Shown: positions 1 to 64,000 of the stretch, piece after piece | Layout: the number at the start of each line of letters is the position of its first letter | How positions within the stretch are numbered: position 1 is the stretch's first letter | Assembly (NCBI GenBank): GCA_965248765.1 | Contig: CBDFKF010000003.1 | Coordinates: forward strand, 653,777-717,776 | Source of the DNA: Alphaproteobacteria bacterium | Lineage (GTDB): Bacteria > Pseudomonadota > Alphaproteobacteria > VGEJ01 | Length of the DNA stretch: 64,000 nt | Direction of reading: 5' to 3' | The notes under the pieces: generated by a model | Seen by the model: only the letters and a program-made list of their open reading frames with translations | What the model was told of the DNA's origin: nothing | Database searches by the model: none | Position numbers and translations under genes: made by a program

Positions 1-1020
1 GACATGAGCAACCGGGTGATGCAGGCCTTCGGGGAACTGGTCCCGGCGGTAGAGAAATACTCGATCGACGAATGCTTTCTTGATCTCACGGGAATACCGC
101 AAGAGCTCACGGCATTCTGCCAGGACCTGAAACGCATCGTGCGGCAATGGACCGGACTGCCGATCAGCATCGGCATTGCCGAGACCAAGACCCTTGCTAA
201 GATCGCCAACCGCCTCGCGAAGACCTCCGCCAAAACGGACGGTGTTCTCGATCTCACCGGTGAGCGCTGGCGCGACAGGGCGCTGGCGTCAACTGAAGTC
301 GGCGATATCTGGGGCATCGGCAGGCAGTACGCCCAAAAACTCAACCGTAACGGTATTATGACGGCCCTCGATCTGACGAGCCGTCCCGATGGCTGGATCC
401 GCAAGGAGATGGGCGTCGGCGGGCTGAAGACGGTGCGGGAATTGCGCGGCGAGGACTGTATAGGCTTCGATGACATGCCCCAGCCCAAGCAGACGACGAT
501 GGTCTCCCGGTCCTTCGGCGCGGAAGTGCGCGACTACGACGAGTTGGCCAATGCGATCGCCATGTTCGCGACCGATGCGGCGCGCTCCATTCGCACGGCC
601 AATCTCGTCTCAACCTCGGTGAGCGTGTTCATCGAGACCAACCGTTTCGGCAAGAGCCCGCACCACGCTCCGTCCCGCTCAGAGGCGCTGTCGCCAGCGA
701 CCAATAACACAAAACATGTCGTGAGGGCCGCGCTGACCGCCCTGAAGCACATCTACCGCGAGGGGCTGGCGTACAAGCGCGCCGGGGTGATGCTGCTCGA
801 CCTCGTAGAAGCCGGCCAGGCGCCAATCTCGCTATTCGATACGCAGGATCCAAGGGACGACAAGCTGATCGAAGCGTTCGACGCCATCAACGACCGGCTG
901 GGGCCGGGAGCGATCCAATTCGGCCCCGGGGCGCAGGCCGCGTCCTGGCGATCGAGCAGCGCGTTCCGCTCGCCCAGCTACACAACCCGTTGGGAAGACA
1001 TCCCGAAGGTTAAAACCTGA
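1..1020 (+). CDS. Y-family DNA polymerase (UmuC/DinB-like), 5'-partial at window edge
   Basis: ORF 4..1020 is open back to base 1. It contains the Y-family palm motif SIDECFLDLTG near its start, so roughly 80 N-terminal residues lie outside the window. Confidence 0.75.
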   Translation, partial: DMSNRVMQAFGELVPAVEKYSIDECFLDLTGIPQELTAFCQDLKRIVRQWTGLPISIGIAETKTLAKIANRLAKTSAKTDGVLDLTGERWRDRALASTEVGDIWGIGRQYAQKLNRNGIMTALDLTSRPDGWIRKEMGVGGLKTVRELRGEDCIGFDDMPQPKQTTMVSRSFGAEVRDYDELANAIAMFATDAARSIRTANLVSTSVSVFIETNRFGKSPHHAPSRSEALSPATNNTKHVVRAALTALKHIYREGLAYKRAGVMLLDLVEAGQAPISLFDTQDPRDDKLIEAFDAINDRLGPGAIQFGPGAQAASWRSSSAFRSPSYTTRWEDIPKVKT

Positions 1021-1168
1021 GCACCGACAGACCCCGGCATCGATCCTGGCGCCGGTCCACAAGCGTGGAAATTGCACAACAGGCGCGCAGCCTCCACCCG
1101 ATCCTGGCGCGCCACGGAGAGAATGAGGCTGGGGCCTTTCAGGCGGCGGGGACGAGGGCGAGAGAACG

Positions 1169-1545
1169 GCTTTCGCTGCCTCGCCGGGTGATCGCGGTAA
1201 TCGCGGCCCTGTTTCTGGCCGGCTGCATGTCGGGCGACCATGGGGTGAAGCGGATCGCCGACGCGGGGGCTCGGCGGCATCGCAGGTGCGTGCATGTATC
1301 TACGGCCGGAAGCGGCAAGCTCGGGATCGCGGCCACGGTGGCGGGAACAATGGCGGGGTTGTTTCCCGGCAGCGGGATCAGCGCCTCGCTCGACAACCTG
1401 TATGCGGCCCGCACACGGCAAGCGGCGCTGGAGACCCGTCCAAGCGGGGTGCCCTCGCGCTGGCACAATCCCAGTACCGGCAATGCAGGCGCTATTGCGC
1501 CGACCCGCACCGACAGATCGGCCGGCGGAATCTACTGCAGTGTTA
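1169..1545 (+). pseudogene. possible lipoprotein gene remnant truncated by the IS21-derived repeat
   Basis: Within ORF 1065..1709 there is a hydrophobic stretch VIAVIAALFLAGC (lipobox-like LAGC) followed by a glycine-zipper-like GIAATVAGTMAGLF. The frame runs into the IS21 fragment at about 1545. There is no convincing start codon. Confidence 0.2.
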
Positions 1546-1993
1546 ACGGCGGAGGAATAATGCAGCACGCGGAGCGGCTGGGCGGTCCGGTCGCGGCGGC
1601 GCAAAATTGCGCCACCTATAGCCCCTTGTCGGTTGTGGTGAGGGGCAGGAGATGTACGGCGTGGAGCTCTATGCGGCGGTTCGTCTGGCGGTTGTCGACG
1701 AGGGTCTGAGCCATCACGATGCGGGCCGTCGGTTCGGCATCGACCGCCGGACGGTGAAGAAGATGCTGAGCTATTCGGCGCCGCCGGGCTACCGGCGGAC
1801 CAAGCCGGTCCGGCGGCCCAAGCTGGATGGGTTCACCGGCATCGTCGACGCGATCCTGGAGGCGGACACGGATCCGGACGTGCCGCGCAAGCAGCGCCAC
1901 ACGGCGCACCGGATCTTCGAGCGGCTGCGGGACGAGCACGGGTTCGCCGGCGGCTATACCATGCAGACCGTGTGGAAACTCTGGGTGGCGGGG
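1545..1993 (+). mobile_element. IS21-family left-end fragment, copy a, carrying the first ~108 codons of istA (1652..1975)
   Basis: The ORF 1652..2005 N-terminus (MYGVELYAAVRLAVVDEGLSHHDAGRRFGIDRRTVKKML...PKLDGF...HTAHRIFERLRDEHGFAGGYTMQTVWKLW) is homologous to the N-terminus of the intact IstA at 11663. The similarity stops abruptly at ~1993. Confidence 0.8.
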
Positions 1994-3492
1994 ATGGAGG
2001 TTTAGGTAACCATGATTTGCGGCGATCCCACGTAATCTGGCGGTTTGGCGCCGGTAGCCCTGTGGAAGGGGCTCCAGGCCTCCGTGGATCGATGTGCGGC
2101 GCTCGATTTTGGCCTGATTCCCGTCTCATGCCCTCGCGGCGGCGATCAAGGCGGGAACACCTACCAGCGAGATCGCGCGGCGGATGTTGTAAGCCAGCGC
2201 CGTGATGCTGAACTCGCCGCGCACGTTCTCCAGCCGCCGGGTCAGGAAGGCACCCTGGCCCATCCATTGTTTGATTGAGCCGAAGGGATGCTCGACGCTT
2301 TCACGGCGCGCATCGAGCAGCTCCGGGCGGGCCGCCAATCGTTCTGCCATGCGCTCCAGGATCGCTTCGGCGCTTGCGCTTGCTGTGTAGCGCCAGGCGT
2401 TGGCCGTCGGGGCAGATGTAAATGTCCTCGCCGCCGTCATAGCGGAAGCGTTCCTTGGGAAAGAGCCCCTGGCTCACCGTGGATCCGCGCTGGGGCTTGG
2501 GCACATGCGGCACGACGCCGGCATTCTCGCAGGCCTCGATATCCTCGATCTTGAAGTAGCCCGCGTCGGCGACCGCGTCGATCCGATCGACGGCCAGGTT
2601 CCGACGGGCCACCACCGCCGTCTCGGCCAATAGACCGAGATCGCTGACCTTGTTATGGACCTGCTGCTCGGCGATCAGTTTGTGCTTGGCGTCCACGGCG
2701 ATCTGAATGTTGTAGCCGACACCGACCCGGGTCTCGGCGTACATCGCCCGGCTGTCCGGATCCGTCAAAGAGAGCTGGTCCTCGCCACTCGCAGCCAGCG
2801 CGTCTCGATGTTCCTCAAACCGCTCACGCCGCCCTTGGATCGCAGCGATCTTCTCCTGGATATGCTCCACCTCGCCGCCGCCGGTGCCGCCCTCGTCTTG
2901 CTCGTCGGCCTCGTCGAGCCGGTCGAGATAACGCGACAACCTCTCGTCGCTCTCGGCCAACGCCTTCGCCAGCTTCGCTTTGGTGAAGTTCCGCTTCCGG
3001 CTGTTCACTGCCTTGATCCGTGTACCGTCAACCGCCACCAGCTCGCGTCCGAACAGCTCCAGTTCGCGGCATAGCCTCACGAACTCCCGAAACACCTGTC
3101 GGAAGGCCGCCCGATTGATCCGCCGGAAATCGGCGATCGTCTTGAAGTCTGGCGACAAACGCCGCAACAGCCAGATCACTTCGAGATTACGCTTGCTCTC
3201 TGCCTCCAGCCGGCGGCTCGAACGTACCCGATTGAGATAGCCGTATATGTAGAGCTTCAGCAGGTCCGCCGGATCGTAGCCGGGACGACCTATCGCCTTC
3301 GCCGCGGCGCGCTCGAAACCAGCGGCCGCTAGGTCCAAACCATCCACGAAGGCATCGATGAAACGGACCGGGTTATCCCGGCCCACGTAATCGTCCACTG
3401 CTTCCGGCAGAAGCAGAACCTGAGAGCGGTCAACGCCAGGAATGTGTCTCATGGCGGACCCTAACATCGCCATGAGACGGACGGAATCCCCC
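1994..3492 (-). mobile_element. IS1182-family (IS5-like DDE) insertion sequence, copy 1
   Basis: A minus-strand transposase is embedded between the two IS21-derived arms. The ends were taken where the arm sequences diverge (ctgggtggcgggg|atggaggtttaggtaacc and its mirror at 3492). A 9-bp perfect hairpin ctcatggcg-N11-cgccatgag lies at 3453..3481 over the transposase start. Confidence 0.65.
2126..3446 (-). pseudogene. IS1182-family transposase, frameshifted
   Basis: The N-terminal and middle part lie in the frame of ORF 2301..3812, from MRHIPGVDRSQ, with RPGYDPADLLKLYIYGYLNRVRSSRRLE and the DDE region. The C-terminal part VEHPFGSIKQWMG...ALIAAARA lies in another frame (ORF 2126..2440). The 503-aa ORF is a read-through chimera with the IS21 IstA fragment. 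Confidence 0.7.
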
Positions 3493-3910
3493 GCCACCCA
3501 GAGTTTCCACACGGTCTGCATGGTATAGCCGCCGGCGAACCCGTGCTCGTCCCGCAGCCGCTCGAAGATCCGGTGCGCCGTGTGGCGCTGCTTGCGCGGC
3601 ACGTCCGGATCCGTGTCCGCCTCCAGGATCGCGTCGACGATGCCGGTGAACCCATCCAGCTTGGGCCGCCGGTAGCCCGGCGGCGCCGAATAGCTCAGCA
3701 TCTTCTTCACCGTCCGGCGGTCGATGCCGAACCGACGGCCCGCATCGTGATGGCTCAGACCCTCGTCGACAACCGCCAGACGAACCGCCGCATAGAGCTC
3801 CACGCCGTACATCTCATGCCCCTCACCACAACCGACAAGGGGCTATAGGTGGCGCAATTTTGCGCCGCCGCGACCGGACCGCCCAGCCGCTCCGCGTGCT
3901 GCATTATTCC
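3493..3910 (-). mobile_element. IS21-family left-end fragment, copy b (inverted relative to copy a), carrying the istA 5' part 3498..3812
   Basis: The reverse complement of 3493..3910 matches 1545..1993, including the upstream sequence gcgcaaaattgcgccacctatagccccttgtcggttgtggtgagg. This copy has an 18-bp in-frame deletion (YRRTKPVRRPKL becomes YRRPKL). The flanking ORFs 978..1604(-) and 3860..4126(+) start identically (MRRRDRTAQPLRVLHYSSAV), confirming the inverted duplication. Confidence 0.8.
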
Positions 3911-4055
3911 TCCGCCGTTACCACGACCCGCTTCGGCGGGTCTCCACTATTTCTCTACAAACGCTTCCTCGATCTGGGCGTGGACGCTCGTTTTGCGTGC
4001 AGCCTACTAGCCCACCCCACCCCCACGGGGTCTCGAACAAGAGCTGCATTGCCCG

Positions 4056-4800
4056 TCATACATCCAGCCGATTTGAAATCGGCTTGGTCGTCAATGTCGG
4101 CTTGGCGCAGGAAAGCAGCGTGCTAGCCGGCGTCAGCGGACGACAGTTGATAGCCAACAGCGGTCGTGAGTCACCGCGACTAAACTTCAAGCCCGGCCTT
4201 CCGCAAGCCGTCCCACATGTGCTCCTTGTCGGCTGGTTCCTTAAGCGGTGGTATCTCGCCGTCTCGACCAGGTCCGGTGTTATCCGCAGCGCCATTTTGA
4301 GCGCCTTGTTTGCACGCTCCGTCTGGCCCAGCTGCGCGCAAGCGATTGCCAAGTCAAAATGGCCGAAAATGAGGTCCGGGTACTTGGCGGTCATGCGGCT
4401 CGCCCACTCCACAGCGGTCTCATAGTCTCTGGCAAGGTACGAGGCCCACGCTACGCAGTTCTCGAAACCGAACATTAGGGGATCGCGGGGGCTGAGGCGA
4501 ATTGCTGTCAACGCATCGGCTACAGCCTCTTCGTGACGACCTGAGAACGTATTCGCAAAGCTCCTCGACATGTGCCCCCAGCGCCAGGTTTGGGTTGAGT
4601 TCAAGAGCGCGCTCTGCCTCTGCAGTGGCTAGCTCTTGTTCTTTGATGAATACAAGACATATCCCCTCCCGGATTTCCTCGTTGGCGCCGGCCTGCGGCC
4701 CGTCGATCACGCCGGCTTCTAGCAGCGTGCGGATGGGGTGGGGCCGGAGCTTGGCGCGCGTCTCCGGCGTCGGTCCCTCGGGCCAAGACCGAGGGCTACA
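4056..4800 (-). pseudogene. TPR-repeat protein, frameshifted (N-terminal domain plus TPR repeats in two frames)
   Basis: ORF 4420..4710 (EIREGICLVFIKEQELATAEAERALELNPNLALGAHVEE) and ORF 4056..4604 (FANTFSGRHEEAVADALTAIRLSPRDP...YETAVEWASRMTAKYPDLIFGHFDLAIACAQLGQTERANKALKMALRITPDL) form one TPR-type gene in two frames. The N-terminal part (PETRAKLRPHPIRTLLEAGVIDGPQ) has no start codon and is paralogous to 6722..6931. Confidence 0.5.
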
Positions 4801-4813
4801 AGCTGCGCGGACA

Positions 4814-6606
4814 CTAGGAATCGCGGCGCAGCGCCGCTGTCCGCGCCTGATCGACCACGTAGTCGACGCCGTTGTCCGCCAGTCCGAGCGCGACCTTGTA
4901 GACCTCCTCGGCGCGCTTCTCGCTCAGCCAGCGGCGGTTCACGTCGTCGGCGACGCGCGCCGGATCGCGCAGTGTCGGGTCGCCATAGCCACCGCCCGCG
5001 TTCATGCGAAAGACGATCGCCTCGCCGGGCCGGATACCATCCTGATGAAAGGATGGGAGCTTCTCGAGCTCGCCGTTGGCGTGGCGTTTCCAGTTTCCGG
5101 CTGGCGCGGCGTCGGTGCCGCCGAGCACGCCCCTTCGGCGCGTTGACATCGCCGTCGCTGCAATAGGCCACCGTCATGTCGCCGGACAGTGAACCATAGG
5201 CTCCCATGGTGGCCGGCGCGCCGTTCCACCTACCGCAACCCATGGAGTCCCTCGAGACATAGCGCGAATCGAAGATGATCGGGTACATCCCCTCGTCGAT
5301 CTCGATCGAATCGAGACAGCCAACGCCGCCGCCGTTAGGCGCCTCGTAAGTGAGCCAGCCGTCATAGCCGTGGAGACCCGGCCCGCCTGAAAGGCCGGCG
5401 ATCAGTTGATTGATGTAGGGACTATCCTCGGCCGAACGCGTATCGACGCCCGAGATCACCGCCAAGCCGGCGGCGAAATCACCCCCGCCCTCGGCAAGGC
5501 CAAAGGGCTCGCCCATCTGGGCGAAACAGCACTGAACGGCATTGATCAAACGGTCATTGACGTTGGTGGTGGCGACCGAAGTCCCGGCCGGGTAGGTCGG
5601 CCCGCCCCACAACACAGCCGTCGCGCAACAGGGTCTTCACGCGGCTCGCGCTGCCGTCATTGTGCGGGATCGTCGGATCGAGGTTGTAGAACACCCCGAT
5701 TCGACAGGAGCCGGTCGCACAGGCCTCCGACAAGTTGATGCCGCCGGGCACGCAGTCGGGGTTGTCGCGCACATCGACGGCGATCATGCCCTCGTCGGGA
5801 TCGACGGTGACCGTTGCGTTGATCGGTACGCCCTCGTCCGCGACGCCTGGCACCGGATCGTGGGTCGCACTGTAGCTCCACGTGCCGGCCGGCAGCGCCT
5901 TGATGGCGGCGATGGCGCGTCGCCGGCCGTAGTCCATCCACTCCTCGACGAAGGCCTTGATGGTCTCGACCCCATAGCGCTCGATCAGCTCACGGAGGCG
6001 GCGTTCACCGGTGCGGCAGGCACCGACCTGTGCACGGTAGTCGCCGTACCAGATCTTGCTCACGCGAATCTTGTGCAGGCCGATGCGCACGATGTCGGCC
6101 TTGTCTTCGAAGTTCTCCTGAATACGGACGCAAGGGAAATGCACGCCCTCCTGGTAGAGCTCCGCGGCGTAGGGCAGATAGGTCGTGGGTTCGGGTGCGC
6201 CCACATCGGCGTGGTGCGAGCGCGATAGGGTCCAGAACAACGGCTCGCCGTCATAGAACACCGGCACCGACAGTGTCATGTCGGCGTGGTGCGTAACCCC
6301 GTGATAGGGGCTGTTGTTGAAGAAGGCATCGCCTTCCTTGACGTCGTCGAACAGCTCGGTGTTGGGCCGAGTGGTGAGCTCGAATGCCGAGACGTGAATC
6401 GGCATCGCCTCCTCGACACAGATCAACCGGTGATCATAGGTCAGAACCCCGCACGACATGTCGCGGGCGTTCTTGATGGCCGCCGACCGACTGGCCTTCA
6501 TCACCGTGTTCGACATCTCACGGATGATGGCCTCGAGTCGGCTCGACAGAACCGCCATCAACATCGCATCGATCTTGTTCGAGGACGCCTCGGTCTCGTC
6601 GTGCAT
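4814..6606 (-). pseudogene. hyuB: hydantoinase B / oxoprolinase B-subunit (HyuB) gene, frameshifted into at least 3 frames
   Basis: The N-terminal 350 aa (ORF 5554..6606) align with the intact HyuB at 51419..53203 (DMSC..., NNSPYHGVTHHADM..., YQEGVHFPCVRIQ). The middle part is in ORF 4719..5615. The C-terminus, with NAGGGYGDP and ...VDQARTAALRRDS, is in ORF 4814..5149. Confidence 0.8.
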
Positions 6607-6721
6607 TCTCTCGTCTCCCCCGCCACGCGCCGACGTGACGCCATTCTGAGGTTGGCCTCGCCCGCGTTCAATGCGATTTCGCGCAGCGTTGACTCAGCGA
6701 CCTCATGGAGGGTCTCGTGCC

Positions 6722-6931
6722 TCAGGGGCCCTGGCACCAGAAGGGACAGCGGTTGGGTACTGGCATCACCGGCCTCTTTCCATAGGCCCGCGACAGGATG
6801 GCTTCGTAAACATCGCGGATCTCTTGCCCAGCCTCGCACTGCTGTTGGGTGATGGCGCCGTTGTGGTAAAGCGCCAGGAGCTGGTCGGGCCGGAGCTTGG
6901 CCTTGGTCTCGGGCGCGGGGCCGTATTCCGG
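6722..6931 (-). pseudogene. remnant paralogous to the N-terminal domain of the TPR-protein pseudogene at 4700-4800
   Basis: EYGPAPETKAKLRPDQLLALYHNGAITQQQCEAGQEIRDVY aligns with EGPTPETRAKLRPHPIRTLLEAGVIDGPQAGANEEIREGI. The DNA differs mostly at third codon positions. The upstream ~90 codons of ORF 6722..7201 look like non-coding GC-rich read-through. Confidence 0.4.
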
Positions 6932-7469
6932 ACGGCTGCGCCCGTCTCTGCGTTTGCGTGCTAGCAGCGGTTTGCCTCGCGATATAGCGGCAGGGCCCAA
7001 GCCCGTACAGCGCCACCGCGGCCTTGTCCAGTTGCGATACGGCGCGGCAAGCCAGCGCACCAAAAAAAGGCGGCTCTCTTTCGGAGGGCCGCCACGGACG
7101 TAGGTTGCAATGCGCGGGCGCGCCGGCCACTGCGGGGAGGCACCCACACCCGGGAATAGCGTGGCACCCTCCGCGCCAGCCACCAATGAGCGTGGCGGCA
7201 CAGTTCACCACGTGTCGATAGCCGGAATACGATCTCGAAAGCATGATCGACTCCGCCTGGGACTATCAGCGGGCGCCTGACGACCCCCGCGTCACATGGT
7301 ATCCCGGGTAAGACGAGGCTGCGTCGCGAGGCCCGGACCTTTTTTGATGCTAGCGACCGATAACTCGGACGGCAGCCATGGGTCTTGGTTGTGTAGGAAC
7401 GCAGCGGCGTTGGCGGTCGGACGTAGCGGCCCGAGGCTGATGTGAGCGAGCCGTTCCATCTAGCTCAGT

Positions 7470-9020
7470 GGGTAACCTGAGTCATCTAAGAGAAGCTCAG
7501 GTCGGGCGGTCTGGCGTTTCGTGGGCGTTGGAGCCAGGAAGTTGCGTTTCCTATGCCCTGATGGCCGCGATCAGCAGCCCGGTGCCGAGGATGTTCATGA
7601 CACGGGTGAGGTTATAGGCGAGTACGTGCAGCGCCATCTCGGTGCTGACGCGTTGTGAGCGTCTTCATCAGGAAGTGGGTTGCGCGCCCATCGGGGCTTT
7701 GATCGTGCCGAAGGGATGCTCGACCGTCTCGCGGCGCTGGCGCATCTTCTCCGGATGCTCGTCGAGCCGCCTCTGAACAGCCTCGAGAACATGCTCGTAC
7801 TCGTGATCCGGCGCTCTCTGCCCGTGGTGCAGCGGTGCTTGATGGCGCAGCTCAGACACGCGTTGGTCCAGTAGCGGCGTAAGGCCAGGCCCTTTTCCTC
7901 AGTCGTGTATCGATACCTCAGCCTTTCGTTGGCCGGGCAGATGTAGATGTCCTTTTGCGCCACATAGCGGCCGGAGGTCTGCGGCTTGGGAAGCGTGACC
8001 GTGATGGCGGCGTCTTCGCACGCCAGGATCTCCGCACTGTTGAAGTAGCCCCGGTCGGCGACGACATCCAAGGTGTCCGCCCCCAGCGTCGCTTTCGTCT
8101 GCTTGGCCATGCGGGCGAGCTGGGACCGGTCGGTGCCGACGTTGGTCACCTCGTGGGCAACGATCAGATGATGCTTGGTGTCGACGGCGGCTTGCACGTT
8201 GTAGCCGACGACGCCCGATCCCCGACCGCTGGTCGCCATCGAGCGAGCGTCGGGATCGGTTAGAGAGATCTGCTGGTCCGGCCTCTCGCGCATCCGCGCC
8301 TCGAGCCCCTTGAGGCGCTGCATCTCTTGCCTGAGCCTGGCGATCTTCTCGTGCAGACGGACCGTCTTGGTCGTGCGTGCCAGAGACGGCTCTTGCCGGT
8401 CGGCGCTGTCCAGCTGGTGCAGGTAGCGCGACACGCTGATCCAGGCGCCGCGTCATCTTGGCTCGCGTGAAGTTCCTGTCTCGGTTGTTCACTGCCTTGA
8501 ACTTGCTGCCATCGATCGCAACGCGGGCTTCGGCAAACAGACCGAGCGTGCGGCACAGAGCGACGAACCGGGCACAGACCTGACGGATGGCGCGACCATT
8601 GTCCTTGTTGCGGAAGTCGGCGATCGTCTTGTGATCGGGAGCCAGGCGGCCGGTTAGCCACATCACTTCCACGTTGCGCCCGGCTTCCCGCTCAAGCCGG
8701 CGGCTCGATTGGACCCGATTGAGATAGCCGTAGATGTACAGCTTCAGCAGAACCGACGGATGATACGCAGGCCGGCCGGTATCCTTCGGCGCGACACGGC
8801 TGAAGCCAAGCTCAGCTAGATCCAGCTCCTCGACAAAGACATCGATCACCCGAACCGCATTGTCCTCGCCAATCCAGTCGTCCAAGCACTCCGGGAACAA
8901 AGTGCGCTGCCCGCGATCGATCCCTTCAACGAAACGCCCCATACGATCTCCCCGCTCAGACCACCGAAGAATCATATCAGGCAAGCGTTCTTACACAGCC
9001 AGGGTCACACCCGGTCATTC
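7470..9020 (-). mobile_element. IS1182-family insertion sequence, copy 2 (diverged from copy 1), decayed
   Basis: The transposase pieces match copy 1 by homology (RMGRFVEGIDRGQ..PAYHPSVLLKLYIYGYLNRVQSSRRLE; VEHPFGTIKAPMG). The terminal region contains ggttacc and the hairpin ctcag-tgggtaac-ctgag at ~7465-7485, like the copy-1 end at ~1995-2010. Boundaries are approximate. Confidence 0.6.
7595..8984 (-). pseudogene. IS1182-family transposase with at least 2 frameshifts
   Basis: Three overlapping ORFs (7899..8984, 7595..8434, 7668..7859) in different frames together cover one transposase. Confidence 0.7.
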
Positions 9021-9159
9021 TAAGCGTCGATTAGCTACGTCCGCTCATCGGCCGATTCCGGACATGTCGCTGTCGTCGGTCCGACCACCTCTCGAAATTG
9101 CCTCAGAGTCGCGAGTGTCCGCAGCCTCCCTCGAGTGTCCGCGGCATGGCGAAGCGTGT

Positions 9160-9909
9160 TCACGCTCTCAGAAAACGACCGATCAGGGGATTGAATGCCT
9201 CGGACACTTCGAGGTGAGCGTTGTGTGCACAGTTCGGCAGCACGCAAAGCTGGGCATTCGGTATCCCTTGCCACAGTTCATACGAACAATCGGGATGGGT
9301 ATTTCGGTCGCGATCGCCACAGATCACTAACGTTGGCATGCTGATATCGCCGAGCCGGTCGCGCACGTCCCAGCCCACCATGCCGCGCATCAGGCGAATC
9401 GCCCCTTCCTTGCTGGCACCGGCACCCGCAGTCTTCGTGAATTCGTGGAGGGGGTGCTGATCACCGTCGACGAACCAGGTCGCGGCGAGACGCGCCGCGG
9501 TGATTTCAACTGATTGGGACTCGAGTCGGGCGATCGTGTCGTCGAAGGTCTCGAAGCGGTTCGGAAGATCGGCCGTGGCCGAACTACCGTACAGAATCAG
9601 TTTCTCGATTCGATCGGGATGGTCCAAGGCTGCCTGTAAGGCGGTCATAGACCCAAGCGAGTGGCCGAGTAGTGCGAATCGGCCTACGCCCAGCTGGGTC
9701 AATGTATCCATGAGCGACTCCGCAATTCCTGGGATTGAATTGGGCACTGGTTCGTCAGTACTACCTGCCAAACCGGGCATGTCGGTGGCAATCACGTCGA
9801 AATCGGCCGCCAGATGGGCGGCAAGGATCGCGAAGTATCCGCTGCCACCCAAGTATCCGTGCTGCAGCACGACAGTTGGACCCGATCCGAAACGCCGGTA
9901 ATGCAGCAT
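9160..9909 (-). CDS. alpha/beta-fold hydrolase
   Basis: 249 aa. HGYLGGSGYF... with nucleophile elbow GHSLGS, later Asp, and a C-terminal CAHNAHLE histidine region. Confidence 0.8.
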   Translation of the reverse strand: MLHYRRFGSGPTVVLQHGYLGGSGYFAILAAHLAADFDVIATDMPGLAGSTDEPVPNSIPGIAESLMDTLTQLGVGRFALLGHSLGSMTALQAALDHPDRIEKLILYGSSATADLPNRFETFDDTIARLESQSVEITAARLAATWFVDGDQHPLHEFTKTAGAGASKEGAIRLMRGMVGWDVRDRLGDISMPTLVICGDRDRNTHPDCSYELWQGIPNAQLCVLPNCAHNAHLEVSEAFNPLIGRFLRA

Positions 9910-10382
9910 GTTTCCGTCCTCACGTGGCTAGTGCCGGCGATGAATAGGTCAACTCTGATGGGAACAACAGCGCCCTGGCAAGGCTGACCCAGTCACCTCG
10001 GTGTGATGTACGACGAGGGCGGGGGCGTACCGACGGACTATGTGCGAACAACCTTGATGGCGTGCGCGTCCGGTTTACTTTGCTGTCCTGCATGGGTCTG
10101 ACGCGATGGCCCTAGAGCACGCTGCGCCTCGTTGCGGCGCAAGACAGGTTTGGGGTCAAAAGCCGTCGTTTACGGCCCTTGCATGTCACGTCCGCATTCG
10201 CGAGTAGAGCCGACAGAACCAGCCCTAAAGGCGGGCGATCGCTTTTCCGTTTGCTCTGCCCCCGTTGTTGGGCTCGGCCGCCTCATCGTTCTCGCAGGGC
10301 CGAGCGGCGAAAGAATGACCGCTTTGCACCGCCGGCGGTGAGATCGTTCTGTGCAGCGCCTTCTCGGGCGTCTAATCCTCGT

Positions 10383-10805
10383 TCAGCTGTCGCTCGGCCT
10401 TTCGCTTCGCAACTTCTTGATGGCGCCGCGCTGTGTCTTCTCATCGAGCCGTCGCTTTCTCGAGCCCAAGGTCGGGCGGGTCGGTTTACGAGTCGGCCTC
10501 GGGTGAGCCGCTTGTTTCAAGAGATTTGTTAGCCGGGAGAGTGCGTCGTCACGGTTTCGTTCCTGAGTGCGATAGCGAGCAGCGGTGATCACGATCACGC
10601 CCTCTTTGGTAAGTCGCTTCCCTGCAAGCCGCTCTGCACGCACGCGAACATCACCCGGTAATGTCGGCGAATGACGCAAATCGAATCGAAGCTGGACCGC
10701 TGTCGACAGCTTGTTGACGTTCTGCCCGCCCGGGCCTGACGCGCGGATAAAAGTCTCCTCGATGTCGGCCGGGTCGATGGTGATCTGATCCGTAATCTTG
10801 ATCAT
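10383..10805 (-). CDS. arfB: peptidyl-tRNA hydrolase ArfB (alternative ribosome-rescue factor B, YaeJ)
   Basis: 140 aa. GGQ motif in SGPGGQNVNK. Basic C-terminal tail PTRKPTRPTLGSRKRRLDEKTQRGAIKKLR. Collinear with E. coli YaeJ by recollection. Confidence 0.9.
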   Translation of the reverse strand: MIKITDQITIDPADIEETFIRASGPGGQNVNKLSTAVQLRFDLRHSPTLPGDVRVRAERLAGKRLTKEGVIVITAARYRTQERNRDDALSRLTNLLKQAAHPRPTRKPTRPTLGSRKRRLDEKTQRGAIKKLRSERPSDS

Positions 10806-11116
10806 CCAGGAGGCACGAAACGGTCACGAGATTGGTTGGTATGATAATCCAGCCACGATAGTCCTGCGCAGCCGACCGGTAATGTCCGAGTTGGATCAGG
10901 GGCGGACGAACTTCGCCCTCGTCATTTGCGGCCGCTCTGAGAGGAAAAGCGGACTCACCGAGCGTTGGAGTCTGCTCTTAGGGTCAGAGCGGACGCAACT
11001 CAACCGGCGTCGGAACGGCCGGGCCTAGCCGAGGCTGTTGAAGAACTCCTGAGAAAGCCGTTTTCAACCGAAATCGGCTTGCATCGTCAAATTCGTGAAC
11101 CCCTAAGCTATTGATT

Positions 11117-11482
11117 TTATTGGAGTCGAATTTTCGTTAGTTCACGAAAAGTCACGATTTCAGACCCTCGAAATAGTTCTTCAACAGCCTCAGCCAGAAG
11201 CCGCCGTCCGGGGCGGGCGCTATCGGCTGTAGGGATAGCAACGCGTGCGGTCGAGGGTGAGACCGAAAGCACCCCCAACGCTTGGATCGCCGGTTCATGC
11301 TGTCGGTAAGGGTCGTTGTTGCCCTTGCCCACAATGATAACCCGGAACGCAGGATCGTTCTGGCCACCGGGCGGCAGCATCGCCGTGACTAGCCCTGCAC
11401 CATCTGCATCCCTCAGCGTCAGAAACAGCGGCATCACCCGCTGAACGTGCGCCGCGAGCCCGATATTCTGCTCGAAGGACAC
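11117..11482 (-). CDS. hypothetical protein (possibly the 3' part of a gene disrupted by the adjacent IS21)
   Basis: The 121-aa ORF frame stays open upstream to a stop at ~11573, right at the IS21 left end, with no earlier ATG. No recognisable family. Confidence 0.3.
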   Translation of the reverse strand: MSFEQNIGLAAHVQRVMPLFLTLRDADGAGLVTAMLPPGGQNDPAFRVIIVGKGNNDPYRQHEPAIQALGVLSVSPSTARVAIPTADSARPGRRLLAEAVEELFRGSEIVTFRELTKIRLQ

Positions 11483-11662
11483 CGTCGAAGTCGGCTTGTA
11501 TGTGATGACCGCCTTCTCCCTGGCACGCCGGAAATACTTCGCAACAGCGTGACTGGGAACGGCGGTGAGAAATTAGTCCACGGTAGCGGCGGGATTGTCT
11601 CGCTGCGGGCGGAGCAAAACTCTGCCACTTGAGCCCTTCCCGGCGACGGGGAGGGCGGGGGC

Positions 11663-13162
11663 ATGCATACCGTGGAACTTTATCGGAAGGTCCGTCTCGC
11701 CTGCCGGGACGGGATGAGCGAGCGTGCGGCGGCGCGTCATTTCGGGATTTCGCGCGAGAGCGTGAAGAAGATGCTGTGCTTTTCGGTGCCTCCGGGCTAT
11801 CGACGGACGGCACCGGTTCGGCGCCCGAAGCTGGACGGGTTCAGCGAGATCATCGACCAGTGGCTGAAGGAGGATCTGAAGCAGCTGCGCAAGCAGCGCC
11901 ACACGGCCAAGCGTATCTCCGACCGGCTTCGCGCCGAGCACGGGTTCGCTGGCGGCTATACCATCATCGTGAAGGACTATGTGCGCGAACATCACCGCCG
12001 GCGGCGGGAGATGTTCGTGCCGCTGATCCATCCACCGGGCCATGGGCAGGCGGACTTCGGCGAGGCGCGTGCGGTGATCGGGGGTGTGGCGCGCAAGGCG
12101 CACTTCTTCGTCTTCGATCTGCCGCACAGCGACGCCTGCTATGTGCGGGCCTACCCTGCGGCGACGGCCGAGGCGTGGATCGACGGGCATGTGCATGCCT
12201 TCGCCTTCTTCGGCGGGGTTCCGCAATCGGTTCTCTACGACAACGACCGCTGCCTGGTGTCGCGCATTCTGGCGGACGGGACGCGCAGGCGGGCGCGGCT
12301 CTTCGGCGGGTTCTTGTCGCATTACCTCGTACGCGATCGTTACGGGCGCCCGGGCAAGGGGAACGACAAGGGCGCGGTGGAGGGTCTGGTGGGCTTTGCC
12401 CGGCGCAACTTCATGGTGCCGCTGCCGCGCTTTGCCGGCTGGGAAGCGTTCAATCTGCGGCTCGAGGAGCAGTGCCGCCGCCGCCAGGGCGACATCCTGC
12501 GCGGGCACCGAGAGACCATCGGGGAGCGCCTGGTGCGGGATCTGGAGGCCATGGCCGCGCCGCCGGCGGCGCCCTTCGAGGCCTGCGCCCAGGCTCCCGG
12601 ACAGGTCAGCTCGCAGTCTCTGGTTCGTTACGAGACCAACGACTACTCGGTGCCGGTGGCCTATGGCCATCGCGACGTCTGGGTGCGCGGTTACGTCGAC
12701 CGGGTGGTGATCGGCTGTGGCGGAGAGGTCATCGCCCGCCATCCCCGGTCCTATGAGCGTGAGGACACGATCTTCGAGCCGATCCACTATCTGCCCCTGA
12801 TCGAGCAGAAGATCGGCGCGCTGGATCAGGCGGCGCCTCTCGCCGGATGGGACCTGCCGCCCGAGTTCCAGACCCTGCGCCGCCTGATGGAGGCGCGCTC
12901 GGGCCAGGCGGGGCGGCGGGAATATGTGCAGATCCTGCGGCTGCTGGAGAGCTTCGGGCTGGAGGATCTCCACGGCGCCGTGAAGGACGCCCTGCGCCTG
13001 GGCGCCATCGGCTTCGACGCGGTCAAGCATCTGGTGCTGTGCCGGGTCGAGAAGCGCCCGCCGAAGCTCGACCTCGACGTCTACCCGTATCTGCCGAAGG
13101 CCACTGCCGGCAGGACCTCGGCCGCCAGCTACATGTGCCTGCTGTCGGAAGACGCGGCATGA
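11663..13162 (+). CDS. istA: IS21-family transposase IstA
   Basis: 499 aa. N-terminal HTH (MHTVELYRKVRLACRDGMSERAAARHFGISRESVKKML) and a DDE integrase core. Confidence 0.9.
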   Translation: MHTVELYRKVRLACRDGMSERAAARHFGISRESVKKMLCFSVPPGYRRTAPVRRPKLDGFSEIIDQWLKEDLKQLRKQRHTAKRISDRLRAEHGFAGGYTIIVKDYVREHHRRRREMFVPLIHPPGHGQADFGEARAVIGGVARKAHFFVFDLPHSDACYVRAYPAATAEAWIDGHVHAFAFFGGVPQSVLYDNDRCLVSRILADGTRRRARLFGGFLSHYLVRDRYGRPGKGNDKGAVEGLVGFARRNFMVPLPRFAGWEAFNLRLEEQCRRRQGDILRGHRETIGERLVRDLEAMAAPPAAPFEACAQAPGQVSSQSLVRYETNDYSVPVAYGHRDVWVRGYVDRVVIGCGGEVIARHPRSYEREDTIFEPIHYLPLIEQKIGALDQAAPLAGWDLPPEFQTLRRLMEARSGQAGRREYVQILRLLESFGLEDLHGAVKDALRLGAIGFDAVKHLVLCRVEKRPPKLDLDVYPYLPKATAGRTSAASYMCLLSEDAA

Positions 13163-13923
13163 CGGACAGGCCCCACATCCTGCTGGCGCACCACCTCAAG
13201 ACCCTCAAGCTGCCGACCTTCCTGCGGGAATACGAGAAAGTGGCGCGCCAGTGCGCGGCCGAGGGCCTGGATCAGGTTCAGTTCCTGGCCCGGCTGGTGG
13301 AGCTGGAACTGATCGATCGCGAACGGCGCATGGTCGAGCGGCGCATCAAGGCAGCGAAGTTCCCGGTCGCCAAGAGCCTCGACAGCTTCGACTTCAAGGC
13401 CATCCCCGCGCTGAACAAGGCGCAGGTGCTGGAGTTGGCGCGCTGCGAGTGGATCGAGCGGCGCGAGAACGTCATCGCCCTGGGCCCGAGCGGCACGGGC
13501 AAGACCCATGTCGCCCTTGGGCTCGGACTGGCCGCCTGCCAGAGGGGCCTCTCTACGGGCTTCACCACGGCCGCCGCGCTCGTGCACGAGTTGATGGAAG
13601 CCCGCGACGAGCGCCGCCTCCTGCGGCTCCAGAAGCAGATGGTCGCCTGCACGCTGCTGATCATCGACGAGTTGGGCTTCGTGCCGCTGAGCAAGACCGG
13701 CGCCGAGCTTCTGTTCGAGCTGATCTCGCAGCGCTACGAGCGGGGCGCCACGCTCATCACCTCCAACCTCCCCTTCGACGAATGGACCGGGACCTTCGGC
13801 TCCGAGCGCCTGACCGGGGCACTGCTCGACCGTCTCACCCATCACGTCAACATCCTCGAGATGAACGGCGACAGCTACCGCCTCAGCCAGAGCCGCGCCC
13901 GCAGAAACAGCGCCGATAGCTGA
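13159..13923 (+). CDS. istB: IS21-family helper ATPase IstB
   Basis: The start MTDRPHILLAHHLKTLKL overlaps the istA stop (ATGA). Walker A GPSGTGKTH and Walker B LLIIDELG. The longer ORF 12847..13923 is an upstream in-frame extension inside istA. Confidence 0.9.
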   Translation: MTDRPHILLAHHLKTLKLPTFLREYEKVARQCAAEGLDQVQFLARLVELELIDRERRMVERRIKAAKFPVAKSLDSFDFKAIPALNKAQVLELARCEWIERRENVIALGPSGTGKTHVALGLGLAACQRGLSTGFTTAAALVHELMEARDERRLLRLQKQMVACTLLIIDELGFVPLSKTGAELLFELISQRYERGATLITSNLPFDEWTGTFGSERLTGALLDRLTHHVNILEMNGDSYRLSQSRARRNSADS

Positions 13924-14719
13924 ACTCCGGCGCGCCACCGATCGGCCCCGGCCGGCAACGCGCCTCTAAGGCCCGGGTGGCGAGACTGACCCCAACCCGA
14001 CAAACCATGCCGCCCTGCGGGCGGCCGGCGGGCGCGGACCGCTTGAGCTCTGCATGGCTCCGCTGCCCGCTCCCGCCGAAAAACCCTCGCACCGCATCGC
14101 CGAATCCCAGTCTCACGCCAAGCTCAGCCCACCAGCCCAGGTGGCAGTCTTTTGCGCCGCCCCTTGGCCGAATCTTCAACCGGCGTTGACACGTGACCCA
14201 TCTGCGCCGATTCCTGCTCGGCCTCGGCATCGGTCTTGATGCGAAATCAGCTCTTTTTGTCCGGAGCCTCGCAGACGTATTCCATGCCCATTCGCTCTCT
14301 CTCCACCGGGCCCCGGGGAAACGGTTGGGGTCTGGAAGACTGTGCCGACTCAGGAACTTGCCGGGCCATATAGGATCGAAAACGGGCTCGCAAAATGAAC
14401 GGCCACAGCCGACGGATGAAGACGAGTGGCACGCGCTCAGCTATCTACAAGCGCTCGCGCAAGGCCTGGACGACCAGCAGCCCCCCCGGGCCTGAACAAC
14501 AGAATCAGAATGACGAGGGCAAAGACGAACGCGTCGCGGAATGGCCGCATCTCACCGACCCCTAGGCAGCCGGACTTAGCCGTGAACACAAGTCAGTGAG
14601 ATCTCACTTCGGCGGGCGGTCGCGCCGAGAAATACGCGATCGTATCGACGCCAACTATAGGCGCTTGCCCCGATTCCCGGGCATCCTCGCCTTGCCGCGC
14701 ACGCACGACGGAAAGCGAC

Positions 14720-16756
14720 ATGACCGCCTATCCTCGCCTCTTCTCCGAGTGGACGATCCGCAACACCAAGATCAAGAACCGGATCGTCTTCCCGCCGACC
14801 TGCCCGACCTGGGTGTCGGATCCGTGGAACGGACTGTTCACCGACCAGGCCACCGCCTATTACGCGGAGCGCGCAAAGGGGGGCCTCGGCCTGATCGTTA
14901 TCGGCGGCACTCACGTCCATCCGAGTTCCATCACGGCGCCCGCGCTAATGCCCCAGCTGTTCGATGACCGTCAGATCGAGCCCTTGTCAAAGATAGCGGC
15001 AGCGGCGCACGAGCACGGCTGCAAGCTTGCGATCCAGCTTTGGCACTCGGGCGTGCGCGGCTTCCCTACCTTCAAGCAGCACCCGGGCTACGACCCTGAC
15101 GCCACTTGGTACACGCCTCCCCGAGCCAGGCGCCGCTCGGCGAGTTCCCTGGCGCCTCGACGCCGAAAGAAATGTCCGAGGAAGAGATCGAAGAGATCCT
15201 CGAGGCCCACGCGGCCGCCGCTAAGCGCGTGATCGCGGCCGGGCTCGACGGGGTAGAGCTTCACCTAAGCCACGGGTACTTGCCCTGGCAGTTCTTGTCG
15301 CCGCTCTACAACAAGCGCACCGATCGCTGGGGCGGCTCCTACGAGAAGCGGCTAAGCTTCCCCGTCGAGGCGTTGCGCCGCATGCGTGCGGCGATCGGTG
15401 ACGGCCCGTTCCTTAGCTACCGCATCAACTCGACCTCGTTCTGGCCTGGCGACCTCGAAATCGACGACATAAGAAGGATCGTTCCCGACATCGAGAAGCA
15501 GGCAGACATCGACTTCGTCGACGTCTCCGCTGGCGTGCACCACGCCTTCATCCACACGCCCGTTCAAGGGCGGCTGGGAACGAGGCTACGCACGGAAAAT
15601 CCGGGAGGTGTCATCGAAGCCCGTGCTCGCAGTCGGGCGGATTACGACGCCTGACGTCGCCGAGATGTTGCTCGAAGCGGGTGATGCGGATGCCATCTGT
15701 CTCGCGCGCCAGCTGTTCACCGATCCCTATTGGGCCGTGAAGGTGCAGGAGGGCCGTACCGACGACATTCGTCCCTGCGTTGCCGCCAACTTCTGCTGGA
15801 AGAGCGCCGGTCGCGGCGGTCGCGTGCAGTGCGTCTACAACCCGGCGATCGGCCGCGAGGCCGAGTGGGGCGAAGGGACACTCACCGAGGCGGCGACCTC
15901 GAAAAAGGTCCTGGTCATTGGCGGCGGGCCTGCTGGGCTTGAGTTCGCCCGCATCGCCGCGGCGCGAGGGCACCGCGTCACCGTGCTCGAACGCGAGGCC
16001 GAGCTAGGCGGGCACGTGCGCCTCCAGTCGCTCTTGCCCGACCGCGGCGAGTACGGCGAGATCGCTCTCTGGCTCGCACGCCAAGCGCGCAAGAACGGCG
16101 CCGAACTCCGCACCTCGGCGCCGTTCACGCCGGAGAACCTCGATATGGTGCTCGAAGCCGAGCGGCCCGACCACGTGGTCGTCGCCACCGGGTCAATCGT
16201 CGCGCGCGACGGCTTCCAAGGCTGGACGAGCGAGGCACTCTCCGGTTGGGAGAGCGGCAACTGCATCGGTTGGGAGGAGGTCGTGACCGCGAAGGCGGGG
16301 GCGGCGGGCGCAACCTTCCCGGGCGACGTCATTATGCTCGACGACATGAACGACGTGATCGCGCCGCTCTGCGCCGTTGCGCTGGCGAGAAGCGGTGCTT
16401 CCTCCGTGAGGCTCGCCACCCGCTGGCCAATGGTCGGCATCGAGACAATCGGCGACGTCTACCTCGATTGGATCCTGCCCAAGGTCTACAAGAGCGGCGT
16501 CGAGATGCTGTGCGACCACTTCGTCCGAAGGATCGAGGAGAACAAGGTCACCCTCTGCAACGTTCACCACGAGGAAGCCGAGATGGAGGTCAAGGCCGAC
16601 TGGATCGTCATGGCGACCGGAAGGCGCTCCGAAAACGCGTTTTTTGGCCTCATCAAGGAGCGAGGCCTTAGCGTCGAGACGATTGGCGACGCGACGGCGC
16701 CGCGCTCAACGTACGAGGCGGTCTACGAGGGGCACCGCCAGGCGCGCAAGGTGTGA
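14720..16756 (+). pseudogene. Old-Yellow-Enzyme / 2,4-dienoyl-CoA reductase (FadH)-like flavoenzyme, split into 3 frames
   Basis: ORF 14720..15232 holds the OYE TIM-barrel N-terminus. ORF 15106..15654 holds the barrel continuation. ORF 15608..16756 has a Cys-rich linker (CVAANFCWKSAGRGGRVQC) and a C-terminal FAD/NAD(P)-binding domain (VLVIGGGPAGLEFA). The summed length of ~679 codons equals that of an intact FadH-type enzyme. Confidence 0.7.
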
Positions 16757-17126
16757 GCGCGCCTCCGGAGCAAAAGCGGACCTCGTGAGCCCGAGGGTCT
16801 GCTTATAGAGGCAGAGCGGCCGTAACTCTGCGGCCGTCGGTACGGCCGGTCGTAGCCAAAAGGAGACATGACACGGGGCCGAAGGCGCGGCTAAACGCCG
16901 GTCGTGAGAAACCCGCCTACCGGTCCCTGATTTGCACAGGCGAATACTGCTTCCAGCAGAGCGGGTTTACCAGCGGGTGAACCTCATGTTCAGTACGGGG
17001 CCTTGGCGGGGCATATCGCGCGTATCGCTCGCGAGGCATTTCGGGCTGCTATTGTTTGCGCTTCCGGTCTGTAGCAAACTATTTGCAGCACCCGATTTTG
17101 TCCGGTCCGCATGTCACGTTTTAGGC

Positions 17127-17168
17127 GGAGGAACCTGATGTTCCTCCCAATGACAATTGTCAGGGAGG
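17127..17168 (+). promoter_or_regulatory. 5' leader elements of the pot-like operon: hairpin ggaggaac-ctgat-gttcctcc (17127..17147), 12-bp palindrome tgacaattgtca (17151..17162), SD gggagg (17163..17168)
   Basis: Perfect inverted repeats read directly from the sequence. The hairpin's CCUCC arm is complementary to the downstream GGGAGG Shine-Dalgarno. Confidence 0.4.
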
Positions 17169-17176
17169 CTTTCGAC

Positions 17177-18205
17177 ATGAGAATTTCTTTCTTGCGCGCG
17201 CTGGCGATCGCCGCCGTAGGAGCGATCGCCTTTGGTAACACGAGCCTCGCCGGCAAGGGCGAGCTCCGCTTTATCGGCTGGGAAGGCTATGCCGACGATG
17301 ACTGGGTGGCGGAGTTCGAGGAGAAGTACGACGCCGATGTCTCGGTGTTCTACATCGGCTCGAATGACGAGATGTTCGCGAAGATGAAGGCCAGCGAGGC
17401 CCAGGACTACGACGTGATGACCGTCAACACCGGCGAGCTTCAGCGCCACATCGACCTTGGTCTGGTCAAGCCGCTCGACCTCAACCGCATACCCAACACC
17501 AAGAACTTGCTGCCGGCGTTCCAGGACCTGGCCACGGTGCCGGGCGTCGAGAGGGATGGGCAACCGTACGGCGTGCCGTTCTCCTGGGGCTCGATCACGC
17601 TGATCTACAACAAGGACACCGTGGTCCCAGCGCCGACCTCATGGGAGGTGTTGTGGGACCCGAAGTATAAGGGTCGCGTGATCATCCCGGACAGCGACCA
17701 GCAGATCATTCAGTTCGCCGTCGCGCTTGGGGTCGAGGACCCGTTCAACCTGACCAAGGACGAGATGGCGCACATCAAAAAGCGGGTGATCGACCTGCGC
17801 AGTAATCTCAAGGGCTACTACCTGACCTTCGAGGACTCTCTTCAGTACGTCGAGGACGGCGTCGACCTCATAACCCAGGGTGACGAGTACCGGATCAAGC
17901 TGTTGGAAGCCCGCGGCTATGACAACTACGTCCTCACGGTGCCGGAGGAAGGGGCAATCGGCTGGCTCGACGTCTATACCGTCAGCACCGGCGTCGGCGA
18001 CGAGGACTTGGCCTATGCCTGGATCAATTTCATCCTCGAAAAGCGCATCAGCGAGCAGCTCTCGGAGCGCTTGGGCTATCCCAACGCGGTCACGGAGTCG
18101 GGCCTCATCGACTATGCCGACAAGCTGACGTGGCTCAAGGCAGTCGAGGACTTCACCTGGCGCACCAACGTCTGGAACGAGATCAAGGCGGCCCCGATTC
18201 AGTAG
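17177..18205 (+). CDS. ABC transporter periplasmic substrate-binding protein, spermidine/putrescine (PotD/PotF) family
   Basis: The signal peptide MRISFLRALAIAAVGAIAFG begins at internal Met23 of ORF 17111..18205. Family features follow (YNKDT..., WLDVYTV). Confidence 0.8.
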   Translation: MRISFLRALAIAAVGAIAFGNTSLAGKGELRFIGWEGYADDDWVAEFEEKYDADVSVFYIGSNDEMFAKMKASEAQDYDVMTVNTGELQRHIDLGLVKPLDLNRIPNTKNLLPAFQDLATVPGVERDGQPYGVPFSWGSITLIYNKDTVVPAPTSWEVLWDPKYKGRVIIPDSDQQIIQFAVALGVEDPFNLTKDEMAHIKKRVIDLRSNLKGYYLTFEDSLQYVEDGVDLITQGDEYRIKLLEARGYDNYVLTVPEEGAIGWLDVYTVSTGVGDEDLAYAWINFILEKRISEQLSERLGYPNAVTESGLIDYADKLTWLKAVEDFTWRTNVWNEIKAAPIQ

Positions 18206-18332
18206 TCTCGATCCAGGATAGCCGCGTGGCTGCCTCGGTTTGACCCAAGGCGGCCACGCGCGCCGGCGTGCGGAGATCGGTAATCGCGAATATCCTGAGG
18301 ACGCTCGCCGCCCATCGGCTCGGTATGCCGAC

Positions 18333-19463
18333 ATGCAATCACTCGGGCCAACGCGGATGACAGCGCCGACCCGGCATCTGTTGGAGCTCAAAGCCGTCGA
18401 CAAGAGCTACGGCGATGTGCGCGTGCTCACCGATATCAACCTCGCCATCGAAGACGGCGAATTCCTGACCATTCTTGGACCCAGCGGGTCGGGCAAGACC
18501 ACGATCTTGCGGCTGATCGGCGGCTTCACAGAGCCGACAAGCGGCCAGATCCTGTTCGATGGCGAGTGTATCGCCCATGTTCCGATCTTCCACCGGCCGT
18601 TCAACACCGTGTTCCAGGACTACGCGCTGTTCCCGCACATGACCGCAGGCGAGAACATCGGCTATGGCCTGCGGGTTCGCGGCGTGCGCAAGGGCGAGGT
18701 CCGCGAGCGAGTCGCCCGGGCATTGTCGGTGGTGGCCTTGGCAGAGTTCGCGGGCCGCTACCCGGCGCAGCTGAGCGGCGGTCAGCGCCAGCGCGTCGCC
18801 CTCGCCCGGGCGCTGATTCTGGAGCCGCGAATGCTGCTGCTGGATGAGCCGCTCGGGGCTTTGGATGCTGAGCTGAGACGCCAGATGCAGACCTTTCTGA
18901 TGAACCTTCAAAAGGATATCCACACCACATTCCTGTTCGTGACCCACGATCAGGAGGAAGCGATCACCATGTCCGATCGCATTTGCGTGATGCGCGAGGG
19001 CTACATTGAGCAGGTTGGACTGCCGACCGAGATCTACTATCGCCCCCGGACGGAGTTCGTCGCGAATTTCTTCGGCGACAACAACCTGATCGGGGGCACG
19101 CTTGGCGGGCTTGACCGCGGCACCCGCACCGTCGATACCCCGCTTGGCGGCATCTGCTCCGTTGTTGAGAGCCAGTCCGAGGCCGGCGGTTCACCGGCCG
19201 GTCGCCCTGTCAAGCTCGCGGTGCGGCCCGAGAGCATTCGTTTGGCGCGCGGGAACCTCACCACGGACAATCGTTTCGGCGTGCGGATCGAGGATATCCG
19301 CTTCGTCGGTCCGACCTCGCATGTGGTGGCTCGCCCCCGCTCAGGATCGGATCTGGTGCTGACGGTCAAGCTGCCGAGCAAGGTGACCGGGGGCGAGTTT
19401 CGTGTTGGCGATGAGGCGGAGATCGGGTGGGATGCGGTTGAATGCAGCGTAGTGCTGCTGTAG
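18333..19463 (+). CDS. ABC transporter ATP-binding protein, PotA/PotG family with C-terminal TOBE domain (start uncertain, Met at 18333 or 18357)
   Basis: Walker A GPSGSGKTT, signature LSGGQRQRVALARAL, Walker B LLLDEPLGALD. The C-terminal region is TOBE-like. Confidence 0.85.
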   Translation: MQSLGPTRMTAPTRHLLELKAVDKSYGDVRVLTDINLAIEDGEFLTILGPSGSGKTTILRLIGGFTEPTSGQILFDGECIAHVPIFHRPFNTVFQDYALFPHMTAGENIGYGLRVRGVRKGEVRERVARALSVVALAEFAGRYPAQLSGGQRQRVALARALILEPRMLLLDEPLGALDAELRRQMQTFLMNLQKDIHTTFLFVTHDQEEAITMSDRICVMREGYIEQVGLPTEIYYRPRTEFVANFFGDNNLIGGTLGGLDRGTRTVDTPLGGICSVVESQSEAGGSPAGRPVKLAVRPESIRLARGNLTTDNRFGVRIEDIRFVGPTSHVVARPRSGSDLVLTVKLPSKVTGGEFRVGDEAEIGWDAVECSVVLL

Positions 19464-20335
19464 CACCGGCACTGAGGCGGAGGACCGCGGGCGGCGAGGC
19501 GGCCCGCAAGTGGCTTTGGCTAGGCACCAATTTCGGCCTGCCGGCGCTGCTCATCCTGGTGCCGGTCGCTGCGTTTCTCGTGCACAGCTTCTGGACCGTG
19601 GACGATTTTCACGTGGTCCGCGAGTTCTCGCTCCACAACTACCGCCGTTTCTTCGCCGAACAGCTGTTCGTCCCGCTGTTCCTCAAGACGTGTGGGCTTG
19701 CCCTGAAGGTCACCGGCGTCGCGCTGGTGGTTGGCTATCCGGTCGCCTATTTCCTGGCCTTGCTGCGCGGGACCGTCAAGTACGCGGCGGTACTGTTGTT
19801 CGTCGTCCCGCTGCTGATGAGCTACATCATCAAGATCTACGCGATCCGCAGCATTCTCGGTAACAACGGATTTCTCAATCGTCTTCTGGTCTGGCTCGGC
19901 ATCCTCGACCGGCCCACCGACGCGTTTGCCTACAACCTGGAGGCGGTGCTCATCACCCTGGTGGTGCTCCTGCTGCCATTGATGATCCTGCCGATCTTCG
20001 TCTCCCTGGAACGGATGCCGCGCAGTCTCCTCGAAGCCTCGGGCGATCTCGGCGCCACGGTCGGCCAGACTTTCCTCAGGATTGTCCTGCCGCTCAGCCT
20101 GCCGGGTGTCGTGGTCGGGGTTTCGTTCACGTTCATTCTTGCGCTTGGCGACTTCATCACGCCGACCATGGTCGGCGGCATGACCGGATTCACGTACGGC
20201 GCGGCGGTGTTCAGCCAGTTCGGCACCGCTTTCGACTGGCCGTTCGGCGCCATGCTCTCGGTGATGTTGCTGATCGTCGTGTTGGCCGCGATGTTCCTGG
20301 CCGGCCGGCTCGGCCGGCCGCGTGGGATTACCTGA
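19442..20335 (+). CDS. ABC transporter permease (PotB/PotH-like)
   Basis: 297 aa with multiple TM segments. Overlaps the ATPase stop. EAS.DLGA binding-protein-dependent transport signature. Confidence 0.8.
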   Translation: MQRSAAVAPALRRRTAGGEAARKWLWLGTNFGLPALLILVPVAAFLVHSFWTVDDFHVVREFSLHNYRRFFAEQLFVPLFLKTCGLALKVTGVALVVGYPVAYFLALLRGTVKYAAVLLFVVPLLMSYIIKIYAIRSILGNNGFLNRLLVWLGILDRPTDAFAYNLEAVLITLVVLLLPLMILPIFVSLERMPRSLLEASGDLGATVGQTFLRIVLPLSLPGVVVGVSFTFILALGDFITPTMVGGMTGFTYGAAVFSQFGTAFDWPFGAMLSVMLLIVVLAAMFLAGRLGRPRGIT

Positions 20336-21132
20336 TGGTCGCGCCTTGGTACATCCGCGTGGTCCTCGGGGTGCTGGCCGGCACCACCCTCATCGTCCTG
20401 TTCGGGCCGGTCCTTGTGGTGTGGTTCTTCTCTTTTTTCCAACAGCGCAAGGGCAAGGTGCAGTGGGACAGCTTCACGTTCGATTGGTACGTCCGGCTGT
20501 TCGAGAACGATTCCATCATGAACGCGCTCTTCAACAGCCTCGTCGTTGGCTTCTTTGCGGTGTTGGTCGCGCTCGTCCTCGGGACGTTGTTCGCGGTCTA
20601 TTACAACGGCCGCGGTCGCGGGCGCGAGGCACAACAGTTCGTGATCTTCCTGCCGTTCCTGCTGCCGCCGATCATCACCGGGCTGGCGCTCCTGATTTTC
20701 TTTCGCGAGGTCGGCCTGGACCGCTCGCTGGTCACGGTGGCGATCGGTCACACGCTGTTCGTATTGGCCTTGGCGTACCGCATCATCATTTCGCAGCTGC
20801 AGTCGCTGAGCCACAGCCTGGTCGAGGCATCCTACGATCTCGGTGCCAACCGCTGGCAAACCGTTTGGTATGTCCTGCTGCCCAACATCCGAACCGCGAT
20901 CGTGGTCGCCGCTGTGCTGGCGTTCGCGCTGTCTTTCGATGAGACATTGATCTCGCTGTTCCTGGTCGGGAGCGAAATGACCCTGCCGGTCAGGCTGTGG
21001 GGGATGATGCGGGTCGGCTTCAAGCCCGAGGTCAACGCTCTCGTCACCCTCATTATCCTCTTCTCGGCGGCGTTGTTTTTCGCGGTGGCACGGCTGTCGC
21101 GGCGCACCGGCGACGAGCTGACCCGGTTGTGA
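20335..21132 (+). CDS. ABC transporter permease (PotC/PotI-like)
   Basis: 265 aa integral membrane protein with an EASYDLGAN signature. Start overlaps the upstream stop. Confidence 0.8.
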   Translation: MVAPWYIRVVLGVLAGTTLIVLFGPVLVVWFFSFFQQRKGKVQWDSFTFDWYVRLFENDSIMNALFNSLVVGFFAVLVALVLGTLFAVYYNGRGRGREAQQFVIFLPFLLPPIITGLALLIFFREVGLDRSLVTVAIGHTLFVLALAYRIIISQLQSLSHSLVEASYDLGANRWQTVWYVLLPNIRTAIVVAAVLAFALSFDETLISLFLVGSEMTLPVRLWGMMRVGFKPEVNALVTLIILFSAALFFAVARLSRRTGDELTRL

Positions 21133-21299
21133 GACGTGCGCTCAGATGCCCGGTCTGTCCCACAGATATGTTGGGAGGATGTGCCAAACAGCACGGAATC
21201 CCGCCCGGCCTTGCCAGTGGCGGGGTTCCGTGCTGTTTGGCCATTGCAGATACCGAAGAAGCACCGCTCTTGTGCGTGGCGCTGGGAAGCGGACGCGTT

Positions 21300-21522
21300 C
21301 TCGAAGAGCTGCGGACACTCCGCCATGCGGTCTCTTCGCCGCCGGCGGTGACATAGCGGGCAGGCAACCCGGTGATGCGCTGGTGGCCCTCGCCGGTGAT
21401 GAACATCTCGAACAGTGCGCGGGCCGATACGCCAGCGAAATGCGGCGTCTGATTCAGCGTCGCGGCAGAGGCGGCGGTGACGCCGCAGATTAGCGCCAGG
21501 GCGATGAAGGACCGAAACATTG
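21300..21522 (-). CDS. hypothetical secreted protein fragment (signal peptide MFRSFIALALICGVTAASA)
   Basis: The N-terminus of minus ORF 21053..21628 from its internal Met. The downstream half is R/P/S-rich and overlaps the permease gene, so the real product is probably short or truncated. Confidence 0.25.
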
Positions 21523-21551
21523 GCGGTCTCCCGTGACGAGATAGGATTGGC

Positions 21552-21581
21552 GACCAGCAATGACCAGCAATGACCAGCAAT
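21552..21581. repeat. 3 tandem copies of the 10-bp unit gaccagcaat
   Basis: Read directly: cgaccagcaatgaccagcaatgaccagcaataatgac. Confidence 0.9.
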
Positions 21582-21716
21582 AATGACACCTGTAGGTGAC
21601 GTGTCGATGCGAGCTTAGCCGCCTCCACCAGCAGGACGAGACGCTATCGGCGCTGGACCAAGTCGACCAGTCGCGCCTTCTCGAGACTTTCGACCGTCTG
21701 CAGGCTGAGCACAACT

Positions 21717-21956
21717 TCACCTAGCCGTAATCTCATCCGGTCTAGTGAGGTCGGTAGCCCGGTAGAGGACCAGCCCGCCGTGGGATTCGAGGCGCGCGAC
21801 CGCCTCGGCAGCCTTGTCATTCGACTGCCGACCCGTGATGGCGAGGCCAGCGCCCTCACGCGCCAGCGCTTCGGCGATGGCAAAGCCGATGCCCTGACGG
21901 AGTCTCGCCCCGGTGACGAGCGCGTTTTTGCCGGTAAGTATCGAACTCTCAGCCAT
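21717..21956 (-). pseudogene. short-chain dehydrogenase/reductase (SDR) N-terminal fragment (79 aa)
   Basis: Rossmann motif LTGKNALVTGARLRQGIGFAIAEALAREGA. The ORF stops after 79 aa and no continuation exists in any frame. Confidence 0.6.
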
Positions 21957-22075
21957 AGCTCTCGCGATCAGCGCCAGAACCGCTCCAACGCCAGGCTATC
22001 GAGATCTATCTTGGGGCGCCGGTTGAAACGAGGCCGGCAACGAGCCGGGCGACCGCAAGAGCGGTCACGCCGGGT

Positions 22076-23752
22076 TCAATCGCCGCCCGTCTGCGCGGTC
22101 ACGCCATAGTGCTTGTCTGCCTGTTCGGGCGTGATGAGCTCGTTCTTGAGGTCGGCCATGACCTGCTCGCGGGGGCGCCTACGCGGATCGCCATAGCCGC
22201 CGCCACTTGCCGTCGTGATACGCACGATGTCGCCGGCGCCCAGCGCCAGCGCACTGATGCGGGCATAGGATTCCGTCGAGCCGTCAGCGCGAAGGATCTG
22301 CAAGCTGTTCAGTGAACCATCGCGGCCGCCGTCCAAGCCCCAGGGCGGATTGTTGTTGGTGCGCGCATAAAGGCCGGTAAGCCGCGCATCGTCGGCCCGC
22401 ATCCGATAGTCCAGCCGGACGCCGCGGCCGCCGCGGAACTCGCCCTCGCCGCCTTCGTCGGTACGGAAGGCGTATTGCTCGACGAACAGCCCATTGCGCA
22501 CCTCGTTGACCTCGATCGGGCAGTTGAATGTCTCGCCATCACCGGCGCAGAACTGCCCGTTCTCGCCATCGCGACCGGGCCCCGCGCCCCACCCGCCGAG
22601 CTCGGGTTCGACCGAGACCAAGAACTGGCCGGATTCGGGATGGGTCGAGGAGAAGATGGTGCCGCAGACCGAGTGCATGTGACCGGCGCCCAGTCGTTCG
22701 GGCACCACCGGGGCAAGCGCCTTCCAGATCAGATCGAGGGTGTACATCATCGGATCGAAATACATCCCGGCCGACGCCGGCCGTTCGGCATCGAACATCG
22801 AACCCTTGTCGGTCAGCACCTTGAGCGGGCGGAACGTGCCTTCGTTGGTCAGCGACAGCGGCCCTGTCAGCGCCTTGAAGATGATCTGCGCGCCGACCAC
22901 GGTGCACTGGTAAGGGCAGTTGTAAGGTCCCGACACTTGCCCCGGATTACCGCGCAGATCGACGATGAAATCGCCGTTCGCGACAGTGACCTTGACGCGC
23001 GTCTCGTCACCGTCGTCGGTCCTATCCGTGGCCTGGTATGTCCCTTCCGGGATCTCGGCAAGGGCCCGCCGCGAGACCGCCTCGCCATGATCGAGCAGGC
23101 TCGACATCGCGAACGTGACTGTTTCGATATCGTATTTATCGACCATCTCGATGATGCGACGCTCGCCGGTGCGAATAGAGGCAATGCCGGCCCACATGTC
23201 GCCGAGGGTGTAGTCGGGCGTGCGGGTGTTTGCGGTGATCATGTCCATTATCGAAGCGATGGGCTTACCGGCTTCGAACAGCTTGATCTCCGGGAACTGG
23301 ATGCCCTCCTGGAACAGCTCGTCCGCCTCGGTCGAGATGGAGCCATGGACCATGCCGCCGACATCGCCCCAGTGTGCCTTGTTTGCCGTCCACGCGATCA
23401 GCGTCCCGCCATGGAAGACCGGCATGAGCAGCACGATGTCGTTGAGGTGACTGACGCCGCCCGAGTGCGGATCATTGGTGATGAAGATGTCGCCCGGGTG
23501 AATATCGCCCGACGGGCCAAACTTCTTCAGCACCTGCTTGGCGCTGGAATCGAGCATGCCAACGAAGATGGGGATGCCGGCACCCTGGGTCGTGAGTTGG
23601 CCCTTCGCATCCATGACTCCGACTCCGAAGTCCAGCACTTCGTAGATGATAGAGCTCATGGCCGTCCGCCTCATGGCCGCGAACATCTCATCGCAGATTG
23701 AGTGCAGCGAGTTCTGAATGATCTCGATGGTGAAGGGGTCGGAGTTGCGCAT
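22076..23752 (-). CDS. hyuB: hydantoinase B / oxoprolinase B-subunit family protein (HyuB paralog 1)
   Basis: 558 aa. N-terminal DPFTIEIIQNSL..DEMF. NDPHSGGVSHLND. C-terminal TASGGGYGDP. Confidence 0.9.
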   Translation of the reverse strand: MRNSDPFTIEIIQNSLHSICDEMFAAMRRTAMSSIIYEVLDFGVGVMDAKGQLTTQGAGIPIFVGMLDSSAKQVLKKFGPSGDIHPGDIFITNDPHSGGVSHLNDIVLLMPVFHGGTLIAWTANKAHWGDVGGMVHGSISTEADELFQEGIQFPEIKLFEAGKPIASIMDMITANTRTPDYTLGDMWAGIASIRTGERRIIEMVDKYDIETVTFAMSSLLDHGEAVSRRALAEIPEGTYQATDRTDDGDETRVKVTVANGDFIVDLRGNPGQVSGPYNCPYQCTVVGAQIIFKALTGPLSLTNEGTFRPLKVLTDKGSMFDAERPASAGMYFDPMMYTLDLIWKALAPVVPERLGAGHMHSVCGTIFSSTHPESGQFLVSVEPELGGWGAGPGRDGENGQFCAGDGETFNCPIEVNEVRNGLFVEQYAFRTDEGGEGEFRGGRGVRLDYRMRADDARLTGLYARTNNNPPWGLDGGRDGSLNSLQILRADGSTESYARISALALGAGDIVRITTASGGGYGDPRRRPREQVMADLKNELITPEQADKHYGVTAQTGGD

Positions 23753-23771
23753 GGTCCTTGACCTGTCTTAG

Positions 23772-25850
23772 TCAGGCAGCGTCGGTTAGGCCGACGTGCA
23801 GATGAAGATTACCAAAATCGTCGATGGAGATCCGATCGTTGGGGAACACCACGACGGTGGCATCGGGCTCCTCGACGATAGCCGGCCCGGCGATCTCCAT
23901 CCCCGGCTCGAGCCGTGAGCGCTCATAAATTGCCGCCTCGTGGATGCCGTGGACATCGTAGTCGACCACCCGCTCGCCACGCCGGGCCTCGTCGAGCGCG
24001 CGACCGCTGCGCTCCAGCTTCGGCACTATCGGCTTGCCGATTTCGCGCAGCGCCACAAGGTGATAGGTCACGATCTCGACCGGGTTGTCGAGAGTGTAGG
24101 TGTACTCGCGCTCATAGGTCTTGTGGAAAGTCTCAGCGGTCGCGGCGATCGTTTCGGGCTTGATCTCGCCGGGCGGAAACATCACCCGCACGGTATGTTC
24201 CTGGCCCTGATAGCGCATGTCGCCGAAGCGCTCGAACCCAATCTCGGCGGCACCACCGATCTCGCTGTCAGCGAAGTCCGCCACGGCTTGCTGTTCCATG
24301 CCGGCGAACGCGGCCTCGAGCTTGGCGGCCACCGCGTCCTCGAGGGTGCTGAGCTGCGTGAGGACGTAGTCGCGACGCAGATCCGACATCAACATGCCCC
24401 ATGCCGAGAACACCGAGCAGTTCACCGGCACGATGACCTTGGGAATGTTGAGTTCGGCTGCCAGCGCCGAGGCGTGCATGCCCCCGCCGCCGCCGAACGC
24501 GACCAGGGTGAACTCGCGCGGATCGTAGCCGCGATTGAGCGAGACCAACTTGAGTGCATTGATCATGTTGTTGTTGGCGATGCGGATGATACCGCGAGCC
24601 GTCTCCTCCGCCGACATGCCCAACGGTCCGGCCAGCTCGTCGAAGGCGCTCCGGGCCGCCCCCATGTCCGCCTTGATCTCGCCACCCAGGAAGTACTCGG
24701 GATCGATGCGTCCGGTGAGCAGATTGGCGTCGGTGGTGGTGGGATCGTTGCCGCCGCGGCCATAGGCAGCAGGCCCGGGCACCGCGCCCGCACTGTGTGG
24801 ACCAACGTTCAGACGGCCGTCCTCGTCCATCCACGCGATCGAGCCACCGCCCTGGCCGATCTCAACGATGTCGACCGTCGGCACCATGATCGGATAGCCG
24901 GCATAGTCGCGGGTCTTCTCGATGAAGTACTCGGTGGTAATGCGCACCCGCCCATCCTCGATCAGCGAGCACTTCGCAGTGGTGCCGCCAATGTCGAGGG
25001 CGATGATGTTGGGCTCATCGATCAGGCGCCCGAGGGCGCCGGCGCCGAGCACGCCGCTGGCGGGCCCCGATTCGAGCATCGTGATGGCATTGTTCTTGGC
25101 GGCCTCGATGGTATCGACGCCGCCATTCGACTGCATGATCACCGCCTGGCCCTTGAAGCCGCCGCCGCTGAGCTTGCGCTCGAGGCTCTCGAGGTAGCGA
25201 ACCGCGATGGGGTGGATGTAACCCGACAGCACCGTGGTGTTGGTGCGCTCATACTCGCGCCACTCACGGGTCACCTGATGCGAGGCGACGACCGCGACCT
25301 CCGGCCACAGCTCCCGGACTCTCTCAAAAACCGCCGCCTCATGAGCGGGGTTGGCGTAGGCGTGCAGGAAGCAGATCGCGACCGCTTCGACCTGCTCGGC
25401 CTTGAAGAACTCGACGATGGCGGGGATCTCGTCGAGTTCGAGCGAGGTGACCACCTTGCCCATGTAGTCCATACGCTCGGTGACCTCGCGGCGCAGGTAG
25501 CGAGGCACGAACGGCTTCGGCTTCGCATAGCGGAAATTGAACAGGGCTGGGCGGTTGCCGCGCGCGATCTCGAGGACATCACGGAAGCCGTGGGTGGTGA
25601 TCAGCGCGGTGGTCACGCCCTTGCGCTCCGCGAGCGCGTTGATGACGACCGTCGTGCCGTGGGCCAGGAACTCGATGTCCTTGGTCGCGATCCCCGCCTT
25701 CTCGAGCGAGTTCATCACCCCTGCCTCATAGTCAGGCGGGGTGGTGTCGACCTTCGCCGTCTTGACGGCGGAAACCTCGCCGCTCACCGCATCGACCTCG
25801 TAATAGACGAGGTCGGTGAAGGTGCCGCCTACGTCGCTCGCCACACGCAT
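23772..25850 (-). CDS. hyuA: hydantoinase A / oxoprolinase A-subunit family protein (HyuA 1)
   Basis: 692 aa. N-terminal MRVASDVGGTFTDLV. Two ASKHA-type ATPase halves (DIGGTTAKCSL). Confidence 0.9.
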   Translation of the reverse strand: MRVASDVGGTFTDLVYYEVDAVSGEVSAVKTAKVDTTPPDYEAGVMNSLEKAGIATKDIEFLAHGTTVVINALAERKGVTTALITTHGFRDVLEIARGNRPALFNFRYAKPKPFVPRYLRREVTERMDYMGKVVTSLELDEIPAIVEFFKAEQVEAVAICFLHAYANPAHEAAVFERVRELWPEVAVVASHQVTREWREYERTNTTVLSGYIHPIAVRYLESLERKLSGGGFKGQAVIMQSNGGVDTIEAAKNNAITMLESGPASGVLGAGALGRLIDEPNIIALDIGGTTAKCSLIEDGRVRITTEYFIEKTRDYAGYPIMVPTVDIVEIGQGGGSIAWMDEDGRLNVGPHSAGAVPGPAAYGRGGNDPTTTDANLLTGRIDPEYFLGGEIKADMGAARSAFDELAGPLGMSAEETARGIIRIANNNMINALKLVSLNRGYDPREFTLVAFGGGGGMHASALAAELNIPKVIVPVNCSVFSAWGMLMSDLRRDYVLTQLSTLEDAVAAKLEAAFAGMEQQAVADFADSEIGGAAEIGFERFGDMRYQGQEHTVRVMFPPGEIKPETIAATAETFHKTYEREYTYTLDNPVEIVTYHLVALREIGKPIVPKLERSGRALDEARRGERVVDYDVHGIHEAAIYERSRLEPGMEIAGPAIVEEPDATVVVFPNDRISIDDFGNLHLHVGLTDAA

Positions 25851-25894
25851 TACACCCTCTCCCTCGTTCGATCGTTTTTGGCAGTGCGATCAGA

Positions 25895-27553
25895 CTACGC
25901 GGTCACGCCGTAGTACTTGGCCGCCTGTTCGGGCGTGACGAAGCCATTCTTGACATCGTCCAGCACTTTGTCGCGCGGGCGCTCACGCGGATCGCCGTAG
26001 CCACCGCCGTTGGCGGTGATAACACGGACCACGTCGCCGGGCTCGAGCTTGAGTCCACCGGCCCGGTTGTAGTTCTCGATCCGGCCGTCGACGCGGATGA
26101 CGCGGAGGCAGTTCAGCGAGCCGTGCCGGCCGCCATTCAGCCCCCAGGGCGGATTGTCCCGGGTCCGGAAGTAGACGCCGGTGAGCCGTGCATCCTTGGC
26201 CCGGATCTTGTAGTCGAGATAGACGCCCTTGCCGCCGCGGAACGTGCCCTCGCCGCCATCATGATCGTGGAAGGCGTATTGGCCGACGAACAAGCCGTTA
26301 CGCACCTCGTTGATCTCGATCGGGCAGTTGAAGGTCTCGCCGTCGGCCGCACAGAACTGTCCGTTCTCGCCGTCGCGATCAGGCCCGGCACCCCAACCGC
26401 CGGCCTCTGGCTCGACGCAGATGGTGAAGCGGCCGTTGTCGGGGTGAGTGGCCGCGAAGATGGTGCCGCAGACCGAGGTCAAATGGCCGGCGCCGAGCCG
26501 CGCGGGCACATGCGCCGCCATCGCCTTCCACACCAGATCGAGGACCTGGAGATTGGGCTCGGGGAACATCCCGCAGGGGTCGGGACGCTGCGCATCGAAC
26601 AGCGTGCCCGGCTCGGTCAAGACCGTGAGAGGCCGGAACGTACCCGCGTTGGTAACCGAGAGCGGGCCCGTGAGGGCCTTGAAAGTGGCCTGCGCGCCGA
26701 CCACGGCGACGCCGCGCGAGCAGTTGTAGGGAGCCGCCAGCGCCTTCGGATTGTCGCGGAGGTCGACGACGAAGGCATCCGCCGTCACCTCTACCTTGAC
26801 CCGAATGGTCAGATCGTCGTCGGTGAGCTCCTCGGCCTCAAAAACGCCGTGCGGAAGTGCCGCGAGGGCGCGGCGAGAGACCGCTTCACCGTGGTCGAGA
26901 AGATCGTTCATGGCATGAACAACGGTGCTGTAGCCATACTTCTCAGCCAGTTCCGCAACGCGCCATTCGCAGACACGGATCGAGGCGATGCCGGCCCACA
27001 TGTCACCGAGTACCAGGTCGGGAGTACGGCTATTGGCAACGATCATGTCGATCATCGACGGGATCGGCTCGCCGCGCCTGAACAGCTTGACCTCAGGAAA
27101 CTGGATGCCCTCCTGGAACAACTCCGTCGAATCGGTCGAGAGACTGCCAGCCACCTTGCCGCCCACATCGCTCCAATGCGCCTTGTTGGCCGCCCAGGCT
27201 AACAACCGGTTGTCGTGGAAGATCGGCATCACCACAACGACGTCGTTGAGGTGGGTGACGCCGCCGGAGTAGGGATCGTTGGTGATGAAGATGTCGCCGG
27301 GGTGGATGTCGCCAGCGTCGAACTTGCGCATGACCGCCTTGGCGCCCGAATCGAGGACGCCGATGAAGCAGGGGACGCCGGCGCCGGTCGTTAAGAGCTC
27401 GCCCTCTCCTGTCATGATCGCGACGCCGAAGTCCAGAACCTCATAGATGGTCGAGGTCATCGCCGTGCGCCGCGTGATGGCGAACATCTCATCGGTGATG
27501 GCGTGCAGCGAGTTCTGAATGATCTCGATGGTGAAGGGATCGTCGAGCTTCAT
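25895..27553 (-). CDS. hyuB: HyuB paralog 2 (start at internal Met MKLDDPFTIEI of ORF 25895..27700)
   Basis: About 70% identical by eye to the neighbouring HyuB paralogs. C-terminal TANGGGYGDPRERP. Confidence 0.9.
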   Translation of the reverse strand: MKLDDPFTIEIIQNSLHAITDEMFAITRRTAMTSTIYEVLDFGVAIMTGEGELLTTGAGVPCFIGVLDSGAKAVMRKFDAGDIHPGDIFITNDPYSGGVTHLNDVVVVMPIFHDNRLLAWAANKAHWSDVGGKVAGSLSTDSTELFQEGIQFPEVKLFRRGEPIPSMIDMIVANSRTPDLVLGDMWAGIASIRVCEWRVAELAEKYGYSTVVHAMNDLLDHGEAVSRRALAALPHGVFEAEELTDDDLTIRVKVEVTADAFVVDLRDNPKALAAPYNCSRGVAVVGAQATFKALTGPLSVTNAGTFRPLTVLTEPGTLFDAQRPDPCGMFPEPNLQVLDLVWKAMAAHVPARLGAGHLTSVCGTIFAATHPDNGRFTICVEPEAGGWGAGPDRDGENGQFCAADGETFNCPIEINEVRNGLFVGQYAFHDHDGGEGTFRGGKGVYLDYKIRAKDARLTGVYFRTRDNPPWGLNGGRHGSLNCLRVIRVDGRIENYNRAGGLKLEPGDVVRVITANGGGYGDPRERPRDKVLDDVKNGFVTPEQAAKYYGVTA

Positions 27554-27590
27554 TGCCAGCTCTCTGCTGGTCCGCGCGTTGCGCCGGTCC

Positions 27591-29255
27591 TCAGGGGGTG
27601 ACGCCATAGTACTTGGTCGCCTGCTCCGGCGTAACGAAGCCATTCTTGACATCGTCGAGCACCTTGTCGCGCGGGCGCTCGCGCGGATCGCCGTAACCAC
27701 CGCCCGTCGCGGTGGTGATACGAACGATGTCGCCCGGCTCGAGGTTTAGGGCGCTGATGCGATTGTAGCTATCTTCCGAGCCGTCCCGGCGCACGATCGT
27801 GAGACTGTTGAGGGAGCCGGACCGACCCCCATTGAGGCCCCATGGCGGGTTGCCGCTGCTGCGCGCGTAGAGCCCGGTCAGCTGGGCATCGTCCGCGCGC
27901 ATCCGATAATCGAGAACGACGCCTTTTCCGCCGCGGAACCTGCCCTCACCGCCTTCGGCGGTGTGGAAAGCATAGCGGTCGACGAAGAGGCCGTTGCGCG
28001 CCTCGGCGACCTCAACAGGGCAGTTGTAGGTCTCGCCATCCGCCACACAGTATTGGCCGTTCAGCCCATCAGCCTCGGCCGTCGCGCCCCAGCCGCCGAG
28101 CTCTGGCTCGATCGTGATCACATAGCGGCCGGTATCGGGGTGAGTGGCGGCGAACGCGGTCGCGCACACCGAATGCAGGGTGCCGGCCCCGAGGCGCTCG
28201 GGCACGACCGGCGCCATCGCCTTCCAGACCAGCTCCGTCGCATACATGGCCGAGTCGAAGTAGACCCCCGCCGAGGCCGGTGGCTCGGCATGGAACATGG
28301 TACCCGTGCGAGTCAGCACTTGGAGCGGGCGAAACGATCCATCGTTGCACACCGAAAAAGGACTCGTCAGCGCCTTGAAGATCACCCGCACGCCGGCCAT
28401 CGTGCACAAATGCGGGCAGTTGAAGGCTCCCGGCAGCGGCCCTGGGTTGTCGCGCAGATCGACGACGAAGTCCTCGCCATCGACCGTGACCGCGACCCGT
28501 ATGGGGAGACCGTTGTCCATCCGGTCCTCGGCCTCGTAGACACCATTGGGCAGCTCCGCCACAGCCCGGCGCGACACCGCCTCGGCGTGGTCGAGAACAC
28601 TCTCCATTGCCAGTTCAACCGCCCCGACGCCGTACTTCTCGGCCATCTCGCGAACCCGCCGCTCGCCGCAGCGGATCGAAGCGACGCCCGCCCACATATC
28701 GCCAAGCACCTGCTCGTGCGCGCGGCTGTTGGCAGCGATCATGTCGAGCACCGACGGGAGAGGGCGGCCGCGCTCGAATAGCTTGACCTCGGGGAACAGT
28801 ATGCCCTCCTGGAACAGCTCGGCGGCGTCGGTCGCGATGCCACCAGCCACCATGCCGCCAATATCGCCCCAATGGGCCTTGTTGCCGGTCCAAGCGATCA
28901 CCCGATCGCCATGGAAGACCGGCATGATGAGCGCAACGTCGTTCAGATGGGTGACCCCGCCCGAGTGCGGATCGTTGGTCATGAAGATGTCGCCCGGGTG
29001 GATGTCGTTGCGCGGACCGAACTTGGCGATCATCGCCTTCGTCGCCGCATCGAGCGTGCCGATGAAGATCGGCACGCCAGCACCCTGCGAGGCCAGCTCT
29101 CCGGTGGCGTTGGTCGTGCCGACGCCAAAATCGAGCACCTCGTAGATGATTGAGCTCATCGCGGCCTTGCGCATGACCGCGAACATCTCGTCACAAACGG
29201 CGGCAAGCGAGCCTTGGATGATCTCGATGGTGAAGGGATCGTGGTCGCGCGGCAT
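27591..29255 (-). CDS. hyuB: HyuB paralog 3
   Basis: 554 aa. MPRDHDPFTIEIIQGSL... C-terminal TATGGGYGDPRERPRDKVLDDVKNGFVTPEQA, nearly identical to the paralog 2 C-terminus. Confidence 0.9.
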   Translation of the reverse strand: MPRDHDPFTIEIIQGSLAAVCDEMFAVMRKAAMSSIIYEVLDFGVGTTNATGELASQGAGVPIFIGTLDAATKAMIAKFGPRNDIHPGDIFMTNDPHSGGVTHLNDVALIMPVFHGDRVIAWTGNKAHWGDIGGMVAGGIATDAAELFQEGILFPEVKLFERGRPLPSVLDMIAANSRAHEQVLGDMWAGVASIRCGERRVREMAEKYGVGAVELAMESVLDHAEAVSRRAVAELPNGVYEAEDRMDNGLPIRVAVTVDGEDFVVDLRDNPGPLPGAFNCPHLCTMAGVRVIFKALTSPFSVCNDGSFRPLQVLTRTGTMFHAEPPASAGVYFDSAMYATELVWKAMAPVVPERLGAGTLHSVCATAFAATHPDTGRYVITIEPELGGWGATAEADGLNGQYCVADGETYNCPVEVAEARNGLFVDRYAFHTAEGGEGRFRGGKGVVLDYRMRADDAQLTGLYARSSGNPPWGLNGGRSGSLNSLTIVRRDGSEDSYNRISALNLEPGDIVRITTATGGGYGDPRERPRDKVLDDVKNGFVTPEQATKYYGVTP

Positions 29256-29265
29256 CGCCCGTCCC

Positions 29266-30285
29266 CTACTTCCAGACCTCGCGCGCGATCCTCAGGTAGT
29301 TCTCGCCGAAGATGCCGCGGATGTCGGGCTCGGTGTAGCCTCGCCGCAGCATTTCCTCGGTCAGGGCCGGCAGCTGCTCAGGCTGGAAGAACTGCGCCGG
29401 CGGGTCATCGCCGTAGTCGCGCCAATAGCGATCCTTGTTGGCGAGGAAGAACTGATTCCAACCCTCAAGGTCGTAGACCAGGTCGATGCCAAGGCCGACA
29501 TGCGCCGGGCCCGCCACTTCGACGATATGATCGAGGTGGCGCATGAAGGCCTCGACCGAGGCATCGTCCTCGCCGAGGAAGATGCCGACGCCGGTGACGC
29601 CGACGAGCCCGCCGGTGGCGGCGCACGCCTTGATCTGATCGTCGTGGATATTGCGGCCGTGGTCGGTGAGGACGCGGGCGTTGGAATGCGAGAACACGAC
29701 AGGCTGGGTGGTGATATCCAGCGCCTGCATGGTCGCGCGATAGCCGGTGTGGGAGCAGTCGAGCAGCATGCCGACCCGGTTCATCTCGACGACGAGATCG
29801 CCACCGAATTGGCTCAAGCCTCCGTCCGCCGCCTCGTGACAGCCGTCGGCGGCGAGGTTGCGGACATTGTAGGCGAGGATCATCTGGCGGACGCCGAGCT
29901 TGTAGTAGGCCTCGACCAGGCTGAGATCGCCGCCAAGCCCGTTCGAGCCCTGGAAGTTGAAGCCGACCGCGAGCTTGCCTTGCGCCTTTGCGCGGACGAT
30001 ATCATCCGCGGTCTCGACCAGGACGTAGCGATCTGGCTCGGCGAGAAAGCGCCCGCGTTGTTGGGCGAGGTGCCGGAACGTAGCCTCGATCCACGTCCAA
30101 TCGTCGGCCAGCGTGAGCGACACGAAATCGACGCCGGCCGCGGGATAACGCGGTAACACCGCCTCACGCGCTTCCTCTTTGAGATCCTCCTCCCAGTTGA
30201 CGGTTATGTCGCAGATCATGGCCTCAGCCACTAGCGCCGCCGCGCGCGCAGCAAGATCGGGTTCGTGGACAGATTGCTCGCTCAT
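29266..30285 (-). CDS. membrane (renal-type) dipeptidase, peptidase family M19
   Basis: Starts at internal Met MSEQSVHEPDL of ORF 29266..30414. M19-like segments ICDITVNWEE, DCSHTG, HLDHIVEVAGPAHVGLGIDLVYD. Confidence 0.8.
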   Translation of the reverse strand: MSEQSVHEPDLAARAAALVAEAMICDITVNWEEDLKEEAREAVLPRYPAAGVDFVSLTLADDWTWIEATFRHLAQQRGRFLAEPDRYVLVETADDIVRAKAQGKLAVGFNFQGSNGLGGDLSLVEAYYKLGVRQMILAYNVRNLAADGCHEAADGGLSQFGGDLVVEMNRVGMLLDCSHTGYRATMQALDITTQPVVFSHSNARVLTDHGRNIHDDQIKACAATGGLVGVTGVGIFLGEDDASVEAFMRHLDHIVEVAGPAHVGLGIDLVYDLEGWNQFFLANKDRYWRDYGDDPPAQFFQPEQLPALTEEMLRRGYTEPDIRGIFGENYLRIAREVWK

Positions 30286-30296
30286 GGGCTCGTCAC

Positions 30297-31322
30297 CTAG
30301 GTTGCCGCAGCCGCGGCGGCGCGGATCGGGCCGTGATCGCCGGCGGCAGGGTTGAGACACGCAGCGCTGTGGTCCGCGCCGAAGTCGCTGAACTCGGGAG
30401 TCCTTTCCCAGCAATGGTCAAGCGCGTACGGGCAACGCGGCGCAAAGTCGCAGCCGTCCGACGAACGCTCCTCACCTTGCAGCAGGTCGCGGCTCCACGG
30501 CCATTGAGGGCGGTGCGCCTCCTCCGCCGCCGAGACGACCGGTACCGAGGAGAGGAGCATCATCGTGTAACGATGGCGGGGCTCGGCGAACACGACCTCG
30601 GTCGGGCCAATCTCGACGACGCGCCCGCGATACATCACCGCGATTCGCGAGGTCATGTTCCGCACAACGCCGAGGTCATGGGTGATGAACAAATAGGTCA
30701 GACTGAAGCGGCTCTGGAGGTCGGCAAGGAGTCGGAGAACCAGCGCCTGAACGGAGACATCGAGGGCGGAAGTGGGTTCATCGAGAATGACGAGGTCCGG
30801 GTTCGCAGCCAACGCGCGGGCCAACGCGGCGCGCTGCCGCTGACCGCCCGAGAGCGCGCCCGGATAACGGTCGGTGTATTCGGGCGGTAGCCCAACGATT
30901 TCCAGCAACTCGATCACCCGCTTCCGCGCCTCGCTCGCGGTGTGCACCATGTCGTGGACGCGCAGCGGCAGCTCAACGGCTTGGCGTATCGTGCGCTTCG
31001 GGTTCAGGGTCGAGAGCGGGTTTTGCTGCACCACCTGGATCCTGCGTCGCAGCGGCCGCGGCCGGTCGGGGCGGAGCGCCTCGCCATCAAAGCGGATGTC
31101 TCCCGAACTGGGCGCCTCGATGCCAAGAATGAGCTTGGCCAAGGTGGTTTTGCCCGACCCCGATTCACCGACAATCGCCATGCTCTCACCGGCTTCCACC
31201 CGCAGGCTCACCCCGTCCAGCGCTTTCACAGTGCGGCGGCCGACCGCGTAGTGCTTGCGCAGATCGGCGACCTCGAGCAGCGGCTCAGGCACGCGCCGCC
31301 CCAAGCTGTTCCGGCTCGGCAT
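30297..31322 (-). CDS. peptide/opine-type ABC transporter ATP-binding protein (DppF/OppF-like) with C-terminal oligopeptide ATPase extension
   Basis: Walker A GESGSGKTT, signature LSGGQRQRAALARAL, Walker B ILDEPTSALD. Confidence 0.85.
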   Translation of the reverse strand: MPSRNSLGRRVPEPLLEVADLRKHYAVGRRTVKALDGVSLRVEAGESMAIVGESGSGKTTLAKLILGIEAPSSGDIRFDGEALRPDRPRPLRRRIQVVQQNPLSTLNPKRTIRQAVELPLRVHDMVHTASEARKRVIELLEIVGLPPEYTDRYPGALSGGQRQRAALARALAANPDLVILDEPTSALDVSVQALVLRLLADLQSRFSLTYLFITHDLGVVRNMTSRIAVMYRGRVVEIGPTEVVFAEPRHRYTMMLLSSVPVVSAAEEAHRPQWPWSRDLLQGEERSSDGCDFAPRCPYALDHCWERTPEFSDFGADHSAACLNPAAGDHGPIRAAAAAAT

Positions 31323-32274
31323 CGAGGATGCAGGCCATACGATGTCCGGCGCCGAGGTCGACCACCGGCGGCTGCTCCTCGCAAATTGGCTGGGCGTAAG
31401 GGCAGCGCGGATGAAACCGGCAGCCCGCTGGTGCCGCCGTATAGTCAGGCACCATGCCGTCGATCGGGCGCGGCAGACTGCCTCCTGTCAATTTGGGCAC
31501 CGCATCGAGCAAAGCACGCGTATACGGATGCGCGGGCCGTGAGAACAGCGTCTCGACGTCCGCCTCCTCGACGATCGAGCCCGCGTACATCACATAGACG
31601 CGCTGGGCGAACTCACGGACGACACCGAGATTGTGGGTGATGATGAGGACCGCCGCCTGCGATTCCTCTGTGAGTTCCCGCATCAAGAGCAGCGTTTGTT
31701 CCTGGACGGTCACATCGAGCGCAGAGCCGGGCTCGTCGGCAAGCACGAGCTCCGGTCGGTTGACCAGCGCCATCGTGATCAAGACGCGTTGCGCGAGCCC
31801 GCCGGAGAGCTGGAACGGATAGGCCGCGAGGACACGGTCCGGATCGACGATCGCGACCCGGCGCAAGGCCTCGCAGGCGATCTCGTAGGCCTCTTGCCTG
31901 CCCTGTGCGCCGCCGCCGCGCCGGATCACGTTCAGTAGCTGATCGCGGATCGTGAACACCGGGTTCAACGCCGCGGTAGGATCCTGGAAGATCATGGAAA
32001 TACGCCGCCCGCGGATCCCACCCCAAGCGCTCTCGCGGAGCCCCACGAGCTCTTCGTCGTGAAAGCGGATCGAGCCGGCGATCGAGACGTTGCGTTGGCG
32101 TAGCAAGCCGAGGATCGCGCGCACCGTCACTGACTTGCCGCAGCCCGACTCGCCGACGATCGCCACCCGCTCGCCCTTCTCCACCCGCAGGTTGATGCCG
32201 TTGAGCACGTGCGAGAGGCCCTCGAACATCGAGAACCGAAGGTGCAGATCCGCGATCTCTAAGAGCGGCGCCAC
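31285..32274 (-). CDS. peptide-type ABC transporter ATP-binding protein (DppD/OppD-like)
   Basis: Walker A GESGCGKS, signature LSGGLAQRVLITMAL, Walker B LADEPGSALD. C-terminal Cys pair. Confidence 0.85.
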   Translation of the reverse strand: MAPLLEIADLHLRFSMFEGLSHVLNGINLRVEKGERVAIVGESGCGKSVTVRAILGLLRQRNVSIAGSIRFHDEELVGLRESAWGGIRGRRISMIFQDPTAALNPVFTIRDQLLNVIRRGGGAQGRQEAYEIACEALRRVAIVDPDRVLAAYPFQLSGGLAQRVLITMALVNRPELVLADEPGSALDVTVQEQTLLLMRELTEESQAAVLIITHNLGVVREFAQRVYVMYAGSIVEEADVETLFSRPAHPYTRALLDAVPKLTGGSLPRPIDGMVPDYTAAPAGCRFHPRCPYAQPICEEQPPVVDLGAGHRMACILDAEPEQLGAARA

Positions 32275-32277
32275 GTT

Positions 32278-33126
32278 CTAGACCTCGACGTGAAGCACGT
32301 CGCGCAGGCCATCACCCAGTAAGCTGAAGCCAAGGACGATGACCATGATGCCGATGCTCGGGAACACCGGCATCCACCAACCGTCGGTGATAAAATCCAT
32401 GCCCTCCGCAACCATACGGCCGAGATCCGGGGTCGGCGGCTGGACCCCGAGGCCCACGAATCCGAGGGCGGCGACGATGATGATGACGAAGGCCATATCC
32501 AACGTCACCTTGGTCAGAATGCTGGGCACGCAGTTGGGGAGGATCTCGCGGAACAGGATGTGGGCGTGCGATGCGCCAACGACCCGGGCCGCCACCACGA
32601 AGTCCTCGGTACGGATGGAGCGGGTCAGGTTGTAGACCATGCGCGTGGTCCACGGCCACCATAGCGCCGAGATCGCGATCATGACGTTGACCATCGAGGG
32701 CGGCAGAACACCAACGATCGCCATTCCTAGGACCAGGGGCGGGAGTGCCAGGAAGATGTCTGTGAGCCGCATGACGACGGTCTCAATGCGCCCGCCGAAA
32801 TAGCCGCCAACGAGCCCGAGGATCACGCCGATCGGCACCGCTATCCCCAAAACGACGACCCCCAGGCCGAACGACACTCGGTAGGCGTGTACGAGCCGAG
32901 AAAAGACGTCGCGGCCCATGTTGTCGGTGCCGAACATATTGCGCTCGCCAGGTGGCGCGCTCGCGTTCTTGAAGTCCACGAACATGCCGGTGTGCTCGGG
33001 ATACGGCGTGACGTTGGGCGCGAACGTGGTGGCAAGAACGATGATGACGACGATCGCCAAGCCGACCACGGATAGCGGGTTCCGGGCGAACTGGTACCAC
33101 GCCCGGGACCGCCGCCAGATCCTCAC
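32278..33126 (-). CDS. peptide-type ABC transporter permease (DppC-like); GTG start overlapping the upstream stop (GTGA)
   Basis: TM-rich. N-terminal WYQFARNPLSVVGLAIVVIIVL typical of DppC. The longer ORF to 33294 is an upstream in-frame extension. Confidence 0.75.
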   Translation of the reverse strand: MRIWRRSRAWYQFARNPLSVVGLAIVVIIVLATTFAPNVTPYPEHTGMFVDFKNASAPPGERNMFGTDNMGRDVFSRLVHAYRVSFGLGVVVLGIAVPIGVILGLVGGYFGGRIETVVMRLTDIFLALPPLVLGMAIVGVLPPSMVNVMIAISALWWPWTTRMVYNLTRSIRTEDFVVAARVVGASHAHILFREILPNCVPSILTKVTLDMAFVIIIVAALGFVGLGVQPPTPDLGRMVAEGMDFITDGWWMPVFPSIGIMVIVLGFSLLGDGLRDVLHVEV

Positions 33127-34148
33127 CGCGCCTCTCCTTGCAAGCGGATGCGCGGGTTGATGTAGGCGACCAGGAGATCGACCACGATGTTCACGACCAC
33201 GAACATCAAGCCGATCACGAGCACGGTGCCAACGATGGCGTTGAGGTCCTTTTGCAGTATCGCGTAGACGCCGTAGCGCGCTAGGCCCGGCCAATTGAAC
33301 ACGACCTCGACCAGGAAGGCCGAGCCCAGCATGACCGAAAAATCGAGCCCCAGAACCGTGAGCGTCGGGATCATCGCCGGCCTCAGCGCATACTTGAAAG
33401 CGATGGAGCGTTCCGAGAAGTTGAAGGCTCGCGCCATCTCAATGTATTGCCGGCCATAGGTTTCGACCATGTTGGCACGGGTGAGCCGGGCGGCTTGGCC
33501 GAGCCCAGCGAGCGCCAGCGCGATCGCCGGCAGGATCAGGTGCGAAAGCGCATCCCAAAACGCCCTCCCGTCTCCCGCCACCAGGGCGTCAAGCGTATAG
33601 AAGCCGCTGAAGTGCTCGGGCCTGATCATCGGGTCGACAAGTCGGCCCGCCACCGGCAACAGGCCGAGGGTGTGACCGAACACCAGCATCAGGATGATGG
33701 CCCAGACAAAGCTCGGGCTCACCACCCCCAACAGCGCAACGATCCGCGAGGCGTTGTCGATCGGTCCGTCTCGGTAGCGTGCCGCGACCACCCCGAGCGG
33801 GATGCCAAATACGATCATCACCACGCCGGCGGCGATGACGAGTTCCAAGGTCGCGGGCAGAAAATCGGCGATGTTCTGGGATACCGGGCTCTTGTGGAAG
33901 GTCGACTCGCCGAGATCTCCGCGCGACAGCCCCTTTAGGAACTCCCAGTACTGCACTGGGATCGGATCGTTTAGATGCAGTCGGTCGCGATAGAGATCGA
34001 CCATCTCTTGAGACGCCTTGTAGCCCAGTGCGAGCCGTGCCGGATCGCCCGGGATCACCCGCGCGACGACGAAGATCAGGATCGACAGCCCGATCATGAC
34101 CAGGGCGCCCAGGACGAGCCGCCGCCCAAGGAATCGCAGCACGATCAT
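33123..34148 (-). CDS. peptide-type ABC transporter permease (DppB-like)
   Basis: 341 aa. N-terminal MIVLRFLGRRLVLGALVMIGLSILIFVVARVIPGDPA typical of DppB/OppB. Confidence 0.85.
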   Translation of the reverse strand: MIVLRFLGRRLVLGALVMIGLSILIFVVARVIPGDPARLALGYKASQEMVDLYRDRLHLNDPIPVQYWEFLKGLSRGDLGESTFHKSPVSQNIADFLPATLELVIAAGVVMIVFGIPLGVVAARYRDGPIDNASRIVALLGVVSPSFVWAIILMLVFGHTLGLLPVAGRLVDPMIRPEHFSGFYTLDALVAGDGRAFWDALSHLILPAIALALAGLGQAARLTRANMVETYGRQYIEMARAFNFSERSIAFKYALRPAMIPTLTVLGLDFSVMLGSAFLVEVVFNWPGLARYGVYAILQKDLNAIVGTVLVIGLMFVVVNIVVDLLVAYINPRIRLQGEAR

Positions 34149-34234
34149 CGTCTGAACCTAGCGTCAAAAAAAGCAAGTGGCGGCGGCCACCGCTGGGCCG
34201 CCGCCACGTCTAAACCGATCCAACCGATAGGTTT

Positions 34235-35833
34235 TCAGTTGACCTCGGTGAGCCGGAAGTTGAAGTCGGCCCAGATAAAGCCTGTGAGCTTGGCCGGATC
34301 TTCGAAGGGAAGCGTGACGGCGTCGCGCTTCGCATAGACAGCGATCGAATCGAAGGCGAACACGTTGGGCTGTTCCGCGATGATCGCGCGCTGCACTTCC
34401 TTGTACAGATCCTCACGCTTGGCCGCATTGGTCTCCCCCCGCGCCGCTTCGAGCATCGCGTCGACCTTGTCGTTCAGCAGCCACTCCGTCGAGCTCCACA
34501 GGCCCTTGCCGCTCGAGTGGTACAGCTCGTAGAGAAGCGGATCGATGTCCGGCGTCGCCGCGTTGTGGATCACGAACTGGACGTTGCCAGAAGTCTCGAT
34601 CGCCCCGGCGCGCTCGATGAACGCGGGAAAGGTGAGCTCCGTGAGCTCGGCCTTGACGCCGATCTCGGCCAAGTTGGCAGCCACCAGAAGCGCGATCTTC
34701 TGGTGGAGGAAACAGCAAAGGTGCGAAATGACCTCGACCGGCGGCCAGGTATTGGCATCGTATTCCGCGAGTTCGAGTTCTTTCTTCGCCGCCGCCAAAT
34801 CGCGGCTTCCCGGCGTTAGGCCTTTGTCATAGCCCATCATGCCGCCGGGGATCGGGCCTCGAGCGGGGGCGCCGGCGAACAGGCCTTCCTTGATCTTGAT
34901 GATGTCCTGCAGTGCCTCGTAGTCGGTCGCGTACGCGAGCGCTCTACGAATGTGAACATTGTCGGTGGGCGCAAGCTTGGTGTTGATTTTGATATAGCCG
35001 GCGCCGGTCTGCGGCTCGCCTACCGCCGAGATGCCGTCGACCTTGTCGAGCGCGGAGTAGGTCTCGTAGGGCTGCCACATCGACGAGACGTCGTGCTCGC
35101 CGCGCTCCATCAGCGCCCGAAGGGTCGCCGGCTCGAGGCTGTAGCGCATGCGCGCCTCGTCGGGCGATTTGGGGCCGAATGGTAGCCAATATCCGTCGAA
35201 CCGCTTCATGACAGTGAGCTCTTGCTTGTTGTGCGAGATCACCGTGTAAGCGCCCGAGCCGGCGTCGTTGCTCTCCAGATAGGCGCGGCCATAGTCGCCG
35301 AGATCGCCAAAGTCGCCGTCCTTTATGTTAGCCAGCAACAGCTTCTTGTTAATGATTGGCAGTCGGACCAGGGCGGCCAGGAACGGCGCATAGGGCCGCT
35401 CCAGCGTAAACGTCACCGTGTGCGAGTCGGCCGCCTCGGCAGATTTCACCCAGCCCCTGAACAGATGCGAGTAACCGAGCGCGAGGGTGACCATCCGATC
35501 CAGCGAGAACACCACGTCTTCGGATGTCATGGGCGTCCCGTCGTGAAACTTCACGTCGGTCCGCATCTTGAAGGTGTGGACGAGCCCGTCGTCCGAGGAT
35601 GTCCAGCTCTCCGCCACGTGAGGGATGACTTTGCCGCCAGGGCCGACCCACACCAACGTGTCGTAGATATTGGACACCAGGATCAAATCGGCGAAATCGG
35701 TGGCGTGAGCCGGGTCGAACTCGCCGACTGCGGCCTCCTCCATGCTGAAGACGCGCTTGTCCTGCGCCTCAGCGACGGCCAGCGGCAAGGCAACGACCGC
35801 TGCTGCCACCGCGCCAATAATTCGCGATCTCAT
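34235..35833 (-). CDS. ABC transporter periplasmic substrate-binding protein, family 5 (DppA/OppA-like)
   Basis: 532 aa with signal peptide MRSRIIGAVAAAVVALPLAVAEA and family-5 SBP length and composition. Confidence 0.8.
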   Translation of the reverse strand: MRSRIIGAVAAAVVALPLAVAEAQDKRVFSMEEAAVGEFDPAHATDFADLILVSNIYDTLVWVGPGGKVIPHVAESWTSSDDGLVHTFKMRTDVKFHDGTPMTSEDVVFSLDRMVTLALGYSHLFRGWVKSAEAADSHTVTFTLERPYAPFLAALVRLPIINKKLLLANIKDGDFGDLGDYGRAYLESNDAGSGAYTVISHNKQELTVMKRFDGYWLPFGPKSPDEARMRYSLEPATLRALMERGEHDVSSMWQPYETYSALDKVDGISAVGEPQTGAGYIKINTKLAPTDNVHIRRALAYATDYEALQDIIKIKEGLFAGAPARGPIPGGMMGYDKGLTPGSRDLAAAKKELELAEYDANTWPPVEVISHLCCFLHQKIALLVAANLAEIGVKAELTELTFPAFIERAGAIETSGNVQFVIHNAATPDIDPLLYELYHSSGKGLWSSTEWLLNDKVDAMLEAARGETNAAKREDLYKEVQRAIIAEQPNVFAFDSIAVYAKRDAVTLPFEDPAKLTGFIWADFNFRLTEVN

Positions 35834-35949
35834 CTTCGTCCTCCCTTGTGGTTCAACGCTCTTTTTCGCGAGGATACTTGGGCGGGCCGAGTGCCGTCAA
35901 ACTCGACCGCGCCCCGATGGCAAGGAAGCTGTTGCTAGCCCGAGTAGCC

Positions 35950-35975
35950 GCGCACTATGTTTGCTAAATGTGCGC
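35950..35975. promoter_or_regulatory. imperfect inverted repeat gcgcac-N14-gtgcgc in the divergent promoter region between the family-5 SBP gene and the hyuB-hyuA-hyuB operon
   Basis: Read directly from the sequence. It lies ~45 bp upstream of the hyuB ATG at 36018. Confidence 0.3.
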
Positions 35976-36017
35976 GCCAACAATTTCCGGGCGAGTTACC
36001 AACACAGGACGGTAGGG

Positions 36018-37769
36018 ATGCAGCAAGCGGCGAGTACTACCCGCAACAACGGGACAACCGACCACGTCACCCTCGAGATCATCTGGGGCAAGCTGCGTGC
36101 GGCGGCCGACGAGATGGGCGTGGTTCTGGCGCGTTCGAGCATGAGTCCGGTTATCTACGAGGTCTTGGACTTCGCCTGCGGCATTTGCGATGCGCAAGCC
36201 CAGCTCGTCTCCCAGACCAACGGCATCACAGTCTTTACAGGCACCTTCCAGGGTCACGTCCAAACCGTGATCCGCAAGTTCGGCGGCGACATGCAGCCCG
36301 GCGACATCCTCATGGTGAACGACCCGTTCACCGGCGGCACCCATCTGTCGGACGTCGGCATCGTCAAGCCGGTCTTCGTCGACGGTGAGGTCCTCGCGTA
36401 CGCCATTGCCGTCGCGCACTGGACCGAGATCGGCGGCAGCGTGCCGGGCTCGCTGTCGCCCGAAGCCACCGAGATTTTCCACGAAGGCCTGCGCTTCCCC
36501 GGCCTCAAGATCTACCGCGAGGGTGAACCCCAGCAGGATCTGTTCGATCTCATCGCCGCCAACGTCCGCCTGCCAAAGATGACTCTTGGCGACCTCAACG
36601 CCGAGATCGCGGCGGTGAAGATCGCCGATACCCGCCTCCAGGAGATCTTCGGAAAGTATGGTGCTCAGGCCGTGATCGAGAGCTTTGAGCACCTGATGGA
36701 GCAAAGTGAGAAGGTGAGCCGCGCTGCGATCGCGGCATTGCCTGACGGCGTCTACGAAGCCAAAGACCTGATCGACGGCGATGGCTTCAGCGACGAGCAG
36801 ATCCCGGTTCAGGTCGAGGTCCGCATCGCCGGCGACGAGATCACCTTCGATTTCACCGGCACCAGTGCTCAGCGCAAAGGTCCTCTGAACTGCGCCCGTG
36901 GCGCCACCCTTTCGGCCGTCAAGACGGTCTTCAAAGCGCTGGTCGATCCGCAGGCGCCCTCCAACGAGGGATGGTTCCGACCGATCAACGTCGAAGTGCC
37001 GGACGGGACGGTGTTTAGCGCCGAGTACCCCCAGGCGGTCGGCTGGTACTTCGAGATGACGGGGCAGATCTCCGAGCTGGCCTGGAAGGCGCTGGCGCCG
37101 CTCGCGCCAGAGCGCTTCAGCGTTGGCAGCTTCATGAGCCTCTGCGCCACCATCTTCTATGGCACATCGCCCGAAAATGACGAGCAATTCGTCATCGTCG
37201 AGCCACATATGGGTGGCTGGGGCGCGACCCACGACCAGGACGGCGCGAGCGTTCTGATCGGCACCGCCGACGGTGATACCTACAACTATTCGGTGGAATT
37301 GCTGGAGGCGAAGTACCCGGTGCGCTGTCAGCGCTACGCCATGAACGTGGAGGACGGCGCTGGCCCGGGCCGTCATCGCGGTGGCTTCGGCGTGGTGCGG
37401 GAGTACGAGATGCTTGCCGAGAATGTGCATCTCTACGCCAGCCTGGGGCGCTCAGTCGAGCGCCCGTGGGGTCTCGCGGGCGGCGGCCACGGCACCAACA
37501 ATTACCTCGAGGTGGTAAGCAACGGGGATCGCTGGCGCGGCGCGCGCGTTCCGACCACCCAGCTGAAACGTGGCGATTACGTCCGTATCGTTACCGGCGG
37601 CGGCGGTGGCTACGGCATTGCGGCCGAACGGCCGGCTGAGGACGTGGCCGAGGACGTGAGCGACGGTTTCTTGACCGCGGAGCGAGCCCGCGAGCAGTAC
37701 CAGGTCGTGCTCGGGACCGACGGTGCCGTCGATCGGAACGCCACCGCGGCGCTCCGTCAAGCCGGCTAG
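36018..37769 (+). CDS. hyuB: HyuB paralog 4 (start at internal Met MQQAASTTRNN of ORF 35742..37769)
   Basis: DHVTLEIIWGKL...NDPFTGGTHLSD...VTGGGGGYG. About 75% identical by eye to paralog 5 at 39825. Confidence 0.9.
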   Translation: MQQAASTTRNNGTTDHVTLEIIWGKLRAAADEMGVVLARSSMSPVIYEVLDFACGICDAQAQLVSQTNGITVFTGTFQGHVQTVIRKFGGDMQPGDILMVNDPFTGGTHLSDVGIVKPVFVDGEVLAYAIAVAHWTEIGGSVPGSLSPEATEIFHEGLRFPGLKIYREGEPQQDLFDLIAANVRLPKMTLGDLNAEIAAVKIADTRLQEIFGKYGAQAVIESFEHLMEQSEKVSRAAIAALPDGVYEAKDLIDGDGFSDEQIPVQVEVRIAGDEITFDFTGTSAQRKGPLNCARGATLSAVKTVFKALVDPQAPSNEGWFRPINVEVPDGTVFSAEYPQAVGWYFEMTGQISELAWKALAPLAPERFSVGSFMSLCATIFYGTSPENDEQFVIVEPHMGGWGATHDQDGASVLIGTADGDTYNYSVELLEAKYPVRCQRYAMNVEDGAGPGRHRGGFGVVREYEMLAENVHLYASLGRSVERPWGLAGGGHGTNNYLEVVSNGDRWRGARVPTTQLKRGDYVRIVTGGGGGYGIAAERPAEDVAEDVSDGFLTAERAREQYQVVLGTDGAVDRNATAALRQAG

Positions 37770-37774
37770 GCGGC

Positions 37775-39820
37775 ATGGGCCGCTTGGCCACCGATATCGG
37801 TGGCACGTTCACCGACCTCGTTCATTTCGATGAGCAAAGTGGCGAGCTGGCCGTCGCCAAGTCCCTCAGTACGCCAAGCGATCTCACCCAGGGCGTGCTC
37901 GATACCATACGCCTGTCGGAGATAGAGCCGGCGGACGTCACCTTCTTCGTTCATGGCGGGACCACCGTCATCAACGCCATCACCGAGCGCAAGGGGGTCA
38001 AGACGGCCCTGGTGACGACCGCCGGGTTCCGCGATGTGCTCGAGATTGCCCGCGGTAATCGGCCCGACATGTACAATCTCCGGTTCAAGAAACCCGTGGC
38101 CTTCGTGCCCCGTCGCATGCGCTATGAGGTGCGCGAACGCATGGACGTCGGCGGCAACGAGATCGAGCCGCTTAGGACCGAAGACCTCGATCCGGTGATC
38201 GAAAGCTGCAAGAGCCAGGATGTCGAGGCTGTCGCCATACAGTTCTTGCATAGCTATGCGGCCCCGGAGCACGAGGCCGCGTGCGCCGCATACCTGCGCC
38301 AGCGTTTGCCGGGTGTCGCAATCACCGCCTCGCACGAAATCACGCGCGAATGGCGCGAGTATGAGCGCGCCAATACCGTCGTCCTCAATGCCTACGTGCA
38401 ACCGATCGTGCAGCGCTATTTCAGCAAGCTCGAGAAGGCGCTCAAAGAACACGGCTTGAATTGCCCCTACACGGCAATGCAGTCCAACGGCGGAACGACG
38501 ACGTTCGCCTGGGCCAAGGAGCATCCGATAACGTTGATCGAGTCCGGCCCTGCGGCCGGTGTCAACGGCGCGGCATTGGTCGGCGAGCTGTGCGCCCACC
38601 CCAATGTCATCTACCTCGATGTGGGCGGCACGACGGTGAAGTGCTCGCTGATCGAGGCCGGCGAGCCGAAGGTCACTACCGATTACAAGCTTGAGTGGAC
38701 GCGGCTCAATCCCGGCTATCCGGTGCGGGTGCCGGTTACCGATCTGGTTGAGATCGGCGCCGGGGGTGGCTCGATCGCCTGGTTCGATGCCGCCGGGTCC
38801 CTGCGCGTCGGGCCACAGAGCGCCGGTGCCGACCCCGGCCCTGCGTGTTACGGCCGCGGCGGCGAGGCGCCTACGGTCACCGATGCGAAGCTGCTGACCG
38901 GTGTCATCAACCCCGGCTACTTCGCAGGCGGACAGTTCGATCTCGATCTCGATCGGGCGGGAAAGGCCATGCAGACGATCGCGGACGGGCTCGGCTGCGG
39001 TGTCGAGGAGGCGGCGAATGCGGTGATCCGCTTGGTCGAAGCCAATATGAACGATGCGCTGAAGCTGGTGTCGATTCAGCGTGGCCACGATCCGCGCGAT
39101 TTCATTCTGGTCGCGGCGGGCGGCGGCGGTCCGATGCACGCCGCCCCACTCGGCCGCGAGCTCGGCGTCAAGGAAATCGTTATTCCCCGCTACCCCGGCA
39201 ACTTCTCGGCGTGGGGGATGCTGGCAACCGAGCCGCGACGGGACTTCGCCCTGACGGCGCTGACCCGGGCCGAGGACGTGACGATGGAGGCGATCCGGGC
39301 GCGTTTTGACGAGCTGGAAGGCGAGGCTACAACCTATTTCCGGTCGGATGAGGGGCTTGCCGCCAGCGAACTCTCGTTCAACCGCCAGATCGATCTCCGC
39401 TATCACGGGCAGGAGCACTCGGTAACGGTGCCCCTCGCCGAGTCCGCCTCGGACCTTGCGACCCTCTTGGAGGACTTCCATGCCGCGCACGTTAGGGCCT
39501 ACACCTTCAAGCTGACCGATACGCCGGTCGAATTCGTCACCTTCCGGCTGACAGCAACGGCAGCCGTCCCGAGACCGACTGTCAACCCGATCGGCATCGA
39601 TGGCCGCTCGGCCGACGCAGCGCGCAAAGGTAAGCGTACGGCCGATTTTGGCGAGGACGGACCGCGCGAGGCCGAGGTCTTCGAACGAGATCTGTTGCCA
39701 CCAGGCTTCACCGCTGACGGGCCACTGGTCGTAGAGGAAGCCTCCTCCACCGCGACAGTCCATCCCGGCCAACGTCTGCGCGTCGACGATCTCGGCTTCC
39801 TGCGGATCAGCGAGATCTGA
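37775..39820 (+). CDS. hyuA: HyuA 2
   Basis: 681 aa. MGRLATDIGGTFTDLV... LDVGGTTVKCSL. Confidence 0.9.
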   Translation: MGRLATDIGGTFTDLVHFDEQSGELAVAKSLSTPSDLTQGVLDTIRLSEIEPADVTFFVHGGTTVINAITERKGVKTALVTTAGFRDVLEIARGNRPDMYNLRFKKPVAFVPRRMRYEVRERMDVGGNEIEPLRTEDLDPVIESCKSQDVEAVAIQFLHSYAAPEHEAACAAYLRQRLPGVAITASHEITREWREYERANTVVLNAYVQPIVQRYFSKLEKALKEHGLNCPYTAMQSNGGTTTFAWAKEHPITLIESGPAAGVNGAALVGELCAHPNVIYLDVGGTTVKCSLIEAGEPKVTTDYKLEWTRLNPGYPVRVPVTDLVEIGAGGGSIAWFDAAGSLRVGPQSAGADPGPACYGRGGEAPTVTDAKLLTGVINPGYFAGGQFDLDLDRAGKAMQTIADGLGCGVEEAANAVIRLVEANMNDALKLVSIQRGHDPRDFILVAAGGGGPMHAAPLGRELGVKEIVIPRYPGNFSAWGMLATEPRRDFALTALTRAEDVTMEAIRARFDELEGEATTYFRSDEGLAASELSFNRQIDLRYHGQEHSVTVPLAESASDLATLLEDFHAAHVRAYTFKLTDTPVEFVTFRLTATAAVPRPTVNPIGIDGRSADAARKGKRTADFGEDGPREAEVFERDLLPPGFTADGPLVVEEASSTATVHPGQRLRVDDLGFLRISEI

Positions 39821-39824
39821 TCGG

Positions 39825-41582
39825 ATGGCGGAAGAGGCGCCGCGCTCTGACACCGACGTGACGGGCGCGAGCGACCACGTCACCCTCGAGATCATCTGGG
39901 GCAAGTTGAACGCGGCCGCTGATGAGATGGCCATCATCCTCGCGCGCTCGAGCATGAGCCCGGTCGTCTATGAGGTGCTCGACTTCGCCTGCGGCATCTG
40001 CGACGCCAACGCCCAGCTCTTATCGCAGGCGAACGGCATTACGGCGTTCACCGGGACCTTCCAGGGGCATGTGCAGACGGTGATCGGCAAATGCGGCGAA
40101 TCGCTGTCCGAGGGTGACATCTACCTCGTCAACGACCCCTTCACCGGCGGCACGCATCTCAGCGACGTCGGTGTGGTGAAGCCGATCTTCGCTGGCGGTG
40201 AGCTGGTTGCCTTCGCCATCGCGGTATCCCACTGGACCGAGCTCGGCGGCACCGTGCTCGGGTCGCTGTCACCGGCGGCGACGGAGATCTATCACGAGGG
40301 TCTGCGCTTCCCGGCACTGAGGATTCACCGCGACAATCAACCGCTGGAGGACATGTACGCGGTCATCGCCGCTAATGTGCGCATGCCCAAGGAGACGCTC
40401 GGCGACATCAACGCCTCGGTAGCCTCGGTCAACGTCGCCGAGGCCCGCATCCAGGAACTGTTCAAGCGCTATGGGCGCGAGGCGGTGGTACGGACTTTCG
40501 CTCACCTCATGGGCCAGAGCGAGAAAGTGAGTCGGGCGACCATCGCGGCGCTGCCCGATGGCGTGTACGAAGCCGAAGACTGGATCGACGGCACGTCGTT
40601 CTCGCAGGAACGGGTTCCCATCCGCATCGCCGTGGGCATCGCCGGCGAGGACATCACCTTCGACTTCACGGGCTCGAGCCCGATGCAAAAGGGTCCCTAC
40701 AACTGCTCGCGCGGGGCCCTCCTGTCAGCGGTGAAGACCGTATTCAAGGCCATGGTTGGGCCGCATGCGCCGTCGAACGAGGGCTGGTTCCGGGCGCTGC
40801 ACGTGATCGTGCCGGAGGGCACGGTGTTCAGCGCCACCTACCCGCATGCGGTCGGGTGGTGCATCGAGATCATGGAGCAGGCACAAGAACTGGCGTGGAA
40901 GGCGCTCGCGCCGCTCGCGCCGGATCGCTTCAGCGTTGGCAACTACATGAGTATCAGCGCCACGTTCGTATGCGGCAACGAGCCGACCACCGGGAACCCC
41001 TTCGTCATCATCGAGCCACACATTGGCGGCTGGGGCGCCACCGATTCGTGGGACGGCGCGAGCGCTCTGATCGCCCCGATCGACGGCGATACCTACAACT
41101 ACTCGATCGAGTTGCTGGAAGCGAAGTACCCGGTGCGCTGCCGCCGCTACGCCCTAAATGTCGAGGGAGGAGTTGGCCCGGGCCGCTTCCGTGGCGGCTA
41201 CGGGGTTGTGCGAGAATACGAGATTCTCGCTGACGATGTGATCTTCTACGCCGGCGTCGGTCACTCGATCGAGCGCCCCTGGGGGCTCGAGGGTGGCGGA
41301 CAAGGCAGTGTCAATTACGTCGAGGTGCACTCCAATGGCGGCAGCTGGCGCGGCGCACGCGTGCGCGAGACCCCGATCGGGCGCGGCGACCTGATTCGCA
41401 TCGTTACCGGTGGTGGTGGCGGCCACGGCGACCCGCGACAGCGGTCCGAACAGGCGGTTGCCGACGACGTGGTGGACGGCTACTTGACTGCCGAGGCGGC
41501 ACGCGCGGCCTATCATGTGTCGATCGAAGCCGACGGGACCATCGACGCCGAGGCAACCGCCGCGCTCCGTCGCGGCCCCTGA
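39825..41582 (+). CDS. hyuB: HyuB paralog 5
   Basis: 585 aa. Same subfamily as paralog 4. C-terminal VTGGGGGHGDP. Confidence 0.9.
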   Translation: MAEEAPRSDTDVTGASDHVTLEIIWGKLNAAADEMAIILARSSMSPVVYEVLDFACGICDANAQLLSQANGITAFTGTFQGHVQTVIGKCGESLSEGDIYLVNDPFTGGTHLSDVGVVKPIFAGGELVAFAIAVSHWTELGGTVLGSLSPAATEIYHEGLRFPALRIHRDNQPLEDMYAVIAANVRMPKETLGDINASVASVNVAEARIQELFKRYGREAVVRTFAHLMGQSEKVSRATIAALPDGVYEAEDWIDGTSFSQERVPIRIAVGIAGEDITFDFTGSSPMQKGPYNCSRGALLSAVKTVFKAMVGPHAPSNEGWFRALHVIVPEGTVFSATYPHAVGWCIEIMEQAQELAWKALAPLAPDRFSVGNYMSISATFVCGNEPTTGNPFVIIEPHIGGWGATDSWDGASALIAPIDGDTYNYSIELLEAKYPVRCRRYALNVEGGVGPGRFRGGYGVVREYEILADDVIFYAGVGHSIERPWGLEGGGQGSVNYVEVHSNGGSWRGARVRETPIGRGDLIRIVTGGGGGHGDPRQRSEQAVADDVVDGYLTAEAARAAYHVSIEADGTIDAEATAALRRGP

Positions 41583-41609
41583 ATAATCCAGGTTAAATCG
41601 CTAAAGTCG

Positions 41610-41629
41610 GGGTGAGCCTATGCTCACCC
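41610..41629 (+). promoter_or_regulatory. intergenic hairpin gggtgagc-ctat-gctcaccc between HyuB paralog 5 and the MetE-like gene
   Basis: Perfect 8-bp stem with a 4-nt loop, read directly. There is no downstream U-run, so it is not a classical terminator. Confidence 0.35.
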
Positions 41630-41654
41630 GAACCAACTTCCGGGAGGACTCGCC

Positions 41655-42827
41655 ATGCAACGCAGCGACCAGCGCATTCTGACCAGCCATGTCGGCAGCC
41701 TTATCCGCAGCCCCAAGCTCGCAAAGGCTCTGATCGAGAGAGAGCAGGGCTTGGGCGGCGACGGTGCTTCGCTAACGAAGGCGGTGGCAAGCGATATGGA
41801 CCACGTCGTCGCGAAGCAGGCGGAGACCGGTGTCGATGTTCCCAACGACGGTGAGTTGCCGCGGATCGGCTTCTCGACCTACGTCCAGAACCGGATGTCG
41901 GGGTTCGGCGGAGAATCGCCGCGCAATCAGCTTGTCGACTTCACCACCTACCCCGATTTCCAGGAAATCTGGCTGCACCGCTACCACACCACGTCCCAGG
42001 ACAGCGCCAAGCTGTGGAATGCACCGCAGGCGGTCGCCGATCTTCACTACGACGACGAAATGAGCGAAGTGAAGGCTGAGTGCGACGCCTTCGCAGGCGC
42101 GCTCGAACGCCAGCCACACAAGTTTGCTGAGTCCTTCATGACTGCCGTCTCGCCGGGCAACCTCACGTGCACGCTGCTGAACGCGTATTACCCCAACGAA
42201 GAGGACTACCTCATGGCGGCGGCACGCGAGTTGAAGAAGGAGTACGACTACATCCACAGTCGCGGCTTCCTGCTTCAGGTGGACGCGCCGGATCTCGCCC
42301 TCGAGCGTCAGCTCTACTTCCAAAAGCGCCCGATGGAGGACTTCCTCGAAGGGGTCAAGCGCCAGATCGCCGCGATCAACCACGCCGTGTCCGATATCCC
42401 GCCCGAGCGCGTGCGGCTGCACCTGTGCTGGGGAAATTACGAAGGGCCGCATGACGGCGACGTGGCGATGGAGGATATCCTGCCGCTGATCTACGAGGCC
42501 AATGTCGGGGCGGTGAGCATCCCCTTCGCCAACCCCCGCCACCAGCACGAGTACAAGGCGATAAAGAAGTACCCGCTGCCCGATGGCATGATCCTGATTC
42601 CGGGCGTGATCGACGTGACGACCAACTACCTCGAACACCCGGAGGTCGTGGCGAACCGCATTTGCGAGGCAGTCGAGGCCATGGGCGACAAGACACGCGT
42701 CATTGCCGGAACCGACTGCGGCTTCTCCACGTTCACCGATTACACGATGGTGTCGGAGCAGGTGTGCTGGGCCAAGTTCGCAGCGCTGCGCGAGGGCGCG
42801 GAGATCGCGACCAAACGCCTTTGGTAG
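41655..42827 (+). CDS. cobalamin-independent methionine synthase (MetE) C-terminal-domain-like protein, putative zinc-dependent methyltransferase fold
   Basis: 390 aa. RLHLCWGNYEG (His-x-Cys) and GTDCGFSTF (Cys) correspond to MetE/UROD-fold zinc ligand positions. The assignment is by recollection of the family. Confidence 0.6.
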   Translation: MQRSDQRILTSHVGSLIRSPKLAKALIEREQGLGGDGASLTKAVASDMDHVVAKQAETGVDVPNDGELPRIGFSTYVQNRMSGFGGESPRNQLVDFTTYPDFQEIWLHRYHTTSQDSAKLWNAPQAVADLHYDDEMSEVKAECDAFAGALERQPHKFAESFMTAVSPGNLTCTLLNAYYPNEEDYLMAAARELKKEYDYIHSRGFLLQVDAPDLALERQLYFQKRPMEDFLEGVKRQIAAINHAVSDIPPERVRLHLCWGNYEGPHDGDVAMEDILPLIYEANVGAVSIPFANPRHQHEYKAIKKYPLPDGMILIPGVIDVTTNYLEHPEVVANRICEAVEAMGDKTRVIAGTDCGFSTFTDYTMVSEQVCWAKFAALREGAEIATKRLW

Positions 42828-42911
42828 TGAGCGGCTTGTAGGCCACGGCCGGCGGCCCAAGGGCCGGCTGTGGCCGTTTTCTCCTGGCTTCGCGCTAGCG
42901 GGACGACGCGG

Positions 42912-44849
42912 TCATGCGGCGTCGGCGGCGAATTCCTCCATGCCGAGCCCGTTGAGGGTACCGGCTGTCGGCGTGCCCGTGTCTTTGTTCCAACCCTGGT
43001 AGCGGTAGTACTCATCGAGCATGGCCGGGAGATACGGCTCGATGCCCTCCTTTTCGGCCGGGCCGGTCTTGGTGATCTCCAAGAACCGGGGCGAGATATC
43101 GAGCTCGTCCTCGCGCTTGAAACCACGCCGGGCGTAGACCAAGCGCATCAAGTTGGCGACGCGCGCCCCGACCTCGAAGGCCTCCTTCTCGTCGAAGTCC
43201 TCCCAGCCGATGGTGTGGCGAAGGCTGTGGGTCGTGAACTTAATGGCACTCGGCACGCCCATGACGCCGAAGGAGCAGATGCCGAGTGTGTCCCAGAACC
43301 ATTTCATGAGCTGGGTGCGGTAGACACCCTCGACCTTGTCGACGGCCTCATCGAGGTTGCCCGCGATGCCCGGGGTGACCTTATCGTAGCCGAGGTCGCG
43401 CCGCAGGAACGTATCGGTTCCCCTCCCCTGGGTGGAGGCTCCGTAGCCGGACGTTATCTCGCAGAACCAGGCGCTCCACGCCGCGCGGTGGTCGTGCATG
43501 ACCGCGCCGCCGCCCTTCATATCGAGGATCTTGTTGCGGAGCTGTTCGGTGATGCCCTTCTCGGCGCCGACATTCTCGACCCACTTCTTGGGGCCGTCGA
43601 CGAACTTGGCACCGAAGCCCTCGCGGGCGACGGCCTGGTTGATCACCTCCATCGCCGATTCCCAGTTGCCCCAGGTGAAGTCGAGGCCGCCGGTATCCTG
43701 CTGGTTGAGGAGGCCTTCGCTATAGGCCTCGAAGGTGGCGCCCAGCATCGGGGCGAACTGGCCCATTTCGATGCCTAGGGAGTCGTACACATCGTTCATG
43801 ATGACGACGGCCATGGGGTCATCGACACCCATGATCGAGCCTGAGCCCTCAAGCGGCTCGCCGCCGCCACACTTGCTGCCGGTGAACCCTTTGTAGGGTC
43901 CATCCGTGATCTCCACGTCGTACGCGCACGAGATCTTGCAGTTGTACGAGGGCTGGGGCGTGATCTTCCACTTCGCGCAGGCCTCGACGTACTTGTTGGC
44001 GAACTCAACGCCCCAATCGGGGTCGGTCATGTTCTTGCCGATCACCCGCTTGTGCGCGCCGAAGGTCTGGTGGTAGTGGCGGGTGTTGCCTGCGTCCTGC
44101 ATCGCCTCGGCGACGGTGCGGTCAGCAGGGTTCTCGCTGCCGGGGAAGAGCTCCTTCTCCCAGTCGGTTGCGTTTTCGACCATCTTCGGCGGGTCGAACA
44201 GCGGCACCTTGCCGGTGCCCCGCACCGCGATAGCCTTGAGGTTTTTGGCCCCCATCGAGCTTCCCAGACTGCCTTTCCCGGCACCGTGGTTGCGGTCGTT
44301 CTTGATCATCGCTCCGGCGATGAGCGCCTCGCCGGCGGGACCGATGCAGGCGACGCTGATCTCCTTGTCGTCGCCGAGCTCGATCTTGATGCGGCGCTCG
44401 GTCTCGCGGGTGTCCTGGCCCCACACCTGGCCGGCGTCGCGAAACTCCACGTTGTCGTCGTCGATCCACAGATAGGTGGGTTTCGAGGCCTTGCCGGTGA
44501 AGATAATGCCCTGGTGCCCGGCGTGCTTGAGGCGGGCGGCCCAGAAGCCGTGGGTATGGCCCACAGCCGCCGAGTATGGCGTGATCTGGTGGTAGCCGAC
44601 GATGGTGACGTCGGAGGAGTTGACGGCGGGAGTCCCCGTCAGGGGACCGTTCATGAAGATGAGCGGCACATCCGGATCAGTGGACTTGCCCAGCGGCGGC
44701 GCCTCACGCAGCAGATACCACAGGCCCAGGCCAATGCCGCCGACATACTTGCGCAGTATCTCTTCGTCGGGGAGCGGTTCCCGAGTGACGGTCTCGTTGG
44801 TGAGATCCACACGCAAGATGTGCGGGCAGTATCCTCCGCGAATGGCCAT
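42912..44849 (-). CDS. aldehyde:ferredoxin oxidoreductase (AOR) family tungsten/molybdenum-pterin enzyme
   Basis: 645 aa. N-terminal ILRVDLTNE...YVGGIGLGLWYL, typical of the AOR N-domain. Two pterin-binding D-x-x-G-x-(D/E/C) motifs: YDSLGIE and DTLGIC, the Cys of the second being a 4Fe-4S ligand position. NCKISC Cys pair. Confidence 0.7.
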   Translation of the reverse strand: MAIRGGYCPHILRVDLTNETVTREPLPDEEILRKYVGGIGLGLWYLLREAPPLGKSTDPDVPLIFMNGPLTGTPAVNSSDVTIVGYHQITPYSAAVGHTHGFWAARLKHAGHQGIIFTGKASKPTYLWIDDDNVEFRDAGQVWGQDTRETERRIKIELGDDKEISVACIGPAGEALIAGAMIKNDRNHGAGKGSLGSSMGAKNLKAIAVRGTGKVPLFDPPKMVENATDWEKELFPGSENPADRTVAEAMQDAGNTRHYHQTFGAHKRVIGKNMTDPDWGVEFANKYVEACAKWKITPQPSYNCKISCAYDVEITDGPYKGFTGSKCGGGEPLEGSGSIMGVDDPMAVVIMNDVYDSLGIEMGQFAPMLGATFEAYSEGLLNQQDTGGLDFTWGNWESAMEVINQAVAREGFGAKFVDGPKKWVENVGAEKGITEQLRNKILDMKGGGAVMHDHRAAWSAWFCEITSGYGASTQGRGTDTFLRRDLGYDKVTPGIAGNLDEAVDKVEGVYRTQLMKWFWDTLGICSFGVMGVPSAIKFTTHSLRHTIGWEDFDEKEAFEVGARVANLMRLVYARRGFKREDELDISPRFLEITKTGPAEKEGIEPYLPAMLDEYYRYQGWNKDTGTPTAGTLNGLGMEEFAADAA

Positions 44850-44905
44850 GGTTTTCCTCCCATCTCACAGCTGCCACCAGCAGCATCGATAATTCGGTGA
44901 ATTAA

Positions 44906-45287
44906 CCTAGCCGAGGACCATCCGGCAGTCCAATCCACAGGAGAGCGGGGGGCAGCGCGGTCCGTAACCAGGGAATGCCGGAGACATAGGCGGGGACGTA
45001 GAGCACTCTCGCGGCGAGGAAGACCTGCGCGCCAATCGCAGTCTAGATATCGGCTCGCCCTGTCACCTGGGCCATGAGTACCACGGCAGCGAACAACGGC
45101 AAGCTCTCCAGCAAATTCTTGTGGGCGCGCTCTAAACGGCCTGCGGTTACGGCGAGCGGATCGGTGTATCACGCGGGCCCACCGACCACGGGTTCCCGGT
45201 TTGGCGTTTGGCGAACGTGGTCACGAGGCCGGTCTTCGCGAGCGCCAGCAAGACCGTTCCGAACAGCATCCAAAGATCGATCGTCAT
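44906..45287 (-). pseudogene. MAPEG-family membrane protein gene with a frameshift and an internal stop
   Basis: N-terminus MTIDLWMLFGTVLLALAKTGLVTTFAKRQ (in ORF 45147..45410). Continues in another frame as RLERAHKNLLESLPLFAAVVLMAQVTGRADI, then stop, then AQVFLAARVLYVPAYVSGIPWLRTALPPALLWIGL. The R.H.N..E..P.F and ARV.Y motifs are typical of MAPEG. Confidence 0.55.
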
Positions 45288-45388
45288 CGTCGCCTCCCAG
45301 CGCTGGCTCGCTCCGCCGCCCCGCGACCTCGCGGCGACATCGCCCTCGCCTCCGACGGCACTGCGGCCAGCCGGCGCCGGGCCGAGCG

Positions 45389-45895
45389 CTACTTTTGGAT
45401 CACTCCGCAAGCGATGCGCGGCCCAACTCCCGGGTTCTCGCCGCGGGTGTCAGGCTTGTCATGAATGATGATGGCTGAGCCATCGCCGTCGAAGACACCG
45501 TCCATACCATCGCCAAGCGTCACGTTGGCATTCAGCACTTCCGCCTTCACTCGACCGTCGGCCGCGGCGTGGATATTCGGCATATCGCCGGCATGACGAC
45601 CTTTTGGGTTCTTGATGCCGTGGGCCTTGTCCGTGGGGTCGAAGTGCCCTCCGGCAGCCTTGAAGTCCGGCGTACAAGCGCCTCTTTCGTGGATGTGAAA
45701 TCCGTGGCCGCCCGGCGGTAGCCCCCGCAAATCGACCAGCACAAAGACGCCGGCGGGCGTCTCGGTCAGCGTCACGGTGCCGAGACCCTCGCCATCCGCG
45801 TTCTTCATCTCCGCCATCGCCTCCGCGGCGATGGCACCCGTCGATCCGAACGCCGAGATGGCGAGCGCCAGAATCGCGATTCGCAACGACAACAT
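45389..45895 (-). CDS. sodC: periplasmic Cu/Zn superoxide dismutase
   Basis: Signal peptide MLSLRIAILALAISAFG. Metal-ligand motifs GFHIHERGAC, GGHFDP, GDMPN, IIHDKPD and the disulfide Cys near the C-terminus. Confidence 0.85.
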   Translation of the reverse strand: MLSLRIAILALAISAFGSTGAIAAEAMAEMKNADGEGLGTVTLTETPAGVFVLVDLRGLPPGGHGFHIHERGACTPDFKAAGGHFDPTDKAHGIKNPKGRHAGDMPNIHAAADGRVKAEVLNANVTLGDGMDGVFDGDGSAIIIHDKPDTRGENPGVGPRIACGVIQK

Positions 45896-45963
45896 CCTAT
45901 CTCCCGTCGTCACTGTTCCTGCCGGCTGTTTTGTTGTCATGCTGTGTCCCTACTCGAGTGCGC

Positions 45964-46977
45964 TCAGGCCGTGACGACGATCTTGCCTCTCTGCTGGTTC
46001 GATTCCATGTGGCGATGCGCTTCGGCGATCCGGTTGAGCGGGAAGGCGCTGTCGATGATGACCTTGAGCGCGCCGGAGCTGACCTTGTCCCGGATATAGG
46101 CAAAGCCGGCGGCACGCCGATCGGGCATGCGCATCGTGTCGAACACGCTATGGCATTTGAAGTGAAGACGCTTGCTCAGGATCGGAAAGTCGACCGGGCC
46201 GGTGTCAAGGTTGCCGTAATTGATGATCTTGCCACCGGGCTGGGCAGCGGCGATCAGATCGTTACAGAACTTCCCGCCGATCGGATCGTAGCAGACGGTG
46301 AAGCCGCGCCCACCGGTGAAGGTCATGACTTGCTCAGCCAAGTCCTCCTCGTCGGTCACCACCACGCAATCGGCGCCAGCCTCGCGCAGGAAATCGCGCT
46401 TGGCCGCGGTGCGGGTTTGGCCGATCACCGTGGCGCCTTCCGCCTTGGCGATCTGCAGCGCGCCGCCCGCAGTGCTGCTCGATCCCGCCGTGACCAACAC
46501 GATGTCGTTGCTGGTGACGCCAGCGAAGTCGACAAGCCCGCCCCATGCGGTGAGATATTGGCACCAGATCGCCGCGCCCTCCTCGGCGCTGAGGTTGGCG
46601 GGGTTGTGGGCGACGGTGTCGGCGGGGACGATCGCACTCTCGCCGTAGACGCCGTATTTCACGAGCGATTCTTGAGTCCAGTTGCCCCACTTATCCCACG
46701 TCAGGAACGGCACCGCGCTAACGAAATCGCCGATCGAGAAGCCACTCACTCCGGCGCCGATCGCATCGATCGTGCCGCTCGCCTCGAGGCCGATGCGCGA
46801 GGGGAGGACCGGGTCGGCGGCATAGCGCCCCTCGCGGAGCATGATTTCGGCGCGGTTGAGCCCTATCGCTTGGACCTTGAGGCGGACCTGGCCCTCGCCC
46901 GGCTCGACCAGCGGCTCGTCGAATAGCCGGAGAACCTCCGGCGCACCCGTCTCCTCGAAGCGCACGATCTTGACCAT
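45964..46977 (-). CDS. zinc-independent MDR-family NAD(P)H quinone oxidoreductase-like dehydrogenase (start at internal Met MVKIVRFEETG of ORF 45964..47538)
   Basis: 337 aa with Qor-like N-terminal GroES-like and Rossmann domains (VLVTAGSSSTAGGALQIAK). The upstream 187 codons of the ORF are GC-rich read-through. Confidence 0.75.
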   Translation of the reverse strand: MVKIVRFEETGAPEVLRLFDEPLVEPGEGQVRLKVQAIGLNRAEIMLREGRYAADPVLPSRIGLEASGTIDAIGAGVSGFSIGDFVSAVPFLTWDKWGNWTQESLVKYGVYGESAIVPADTVAHNPANLSAEEGAAIWCQYLTAWGGLVDFAGVTSNDIVLVTAGSSSTAGGALQIAKAEGATVIGQTRTAAKRDFLREAGADCVVVTDEEDLAEQVMTFTGGRGFTVCYDPIGGKFCNDLIAAAQPGGKIINYGNLDTGPVDFPILSKRLHFKCHSVFDTMRMPDRRAAGFAYIRDKVSSGALKVIIDSAFPLNRIAEAHRHMESNQQRGKIVVTA

Positions 46978-47251
46978 CTCTCCCTCCGATTGCTTGGTCG
47001 TCACGCAGCCTCGGCGAGCCGCCCGACCGGAACGAGGGCCCTGGCGACTCGGGGATCCGTGACCCGATGACCATAACGCAAGCGCTCGGTCATGGCCGCT
47101 GGTACCGTCGACCACAATCACGCCGACCGCAAATCCGCGGGTAGTCTCGCCTCGCAGGGCACGATCTTGGATCGTAGACAATTGGCACCATCGATGGTTG
47201 CCTGTCGGCGAGCAGCTGATGGGTTGTACAGGGCGAGTTGGGGAGGCCTGA

Positions 47252-48808
47252 ATGCGAATCGGCATCGATGTCGGCGGCACCAACACCGATGCAGCGTTGA
47301 TGGACGGCCTCAAGGTCCTCGCGTCCCACAAGACCCCGACTACCGCCGATGTCAGCACCGGCATCACGCACGCCCTGGAAGCGGTGTTGCGCGACTCCGC
47401 AGCGACGGCCGCCGCCATCGAGGCGGTGATGATCGGCACCACGCACTTCACCAACGCCTTCGTCGAGCGCAAGCGGCTGTTGCCGGTGGGCGCGATCCGG
47501 TTGGCGCTGCCGGCAGCGAGCGGATTGCCGCCACTCACCGACTGGCCGACCGATCTCGCTGATGCCGTGCGCGGTCATATCGCTATGGTCGAAGGCGGCA
47601 ACGAGTACGACGGCGCCGAGATCTCGCCTCTGGACGAGGGCGCGGTACGCACCGCCGCCGAAGACATGCGCACCGAGGGCATCCGGACCGTCGCGGTCTC
47701 TTCGATCTTCTCTCCGGTCAATGCGGGGATGGAGCAGCGCGCGGGCGAGATCGTCCGCGAGGTGCTGCCCGAGGCTGCGGTTTCGCTGTCCAACGAGATC
47801 GGCCGCATCGGCCTGTTGGAGCGCGAGAACGCGGCGATCATGAACGCGAGCCTTGCCGAGCTGGCCGAGCGCGTCGTCAGCTCGTTCCGCGAGGCGCTTG
47901 CCGGGCTTGGTATCGAGGCGCCGTTCTACATCAGTCAAAACGATGGCACGCTGATGAGCGCGGCCTTCGTCGAGCGCTATCCGGTGCTGACCTTTGCTTC
48001 GGGCCCCACCAACTCGATGCGCGGTGCCGCCTTCCTCGCTGGCGCCAAGGACGCGATGGTCGTCGATATCGGCGGCACCACAACCGATGTCGGGATGCTG
48101 ATCAACGGCTTCCCGCGCGAATCGGCGGTCGCGGTGGATATCGGCGGTGTGCGCACCAACTTCCGCATGCCCGACGTGCTGGCGATCGGCCTCGGCGGCG
48201 GCAGCCGGGTGCGCCAGAACGGCGCGCTCACGGTGGGCCCGGACTCGGTGGGCTACGAGCTGACTAAGGAGGCGCTCGTGTTCGGCGGTTCTACAATCAC
48301 CGCGACCGACATCGCCGTTGCGGCGGGTAATGCGGAGATTGGCGAGCGGGCGCGTGTCAGCAATCTGGGCGAGGATCTCGTCGAGCAAGCGGCCGCGATG
48401 ATCCACGACATGCTGGACGAGGCAGTCGACCGGATGAAGACCGCCGCTGGTGACCTGCCGGTGGTGCTCGTCGGCGGCGGCGCGATCCTGATCTCGCGCG
48501 ACATCAAGGGCGCCTCGGAGGTGATCGTTCCTGACCATGCCGGTGTGGCCAACGCGATTGGGGCTGCCATCGCTCAGGCCGGAGGCGAGGTCGACAAGGT
48601 CTACGCCTACGATCAGCTCGGCCGTGAAGGCGCTATCGCGGCAGCTCGTGAGGAAGCGAGCGAGCGCGCCGTCGAAGCGGGCGCCGATCCGGCCACCGTC
48701 GACATCGTGGACATAGAGGAGGTGCCGCTCGCCTATATGCCCGGCGGTTCGTGCCGTGTCCGGGTCAAGGCCGTGGGCGACCTCAGGTACCGCGGGATCG
48801 CGACGTGA
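47252..48808 (+). CDS. short (518 aa) hydantoinase/oxoprolinase-A-like ASKHA ATPase
   Basis: MRIGIDVGGTNTDAALM... and second half VDIGGTTTDVGML. Lacks about 170 aa relative to the full-length HyuA proteins of this window. Confidence 0.8.
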   Translation: MRIGIDVGGTNTDAALMDGLKVLASHKTPTTADVSTGITHALEAVLRDSAATAAAIEAVMIGTTHFTNAFVERKRLLPVGAIRLALPAASGLPPLTDWPTDLADAVRGHIAMVEGGNEYDGAEISPLDEGAVRTAAEDMRTEGIRTVAVSSIFSPVNAGMEQRAGEIVREVLPEAAVSLSNEIGRIGLLERENAAIMNASLAELAERVVSSFREALAGLGIEAPFYISQNDGTLMSAAFVERYPVLTFASGPTNSMRGAAFLAGAKDAMVVDIGGTTTDVGMLINGFPRESAVAVDIGGVRTNFRMPDVLAIGLGGGSRVRQNGALTVGPDSVGYELTKEALVFGGSTITATDIAVAAGNAEIGERARVSNLGEDLVEQAAAMIHDMLDEAVDRMKTAAGDLPVVLVGGGAILISRDIKGASEVIVPDHAGVANAIGAAIAQAGGEVDKVYAYDQLGREGAIAAAREEASERAVEAGADPATVDIVDIEEVPLAYMPGGSCRVRVKAVGDLRYRGIAT

Positions 48809-49893
48809 GGATCGGCCTCGAAGATCTGGAGGACTTTGCGCGCGGGGCAGCCTTCCTCGGCACCGGCGGTGGCGGCGATCCCTATATCGGACGGCTGACG
48901 GTGGAAAACGTGCTTCGAGCCGGACGCGACGTGGAGATAATTGACGCCGATGCCGTCCCCGACGATGCGCTCGTGATCCCCACCTGCATGATGGGAGCGC
49001 CGACCGTGTTCATCGAAAAGCTCCTGCGTGGCGACGAGACCAGCCGCGCTCTGCGCCGCCTCGAGGAACATCTGGGCCGGAAAGCGTTCGCCACCATGCC
49101 GATCGAGGCCGGCGGCCTCAATTCCACGATCCCGCTGGTCGTTGGCGCCCAGCTTGGTCTCCCGGTCGTCGATGCCGATGGCATGGGCCGCGCCTTCCCG
49201 GAGCTGCAGATGGTGACCTTCAGCGTCTACGGCATCCCGTGCTCGCCGCTGACCATCATCGACGAGCATGGCGAGTGCGTGATCGTCGAGGCGCGCAACA
49301 ACCACGCCTCCGAGTGGCTGGCGCGGGTGGTTTGCACGCGCATGGGCGGCGCCGCCCACGTCGCGCTCTATCCCATGAGTGGCGCTGACCTCAAACGCGC
49401 CGGCATTCGCGGCACCATGTCAGTGGCGCTCGAGATCGGCCGTGCGATCCGCCGCGCCCGCGAACAGGCGAACGATGTCTTCAATGCGCTGATCGAGTGC
49501 CTACGCGGCACTGATGGCTACGACTTCGCCAAGGTGATCTTCGACGGCAAGGTCGTCGATTTGCGGCGCGAGACGACGCGCGGCTGGGCCATCGGCTACG
49601 CGACCATCGAGGGCTTTGGTGAGTTCTCGGGCAATATGGAGATCACTTTTCGCAATGAGCACCTGATGGCCCGCCACGACGGGGTGGTTAAGGCGATCGT
49701 GCCGGATCTGATCTGCATCCTCGATCGCGAGACCGCCGAGCCCATCACCACCGAGGGGCTGCGCTATGGCCAGCGGGTGAAGGTGATGGGAGTGCGTGTG
49801 CCCGACATCATGCGCACGCGCGAGGCGATCGCGATTTTCGGGCCGGCGGGCTTTCAAATCGACGAGCCGTTCCGCCCTGTCGAGGAGCTCTGA
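48805..49893 (+). CDS. DUF917-family protein (partner of short HyuA-like proteins); GTG start overlapping the upstream stop
   Basis: About 362 aa, [31 protein letters not shown]... Assigned to DUF917 by recollection of the conserved HyuA-like/DUF917 gene pair. Confidence 0.55.
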
Positions 49894-49922
49894 GCCCGCA
49901 GCCCCCAGGTCATTGAGAAGAT

Positions 49923-49999
<77 letters not shown>

Positions 50000-50135
50000 G
50001 CGTGCCGACCATAGCAAAGGCTTCTGTCGGCTCGCAATTGGGACGACGGCGCATCCGATCGCGCGGCTCTCGCCGGAGGCCCTGGTCGCTGCCGATGTTG
50101 GTTGGCCGCGGCCGGCTGGTGGCCGGCGAGCCGCA

Positions 50136-51419
50136 CTACGAGATGTACACCGCGCTATCCCCAGCGGCCCGAATGTGCCCGGCCTTTACCGCATCCACCG
50201 TAACAGCCAGATCATTCAGGAACTCCTCGGCGACCGCGCCATGCGTATGATTGAGTAGCAATAACAACGCGGGCGGACGGCGCATCCGGCCCATGCGCCA
50301 GCCCTTGGCAAGCAAACCTTCCGCGACCGCGTTGATGTCCAGCTGCCCGGTGGATCCGATCGAGAAGTGACCGCCCTGCGGATCGCCGAGCACGCAAATT
50401 TCTTCGATCCCGCGGATGCCTTCGATGAACCGGCGCTTCGCTTTCAAGATCGCCCTGACGCGCTCGGCGTAGCCGTCAAACCCCAGATAGCGCATGACAG
50501 CCCAGGCCGACGCCACCGGACCGCCCGCGCGCGAGCCGACAAAGTTGAGCGTCGAGTACGCGCCGCCCGACCACGCATCGTGGTTGAACCGCTGATAGCG
50601 TTCGAGCGCGGCATCGCGCAACAGCAACGACGACGAGCCGCGATTGGCGTACCCGTACTTGTGCAGATCGACCGACATCGAGTTGACCGCGTCCACCCTG
50701 AAATCGAAGCATGGCACCGGCTCGCCCAGCGCCTCCACAAACGGCAGAAAGAAACCGCCGCCGCACGCATCGACGTGCATCCACAGGTCGTGCTCGGCGG
50801 CGATGGCGCCGAGCACCTCGATCGGATCCACCACCCCAATCGGGTAGGGCGGCGCGGAGCCCATGATCATCACCGTGTTCTCGTTGACGGCGGCCGCCAT
50901 CGCTGCGGGATCAGCCGCGTAGTCCGGTCCGACGGGGATGCGAACGACCTCGAGTCCAAGATGAGCCGCCGCCTTGCTGAACGCCGGGTGCGCCGATTCA
51001 GCGGCGAGTATTTCGGGCGCGGCGGCGCCGGGCTTGTGCTCTCTCGCCCAATCCCGCGCGGTTTTTACCGCCATCGTGATGCTTTCGGTGCCCCCGGTGG
51101 TAATGCTGCCGCCGGCCCCGGCCGGCGCGTTCAACATCTCCTTCACCATCGTCACGACCTCCGCTTCGAGGCGGGGCAGACTGGGGTAGAACGCAGGCCC
51201 GTAGATCTGATTGTCCCCCATGTAGAGGTTGTAGGCGTCGGCCGCGACGCTCACCACGTCATCGCCGGCGAAGTAGGAGGCCTGCAAGTTCTTCGGGTCG
51301 CGCCAATCGAGATCGCCTTTGCGCCCCGACACGAGCAGGTCTTGGATGTGCGAACGCGAGAGGCCCTCGCGGGCGAAGTGACGGTTGCTGATCTTGGCTT
51401 CGGACATGACTGGCTCCAT
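50136..51419 (-). CDS. PLP-dependent group-II decarboxylase (sphingosine-1-phosphate-lyase / glutamate-decarboxylase family)
   Basis: Starts at internal Met (MEPVMSEAKI) whose ATG overlaps the hyuB stop by 1 nt (TGATG). PLP-lysine motif SMSVDLHKYGYANRGSSSLLL resembles the S1P-lyase family DTHKYG. Confidence 0.75.
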   Translation of the reverse strand: MEPVMSEAKISNRHFAREGLSRSHIQDLLVSGRKGDLDWRDPKNLQASYFAGDDVVSVAADAYNLYMGDNQIYGPAFYPSLPRLEAEVVTMVKEMLNAPAGAGGSITTGGTESITMAVKTARDWAREHKPGAAAPEILAAESAHPAFSKAAAHLGLEVVRIPVGPDYAADPAAMAAAVNENTVMIMGSAPPYPIGVVDPIEVLGAIAAEHDLWMHVDACGGGFFLPFVEALGEPVPCFDFRVDAVNSMSVDLHKYGYANRGSSSLLLRDAALERYQRFNHDAWSGGAYSTLNFVGSRAGGPVASAWAVMRYLGFDGYAERVRAILKAKRRFIEGIRGIEEICVLGDPQGGHFSIGSTGQLDINAVAEGLLAKGWRMGRMRRPPALLLLLNHTHGAVAEEFLNDLAVTVDAVKAGHIRAAGDSAVYIS

Positions 51420-53203
51420 CAAGGGTGCGGCAACGTGCGGCGCCGGCGCGCGGCGGTCTCCGCTTGATCGACCTCGAGGCTGTCGGTCGCGACCTCGCCC
51501 GTGACGACGACGCCATAGACCTCGCGTGCCTGTTCGAGCGAGACGATGCGCTCCTCGATGTCGCGCTTGACCCGCGCCGGGTCGCGGGTCATCGGATCGC
51601 CGAAGCCGCCGCCGCCCTGATCGATCGCCCGGATCCACTCGCCCGGCTGCAGCGTCGTGTCAACATAGGCGGGCTGAGACTCCTCGCGGCCATCCGGGAG
51701 CACAAGGAGATTGGCGCCGAGATCGGCGTCGTGCCCGCCATGCACGCCGCGCGGCCGCTGTTCGACGATCCCATTGGTGATGTTGATCATCGTCATGGGA
51801 TCGGCGCGCGGGCCAAACACCACCTCGGTCGCCGGCCCGCCCCGAAAGCGCCCGGCACCCGCGGAACCCTCGATTACGCCGAGCGACCTGACCAGGATCG
51901 GAAAGCGCTGCTCGTCGATTTCCACGCTATCACGATAGAGAAGGCCCATGACCGGCATGAGGATCATCGAGACCATCCCGTCGGTCGTCGCAGTCGCCGG
52001 GCCGCCGCCGCCCATTAGATAGACCTGGCTGATATACGGCGCGCCGCCGCGCCGGGAATCGCGGCCCGAGACCACGCCGGCGCCGGCCGAGTTAACCCAA
52101 TTTCCCTGCGCGATGCCGAGGCCCTCGCCCAGCTTCGCGAAGGCGAGATGAACGAGGTTGATCAGGATATCGATCATCGGCGCCGTGGCGCACGAGCAGC
52201 TATGGGGAAATCGTGGGATGCCGGCGACACTGTTCTCTCGCAGTAGGACCCGGACGTGCCGGAAGGTCCCGGAGTTGTAGGGCACGTCCTCGAGGCAATT
52301 GAACACGCCCTGGGCCGCCGCCATGGTGGCCGTCGCCTCGGTCAGGTTCATGCCGGCCTCGACACAGTCGATATTGTCGCGCAGATCGATGGTGATCTCG
52401 CCGGCCTCGGCGTCGACCTCCAGGGTCACCGTAATCGGGATGCCGTCGGGCAGGAAAGGCTCGACCGGATCGTGTCCTCCGGCGACGGTGACGCGACCGC
52501 TCACCAGCTTCTTGATCGCCGTGACCGTGCGCCGCTCGGTGTAATCGAACCAGGCGTCGACGAAGCGCTGTACCGTCTCCATCCCGTGCGCGGCGATGAA
52601 CGCCTTGAGCCGTTGCTCGCCGATGCGCGCCGCGCTGATCGCTGCCAGGTGATCGCCGTACCATTGCTCGGGTACGCGGATGCGGCGCCGGCACATGCGG
52701 ATGATGTCGTCGACCTCGCGATAGTCGCGCTGCACCTGGACGCATGGGAAGATCAGGGCACCCTCCTCATAGACGTCCTTGGCCGGCGCAAAGTAGGTAG
52801 TCGGCACGCTGTTGCCGATGTCCGCCTGATGGCAGGTCGCGATCACGGTGAAGACGTGGACGCCGTCGTGGAACATTGGCACGAGGACGGCGTGGTCGGC
52901 CGGGTGGGTACCGCCGTCATAGGGATCGTTGTGCAGGAAGGCGTCGCCCTCTTTCGGGTTCGGCTGGAGGCGCGTCAGCGCGCGGGCCTGCAGTGTCGCC
53001 CCGTAGATATGGATTGGCACGCCCTCTGCGGCCGCGACCAGCTCGCCCTCGCGCGTCACGATAGAGCACGACATATCGCGCGCCATGCCGATCACCGAGG
53101 AGCGCGCGGTGCGGACGATCGTGTCCGTCATCTCGCGGACGATCGCTTCCATCCGGTTGGCCATGATCGCGAGCTGGATCGGATCGTAGTCGATTCGGCT
53201 CAT
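51419..53203 (-). CDS. hyuB: HyuB paralog 6 (start at internal Met MSRIDYDPIQ)
   Basis: 594 aa. QGGGGFGDP. Same subfamily as the pseudogene at 4814..6606. Confidence 0.9.
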   Translation of the reverse strand: MSRIDYDPIQLAIMANRMEAIVREMTDTIVRTARSSVIGMARDMSCSIVTREGELVAAAEGVPIHIYGATLQARALTRLQPNPKEGDAFLHNDPYDGGTHPADHAVLVPMFHDGVHVFTVIATCHQADIGNSVPTTYFAPAKDVYEEGALIFPCVQVQRDYREVDDIIRMCRRRIRVPEQWYGDHLAAISAARIGEQRLKAFIAAHGMETVQRFVDAWFDYTERRTVTAIKKLVSGRVTVAGGHDPVEPFLPDGIPITVTLEVDAEAGEITIDLRDNIDCVEAGMNLTEATATMAAAQGVFNCLEDVPYNSGTFRHVRVLLRENSVAGIPRFPHSCSCATAPMIDILINLVHLAFAKLGEGLGIAQGNWVNSAGAGVVSGRDSRRGGAPYISQVYLMGGGGPATATTDGMVSMILMPVMGLLYRDSVEIDEQRFPILVRSLGVIEGSAGAGRFRGGPATEVVFGPRADPMTMINITNGIVEQRPRGVHGGHDADLGANLLVLPDGREESQPAYVDTTLQPGEWIRAIDQGGGGFGDPMTRDPARVKRDIEERIVSLEQAREVYGVVVTGEVATDSLEVDQAETAARRRRTLPHP

Positions 53204-55275
53204 GCGCCAGTCTCGATGAGATAATTGCCGAGCACGGTCCGCGCCGCGCACGCGCCGGGATAGACCACGATGGTCGTGGTGGGTTCCTCAATGATCGCGG
53301 GGCCGGCCACGGTCATCCCGGAGCCAAGGTCGGCGCCGAGATAGATTGGCGTCTCGGCCTCGCCCTGCGGTTCGAAATAGGCCCGCGCGAGACGGTCCGA
53401 ACGCGGAAAGCTCGCGCCACACGAGGTCTCCGGGGCCATGACCGGCTTGTCGCGCAGCGCCGTCAGACGCACCCGCCAATTAATGCATTCAACCACGCCG
53501 CCGACCTCGCGCACCGCGTAGAGCCGCTCGTGGGTCCGGTGGAAGGCCTCGACCAGCGCGGCGAGATCATCCGCCGTTTCGATGCTCGTGCCGATCAAGG
53601 GCACCTCGATCTCCCATTGCTGATTGAGGTAGCGCGCCTCGACGAAGTAGTCGGTGCGCTGGTCGGTCACGCCGCGCGCCCGAAGCCCCGCCCCAAAGGC
53701 CTCACCCTGGGCGCGAAGCTGCCGCAGCACCGTGGCCACGGCTTCATAGTCGAAATCGGCCGAGTGGGCGTACTGGCTGGCGGAATACTCGGTGACAATG
53801 TCGGAATATTGCGCGCCGCACGCGCTCAGACCGCCTGCGGTGCGCGGCAGCAACACGCGGGCGCAGCCGAGCGCGCGAGCGATCGGCACGATCGTTAGGC
53901 CGGCCGCGCCGCCGCCGGCGACCAAAACGCTCTCGCGTGGATCCACGCCGTCGTTGACCGTGATCGCCTCTATCGCCTCGATCATCAGCTCGCCCGCGAG
54001 CAGCAGAATGCCGGACGCCGTCTCCTCGACGGTCTTGCCCATGGCGTCCGCGAGCGAAACGATGGCCCGGCCCGCGGCCGCAACGTCGAGCGGCATGCGC
54101 CCGCCGAGGAAATGTGCCGCATCAATGTAGCCGAGCACCAGAGCGGCGTCGGTCACCGTCGGCGCCGCGCCGCCCCGGCCGTAGGCCGCAGGCCCCGGCA
54201 CCGCCCCCGCCGATTGCGGTCCGACGCGCAACATGCCGCCCGAATCGAGCCAGGCGATCGAGCCGCCGCCCGAGCCGACGCTCCTGACGTCCACGGTTGC
54301 CATGCCGAGATTGTGCCCGACCCACTCCCCGAGCAGCCAGCTCTCGCGCGTGTACTTGACGAGCCCGGCGCGCACCAGGCTCACGTCGAAGGTGGTGCCG
54401 CCGGTATCGACGACGATGATGTCGCCGCCGAGCCCCTCGGCTTCGGCATAGGCCTTGCCAGCGACGGGCGCCATCGCCGGCCCTGACTTCACGGTATAGA
54501 CCGGCCGGGCGATCGCGTCGGCCGCGTGCAGCAGGCCGCCGGACGACACGCTCACCATCATCTCGCCCGAGAAACCGCCGGCGGCTAGATCGTCATGCAG
54601 CGTGCGCAGGTGCGCCTGCATCAGCGGTTTCAGCGAAGCATCGATCGTGGTTGAGGAGGCGCGCGGATACTCCCTGACCACGGGGTTGAGCGCGGATGAG
54701 AGGGTGTAGGGGATGTCCGGCAGAAGCGCTTCGATCAGCGCGCCGACGCGCCGCTCGTGCGCGTCGTTGACGATCGACCAGAGCAGACAGACCGCGATCG
54801 TTTCGATCCCCATCGCCGGCAAGTCGCGCAAGACGGCGCGCACGGCTTGCTCGTCGAGCGCGCGTTCGATCCCGCCCTCGGCGTTGATGCGTTCTGGGAC
54901 CTCGAACGTAAGCCGCCGCGGCACGTAGGGTGGCGGATTCTCCACATCGACCCGAAACGGATGATGCTTGCCGCCCTGCCTATAGAGCAGGATGTTGGGA
55001 AAGCCTTCCGTCGTGAGAAAGGCTGTCTTGGCGACTTTGCCCTCGACGATCGCATTGGCCGCCCGCGTCGTCGCGTAGATCAGAATGCCGGCCTCGCGCA
55101 GGAGGTCGTCGGGATCGCGCCGCAGTTCCGCTGCGGCATTGGCAAGCGCCGCGTACAACCCCTCGAAAGAGCGCTCGGGCGTGGTCAGCGCCTTGCCGAG
55201 GATGAGTCGGTCGTCGGCATCAGCCACGACAACGTCCGTGAAGGTCCCGCCGACATCGACAGCTATGCGAAGCAT
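53200..55275 (-). CDS. hyuA: HyuA 3
   Basis: 691 aa. MLRIAVDVGGTFTDVV... VDTGGTTFDVSL. Stop overlaps the hyuB start (ATGA). Confidence 0.9.
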   Translation of the reverse strand: MLRIAVDVGGTFTDVVVADADDRLILGKALTTPERSFEGLYAALANAAAELRRDPDDLLREAGILIYATTRAANAIVEGKVAKTAFLTTEGFPNILLYRQGGKHHPFRVDVENPPPYVPRRLTFEVPERINAEGGIERALDEQAVRAVLRDLPAMGIETIAVCLLWSIVNDAHERRVGALIEALLPDIPYTLSSALNPVVREYPRASSTTIDASLKPLMQAHLRTLHDDLAAGGFSGEMMVSVSSGGLLHAADAIARPVYTVKSGPAMAPVAGKAYAEAEGLGGDIIVVDTGGTTFDVSLVRAGLVKYTRESWLLGEWVGHNLGMATVDVRSVGSGGGSIAWLDSGGMLRVGPQSAGAVPGPAAYGRGGAAPTVTDAALVLGYIDAAHFLGGRMPLDVAAAGRAIVSLADAMGKTVEETASGILLLAGELMIEAIEAITVNDGVDPRESVLVAGGGAAGLTIVPIARALGCARVLLPRTAGGLSACGAQYSDIVTEYSASQYAHSADFDYEAVATVLRQLRAQGEAFGAGLRARGVTDQRTDYFVEARYLNQQWEIEVPLIGTSIETADDLAALVEAFHRTHERLYAVREVGGVVECINWRVRLTALRDKPVMAPETSCGASFPRSDRLARAYFEPQGEAETPIYLGADLGSGMTVAGPAIIEEPTTTIVVYPGACAARTVLGNYLIETGA

Positions 55276-55341
55276 GCGGGGCTCCCCCAGTTCCTTGGGG
55301 CAGTCTAGCGTCCCGTGCGGGAAACACTAAGATTGTGTCGG

Positions 55342-57186
55342 ATGCTGCCACCCGGAAAATATCGTGAAGAAAAACGACAGGTCTTGAAGGAGATCTTCGG
55401 TTTCGACGATTTCCGTCCCGGGCAGGAGCAGGCGGTGGATGCACTGCTGGCTGGGCGAAACGTGCTGGCAGTCATGCCAACGGGGTCTGGCAAGTCGCTC
55501 TGCTTTCAGGTGCCGGCGCTGGTCGGCGGCGGGATCACCATCGTCGTCTCGCCGCTGGTGGCTCTCATGCACGATCAGGTGGCGGCGTTGCGTCTCGCCG
55601 AGGTCGCTGCGGATACCATTAACTCTTCACGCGGCCGGGACGACAACGTTGCGGCATGGCGGCGCACCACCTCCGGCGAGTTGCGGCTTCTCTATATGTC
55701 GCCCGAGCGGTTGATGACCGAACAGATGTTGGCGGCGCTGAGCCGGCTCGACGTCCGCCTGATCGCGATCGATGAGGCCCACTGCATTTCGCAATGGGGT
55801 CCCGCGTTCCGCCCGGAATACCAAGACCTCTCACGCCTGCGGGGGATCTTCCCCGGTATTCCCATCGCCGCCCTGACGGCAACAGCCGACGAGGTCACCC
55901 GCGAGGACATCGCGGCGCAGCTATTCGCGGGCCATGCCGAGACGATCGTCCTCGGCTTCGACCGCCCGAACATCAAGCTTGCGGTGGAGATGAAGCGCGA
56001 CTGGAGATCCCAGATGCTCTCGTTCGTCCAACGGCATAGCGGCGAGAGCGGAATCGTCTATTGCCTGTCGCGGAAAAAAACCGAGGAAACCGCCGCCTTG
56101 CTCAGCGAGAAAGGGGTCTTGGCCCTGCCGTATCACGCCGGTATGGACAAGGCGGCGCGCGATACCAACCAGAACGCCTTCATGACCGAGCCAGGCGTCG
56201 TGATCGTGGCGACGATCGCCTTCGGCATGGGGATCGACAAGTCCGACGTCCGCTTCGTCTTCCACGCCGACCTGCCCGCCAGTATCGAGGCGTATTACCA
56301 GGAGATCGGCCGCGCCGGCCGCGACGACCAACCGGCCGAGGCGCACATGCTGTTCGGGCTGGGCGACATCCGCATGCGGCGGATGTTCATCGAGCAGGAA
56401 GAGGCGGGCGTAGAGCGCAAGCGTCGCGAGCATCGGCGTCTCGACGCTCTGCTCGGCTATTGCGAGTCCCCGGCCTGCCGCCGCCGCGCCCTGCTCGCCT
56501 ATTTCGGGGAAAGGATCGAGCCGTGCGGGAACTGCGACGTCTGCCTCGACCCCGTCGAGATCGTGGACGGCACGCAAGAGGGGCAATGGGCTCTCTCGGC
56601 GGTTGATCGGACCGGGCAACGCTTCGGTGCCGCCCACATCATCGATGTCTTGCGGGGATCGCTGACAGAGAAGGTCGTCAAGGCCGGGCACGACCGCCTG
56701 GCCACCTTCGGTGCCGGCGCCGAACACAAGAAGGAGGGGTGGCGCTCCCTGATCCGCCAGCTTGTGGCCGCGGAATTTCTCCGCCTCGATGTGCAAGACT
56801 TTGGCGGCCTCGCGATCACCGACAAGGGCTGGATGCTATTGCAGGGAGAGGCGAGCTTCCTTTGTCGCCAGGAGACCATGCGCCCCGCTCCGCCCGCCCG
56901 CCGCAAGGCCCGAAGCGCGGAGGCCGCGGCGGAGCTGTCCCCGGCCCAGAGCGTGCTGTTTGGCAGGCTCAAGGAATTGCGCCTGCGCCTCGCCAGCGAG
57001 CGCGGCGTGCCGGCCTATGTCGTCTTTTCAGACCGATCGCTCGCCGACATGGCCCGGCGGCGTCCGCGCAACGCCGCCGAATTTGCCGCCGTCAACGGGG
57101 TCGGCGCGGCCAAACTGAGGGATTTCGCATCGCCTTTCCTGGAGGCCATCGCCGCCGCCTCGGAGGGGCCGGCGGTTGACGAGTAG
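55342..57186 (+). CDS. recQ: ATP-dependent DNA helicase RecQ (start at 55315 or 55342)
   Basis: FGFDDFRPGQEQAVDALLAGRNVLAVMPTGSGKSLCFQ, DEAH box (IAIDEAHCISQWG), zinc-binding Cys cluster (CRRRALLAYFGE...CGNCDVC). C-terminal HRDC-like region. Confidence 0.9.
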   Translation: MLPPGKYREEKRQVLKEIFGFDDFRPGQEQAVDALLAGRNVLAVMPTGSGKSLCFQVPALVGGGITIVVSPLVALMHDQVAALRLAEVAADTINSSRGRDDNVAAWRRTTSGELRLLYMSPERLMTEQMLAALSRLDVRLIAIDEAHCISQWGPAFRPEYQDLSRLRGIFPGIPIAALTATADEVTREDIAAQLFAGHAETIVLGFDRPNIKLAVEMKRDWRSQMLSFVQRHSGESGIVYCLSRKKTEETAALLSEKGVLALPYHAGMDKAARDTNQNAFMTEPGVVIVATIAFGMGIDKSDVRFVFHADLPASIEAYYQEIGRAGRDDQPAEAHMLFGLGDIRMRRMFIEQEEAGVERKRREHRRLDALLGYCESPACRRRALLAYFGERIEPCGNCDVCLDPVEIVDGTQEGQWALSAVDRTGQRFGAAHIIDVLRGSLTEKVVKAGHDRLATFGAGAEHKKEGWRSLIRQLVAAEFLRLDVQDFGGLAITDKGWMLLQGEASFLCRQETMRPAPPARRKARSAEAAAELSPAQSVLFGRLKELRLRLASERGVPAYVVFSDRSLADMARRRPRNAAEFAAVNGVGAAKLRDFASPFLEAIAAASEGPAVDE

Positions 57187-57275
57187 CGCACGTGTCCTGG
57201 AGGGCCGCCCACGGCATGCGCCAACTCATCGGTCAGGTCGGTTAGCCCTCGCGGCAGTCGCGCTCGACGACCCCG

Positions 57276-57548
57276 TCAACCGGTGACGATGTCGTTAAGG
57301 AACGGATCACCGGGCAAAGCAGTCTCGGTATCGAGCAACGCACCGCAGCCCGGACAGAAAAAGCGTCGCAGCAAGACCTGCTCACCCGCCGCGTAGCTCT
57401 CGCCGGCCGCCCCCCGCATCGGGCCCTCCTCCACGTGCGCGCCGGGCTTCCACGGCTCGCCCGCGCCGCCGAGCCTATGCTCGCAACCCGCGCACCGAAC
57501 CTCCGGGCCCGATGCGGCATCGCGGACTATGAGTGCAGTGTCGGCCAC
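57276..57548 (-). CDS. small Cys-rich zinc-ribbon protein resembling the acetone-carboxylase gamma subunit (C-terminal half)
   Basis: 90 aa. Two Cys pairs: VRCAGCEH and RRFFCPGCGALLDTETALPGDP. The second resembles AcxC REYFCPECGTLHDVEAP as recalled from memory. Lies 13 bp downstream of the preceding HyuB-like gene. Confidence 0.55.
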   Translation of the reverse strand: MADTALIVRDAASGPEVRCAGCEHRLGGAGEPWKPGAHVEEGPMRGAAGESYAAGEQVLLRRFFCPGCGALLDTETALPGDPFLNDIVTG

Positions 57549-57563
57549 ACGACGGCGTTGGGC

Positions 57564-59402
57564 CTACTCGGCCGCTGTGGCAGCGAGGCGGCTGGCTCTA
57601 ACCCGCTCGCGCGCCCTCTCGGTAGCCTTTTGGTCGACATCGCCAGATGGTCCTTCGAGAACCACGCCGTAGACCTGACGAGCGACCGCCTCTGAGACCA
57701 CGCCGCTTGAGCAATCCTCGCGTACGGCATCCGCTTCACGCTCGAGCGGGTCGCCATAGCCGCCGCCGCCGTTCCAGCGGTAGTAGAGCGCGTCCTCGCC
57801 CGCGAGCGGATAGACTCCCCACGCTACCGATTGCTGCTCACCGGCCATGTCCTCGAGCGCTTGGGTGAACGGGTTGACGTTGCGGCCGGCCTCCGAGGCC
57901 TCATTGTTGTGGACCCAGACATAGCTGTTGGGCGCACCCGGATAGCCACCGGCGAGCCCATCGCTCATCGGGAATTGCGAGCCCTTGCCGGAGATGACGA
58001 AGCGCAGGCCGTCATCCGGCGAATCGTGGGGCACGACCGCAATCTCGCCGCCGGTGCCGCCGCGATACCGGCCCGGCCCGCCCGAGTCTTTCATGCGTCG
58101 ACGAAAGAGGTAGCGCACCGGAAACATCGCTTCGGTGGTCTCGACGTTGGCCATTCGCGTGATCGGGTTGGGCAGCTCACCGCCGACGTCGATCCCGTCG
58201 GCGAACGATCGGGCGCCGCCAGAGCCGGCAAAGGTCTCGGTCATCATGCCGATCGATTCGCTCCCTTTCTGGTTGCGTCCAAAGAGGAAGAGAGCGACGT
58301 GGTTGGCATGCCAGACGGCGCTTGTTTCGTGGCGATATTTGTCGCTGGCAGCAAGCATCTTGCCGATCGTCGTCACCGCCAGGTTGTTGACCGACTGGAT
58401 GGTGCCGACCGTTGCCGCCGAGACCGGCGCGGGCCGCCGGCAGTTCACGATGCTGCCCTCAGGCGCAATCATTTCGACCGGCCGCGTCAGCCCCTCATTC
58501 CAAGTGATGTCGTAGCAGAGCATCGGAAACAGCGGCGCGAAGATGCCGCCCCACGAGGCGAGACGGGTGCAGTTGAGACCATAGGGTGTTTCGGGGCTCG
58601 AGCCGGTGAGATCAAAAGTAAGTGAGTCTTCGGTCTTGGTCATTGCCATGTTCACACGGTAGACCTCGTCCTTGGCCTCCATGTACTGGCGCGCCTCCCA
58701 GCGTCCGTCCGGCAACTCCCGCAAGCGCCGCCGCAACAGCGCCTCCGATTGATCGATCAGCGTCCGGCCCGCTTCATCGACGGCCGCCGCTCCGTACTTG
58801 TCGATCAGCGCCAGCATGCGGTCCTTGGCAACGTTGTTGCAGGCGATCATGGAGGCGAGGTCAAGCGCGACCATCTCGGGCGAGCGCACCATGTTGAGGA
58901 TCGTATCCATGACGTCCTCGCGCATCTCGCCGCGATCGATCAGCTTGATACCCGGCGAGCTGAAGCCCTCGGTGTAGATGTCCTCGGAATCCGGGCTGAA
59001 GCCACCCGGCGCCAGAGCGCCGATATCGTAGACATGGACGAATGAGGCGCTGAAGCAGACCAGCTGGCCGTCGTAGTGAATCGGCGAAACCAAATAGATG
59101 TCGGAGGTATGAAGCGCGGCTGTGTAGGGGTCATTCAGCAGGAACACATCGCCTTCGTTGATCTTGCCGTCGAAGCGGAGCAGCACGGCCTTGCAGGCCT
59201 CGGCGGCGGCCGTCAGGTGATGGAGGTAGCCGACACCCCCCATCAATAGGGTGCCATCAGTGCGATAGAGCGAGACCATAAGGTCGTGCCCCTCGTTGGT
59301 GATGGCACTGCCCGAGACGTGCTTTAGCGTAATCACCGCCTCCTCGATGATGCGATAGAGGCGGTGGCGAATGATCGAGAAGGTGATGGGGTCCACGGTC
59401 AC
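57564..59402 (-). CDS. HyuB-like protein 7 (divergent subfamily; acetone-carboxylase-alpha-like position in operon)
   Basis: 612 aa. MTVDPITFSIIRHRLYRII... LLNDPYTAALHTSD... NGGGGYGDP. Confidence 0.85.
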   Translation of the reverse strand: MTVDPITFSIIRHRLYRIIEEAVITLKHVSGSAITNEGHDLMVSLYRTDGTLLMGGVGYLHHLTAAAEACKAVLLRFDGKINEGDVFLLNDPYTAALHTSDIYLVSPIHYDGQLVCFSASFVHVYDIGALAPGGFSPDSEDIYTEGFSSPGIKLIDRGEMREDVMDTILNMVRSPEMVALDLASMIACNNVAKDRMLALIDKYGAAAVDEAGRTLIDQSEALLRRRLRELPDGRWEARQYMEAKDEVYRVNMAMTKTEDSLTFDLTGSSPETPYGLNCTRLASWGGIFAPLFPMLCYDITWNEGLTRPVEMIAPEGSIVNCRRPAPVSAATVGTIQSVNNLAVTTIGKMLAASDKYRHETSAVWHANHVALFLFGRNQKGSESIGMMTETFAGSGGARSFADGIDVGGELPNPITRMANVETTEAMFPVRYLFRRRMKDSGGPGRYRGGTGGEIAVVPHDSPDDGLRFVISGKGSQFPMSDGLAGGYPGAPNSYVWVHNNEASEAGRNVNPFTQALEDMAGEQQSVAWGVYPLAGEDALYYRWNGGGGYGDPLEREADAVREDCSSGVVSEAVARQVYGVVLEGPSGDVDQKATERARERVRASRLAATAAE

Positions 59403-59403
59403 C

Positions 59404-61512
59404 TCACGAGAATTCGATCACCATGTTGCGATGTGCATCCATCTGACCGTGCTGGTGATCCTGCACGACGATGGTGGTGATCGGGGTGTGAATAACGGCA
59501 GGGCCGGCGACAACGTTGCCTGGTTCCAGCCGCTCGAAATCGTAGATCTCGGCAGGCGCAAGTCCGCCGCGTGCTTCGACGAAAATCTCGCGCCGACCAA
59601 TGCTCGCGCGCTTGGGATCGGCGCCCCCGAGCGGCAGCGGCTCGAGCTCGGGACGGTCCATCAATCCGCGCGCGGTCAACCGGAACATGGTCATTTCCAT
59701 GCCAGCGCCGCGATAAGCCGAGCCCTTGCCGAACTTGCGCTGATAGAGCGCCTCGAAGTCGTCGATGAGCTTTTCGAGCCCCTTTGAATCGAGCGGCGTC
59801 GCGGCCCGCACGGGCGTCGTCACCTCATGCACTTGTTTGCCGTACCGGAGATCGACCGACCAATCGAGCCGTATGCGGTCAGTCGGAAACCCCTCCTCTT
59901 TGAGCTGCTCAAGGGCAACCGTCCGCATCGGGGCGTAAATCTCATTCAACTCGTCGGCCGGAGAAGGCACAGGCAGTGTCTTGGTGACGGAATACTCGTG
60001 AACGATATCCGCTGAAACCAGGCCGAAGGCGCTATACACCGCGGCCGAGTACGGAACGATCACCCGTTTCACGTTTAGTTCGGCACCGAAGGTCCCGCAC
60101 AGCAAGGGGCAGGTGCCGCCGAAGGCGTGCAGCACAAAATCGCGCGGATCAAGACCGCGCTCGACCGTGATCTCGTGAATCAGGTCGGCGATCTGAGCGG
60201 CTGCAACGCGGTAGATGCCGAACGCGGCCTCGTCCACCTCCATGCCAAGCGGCCCGGCGATGCGCTCGGCAAACGCGGCCGCCGCCGCCGCGCGGTCGAG
60301 GGTGATCGTGCCGCCGAGAAAGGTGGCTGGGTCCATGTACCCCACCAGCAACAATACATCGGTCAGCGTCGGCTCGACACCGCCGCGCCCATAGCAAACC
60401 GGTCCAGGACTGGCGCTGGCACTCTGCGGTCCGACCCGGGGTATGTTGGTGTGGGGGTCCAGAGCAACGATGCTGCCGCCGCCGGCGCCGATCGAAACCA
60501 CCTCGATCTTGGGAGCGATGTAGTGATACCGCGCAACCATCGGCTCGCGCGCGTACTCCATCTCGCCGCCCTGGATGACCCCGACCTTGAAGGTTGTGCC
60601 GCCCATGTCGGCGGCGATGATATCGCGATCGCCCATTTGGTCGCCGAGGAACTGACTGCCGATAACCCCGGCGGCCGGGCCACTCTCGATCATGCCGACC
60701 GCCCGGTCCGCGGCTTCCACCGCCGGCAGCAGACCGCCGTAGCCCTGCATCACGAGAAGCGGGCCTTTGTACCCTTCGGCCGCCAACAGCTCGCCGAGAT
60801 CGGTCAGATAATCGCGCGAGATGCGCCCGGCGTAGGCGTTGATGACCGTCGTCGAGGTCCGCTCGTACTCGCCGGGGACTGGCGCGATATCGCTCGACAG
60901 CGTGACATAGGCATCGGGCGCTAGACGGCCAACGATCTCGCGCACGGCGTGTTCGTGGGCCGTATTGTAGAAGGACCACAAAAAGCACACGGCGATGGCA
61001 TCGACACCCTTCGACTCGACCAGATGGCTGACCGCGGCCTCGACAGCCGGCACGTCAAGCTCCTTGAGCACCGCCCCCTTGTAGTCGACCCGCTCCGGGA
61101 CACCGCGAATACACCCGGTCTCGACCAGCGGTGGCGGGCGCTCGGTGGCGATCGGATGTTTGACACGATCCTCGGATAGGCCTGCCCAGCGGCCGTAGGC
61201 GCCCCGCGTGATCAAGAGGGTATCCTCGAACCCTTCGGTAGTAATCAGGCCGGTCTTGGCGCCTTCGCGCGTCAGGATCGCGTTGTCGACGACCGTCGAG
61301 CCGTGCGCGAAGAGAGAGGTGCGGGCGAGCACTTCGGCCAGCGTCGTTCCCATCGAGTCGGCCGCCGAGACGATCGAGTCGATGACGCCCTGGGCGAAAT
61401 TAGGCGGTGTGGAGAGCGCCTTACCGACGTGAAGCGGCTGGCCTGCGGCGAAGACGATAGTGTCGGTGCAGGTGCCGCCGACGTCGGTCGAGACGATAAA
61501 CGGTGATGCCAC
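59404..61512 (-). CDS. HyuA-like protein 4 (GTG start 1 nt after the upstream stop; the ORF-track start at 61638 overlaps the upstream gene)
   Basis: About 703 aa. VASPFIVSTDVGGTCTDTIV... ADMGGTTFKVGVI. Its stop is followed 1 nt later by the next start. Confidence 0.85.
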   Translation of the reverse strand: MASPFIVSTDVGGTCTDTIVFAAGQPLHVGKALSTPPNFAQGVIDSIVSAADSMGTTLAEVLARTSLFAHGSTVVDNAILTREGAKTGLITTEGFEDTLLITRGAYGRWAGLSEDRVKHPIATERPPPLVETGCIRGVPERVDYKGAVLKELDVPAVEAAVSHLVESKGVDAIAVCFLWSFYNTAHEHAVREIVGRLAPDAYVTLSSDIAPVPGEYERTSTTVINAYAGRISRDYLTDLGELLAAEGYKGPLLVMQGYGGLLPAVEAADRAVGMIESGPAAGVIGSQFLGDQMGDRDIIAADMGGTTFKVGVIQGGEMEYAREPMVARYHYIAPKIEVVSIGAGGGSIVALDPHTNIPRVGPQSASASPGPVCYGRGGVEPTLTDVLLLVGYMDPATFLGGTITLDRAAAAAAFAERIAGPLGMEVDEAAFGIYRVAAAQIADLIHEITVERGLDPRDFVLHAFGGTCPLLCGTFGAELNVKRVIVPYSAAVYSAFGLVSADIVHEYSVTKTLPVPSPADELNEIYAPMRTVALEQLKEEGFPTDRIRLDWSVDLRYGKQVHEVTTPVRAATPLDSKGLEKLIDDFEALYQRKFGKGSAYRGAGMEMTMFRLTARGLMDRPELEPLPLGGADPKRASIGRREIFVEARGGLAPAEIYDFERLEPGNVVAGPAVIHTPITTIVVQDHQHGQMDAHRNMVIEFS

Positions 61513-61513
61513 C

Positions 61514-63316
61514 TCAGGCGCGCGCGTGACGCGCTTTCTCGGTTGCCGCCTCGTCGATGGCCATGGCCTCGGTAATGATGACGCCGTAGTCCCGCTCGGC
61601 CGTGGCGACCGAGATGTAGCCGTCGAGAACGTTCTCAAGAACCAACTTCGGTTCGCGCTCTATTGGGTTTCCGTAGCCGCCGCCGCACGGTCCGACCTGG
61701 ATGATACGATCGCCTGCAGCGGCGGGTAGATGGGGGATCTTCGATGGGAGCTCGACCACGTCACCGTTGGCGCGTTTCAGGATGAGCGCGGCGTGGTAGC
61801 CATCCGCGCCGCCATCGAAGCCCCAGGGCGGATGTTCGTGGCCCTCGCCCTCGACCGAGAAACCGCCGTCCTCCAACCACTCTGCCTCGCGGATCGAACC
61901 AACCCCGCCGCGCCATTTACCGGGGGCGCAAGCATCGTAGCGAAGCTCGTATTGATGAACCCTCAGAGGCAGATGGGATTCGAGATCCTCGATGGGGTTG
62001 TTGCGGGTGTTGGTGAACAGAATATCGACGGCATCCATCCCGTCCTTGCCGTAACGCCCGCCGTAGCTCCCCTCGTGGATCTCCATGTGCACCCAGTGAG
62101 TCTCGCCGCGCAGACCGCTGAACGCGATGACCTCGAGATTGCCGACGCCCGCGCTGACCTGCGTGGGTACCGCTTCGGCCAATGCCTTCATCATGGTGCT
62201 GGCCATCTGAATGCCGGGGCAACAGCGGGCGATCGTCGGCGCGGGAAAGATCGGGTTCACCAAAGTGCCCCTGGGCGCGACGATGGTGATCGGTCTGGTA
62301 AGCCCCGCGTTCTGGGGAATCTTCCCGTGGATCGCTGAGTCGAGCAGGATCGAGCGCAGCGTCATCCACACGCCGCAGTCGACCGTGCCCTCGAGCGGCA
62401 TGTTGATAGGCCGATCGTCGACCTGCGGTGCGGTGCCGGTGAAATCAACGGTCAGCTCGCTGCCATCCACGGTGACGGTGACCTCAATGGGCAGATCGCG
62501 CCGCGCCGGATCGTCGCTGTCGAGATAGCCGTCGATCTTAGTTTTGGCGTTGTAGGAGCCATCGGGCAGCTTCTCGATCGCAGCCCGCATCATCCGCTCC
62601 GAGTAGTCCATCAGCTCCTCGGACGCGGCTTCCACCAGCTCCAGGCCATACTGCTCGATCAATGCAACGTAGCGCTCGGCACCGATGTGGCAGGCGGCGA
62701 TTTGCGCCTCCATGTCTCCCACCACCAGATCGGAAGCGCGTATGTTGTCACGCACCATGTGCCAAACGGCGATGTTCTTGACACCGCGCTCATAGACTTT
62801 GAGCGCGCGGAACTGCAGCCCCTCGGCGTACGCATCCATTGCATCGACTATGCCCGCGCTTCCAGGCGTGAGGGCACCGATGTCGAGATGGTGCGCCGCG
62901 GTGAACGAGAAGCCGGCAAGCTCGTCGCGATAGAAGACCGGCACCACGAAACCGACATCAGGCCCATGCGATGCGCCGGCATACGCGTCGTTGTGCATGA
63001 TCACATCGCCCGGTTCGATCGCCTCGCCGCGCTCATCCAGGATCCGCCGCAGTCCTCTGATATAGCCAGGCGCCGGACCGGACTGGAGCGGCGTGCTTTG
63101 CGGCGTTTCTGCGATCTGATGTCCGGCCGCATTGATCAGGGCGGCGCCGAAGTCCTCGGATTCGCGGATGATGCTCGAATGCGACATGCGCATCAGCTTG
63201 AAGCCCATCTCGATCGCGATGTTTTCGAGCGCGCCCTGGATGACGTTGGCGGTGACCGGATCGATTCGATTGGACCCCGGTTGGGCAGCCTTCTCCGATT
63301 CAGCAACCGACGTCAT
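61514..63316 (-). CDS. hyuB: HyuB paralog 8
   Basis: 600 aa. DPVTANVIQGALENI... HNDAYAGASHGPD... CGGGYGNPIEREP. Confidence 0.9.
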   Translation of the reverse strand: MTSVAESEKAAQPGSNRIDPVTANVIQGALENIAIEMGFKLMRMSHSSIIRESEDFGAALINAAGHQIAETPQSTPLQSGPAPGYIRGLRRILDERGEAIEPGDVIMHNDAYAGASHGPDVGFVVPVFYRDELAGFSFTAAHHLDIGALTPGSAGIVDAMDAYAEGLQFRALKVYERGVKNIAVWHMVRDNIRASDLVVGDMEAQIAACHIGAERYVALIEQYGLELVEAASEELMDYSERMMRAAIEKLPDGSYNAKTKIDGYLDSDDPARRDLPIEVTVTVDGSELTVDFTGTAPQVDDRPINMPLEGTVDCGVWMTLRSILLDSAIHGKIPQNAGLTRPITIVAPRGTLVNPIFPAPTIARCCPGIQMASTMMKALAEAVPTQVSAGVGNLEVIAFSGLRGETHWVHMEIHEGSYGGRYGKDGMDAVDILFTNTRNNPIEDLESHLPLRVHQYELRYDACAPGKWRGGVGSIREAEWLEDGGFSVEGEGHEHPPWGFDGGADGYHAALILKRANGDVVELPSKIPHLPAAAGDRIIQVGPCGGGYGNPIEREPKLVLENVLDGYISVATAERDYGVIITEAMAIDEAATEKARHARA

Positions 63317-63468
63317 CGCTATTTCCTTCCTGTGCCGGCGCAGCCAGCGCGCACACGAACATTAAGGAACCCGTGGCGAAACGCGTCAAGCCTCGCCGGC
63401 CCGGCACCAGTTGAATCGGTGCCGCCAGAGAGGCATGTTCGAGGCGGCCATCATTGAGGGCGGTCGCG

Positions 63469-64000
63469 ATGAACGCGCAACATACTTCGGCCAACAAGGC
63501 GAGACGCTTGCCATTGATTCCGGCGATTCTCCTGGTGACTGGAGGGATCGCCTATGGAAGCCTGTTTACGGCGAACAAGATCGCCATCGAGGCCGGCTTC
63601 CCGTTCATCAGCTACACCTTTTGGCAAGCTCTGGTCGCCGGTATCGCACTATTTGCATACGCTCTCGTTAGATCCGATCTGCCCAGGCTGACGTTTCGCC
63701 ACCTGCGGCAATATGTGCTGACTAGCACGCTGGGTTTGGTCTTCCCCGTGCTCGTGCTCACCTTCATCGCGGGCAAGCTGCCGGCCGGTGTCGTCACGCT
63801 GATCATCGCGCTGGCGCCGCCGCTGACGTACGTGTTCGCGTTTCTGTTGCGTCTCGAGAAGTTTCGCTGGCCAAGCATTTTGGGGGTTGTGTTCGGCTTC
63901 GCCGGAATCTTGTTGATTGTGCTGCCTGAGGAAAGCCTGCCCTCACCCGATATGGCGATCTGGATTGTCGTCGCGCTGCTCGTCCCGCTGTCGCTAGCCA
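63469..64000 (+). CDS. DMT-superfamily (EamA-like) transporter, 3'-partial at window edge (not in the supplied ORF track because no stop occurs before the window ends)
   Basis: Own translation from the ATG at ~63469: MNAQHTSANKARRLPLIPAILLVTGGIAYGSLFTANKIAIEAGFPFISYTFWQALVAGIALFAYALV... A continuous run of TM helices with no stop to base 64000. Confidence 0.7.
   Translation, partial: MNAQHTSANKARRLPLIPAILLVTGGIAYGSLFTANKIAIEAGFPFISYTFWQALVAGIALFAYALVRSDLPRLTFRHLRQYVLTSTLGLVFPVLVLTFIAGKLPAGVVTLIIALAPPLTYVFAFLLRLEKFRWPSILGVVFGFAGILLIVLPEESLPSPDMAIWIVVALLVPLSLA

Follow-up and report, generated by a model that had tools for sequence, protein, structure and literature searches.

A narrowly distributed hyuA–hyuB operon coupled to a sphingosine-1-phosphate-lyase-like gene, with a possible role in cyclic-amide catabolism

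Three tightly coupled genes

The 64-kb stretch of alphaproteobacterial DNA analysed here (the window) contains four hyuA and nine hyuB genes, and the genomes concerned are very rich in hyu paralogs. One hyuA and one hyuB gene form a unit with a gene for a pyridoxal phosphate (PLP) enzyme that resembles sphingosine-1-phosphate (S1P) lyase, or SPL (Table 1). The three reading frames reported by an earlier sequence-only reading were all confirmed, on the minus strand, as were its ATGA and TGATG junctions: at the first, the hyuA stop TGA (53202–53200) is overlapped by the hyuB ATG (53203–53201), an arrangement kept in the related loci L083 and L089, and at the second, the hyuB stop TGA (51421–51419) shares its A with an ATG at 51419–51417. 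The PLP gene has a further in-frame ATG 12 nt downstream of this one with a GGAG motif 5′ of it, and both the motif and the alternative start are again kept in L083 and L089. Translation from the ATG that shares a base with the hyuB stop gives a protein of 427 aa, whereas translation from 51407 gives one of 423 aa, the length of the database copy (P0001); the gene calls of all relatives use the equivalent of this second start. The 51407 ATG may be the real start, in which case the gene would begin 11 nt past the hyuB stop and would not overlap it, but the three genes are tightly coupled whichever start is used. We rejected a 500-aa PLP reading frame that reaches back to 51638 and restores an N-terminus like that of the Symbiobacterium S1P lyase StSPL, because in the sister lineage this frame contains in-frame stop codons; the frame of HyuB itself is backed by alignment to the caprolactamase subunit CapB up to residue 575.

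A tRNA-Arg gene downstream of the unit is the sole island-like feature. A promoter and terminator scan found no promoter-like site and two terminator-like sites, both within genes and fewer than in shuffled sequence. We rejected the idea of a mobile cassette, since there are no direct or inverted repeats of note around the unit and no integrase or transposase gene adjoins it in the window.

Table 1. Genes and translation signals of the unit (window positions)
Feature	Position	Strand	Description	Basis
hyuA	53200..55275	(-)	691-aa ATP-binding (ASKHA) subunit, putative ATP-dependent cyclic-amide hydrolase	Pfam
hyuB	51419..53203	(-)	594-aa metal-binding subunit	Pfam Hydantoinase_B
SPL-like PLP enzyme gene	50136..51419	(-)	fold type I, group II decarboxylase fold	Pfam Pyridoxal_deC
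Alternative PLP-gene start	51405..51417	(-)	GGAG (51417–51414), 6-nt spacer, ATG (51407–51405)	sequence inspection
hyuA ribosome-binding region	55276..55288	(-)	GGGGGAG, 6 nt before the hyuA ATG	sequence inspection

Family placement and active-site residues

HyuA matches the Pfam families Hydant_A_N (146 bits), Hydantoinase_A (238 bits) and Hydant_A_C (51 bits), and HyuB matches Hydantoinase_B (403 bits), all above the gathering thresholds. The ATP-binding motifs DxGGTxTD, DxGGT and GxxPGP, defined for the ASKHA-type A subunit in PMC8453981, are intact in HyuA as DVGGTFTD (residue 7), DTGGT (290) and GAVPGP (357), and the metal tetrad of HyuB is likewise intact, with D43/H100/D103/H125 aligning with the Zn tetrad D41/H99/D102/H124 of CapB. 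These matches place HyuAB in the ATP-dependent hydantoinase/oxoprolinase/caprolactamase superfamily. Among characterized proteins it comes closest to caprolactamase (6yra) and a fused N-methylhydantoinase (7hk5): the best solved relative of HyuA is the caprolactamase subunit CapA (6yra_A, 380 bits), and a hydantoinase relative scores 345 bits, as against 263 and 184 bits for carboxylases. HyuB is 28.5% identical to CapB, and the caprolactamase equivalogs NF050156 and NF050157 score 530.6 and 258.7 bits, both below the 1000-bit cut-off. The sequence-only reading had assumed a 5-oxoprolinase-type reaction, which nothing in these comparisons identifies, as no 5-oxoprolinase model or structure ranks above caprolactamase or N-methylhydantoinase for HyuAB. 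At the positions of the CapB pocket, HyuB has neutral or hydrophobic residues and gains neither an Arg nor a Lys that could pair with a substrate carboxylate, a mapping of low confidence at this level of identity.

The third protein matches Pfam Pyridoxal_deC (95 bits), as the earlier reading had expected, and carries the motif DLHKYGYA, whose lysine, K254, binds PLP. The likeness to the S1P-lyase subfamily that had been noticed in this motif is real. Its best solved relative is StSPL (3mad; E 1.8e-94, 320 bits), to which it is 44.1% identical over 410 aligned residues, and the solved relatives that score above 160 bits are all S1P lyases; the archaeal tyrosine/aspartate decarboxylase MfnA and bacterial GadB have the Pfam domain in common with it, but their structures match at only E 4e-29 (105 bits) and about 3e-16 (62 bits). 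The best NCBIfam model is that of MfnA (TIGR03812), at 222.8 bits against a cut-off of 299.4, and neither glutamate decarboxylase (GAD, TIGR01788; 92.2 against 380.4 bits) nor DABA decarboxylase (NF052646; 52.6 against 900 bits) reaches its cut-off, so that the label ‘decarboxylase’ first given to the gene was an assumption. By similarity the enzyme clusters with the lyases, the outcome that the earlier reading had itself named as telling against its proposal, and we assign it by homology to an SPL-like branch and not to classical GadB.

We compared the enzyme with StSPL, human SGPL1, yeast Dpl1p and Burkholderia S1PL2021 using the S1P-lyase signature residues tabulated in StSPL numbering (PMC6148460, Table 3), and 12 of the 14 are kept. 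The PLP cup and PLP sandwich are preserved, as all eight PLP-binding residues (G168, T169, H310, S353, C276, H201, D274 and K311) have identical counterparts (G110, T111, H253, S296, C219, H144, D217 and K254). In the set that binds the substrate phosphate (Y105, H129, A103, N126 and K317), Y49, A47 and N70 are kept, whereas Tyr73 stands in for His129, with one residue inserted, and Arg260 for Lys317, so that both altered signature residues fall in the phosphate pocket. Tyrosine takes the place of His129 in 109 of 118 family members, and an active Burkholderia S1P lyase has Gln there; Lys317 is present in all five of the lyases listed. The C-terminal ‘substrate entry’ tyrosine Y482 corresponds to Y425 and is Tyr in 116 of the 118. 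The protein begins at StSPL residue 57–61, about 56 N-terminal residues being missing, and has neither a membrane anchor nor the Nt-FLEX segment, which carries little weight because active Burkholderia S1P lyases are similarly short.

Conservation in a narrow clade

The whole unit, with proteins of 691, 594 and 427 aa and identical junctions, is present in L083, L089, L092 and L094, and in part in L093, L095 and L097–L100, where the contig or the fetched flank ends within it. Besides the window, at least 10 metagenome contigs, from two lineages at 87% nucleotide identity, carry it, and the lineage of the window apparently has it on four further contigs (five in all); its carriers are a few related marine bacteria. 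Identical junctions recur in independent assemblies, so the three genes have not come together by chance. When the window is set against the sister lineage, blastn homology is restricted to 50125–55287 and the flanking genes are unrelated, with alignment similarity at the upstream border of the shared block (55276..55288) beginning at GGAGAGC/GGGGGAGC. The dN/dS values against L089 are 0.128 for hyuA, 0.133 for hyuB and 0.163 for the PLP gene. The three genes are a real operon, as the earlier reading had supposed; it is co-inherited, with purifying selection on each gene, and is confined to a narrow clade.

In the sister lineage, a hydantoin-racemase-like gene lies directly downstream of the unit, and a class-III omega-aminotransferase gene faces it (NF004767, 697 bits, above the cut-off of 517). 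Neither catalytic cysteine survives in the racemase-like protein, whose gene is missing in the window lineage as well as in L083 and L095. Neither gene has a homolog in the window, which places both outside the core unit. In a third lineage (L090), orthologous hyuAB genes (85–88% amino-acid identity) are followed by a different paralog of the short SPL-like family, 40–45% identical to the window enzyme and 56–63% to P0111; the pairing of hyuAB with this family has therefore been kept or re-created. The assembly there is from long reads at 3x, and this paralog has two or more frameshifts; it may be a pseudogene, or the frameshifts may be sequencing errors.

Conservation of the triad thus held in two close lineages and one variant, but not further afield. 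Homologs of either partner at 54–66% identity lie in other contexts, and the unit was absent around those at 60–66%. Of 80 loci that encode a PLP-enzyme homolog in species-representative genomes, four have hyu genes within 10 kb, leaving 76 without, and the coupled arrangement occurs in none, so we rejected a broad conservation of the unit. No hyu genes were found near the homologs P0003, P0004, P0111, P0021 and P0015, and the only such neighbour of P0007 is a fused and distantly related HyuAB, encoded on the other strand at a distance of about 3 kb. A HyuB ortholog in L091 (64% identity) is followed by a 376-aa protein that is not a PLP enzyme and has no match in Pfam, NCBIfam or PDB. HyuAB-type genes lie within 10 kb in 5 of 14 lineages whose enzyme has Arg260, as against one or two of about 70 with Lys or His; since hyu paralogs are so dense in these genomes, such looser associations may be due to chance and the Fisher test is confounded.

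A possible route for a cyclic amide

We regard the unit as an undescribed, lineage-restricted variant of lactam-catabolic operons, and as a modest lead rather than a discovery. The chances seem to us evenly poised that it is a lineage-restricted catabolic operon for a cyclic amide in which HyuAB opens the ring and the PLP enzyme acts next, and we infer the following sequence of steps. HyuA, with the ATP site, and HyuB, with the metal site, would form an ATP-dependent lactam or hydantoin-type hydrolase of the caprolactamase/N-methylhydantoinase kind, and opening of the ring would free a carboxylate and a primary amine. This amine would be bound as an external aldimine by the tandemly translated PLP enzyme, whose counterpart of the S1P-lyase phosphate pocket, re-tuned by the His-to-Tyr and Lys-to-Arg changes, would probably hold an anionic group of the product remote from the amine, most likely the carboxylate just formed. 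The enzyme would then cut the bond between the amine-bearing carbon and a substituent. A carboxylate would leave as CO2 (decarboxylation) and a hydroxyalkyl group as an aldehyde (retro-aldol cleavage of the S1P-lyase type), and in either case a GABA-type omega-amino acid would be left for transamination. A substituted ring must be assumed, because the omega-amino acid from a plain lactam would leave the PLP enzyme nothing to cut off. For the reaction itself, decarboxylation is the leading candidate at a little under an even chance, retro-aldol cleavage is a possibility of lesser weight, and some other chemistry is unlikely. The boldest proposal, to which we give clearly less than an even chance, is that the SPL-like enzyme could be a soluble retro-aldol lyase and not a decarboxylase, with a carboxylate pocket replacing the phosphate pocket through the two substitutions, and that ATP-dependent opening of a hydroxyalkyl-substituted lactam might supply it with a beta-hydroxy amino acid to be split into an aldehyde and an omega-amino acid.

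It is improbable, in our judgement, that HyuAB is a 5-oxoprolinase producing L-glutamate for a PLP enzyme that decarboxylates it to GABA. The superfamily includes oxoprolinases, GABA is an isostere of phosphoethanolamine (the amine that S1P lyases release), so the Arg260 pocket could conceivably hold a gamma-carboxylate, and an omega-aminotransferase gene is close by in the sister lineage; yet HyuAB shows no similarity specific to 5-oxoprolinases among the models and structures compared, the residues mapped with low confidence to the CapB pocket include no new cationic one, and the third protein falls far below the GAD cut-off. Glutamate, moreover, is a central metabolite usable without decarboxylation. 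A reversed or parallel order of steps seems a long shot. The PLP enzyme would act first on an amine-bearing ring such as an alpha-amino-lactam, or the amine that it produces would cyclise, and HyuAB would then open the ring; the order of the genes need not be that of the reactions, a free primary amine is all that the PLP enzyme requires, and a racemase-like gene follows the unit in the sister lineage, but the product of that gene lacks its catalytic cysteines and the gene is missing from several carriers, the window lineage among them.

We consider it very doubtful that the enzyme is a genuine lyase of long-chain-base phosphates whose place behind hyuAB is metabolically meaningless. The 44% identity to StSPL and the retained signature residues, including Y105, N126, S353 and Y482, fit such a lyase, and active Burkholderia S1P lyases are about as far from StSPL, have a similarly short N-terminus and lack His129. 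Set against this are the co-inheritance of an exact three-gene block amid unrelated flanks, the replacement by a same-family paralog in L090, the location of both altered residues in the phosphate pocket with Tyr for His129 nearly throughout the family, the lack of lipid-metabolism genes among the annotated neighbours (41.6–63.3 kb of the window) and the occurrence of the PLP family widely among bacteria in varied amino-acid-type contexts. It is scarcely credible that HyuAB resembles acetone or acetophenone carboxylase in using ATP to carboxylate or phosphorylate a compound that then passes to the PLP enzyme, since HyuA scores higher against lactamase and hydantoinase than against these carboxylases and the unit contains no gamma or epsilon subunit gene, even though the superfamily and metal tetrad are shared and most of the phosphate-binding pocket is kept.

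Marine and soil bacteria have many short SPL-like PLP enzymes (one search returned 1755 relatives, and 591 stretches were confirmed among species-representative genomes), and HyuAB-type ATP-dependent amidases are numerous and mostly orphan, with thirteen such genes in this window. The coupled pair offers a handle on the substrates of both families, as the amine released by HyuAB should be the substrate of the PLP enzyme. The component families are ordinary and no long-standing question hangs on the unit; what might be gained is a new route of lactam breakdown and a way to ask how the group II decarboxylase fold sets the choice between decarboxylation and retro-aldol cleavage. Were the retro-aldol reading with a carboxylate pocket true, it would provide the first physiological non-sphingolipid role for short bacterial SPL homologs as well as a new route of lactam catabolism.

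In line with the earlier reading, no paper describing the three-gene unit was found in the literature searched. The closest known system is the caprolactam gene set of Pseudomonas jessenii, in which the caprolactamase CapAB is followed by a PLP-dependent omega-aminotransferase (PMC8453981, PMC6061476). CapAB is an ATP-dependent lactamase of two subunits whose ATP motifs and Asp-His-Asp-His metal site recur in HyuAB, and there, as we propose here, a PLP enzyme handles the amine from ring opening. The systems differ in sequence, given the low HyuB–CapB identity and equivalog scores below the cut-offs for both subunits, in gene order (B-A there, A-B here) and in the PLP enzyme, which is a class III aminotransferase in P. 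jessenii and here is SPL-like, with the group II decarboxylase fold. The S1P lyases, for their part, share fold and most signature residues with the third protein, whose gene stands in an operon with a predicted lactamase and not in a lipid-metabolism context. The hyuABC(E) genes of Pseudomonas sp. NS671 encode an ATP-dependent hydantoinase, a carbamoylase and a racemase (summarised in PMC8453981), and resemble the unit in HyuA/HyuB-type ring opening and in the racemase-like gene of the sister lineage, which differs in its missing cysteines and its absence from the window. Hydantoin hydrolysis yields N-carbamoyl amino acids, which are unable to form an aldimine and so unusable by the PLP enzyme, and the unit lacks an N-carbamoyl-amino-acid amidohydrolase; these points count against the route proposed above.

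A further parallel is with the nmpABCDEF genes for N-methylpyrrolidone degradation in Alicycliphilus. HyuA/HyuB-type proteins reportedly open a gamma-lactam there and the ring-opened amino acid is handed on to an amine-processing enzyme, which is said to be an amine oxidase, whereas in the present unit the downstream enzyme is the SPL-like PLP protein.

Layout and conservation of the three-gene unit

The three minus-strand ORFs found in this region by the ORF listing, hyuA, hyuB and a gene for a PLP enzyme, constitute a real, undescribed and lineage-restricted operon of ordinary families. They are tightly coupled: the TGA that ends hyuA (53202-53200) and the ATG that begins hyuB (53203-53201) run together as ATGA, and the hyuB stop TGA (51421-51419) shares one base with an ATG (51419-51417) as TGATG, both as the sequence-only reading had described. 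Its further claim that the PLP gene overlaps hyuB stands only as far as the presence of this second motif, as a later in-frame ATG (51407-51405), preceded by GGAG at a 6-nt spacing, is the start used in the database copy of the enzyme (P0001, 423 aa) and in all gene calls in relatives. The PLP gene either overlaps hyuB by one base or begins 11 nt past its stop, and coupled translation is possible either way. A 500-aa version of the PLP ORF reaching 51638 in the ORF list was rejected, as the sister lineage has stop codons in that extension. No sigma-70-like promoter for the operon was detected in a scan of the region, and a terminator scan gave only two terminator-like matches, both within genes and fewer than in shuffled sequence.

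The unit is co-inherited. Four loci of a sister lineage (L083, L089, L092 and L094) carry it in full (691/594/427 aa) with identical ATGA and TGATG junctions, and six others (L093, L095 and L097-L100) carry it in part, since the contig or the retrieved flank stops short. At the amino-acid level the sister HyuA is 90-91% identical to that of the window, HyuB about 90% and the PLP enzyme 84-85%; nucleotide identity is 84-88%. In cluster look-ups the three proteins were on contigs of matching length, five in the window lineage and at least six in the sister lineage. When the 64-kb window was compared with the sister loci by blastn, only 50125-55287 aligned, that is, the three genes and about 12 nt on each side. 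The flanks are unrelated: recQ lies upstream and tRNA-Arg (CCG) downstream in the window, whereas the sister lineage has an alpha/beta-hydrolase gene upstream and, downstream, a hydantoin-racemase-like gene and a convergent class-III aminotransferase gene followed by rmuC, def and fmt. Similarity to the sister lineage ends exactly at the tRNA gene, where neither an integrase nor repeats were found in the window. Values of dN/dS between the window and L089 (0.128 for hyuA, 0.133 for hyuB and 0.163 for the PLP gene) indicate purifying selection on all three genes. The unit is thus conserved, but narrowly; conservation in other genomes, a check proposed by the sequence-only reading, holds for the window and sister lineages, and beyond the clade the pairing breaks up.

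The racemase-like protein resembles hydantoin and allantoin racemases (3qvk, E 1.9e-8), but Thr and Ser replace both catalytic cysteines, which makes a two-thiol racemase unlikely. In L083 and L095, whose sequence is 97% identical to that of L089, its gene breaks off after 51 nt and a class II aldolase family gene follows; this marks a recent rearrangement at the edge of the unit and makes the racemase-like gene dispensable to the unit in this lineage.

In a third lineage (L090), hyuA and hyuB are orthologous to the window pair (85% and 88% amino-acid identity), and the sequence diverges at the end of hyuB, where another short SPL-like family member follows with its own AAGGAGG ribosome-binding site. 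This paralog shares 40-45% identity with the window enzyme and 56-63% with its homolog P0111; two or more frameshifts interrupt it in the 3x long-read assembly, such that it may be decaying or mis-sequenced. With that caveat, the exchange of one family member for another behind hyuB speaks for a functional tie of SPL-like enzymes to this HyuAB clade. Directly upstream of the L090 pair lie a urocanase gene, also split in this assembly, and a histidine-ammonia-lyase-type gene.

Coordinates of the unit and of associated features in the window and in loci of relatives
Feature	Sequence	Position	Strand	Remark
hyuA	window	53200-55275	-
hyuB	window	51419-53203	-
PLP-enzyme gene	window	50136-51419	-
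recQ	window	from 55315 at earliest		divergent, upstream of operon (gene annotation)
tRNA-Arg (CCG)	window	49923-49999	-	136 nt downstream of PLP gene, same strand
hyu cluster	window	22076-29255	-	B-B-A-B
hyu cluster	window	35742-41582	+	B-A-B
hyu cluster	window	57564-63316	-	B-A-B
HyuB-like gene	window	4823-6570	-	split over three frames
HyuA-like and DUF917 / S-Me-THD-like pair	window	47252-49893	+
AFOR	window	42912-44849	-
Cu/Zn superoxide dismutase	window	45389-45940	-
Racemase-like gene after unit	L092	8315-9106	+
Racemase-like gene after unit	L089	13132-13923
Racemase-like gene after unit	L097	11336-12127
Divergence point of the 97% identical copies	L083	5254-5461		versus L089
Divergence point of the 97% identical copies	L089	13068-13182		versus L083
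Urocanase and histidine-ammonia-lyase-type genes, then hyuA-hyuB and PLP paralog	L090	5083-13200		same strand as hyuA-hyuB
SPL-like gene with neighbours (ADP-forming acyl-CoA synthetase, then MaoC dehydratase; fused HyuAB; upstream genes)	L086	10001-17948
376-aa protein	L091	9830-10960	+	2-nt gap after hyuAB

Family placement and active sites

In Pfam profile searches HyuA (691 aa) shows three hydantoinase-A domains and HyuB (594 aa) matches Hydantoinase_B from end to end. HyuA contains DVGGTFTD, DTGGT and GAVPGP, motifs of the type that defines the ATP site in the HyuAB superfamily (PMC8453981), and HyuB keeps the Asp-His-Asp-His metal tetrad (D43, H100, D103, H125) that mutagenesis found essential in caprolactamase. 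Their best solved relative is the P. jessenii caprolactamase (6yra; 380 and 198 bits), followed by a fused 1288-aa N-methylhydantoinase (7hk5; 345 and 157 bits), and both outscore the acetophenone and acetone carboxylases. The top NCBIfam matches are the caprolactamase equivalogs at 531 and 259 bits, far under the 1000-bit cut-off, and HyuB is only 28.5% identical to the caprolactamase subunit CapB. HyuAB would accordingly be placed, by these comparisons, among the hydrolase-type members of the superfamily, nearest to caprolactamase and N-methylhydantoinase.

The PLP enzyme matches Pyridoxal_deC, the profile search that had been proposed for it. Among solved structures it is closest to sphingosine-1-phosphate (S1P) lyases, with the Symbiobacterium enzyme StSPL first (320 bits, E 1.8e-94; 44.1% identity over 410 aligned positions), then human SPL (270 bits), yeast Dpl1p (257 bits) and Burkholderia S1PL (245 bits), well before MfnA (105 bits) and GadB (62 bits), in agreement with the sequence-only reading that it is SPL-like rather than GadB-like. 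The same reading had called it a group-II decarboxylase, a name in keeping with the Pyridoxal_deC match; since the lyases are closest and the enzyme stays under the cut-offs of the curated decarboxylase models (MfnA, 223 of 299 bits; GAD, 92 of 380), "decarboxylase" is here a family label and not a proven activity. When the S1PL signature table (PMC6148460; PMC10243590) was mapped onto the enzyme, all PLP-binding residues were kept, as were the head-group residues A103, Y105, N126 and S353 and the C-terminal Tyr482. The differences lie at two positions: where StSPL has His129 the enzyme has Tyr73 and one inserted residue, and Arg260 stands in for Lys317. The first position is Tyr in 109 of 118 family members, and the second is Lys in 49, Arg in 44 and His in 25. 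Compared with StSPL, the enzyme is also about 56 residues shorter at the N-terminus; Burkholderia lyases that are active have a comparably short N-terminus and are likewise without His129. By these alignments it belongs to a large, uncharacterised clade of short SPL-like enzymes with an anion pocket unlike that of true S1P lyases.

Candidate chemistry of the unit

We propose that HyuAB would open a cyclic amide using ATP, giving a free amine and a carboxylate, and that the SPL-like enzyme would capture the released amine as an external aldimine. The bond cleaved by S1P lyase occupies the stereoelectronic place of the C-alpha-carboxylate bond in decarboxylases of the same fold, and the phosphate-bearing arm remains on the cofactor (PMC10243590; PMC6148460). 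Phosphoethanolamine, the amine product of the lyase, is an isostere of GABA, so that exchanging His for Tyr and Lys for Arg could adapt the phosphate pocket to a carboxylate.

Decarboxylation of a ring-opened product that bears an alpha-carboxylate, the type of model put forward earlier, has close to an even chance of being right; in its favour, the SPL-like family occurs in amino-acid-type genomic contexts, carboxy-lactams are the more abundant in nature, and an omega-aminotransferase gene adjoins the unit in the sister lineage. Retro-aldol cleavage of a beta-hydroxy amine, with an aldehyde leaving, favoured by the enzyme's homology to lyases, is possible, though we lean against it; both readings lead to the same product class. 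The specific pathway of the sequence-only reading, with a 5-oxoprolinase-type HyuAB yielding glutamate and then GABA, is improbable: the closest relatives are caprolactamase and N-methylhydantoinase, and the HyuB residues matching the CapB caprolactam pocket are neutral or hydrophobic with no extra Arg or Lys, a slight hint against 5-oxoproline or another carboxylated lactam, taken from an alignment too remote (28.5% identity) to rely on. A hydantoin as such is an unlikely substrate: it would yield an N-carbamoyl compound, which is unable to form an aldimine, and a carbamoylase is missing.

Among known systems the caprolactam pathway comes closest in its logic, CapAB being followed by a PLP aminotransferase; the unit differs in its PLP partner, its gene order and its only remote kinship to CapAB. 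The N-methylpyrrolidone cluster, in which a HyuAB-type lactamase is followed by an amine oxidase, has a similar logic. By score cut-offs the unit's proteins fall outside the caprolactamase equivalog and the curated MfnA and GAD families, and the PLP enzyme does not match the S1P lyase substrate pocket. We found no description of the unit in the literature searched, in line with the earlier claim of novelty; that reading's observation of the unit was confirmed, and its interpretation is supported in part only.

Pairing outside the clade and neighboring genes

PLP homologs at 54-66% identity occur beside EamA, Rieske and class-IV aminotransferase genes, beside HalD/PhyH-type dioxygenases, or alone. 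In one case (L086, 60% identical) the homolog and the beginning of a gene for an ADP-forming acyl-CoA synthetase overlap, with a fused HyuAB about 3 kb off. That fused protein (1207-1340 aa) converges on the SPL-like gene, synthetase and MaoC set, and genes for creatinase/M24 and M55 peptidases and a DAO-type oxidase lie upstream. Next in distance among the hyuAB orthologs is that of L091 (61-64% identity, HyuB 64%); the gene behind it encodes a 376-aa protein that matches nothing in Pfam, NCBIfam or PDB, and an ABC transporter of the branched-chain-amino-acid type is encoded upstream. Among 80 species-representative loci, 4 have hyu genes within 10 kb and none has the coupled form. L003 has the order PLP, TetR, hyuA, hyuB, and in L042 and L043 a hyuA-hyuB-BKACE set is convergent to the PLP gene. 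HyuAB is found nearby in 5 of 14 lineages with Arg260 versus 1-2 of about 70 others (Fisher p ~3e-4), an enrichment that is only suggestive because the genomes are hyu-rich.

The window itself holds 4 full hyuA and 9 full hyuB genes and one frameshifted copy. The other clusters have a 2:1 or 3:1 B:A ratio, unlike simple A+B lactamases and recalling the multi-subunit acetophenone carboxylase. The closest paralog of the operon HyuB (~42% identity) is a split HyuB-like gene, an apparent pseudogene or sequencing error, with no hyuA detected beside it at E 1e-5. Converging on the operon across the tRNA gene are genes for a shortened HyuA-like protein (518 aa, without the C-terminal domain) and then a DUF917 / S-Me-THD-like protein, which is only remotely related to thiohydantoin desulfurases (100 bits, cut-off 450); L086 has another gene of the DUF917 / S-Me-THD-like family close to its SPL-like gene. 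Elsewhere in the window, genes for an aldehyde:ferredoxin oxidoreductase (AFOR, of the tungsten-type family) and a Cu/Zn superoxide dismutase are separated by about 0.5 kb, an unusual mix of oxygen-sensitive and aerobic-type functions.

Follow-up and report, generated by a model that had tools for sequence, protein, structure and literature searches.

The conserved unit at this locus consists of three genes, HyuA-HyuB-gamma, and not of the four that lie together on the minus strand of the window, the 64,000-nucleotide stretch of DNA analyzed here. We consider it probable that HyuA4, HyuB7 and the gamma protein form a conserved alpha-beta-gamma ATP-dependent enzyme, most likely a hydrolase, and that the fourth gene, HyuB8, is a passenger. 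A sequence-only reading of the window had described all four genes as one module, and its open reading frames were found tightly packed as described (Table 1).

Table 1. Features of the four-gene locus, in window positions.
Feature	Position	Strand	Details
HyuB8	61514-63316	minus	600 aa, ATG start, GGAAGGA upstream
HyuA4	59404-61512	minus	702 aa, GTG start
HyuB7	57564-59402	minus	612 aa, GTG start
gamma (small Cys-rich ORF)	57276-57548	minus	90 aa, GTG start
HyuB8/module breakpoint	61514..61520	minus	homology to the solo-HyuB8 locus L172 stops here
Intergenic region, HyuB8 to EamA-family gene	63317..63468		152 bp; presumed operon promoter region; from L001-L005 gene calls and sequence
EamA-family gene, divergent	63469 to window end	plus	

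The locus reads B-A-B-gamma and is flanked by RecQ and the EamA-family gene. Spacers within the run measure 1, 1 and 15 nt; of the distances given earlier, the 1 nt between HyuB8 and HyuA4 stands, but HyuA4 and HyuB7 are also separated by a 1-nt spacer, and HyuB7 and gamma by 15 rather than 13 nt. The two short junctions are identical (TGAgGTG). Public gene calls start HyuB7 at a GTG two codons later, yielding 610 aa. Gene calls of the near-identical contigs L001-L005 carry the same arrangement, with transposase genes flanking the region in L002 and L003. Five independent assemblies, like the window itself, have the four genes intact with all catalytic residues kept. A scan of the intergenic region upstream of HyuB8 for the sigma-70 consensus gave no match. 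Across the window we counted 8 HyuB and 4 HyuA genes and a single gamma-like ORF; a search of the window for an isochorismatase homologue found none.

Sequence and modeled fold identify the small ORF as a genuine, minimal gamma subunit of 90 aa, a four-Cys zinc ribbon of the PF08882 family. The resemblance to acetone carboxylase gamma noted earlier proved significant, since the ORF matches PF08882 (Acetone_carb_G, Pfam) with E = 4.9e-9 and 36.9 bits against a gathering score of 21, over profile positions 17-101 of 113. The two Cys pairs that had been pointed out, C19/C22 and C65/C68, are invariant in 33 homologues together with W33 and K34, and align with C22/C25 and C75/C78 of Apc gamma. Given its significant gamma similarity and invariant Cys motifs, the ORF is not spurious. 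An AF2 model (pLDDT 86.7) returned only Acx gamma (TMq 0.69-0.74, four chains) and Apc gamma (0.66) as Foldseek matches at E <= 0.0014, the next match lying at E = 0.5. The alignment to Acx gamma is limited to residues ~71-146 of the latter. Gamma has been reported absent from all Hyd complexes; the characterized gamma-containing enzymes are all carboxylases, and gamma is treated as a hallmark of ketone carboxylases (PMC5214803).

HyuB7 is predicted to be the HyuB-type catalytic (metal-site) subunit and the partner of gamma. It contains a Hydantoinase_B domain (Pfam, E = 4.6e-125), and its ligand tetrad D40/H98/D101/H123, invariant in 76 sequences, matches the CapB metal ligands D41/H99/D102/H124, whereas the first metal ligand in Acx is a glutamate (Glu89, the gating ligand) (PMC8453981). 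HyuB7 scores mostly 720-930 bits against its own orthologues and 353-573 against the most distant clade members, compared with 185 against Apc beta (HyuB8, 99) and 124 against Acx alpha (HyuB8, 60). HyuA4 is the predicted HyuA-type ATP-binding (ASKHA) subunit, with Hydant_A_N, Hydantoinase_A and Hydant_A_C all found (Pfam). Its ATP-site residues, whose retention the sequence-only reading had left as a question, are kept: the 66 sequences compared agree without exception on D10, T14, D17, K31, D302, G305 and T306. Two further residues of HyuA4 are clade signatures, E276 and K309, the latter replaced by Asp in Cap, Apc, NMH and Acx. Within the PDB, both HyuA4 (383 bits) and gamma (23 bits) match Apc best by sequence. 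The module therefore has what defines the superfamily, a HyuA-type ASKHA protein with ATP residues and a HyuB-type protein with an Asp/His/Asp/His site.

The clade of this module is found in 80 loci from other species (79 in the gene-order count). The A-B-gamma order, earlier likened to acxABC, is seen in the window and kept in 64 of the 79 loci, and 7 more carry HyuB-gamma without an adjacent HyuA. Immediately upstream of gamma, 71 other loci carry a HyuB7 orthologue (57-72% identity); the HyuA4 orthologues that precede this pair in 64 are mostly 60-76% identical, falling to 41-46% in the most distant loci. HyuB and gamma are naturally fused in five cases (L070, L076, L082 and two in L086) from Gammaproteobacteria and a haloarchaeon, and a profile search returned HyuB-gamma fusion proteins of 686-734 aa. 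In none of the other-species module loci is HyuA preceded by a HyuB8-type gene. Together with a HyuB8-HyuB7 identity of 29%, this removes HyuB8 from the module in which it had been placed as a paralogue.

Only one gene is consistently linked to the module. At least 55 of the 71 HyuB7-gamma loci encode an isochorismatase-family amidohydrolase that resembles RutB, BiuH and N-carbamoylsarcosine amidase; the gene is usually just downstream (beginning within 1.5 kb on the same strand in 50), and is missing from ~20% of orthologous loci. In 17 loci there are genes for Bmp/PnrA-type ABC transporters. Upstream of the module, 18 loci have a gene for beta-keto-acid cleavage (BKACE), which is the immediate neighbor in L049/L011 and L020; with the NCBIfam model for 3,5-dioxohexanoate:acetyl-CoA acetone transferase, it reaches 550 bits (cut-off 430). 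This linkage is limited to one related group of MAGs, and opposite-strand genes mostly intervene. No CoA ligase, thiolase or AcxR-type activator was consistently linked among the module loci.

Neighbor-joining trees of both large subunits, built with sampled gamma-less hydrolases, Acx and Apc, place the HyuA-HyuB-gamma module in a deep lineage of its own that, on sequence grounds, is neither Acx nor Apc. The clade is monophyletic with 97% support in the HyuB tree, and its eight-taxon core with 100% in the HyuA tree; the gamma-less hydrolases sampled lie apart from it (89% in the HyuB tree, 84% in the HyuA tree), while Acx and Apc group separately from it (89% and 100%). Closeness to the carboxylases does not follow, as the trees are unrooted. 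The placement of the two HyuB paralogues, also raised earlier, is thereby settled in part, at the level of neighbor-joining: HyuB7 sits in the separate module clade and HyuB8 groups with NMH (100% bootstrap). Equivalog cut-offs of NCBIfam were missed for caprolactamase (CapA 501.6 vs 1000, CapB 255.6 vs 1000) and for Apc (ApcA 245 vs 1250, ApcB 21.5 vs 250, ApcC 400 vs 1500, ApcD 197 vs 1500); similarity to Acx was judged from PDB scores, the NCBIfam scan having returned no acetone-carboxylase model. With these scores and with sizes that differ from Acx, the previous assignment to an uncharacterized member of the ATP-dependent carboxylase/hydrolase class, and not to acetone carboxylase, holds.

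By analogy with solved relatives, HyuA4 would phosphorylate a carbonyl substrate in its enol or imidate form (or bicarbonate) at the expense of ATP. The intermediate activated in this way would move on to HyuB7 and its Asp-His-Asp-His metal site, and gamma would act as a zinc-ribbon clamp on HyuB7. At HyuB7 a cyclic amide or ureide would most likely be hydrolyzed with opening of the ring, and the isochorismatase-family amidohydrolase that most other genomes co-encode, and that the locus here lacks, would receive the product. ATP-dependent N-methylhydantoinase works with the isochorismatase-fold N-carbamoylsarcosine amidase, a pairing that parallels the isochorismatase-family gene linked to the module elsewhere. 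From this pairing, and from an Asp in place of the Acx Glu as first metal ligand, our analysis favors a ring-opening amidohydrolase over a carboxylase. Some observations count against a hydrolase: the characterized gamma-containing enzymes are all carboxylases, the clade is not nested among the hydrolases in the trees, and the upstream BKACE in 18 loci would suit a carboxylase product.

The same observations feed the alternative that survives best, in which the module is a new ATP-dependent carboxylase of a ketone, beta-diketone or amide, a third branch beside Acx and Apc, with HyuB8 still a passenger. HyuB7 also outscores HyuB8 against Apc beta and Acx alpha, and CapAB itself requires bicarbonate, which makes the line between the two chemistries a thin one. 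We nevertheless regard a carboxylase as doubtful, because the sole consistently linked gene encodes an amidohydrolase while the CoA ligase, thiolase and AcxR-type activator are not consistently linked, the large subunits are hydantoinase-sized with Asp as first metal ligand, the BKACE linkage is confined to one MAG group and mostly interrupted, and the tree position is unrooted.

HyuB8 itself is best described, from its sequence, as an intact orphan HyuB of N-methylhydantoinase-like lineage, predicted to be co-transcribed with the module without being a conserved member of it. It has a Hydantoinase_B domain (Pfam) and closely matches the beta half of NMH (7hk5) at E = 5.6e-138 (phmmer, 464 bits). 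Its orthologues follow a HyuA of their own, 31-37% identical to HyuA4. Solitary copies exist in L172, L100 and L101, solo orthologues adjoining a CN_hydrolase gene; neither the window nor the surroundings of these solo copies contain a cognate HyuA. Nucleotide homology to L172 (87%) is confined to window positions 61520-63404 and breaks off with the stop codon of HyuB8, the L172 protein being 6 aa longer; between the two copies dN/dS is 0.09 and the metal tetrad is retained. Among the loci compared, the HyuB8-HyuA4-HyuB7-gamma arrangement occurs in this species only, where a rearrangement at the HyuB8 stop codon would have put HyuB8 at the head of the operon. Strain L173, 99.3% identical, has HyuB8 only as a 5'-truncated copy.

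HyuB8 is intact although it has no cognate HyuA in cis, which would fit a second role for HyuA4. HyuA4 may be a shared ATP-dependent activator for two unrelated partners, the gamma-clamped HyuB7 and the orphan HyuB8. We hold this to be unlikely; if true, one kinase-like subunit would feed two different metal-site subunits, which would explain the higher counts of HyuB than HyuA, the purifying selection on solo HyuB8 and the HyuB7-gamma pairs without an adjacent HyuA. Sharing in trans is plausible given that excess and those 7 unaccompanied pairs. Whether or not HyuA4 is shared, the alpha-beta-gamma(-isochorismatase) clade would be a third functional class of the family. A related proposal, that all four proteins make one Apc-like hetero-complex or that HyuA4 serves HyuB8 as a functional second beta beside HyuB7-gamma, draws in addition on the identical junctions, and we judge its chances to be slim. 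The arrangement is restricted to this species, HyuA4 is distant from the HyuA type paired with HyuB8 orthologues, the L172 solo copy persists without the module, and the L173 copy is truncated. The echo of the Apc core heard in the sequence-only reading is also inverted, as Apc duplicates its HyuA-like and not its HyuB-like subunit, and the locus does the reverse.

Our preferred reading, an alpha-beta-gamma enzyme with HyuB8 as passenger, has two observations counting against it in this species: its own copy lacks the isochorismatase partner, and strain L173 carries a HyuB7 frameshift and a 34-aa in-frame deletion in gamma that removes the first CxxC. These L173 lesions suggest that selection on the module may be relaxed in this species, although some may be long-read assembly errors, because RecQ is likewise split in that strain. 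Taken further, the locus would be a decaying remnant with no current function, its isochorismatase partner lost and an orphan HyuB left alongside. The truncated HyuB8 of L173, the transposases in L002 and L003 and a HyuB8 split into 438 and 180 aa in another assembly would fit. Decay is nonetheless improbable in our view, given that the window and the five independent assemblies keep four intact genes and every catalytic residue, and that the isochorismatase gene is missing from a fifth or so of orthologous loci as well. A bona fide acetone or acetophenone carboxylase, which the A-B-gamma order and the PF08882 match might suggest, is scarcely credible and was rejected on the Apc equivalog scores, the 124 bits of HyuB7 against Acx alpha, the sizes and the separate clade.

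In this clade the alpha and beta subunits are of hydantoinase size, gamma is reduced to 90 aa and sometimes fused to beta, and an amidohydrolase gene is usually linked. Characterizing the enzyme would establish a third family branch, be it a new carboxylase or the first ATP-dependent amidohydrolase with a gamma, and the module offers the simplest system for learning the role of gamma. A further question, posed by the orphan and selectively maintained HyuB8, is whether a HyuB can act without a HyuA ATPase, or share one.

Among known systems, AcxABC ((alpha-beta-gamma)2, PDB 5M45/5SVB) has the same order of HyuA-like, HyuB-like and gamma genes as the module and in common with it the four-Cys zinc-ribbon gamma fold, a HyuA-like ATP site and a HyuB-like His/Asp/His metal site. 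As had been noticed before, HyuB7 and gamma are shorter than their Acx counterparts (612 vs 776 aa and 90 vs 168 aa), the module gamma lacking the N-terminal half. Similarity is low (22 bits between the gammas), Glu89 of Acx stands where HyuB7 has Asp40, and the module's neighbors, unlike those of Acx, are amidohydrolase and transporter genes. Apc resembles the module in its Asp-His-Asp-His site, and its gamma binds the HyuB-like subunit, as predicted for gamma and HyuB7; none of the genes described at this locus was identified as an Apc-type epsilon subunit. Apc has two HyuA-like subunits (alpha/alpha'; 5l9w_B and 5l9w_b both match HyuA4) and one HyuB-like subunit against one HyuA and two HyuB here, a gene order of apcABCDE and a gamma of 129 aa. 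CapAB (6YRA), N-methylhydantoinase (7HK5) and 5-oxoprolinase come close in subunit sizes and A-then-B order and share the ATP and metal residues. The Hyd alpha-beta hydrolases, however, have no gamma, whereas in the module gamma is a conserved neighbor of HyuB and in some loci fused to it, and residue 309 is Lys in HyuA4 but Asp in all four solved relatives.

Four open reading frames lie on the minus strand between positions 57276 and 63316, exactly as an earlier sequence-only reading had described them: HyuB8, HyuA4, HyuB7 and a small 90-aa ORF. Pfam searches placed Hydantoinase_B in HyuB7 and HyuB8 (HyuB-type, the metal-site subunit) and three Hydantoinase_A domains in HyuA4 (HyuA-type, the ATP-binding ASKHA subunit). 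The HyuB8/HyuA4 and HyuA4/HyuB7 junctions share the same 1-nt spacer (TGA-g-GTG), and the spacer ahead of the small ORF measures 15 nt rather than the 13 bp previously given. Promoter and terminator consensus scans over 56900-64000 gave no signal above shuffled expectation.

Coordinates of the features discussed; L-numbers denote contigs from other assemblies, all other positions refer to the window
Feature	Coordinates	Strand	Remarks
HyuB8	61514-63316	-	600 aa
HyuA4	59404-61512	-	702 aa, GTG start
K309 and E276 codons	inside HyuA4, 59404-61512	-	clade-signature residues
HyuB7	57564-59402	-	612 aa; public gene calls begin two codons later (610 aa)
gamma ORF	57276-57548	-	90 aa
Lesions of HyuB8, HyuB7 and gamma	L173:8030-13134
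HyuB-gamma fusion	L070:594-2783		MAG labelled Gammaproteobacteria or Enterobacteriaceae
HyuB-gamma fusion	L082:1983-4424		MAG labelled Gammaproteobacteria or Enterobacteriaceae
HyuB-gamma fusion	L076:9548-10231		MAG labelled Gammaproteobacteria or Enterobacteriaceae
HyuB-gamma fusions, two	L086:1735-3999 and 8051-10243		Halobacteriales archaeon MAG
Solitary HyuB8-type genes	L172:7913-10821; L100 ~7075-9809; L101 ~7028-9782		no HyuA in flanks
CN_hydrolase past right end of window	L001:2342-3108; L002-L005:2324/2495-3108		upstream of EamA-family gene and HyuB8
HyuB-HyuB-HyuA-HyuB cluster	22076-29255	-
HyuB-HyuA-HyuB cluster	35742-41582	+
Aldehyde ferredoxin oxidoreductase	42912-44849	-	AFOR_N and AFOR_C; tungsten-enzyme family
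Half-length HyuA-like protein	47252-48808	+	518 aa; Hydant_A_N and Hydantoinase_A, no C-terminal domain; gene calls on near-identical L001
S-Me-THD_N/C family protein	48751-49893	+	after half-length HyuA; gene calls on near-identical L001
PLP-dependent decarboxylase	50136-51638	-	directly after HyuA-HyuB pair
HyuA-HyuB cluster	51419-55275	-

The 90-aa ORF is a real gamma (zinc-ribbon small) subunit. It matched PF08882 (Acetone_carb_G) at 36.9 bits against a gathering score of 21 bits, and its sole PDB sequence matches were the small subunit of acetophenone carboxylase (Apc; 5l9w_C) and the gamma subunit of acetone carboxylase (Acx; 5svb_C and 5m45_C). Among 5.8 billion proteins searched, 80 clusters matched at 46–82% identity, nearly all of 86–116 aa, with three shorter fragments of 53–74 aa. 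Among 33 aligned homologues C19, C22, C65, C68, W33 and K34 were invariant and the C-terminal motif CPGCGALLDTETALPGDPFL mostly so, and the two cysteine pairs align with the metal ligands of Apc gamma, Cys22/25/75/78 (PMC5214803). The AlphaFold2 model (pLDDT 86.7) resembled Acx gamma (TMq 0.69–0.74) and Apc gamma (0.66), the next Foldseek match having E = 0.5. With the gamma profile, 891 clusters were recovered at E <= 1e-3 from 1.84 billion representative proteins, including many proteins of ~90–105 aa and several of 686–734 aa with gamma at their C-terminus; a profile built from homologues of the ORF detected no second gamma-like ORF in the whole window. Given the similarity to PF08882 and to both carboxylase gammas together with the invariant cysteines, the concern that the ORF might be spurious can be set aside.

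When one genome from each of 185,579 species was scanned with the gamma alignment, 80 loci were recovered, mostly in Alphaproteobacteria MAGs. Other hosts were Pandoraea terrae, Salinihabitans flavidus, Ruixingdingia sedimenti and Rhodoferax, and further loci came from Gammaproteobacteria, Binatia, Acidimicrobiia and one Halobacteriales archaeon. ORFs of each locus were classified against the four window proteins, with 79 loci scorable. A HyuA4 orthologue, then a HyuB7 orthologue, then gamma were present in 64/79 loci (identities mostly 60–76% for HyuA4 and 57–72% for HyuB7, with 41–46% and 39–43%, respectively, in the same four most distant loci), and HyuB7-gamma occurred without an adjacent HyuA in 7. 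None of the 79 carried a HyuB8-type gene upstream of HyuA. The conserved unit is HyuA-HyuB-gamma (hereafter the module), three genes and not the four previously proposed. HyuB and gamma form a single reading frame in L070, L076, L082 and twice in L086; these natural fusions (Rosetta-stone evidence) indicate that gamma is the dedicated partner of the HyuB7-type HyuB. This partnership accords with Apc, where gamma envelops the beta subunit (PMC5214803).

HyuB8, on the other hand, appears to be an import into the locus. It is 29% identical to HyuB7 but closely resembles the beta portion of N-methylhydantoinase (NMH) 7HK5, a fused protein (E = 5.6e-138), with which it clusters at 100% bootstrap in the HyuB neighbor-joining tree. 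A metagenome scan with HyuB8 gave 80 loci, in which almost all orthologues (59–73% identity) are directly preceded by their own HyuA, only 31–37% identical to HyuA4, and in no case does a HyuA4/HyuB7/gamma set come next. The window yielded no cognate HyuA for HyuB8: its HyuAs are all 31–38% identical to the type with which HyuB8 orthologues pair. In another genome (L172), HyuB8 is 91% identical to the window copy in amino acids and 87% in nucleotides, is 6 aa longer, and is solitary, with a divergent CN_hydrolase gene on one side and a convergent penicillin-amidase gene on the other. Nucleotide homology between the two is confined to 61520–63404 and ends at the HyuB8 stop codon, so the HyuB8/HyuA4 junction was probably made by rearrangement at this stop. 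Since it is full length, keeps its metal tetrad and shows a dN/dS of 0.09 against L172, HyuB8 is likely still a working gene. The four-gene HyuB8-HyuA4-HyuB7-gamma arrangement is a lineage-specific chimera.

Contigs L100 and L101 also carry a solo HyuB8 with a divergent CN_hydrolase, as in L172. The CN_hydrolase genes beside the three solo copies are 70–71% identical to one another, with HyuB8 just downstream, and these solo HyuB genes are kept by purifying selection even though no HyuA accompanies them in cis. The CN_hydrolase past the right end of the window, only 38–43% identical to those beside solo HyuB8 genes, is split into two overlapping gene calls in each of the five near-identical contigs (L001–L005); this reflects either a pseudogene with a frameshift or an assembly error that recurs.

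All four genes are intact in these five metagenome contigs. A sister strain of the same species (L173) is 99.3% identical to the window in nucleotides over 55000–62367, with homology ending inside HyuB8, which is 5'-truncated to residues ~315–600 behind a TPP-enzyme gene. HyuB7 is frameshifted there, and gamma (P0053) has an in-frame 34-aa deletion removing the first CxxC pair and the WK motif. Since RecQ is also split in L173, part of these lesions may be assembly error; some relaxed selection on the locus in this species is conceivable.

The module belongs to the hydantoinase/ketone-carboxylase superfamily and would work like its members. Residues D40/H98/D101/H123 of HyuB7, invariant in 76 sequences, occupy the D41/H99/D102/H124 positions of the caprolactamase subunit CapB, whose metal-site alanine mutants, given as D41A, H99A, D101A and H124A, abolish activity (PMC8453981). 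The first metal ligand is Asp, like in Cap and Apc, whereas Acx has Glu. As for the ATP site of HyuA4, which the sequence-only reading had singled out for scrutiny, D10, T14, D17, K31, D302, G305 and T306 correspond to CapA D11, T15, D18, K32, D295, G298 and T299; all seven are kept and are invariant in 66 sequences. The HyuA4 clade has two signature residues, each in 65/66 HyuA4-type sequences: Lys309, which is Asp in CapA (D302), Apc alpha (D315), NMH and Acx beta, and Glu276, at the CapA N269 position. Both line the proposed substrate-phosphorylation pocket (PMC8453981).

Neighboring ORFs of 71 HyuB7-gamma loci were clustered and scanned with Pfam and NCBIfam. One partner was consistent, an isochorismatase-family cysteine hydrolase found in at least 55/71 loci, which among named proteins is most closely related to RutB, BiuH and N-carbamoylsarcosine amidase. 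In 50 loci this gene starts no more than 1.5 kb downstream in the same orientation, often 3–12 bp past gamma; no homologue is present in the window, and about 20% of orthologous loci likewise lack it. Cultured strains whose operon retains it include Pandoraea terrae LMG 30175 (L066), Salinihabitans flavidus DSM 27842 (L069) and Ruixingdingia sedimenti LG-4 (L075). The remaining neighbors were less consistent: an XRE-cupin regulator gene, Bmp/PnrA-type ABC transporter genes (17 loci) and, in some groups of loci, TRAP transporters, Rieske oxygenases and other genes. In an established pathway logic, an ATP-dependent N-methylhydantoinase acts first and an N-carbamoylsarcosine amidase of isochorismatase fold second, and for this reason we favor hydrolytic ring opening of a cyclic amide or ureide as the probable chemistry of the module. 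The main functional rival, that the module is a new carboxylase, we regard as possible though rather unlikely. A gene for a beta-keto-acid cleavage enzyme (BKACE) lies upstream of HyuA in 18 loci and scores 550 bits against the NCBIfam model for 3,5-dioxohexanoate:acetyl-CoA acetone transferase (cut-off 430); if functionally linked to the module, it would suggest a beta-keto acid as the product. We kept it only as weak evidence for a carboxylase because it is adjacent in 2 loci (L049/L011, 4009–4935, and L020), has opposite-strand genes in between elsewhere and comes from one related MAG group; the window has no BKACE homologue.

Across the whole window there are 8 HyuB and 4 HyuA genes. A conserved B-A-B architecture, which would give meaning to HyuB8-HyuA4-HyuB7, was considered and rejected, as the B copies within the other clusters are recent duplicates (64–67% identical). 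Where relatives of the 37775 HyuA occur elsewhere, the order is B-A or B-?-A and not B-A-B, so the extra B copies look lineage-specific. The aldehyde ferredoxin oxidoreductase gene has Hyu clusters on either side, and its surroundings (64% GC) otherwise look aerobic and are probably alphaproteobacterial. The HyuA-HyuB-PLP decarboxylase trio is also found on contigs L001, L003 and L173.

Neighbor-joining trees (200 bootstraps) combined PDB sequences, module orthologues, HyuB8-type loci and the other window paralogues. The module clade was monophyletic in the HyuB tree (97%), as was a core of eight module taxa in the HyuA tree (100%, down to 35% once the Acidimicrobiia sequence L087 was added). 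Acx and Apc clustered together (89% HyuB, 100% HyuA), and the sampled gamma-less hydrolases formed a clan excluding both the module and Acx + Apc (89% and 84%). The trees show the module as a deep lineage of its own rather than a branch nested among the sampled hydrolases; being unrooted, they do not imply closeness to the carboxylases. A single origin of gamma, or a single loss, is the parsimonious reading.

What the sequence-only reading had observed held, as did its gamma homologue; the proposed four-gene, Apc-like core did not. Apc has two HyuA-type subunits and one HyuB-type, since 5l9w_B (alpha) and 5l9w_b (alpha') both resemble HyuA, and 5l9w_A alone resembles HyuB. The locus, with one HyuA and two HyuB, shows the inverse duplication, and its extra HyuB is not conserved. 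NCBIfam equivalog cut-offs of CapA/B and ApcA-D were all missed by large margins, and the module fell outside Acx, Apc and Cap, as well as the Hyd type that lacks gamma, when membership in each was tested. We found in the literature neither a published description of a HyuA-HyuB-gamma module nor a characterized gamma-containing hydantoinase or HyuAB-isochorismatase system. Compared with these known systems, the module is best described as an alpha-beta enzyme of hydantoinase size that carries a minimal gamma. Its clade extends the family in a clean, testable way and lends itself well to the study of gamma.
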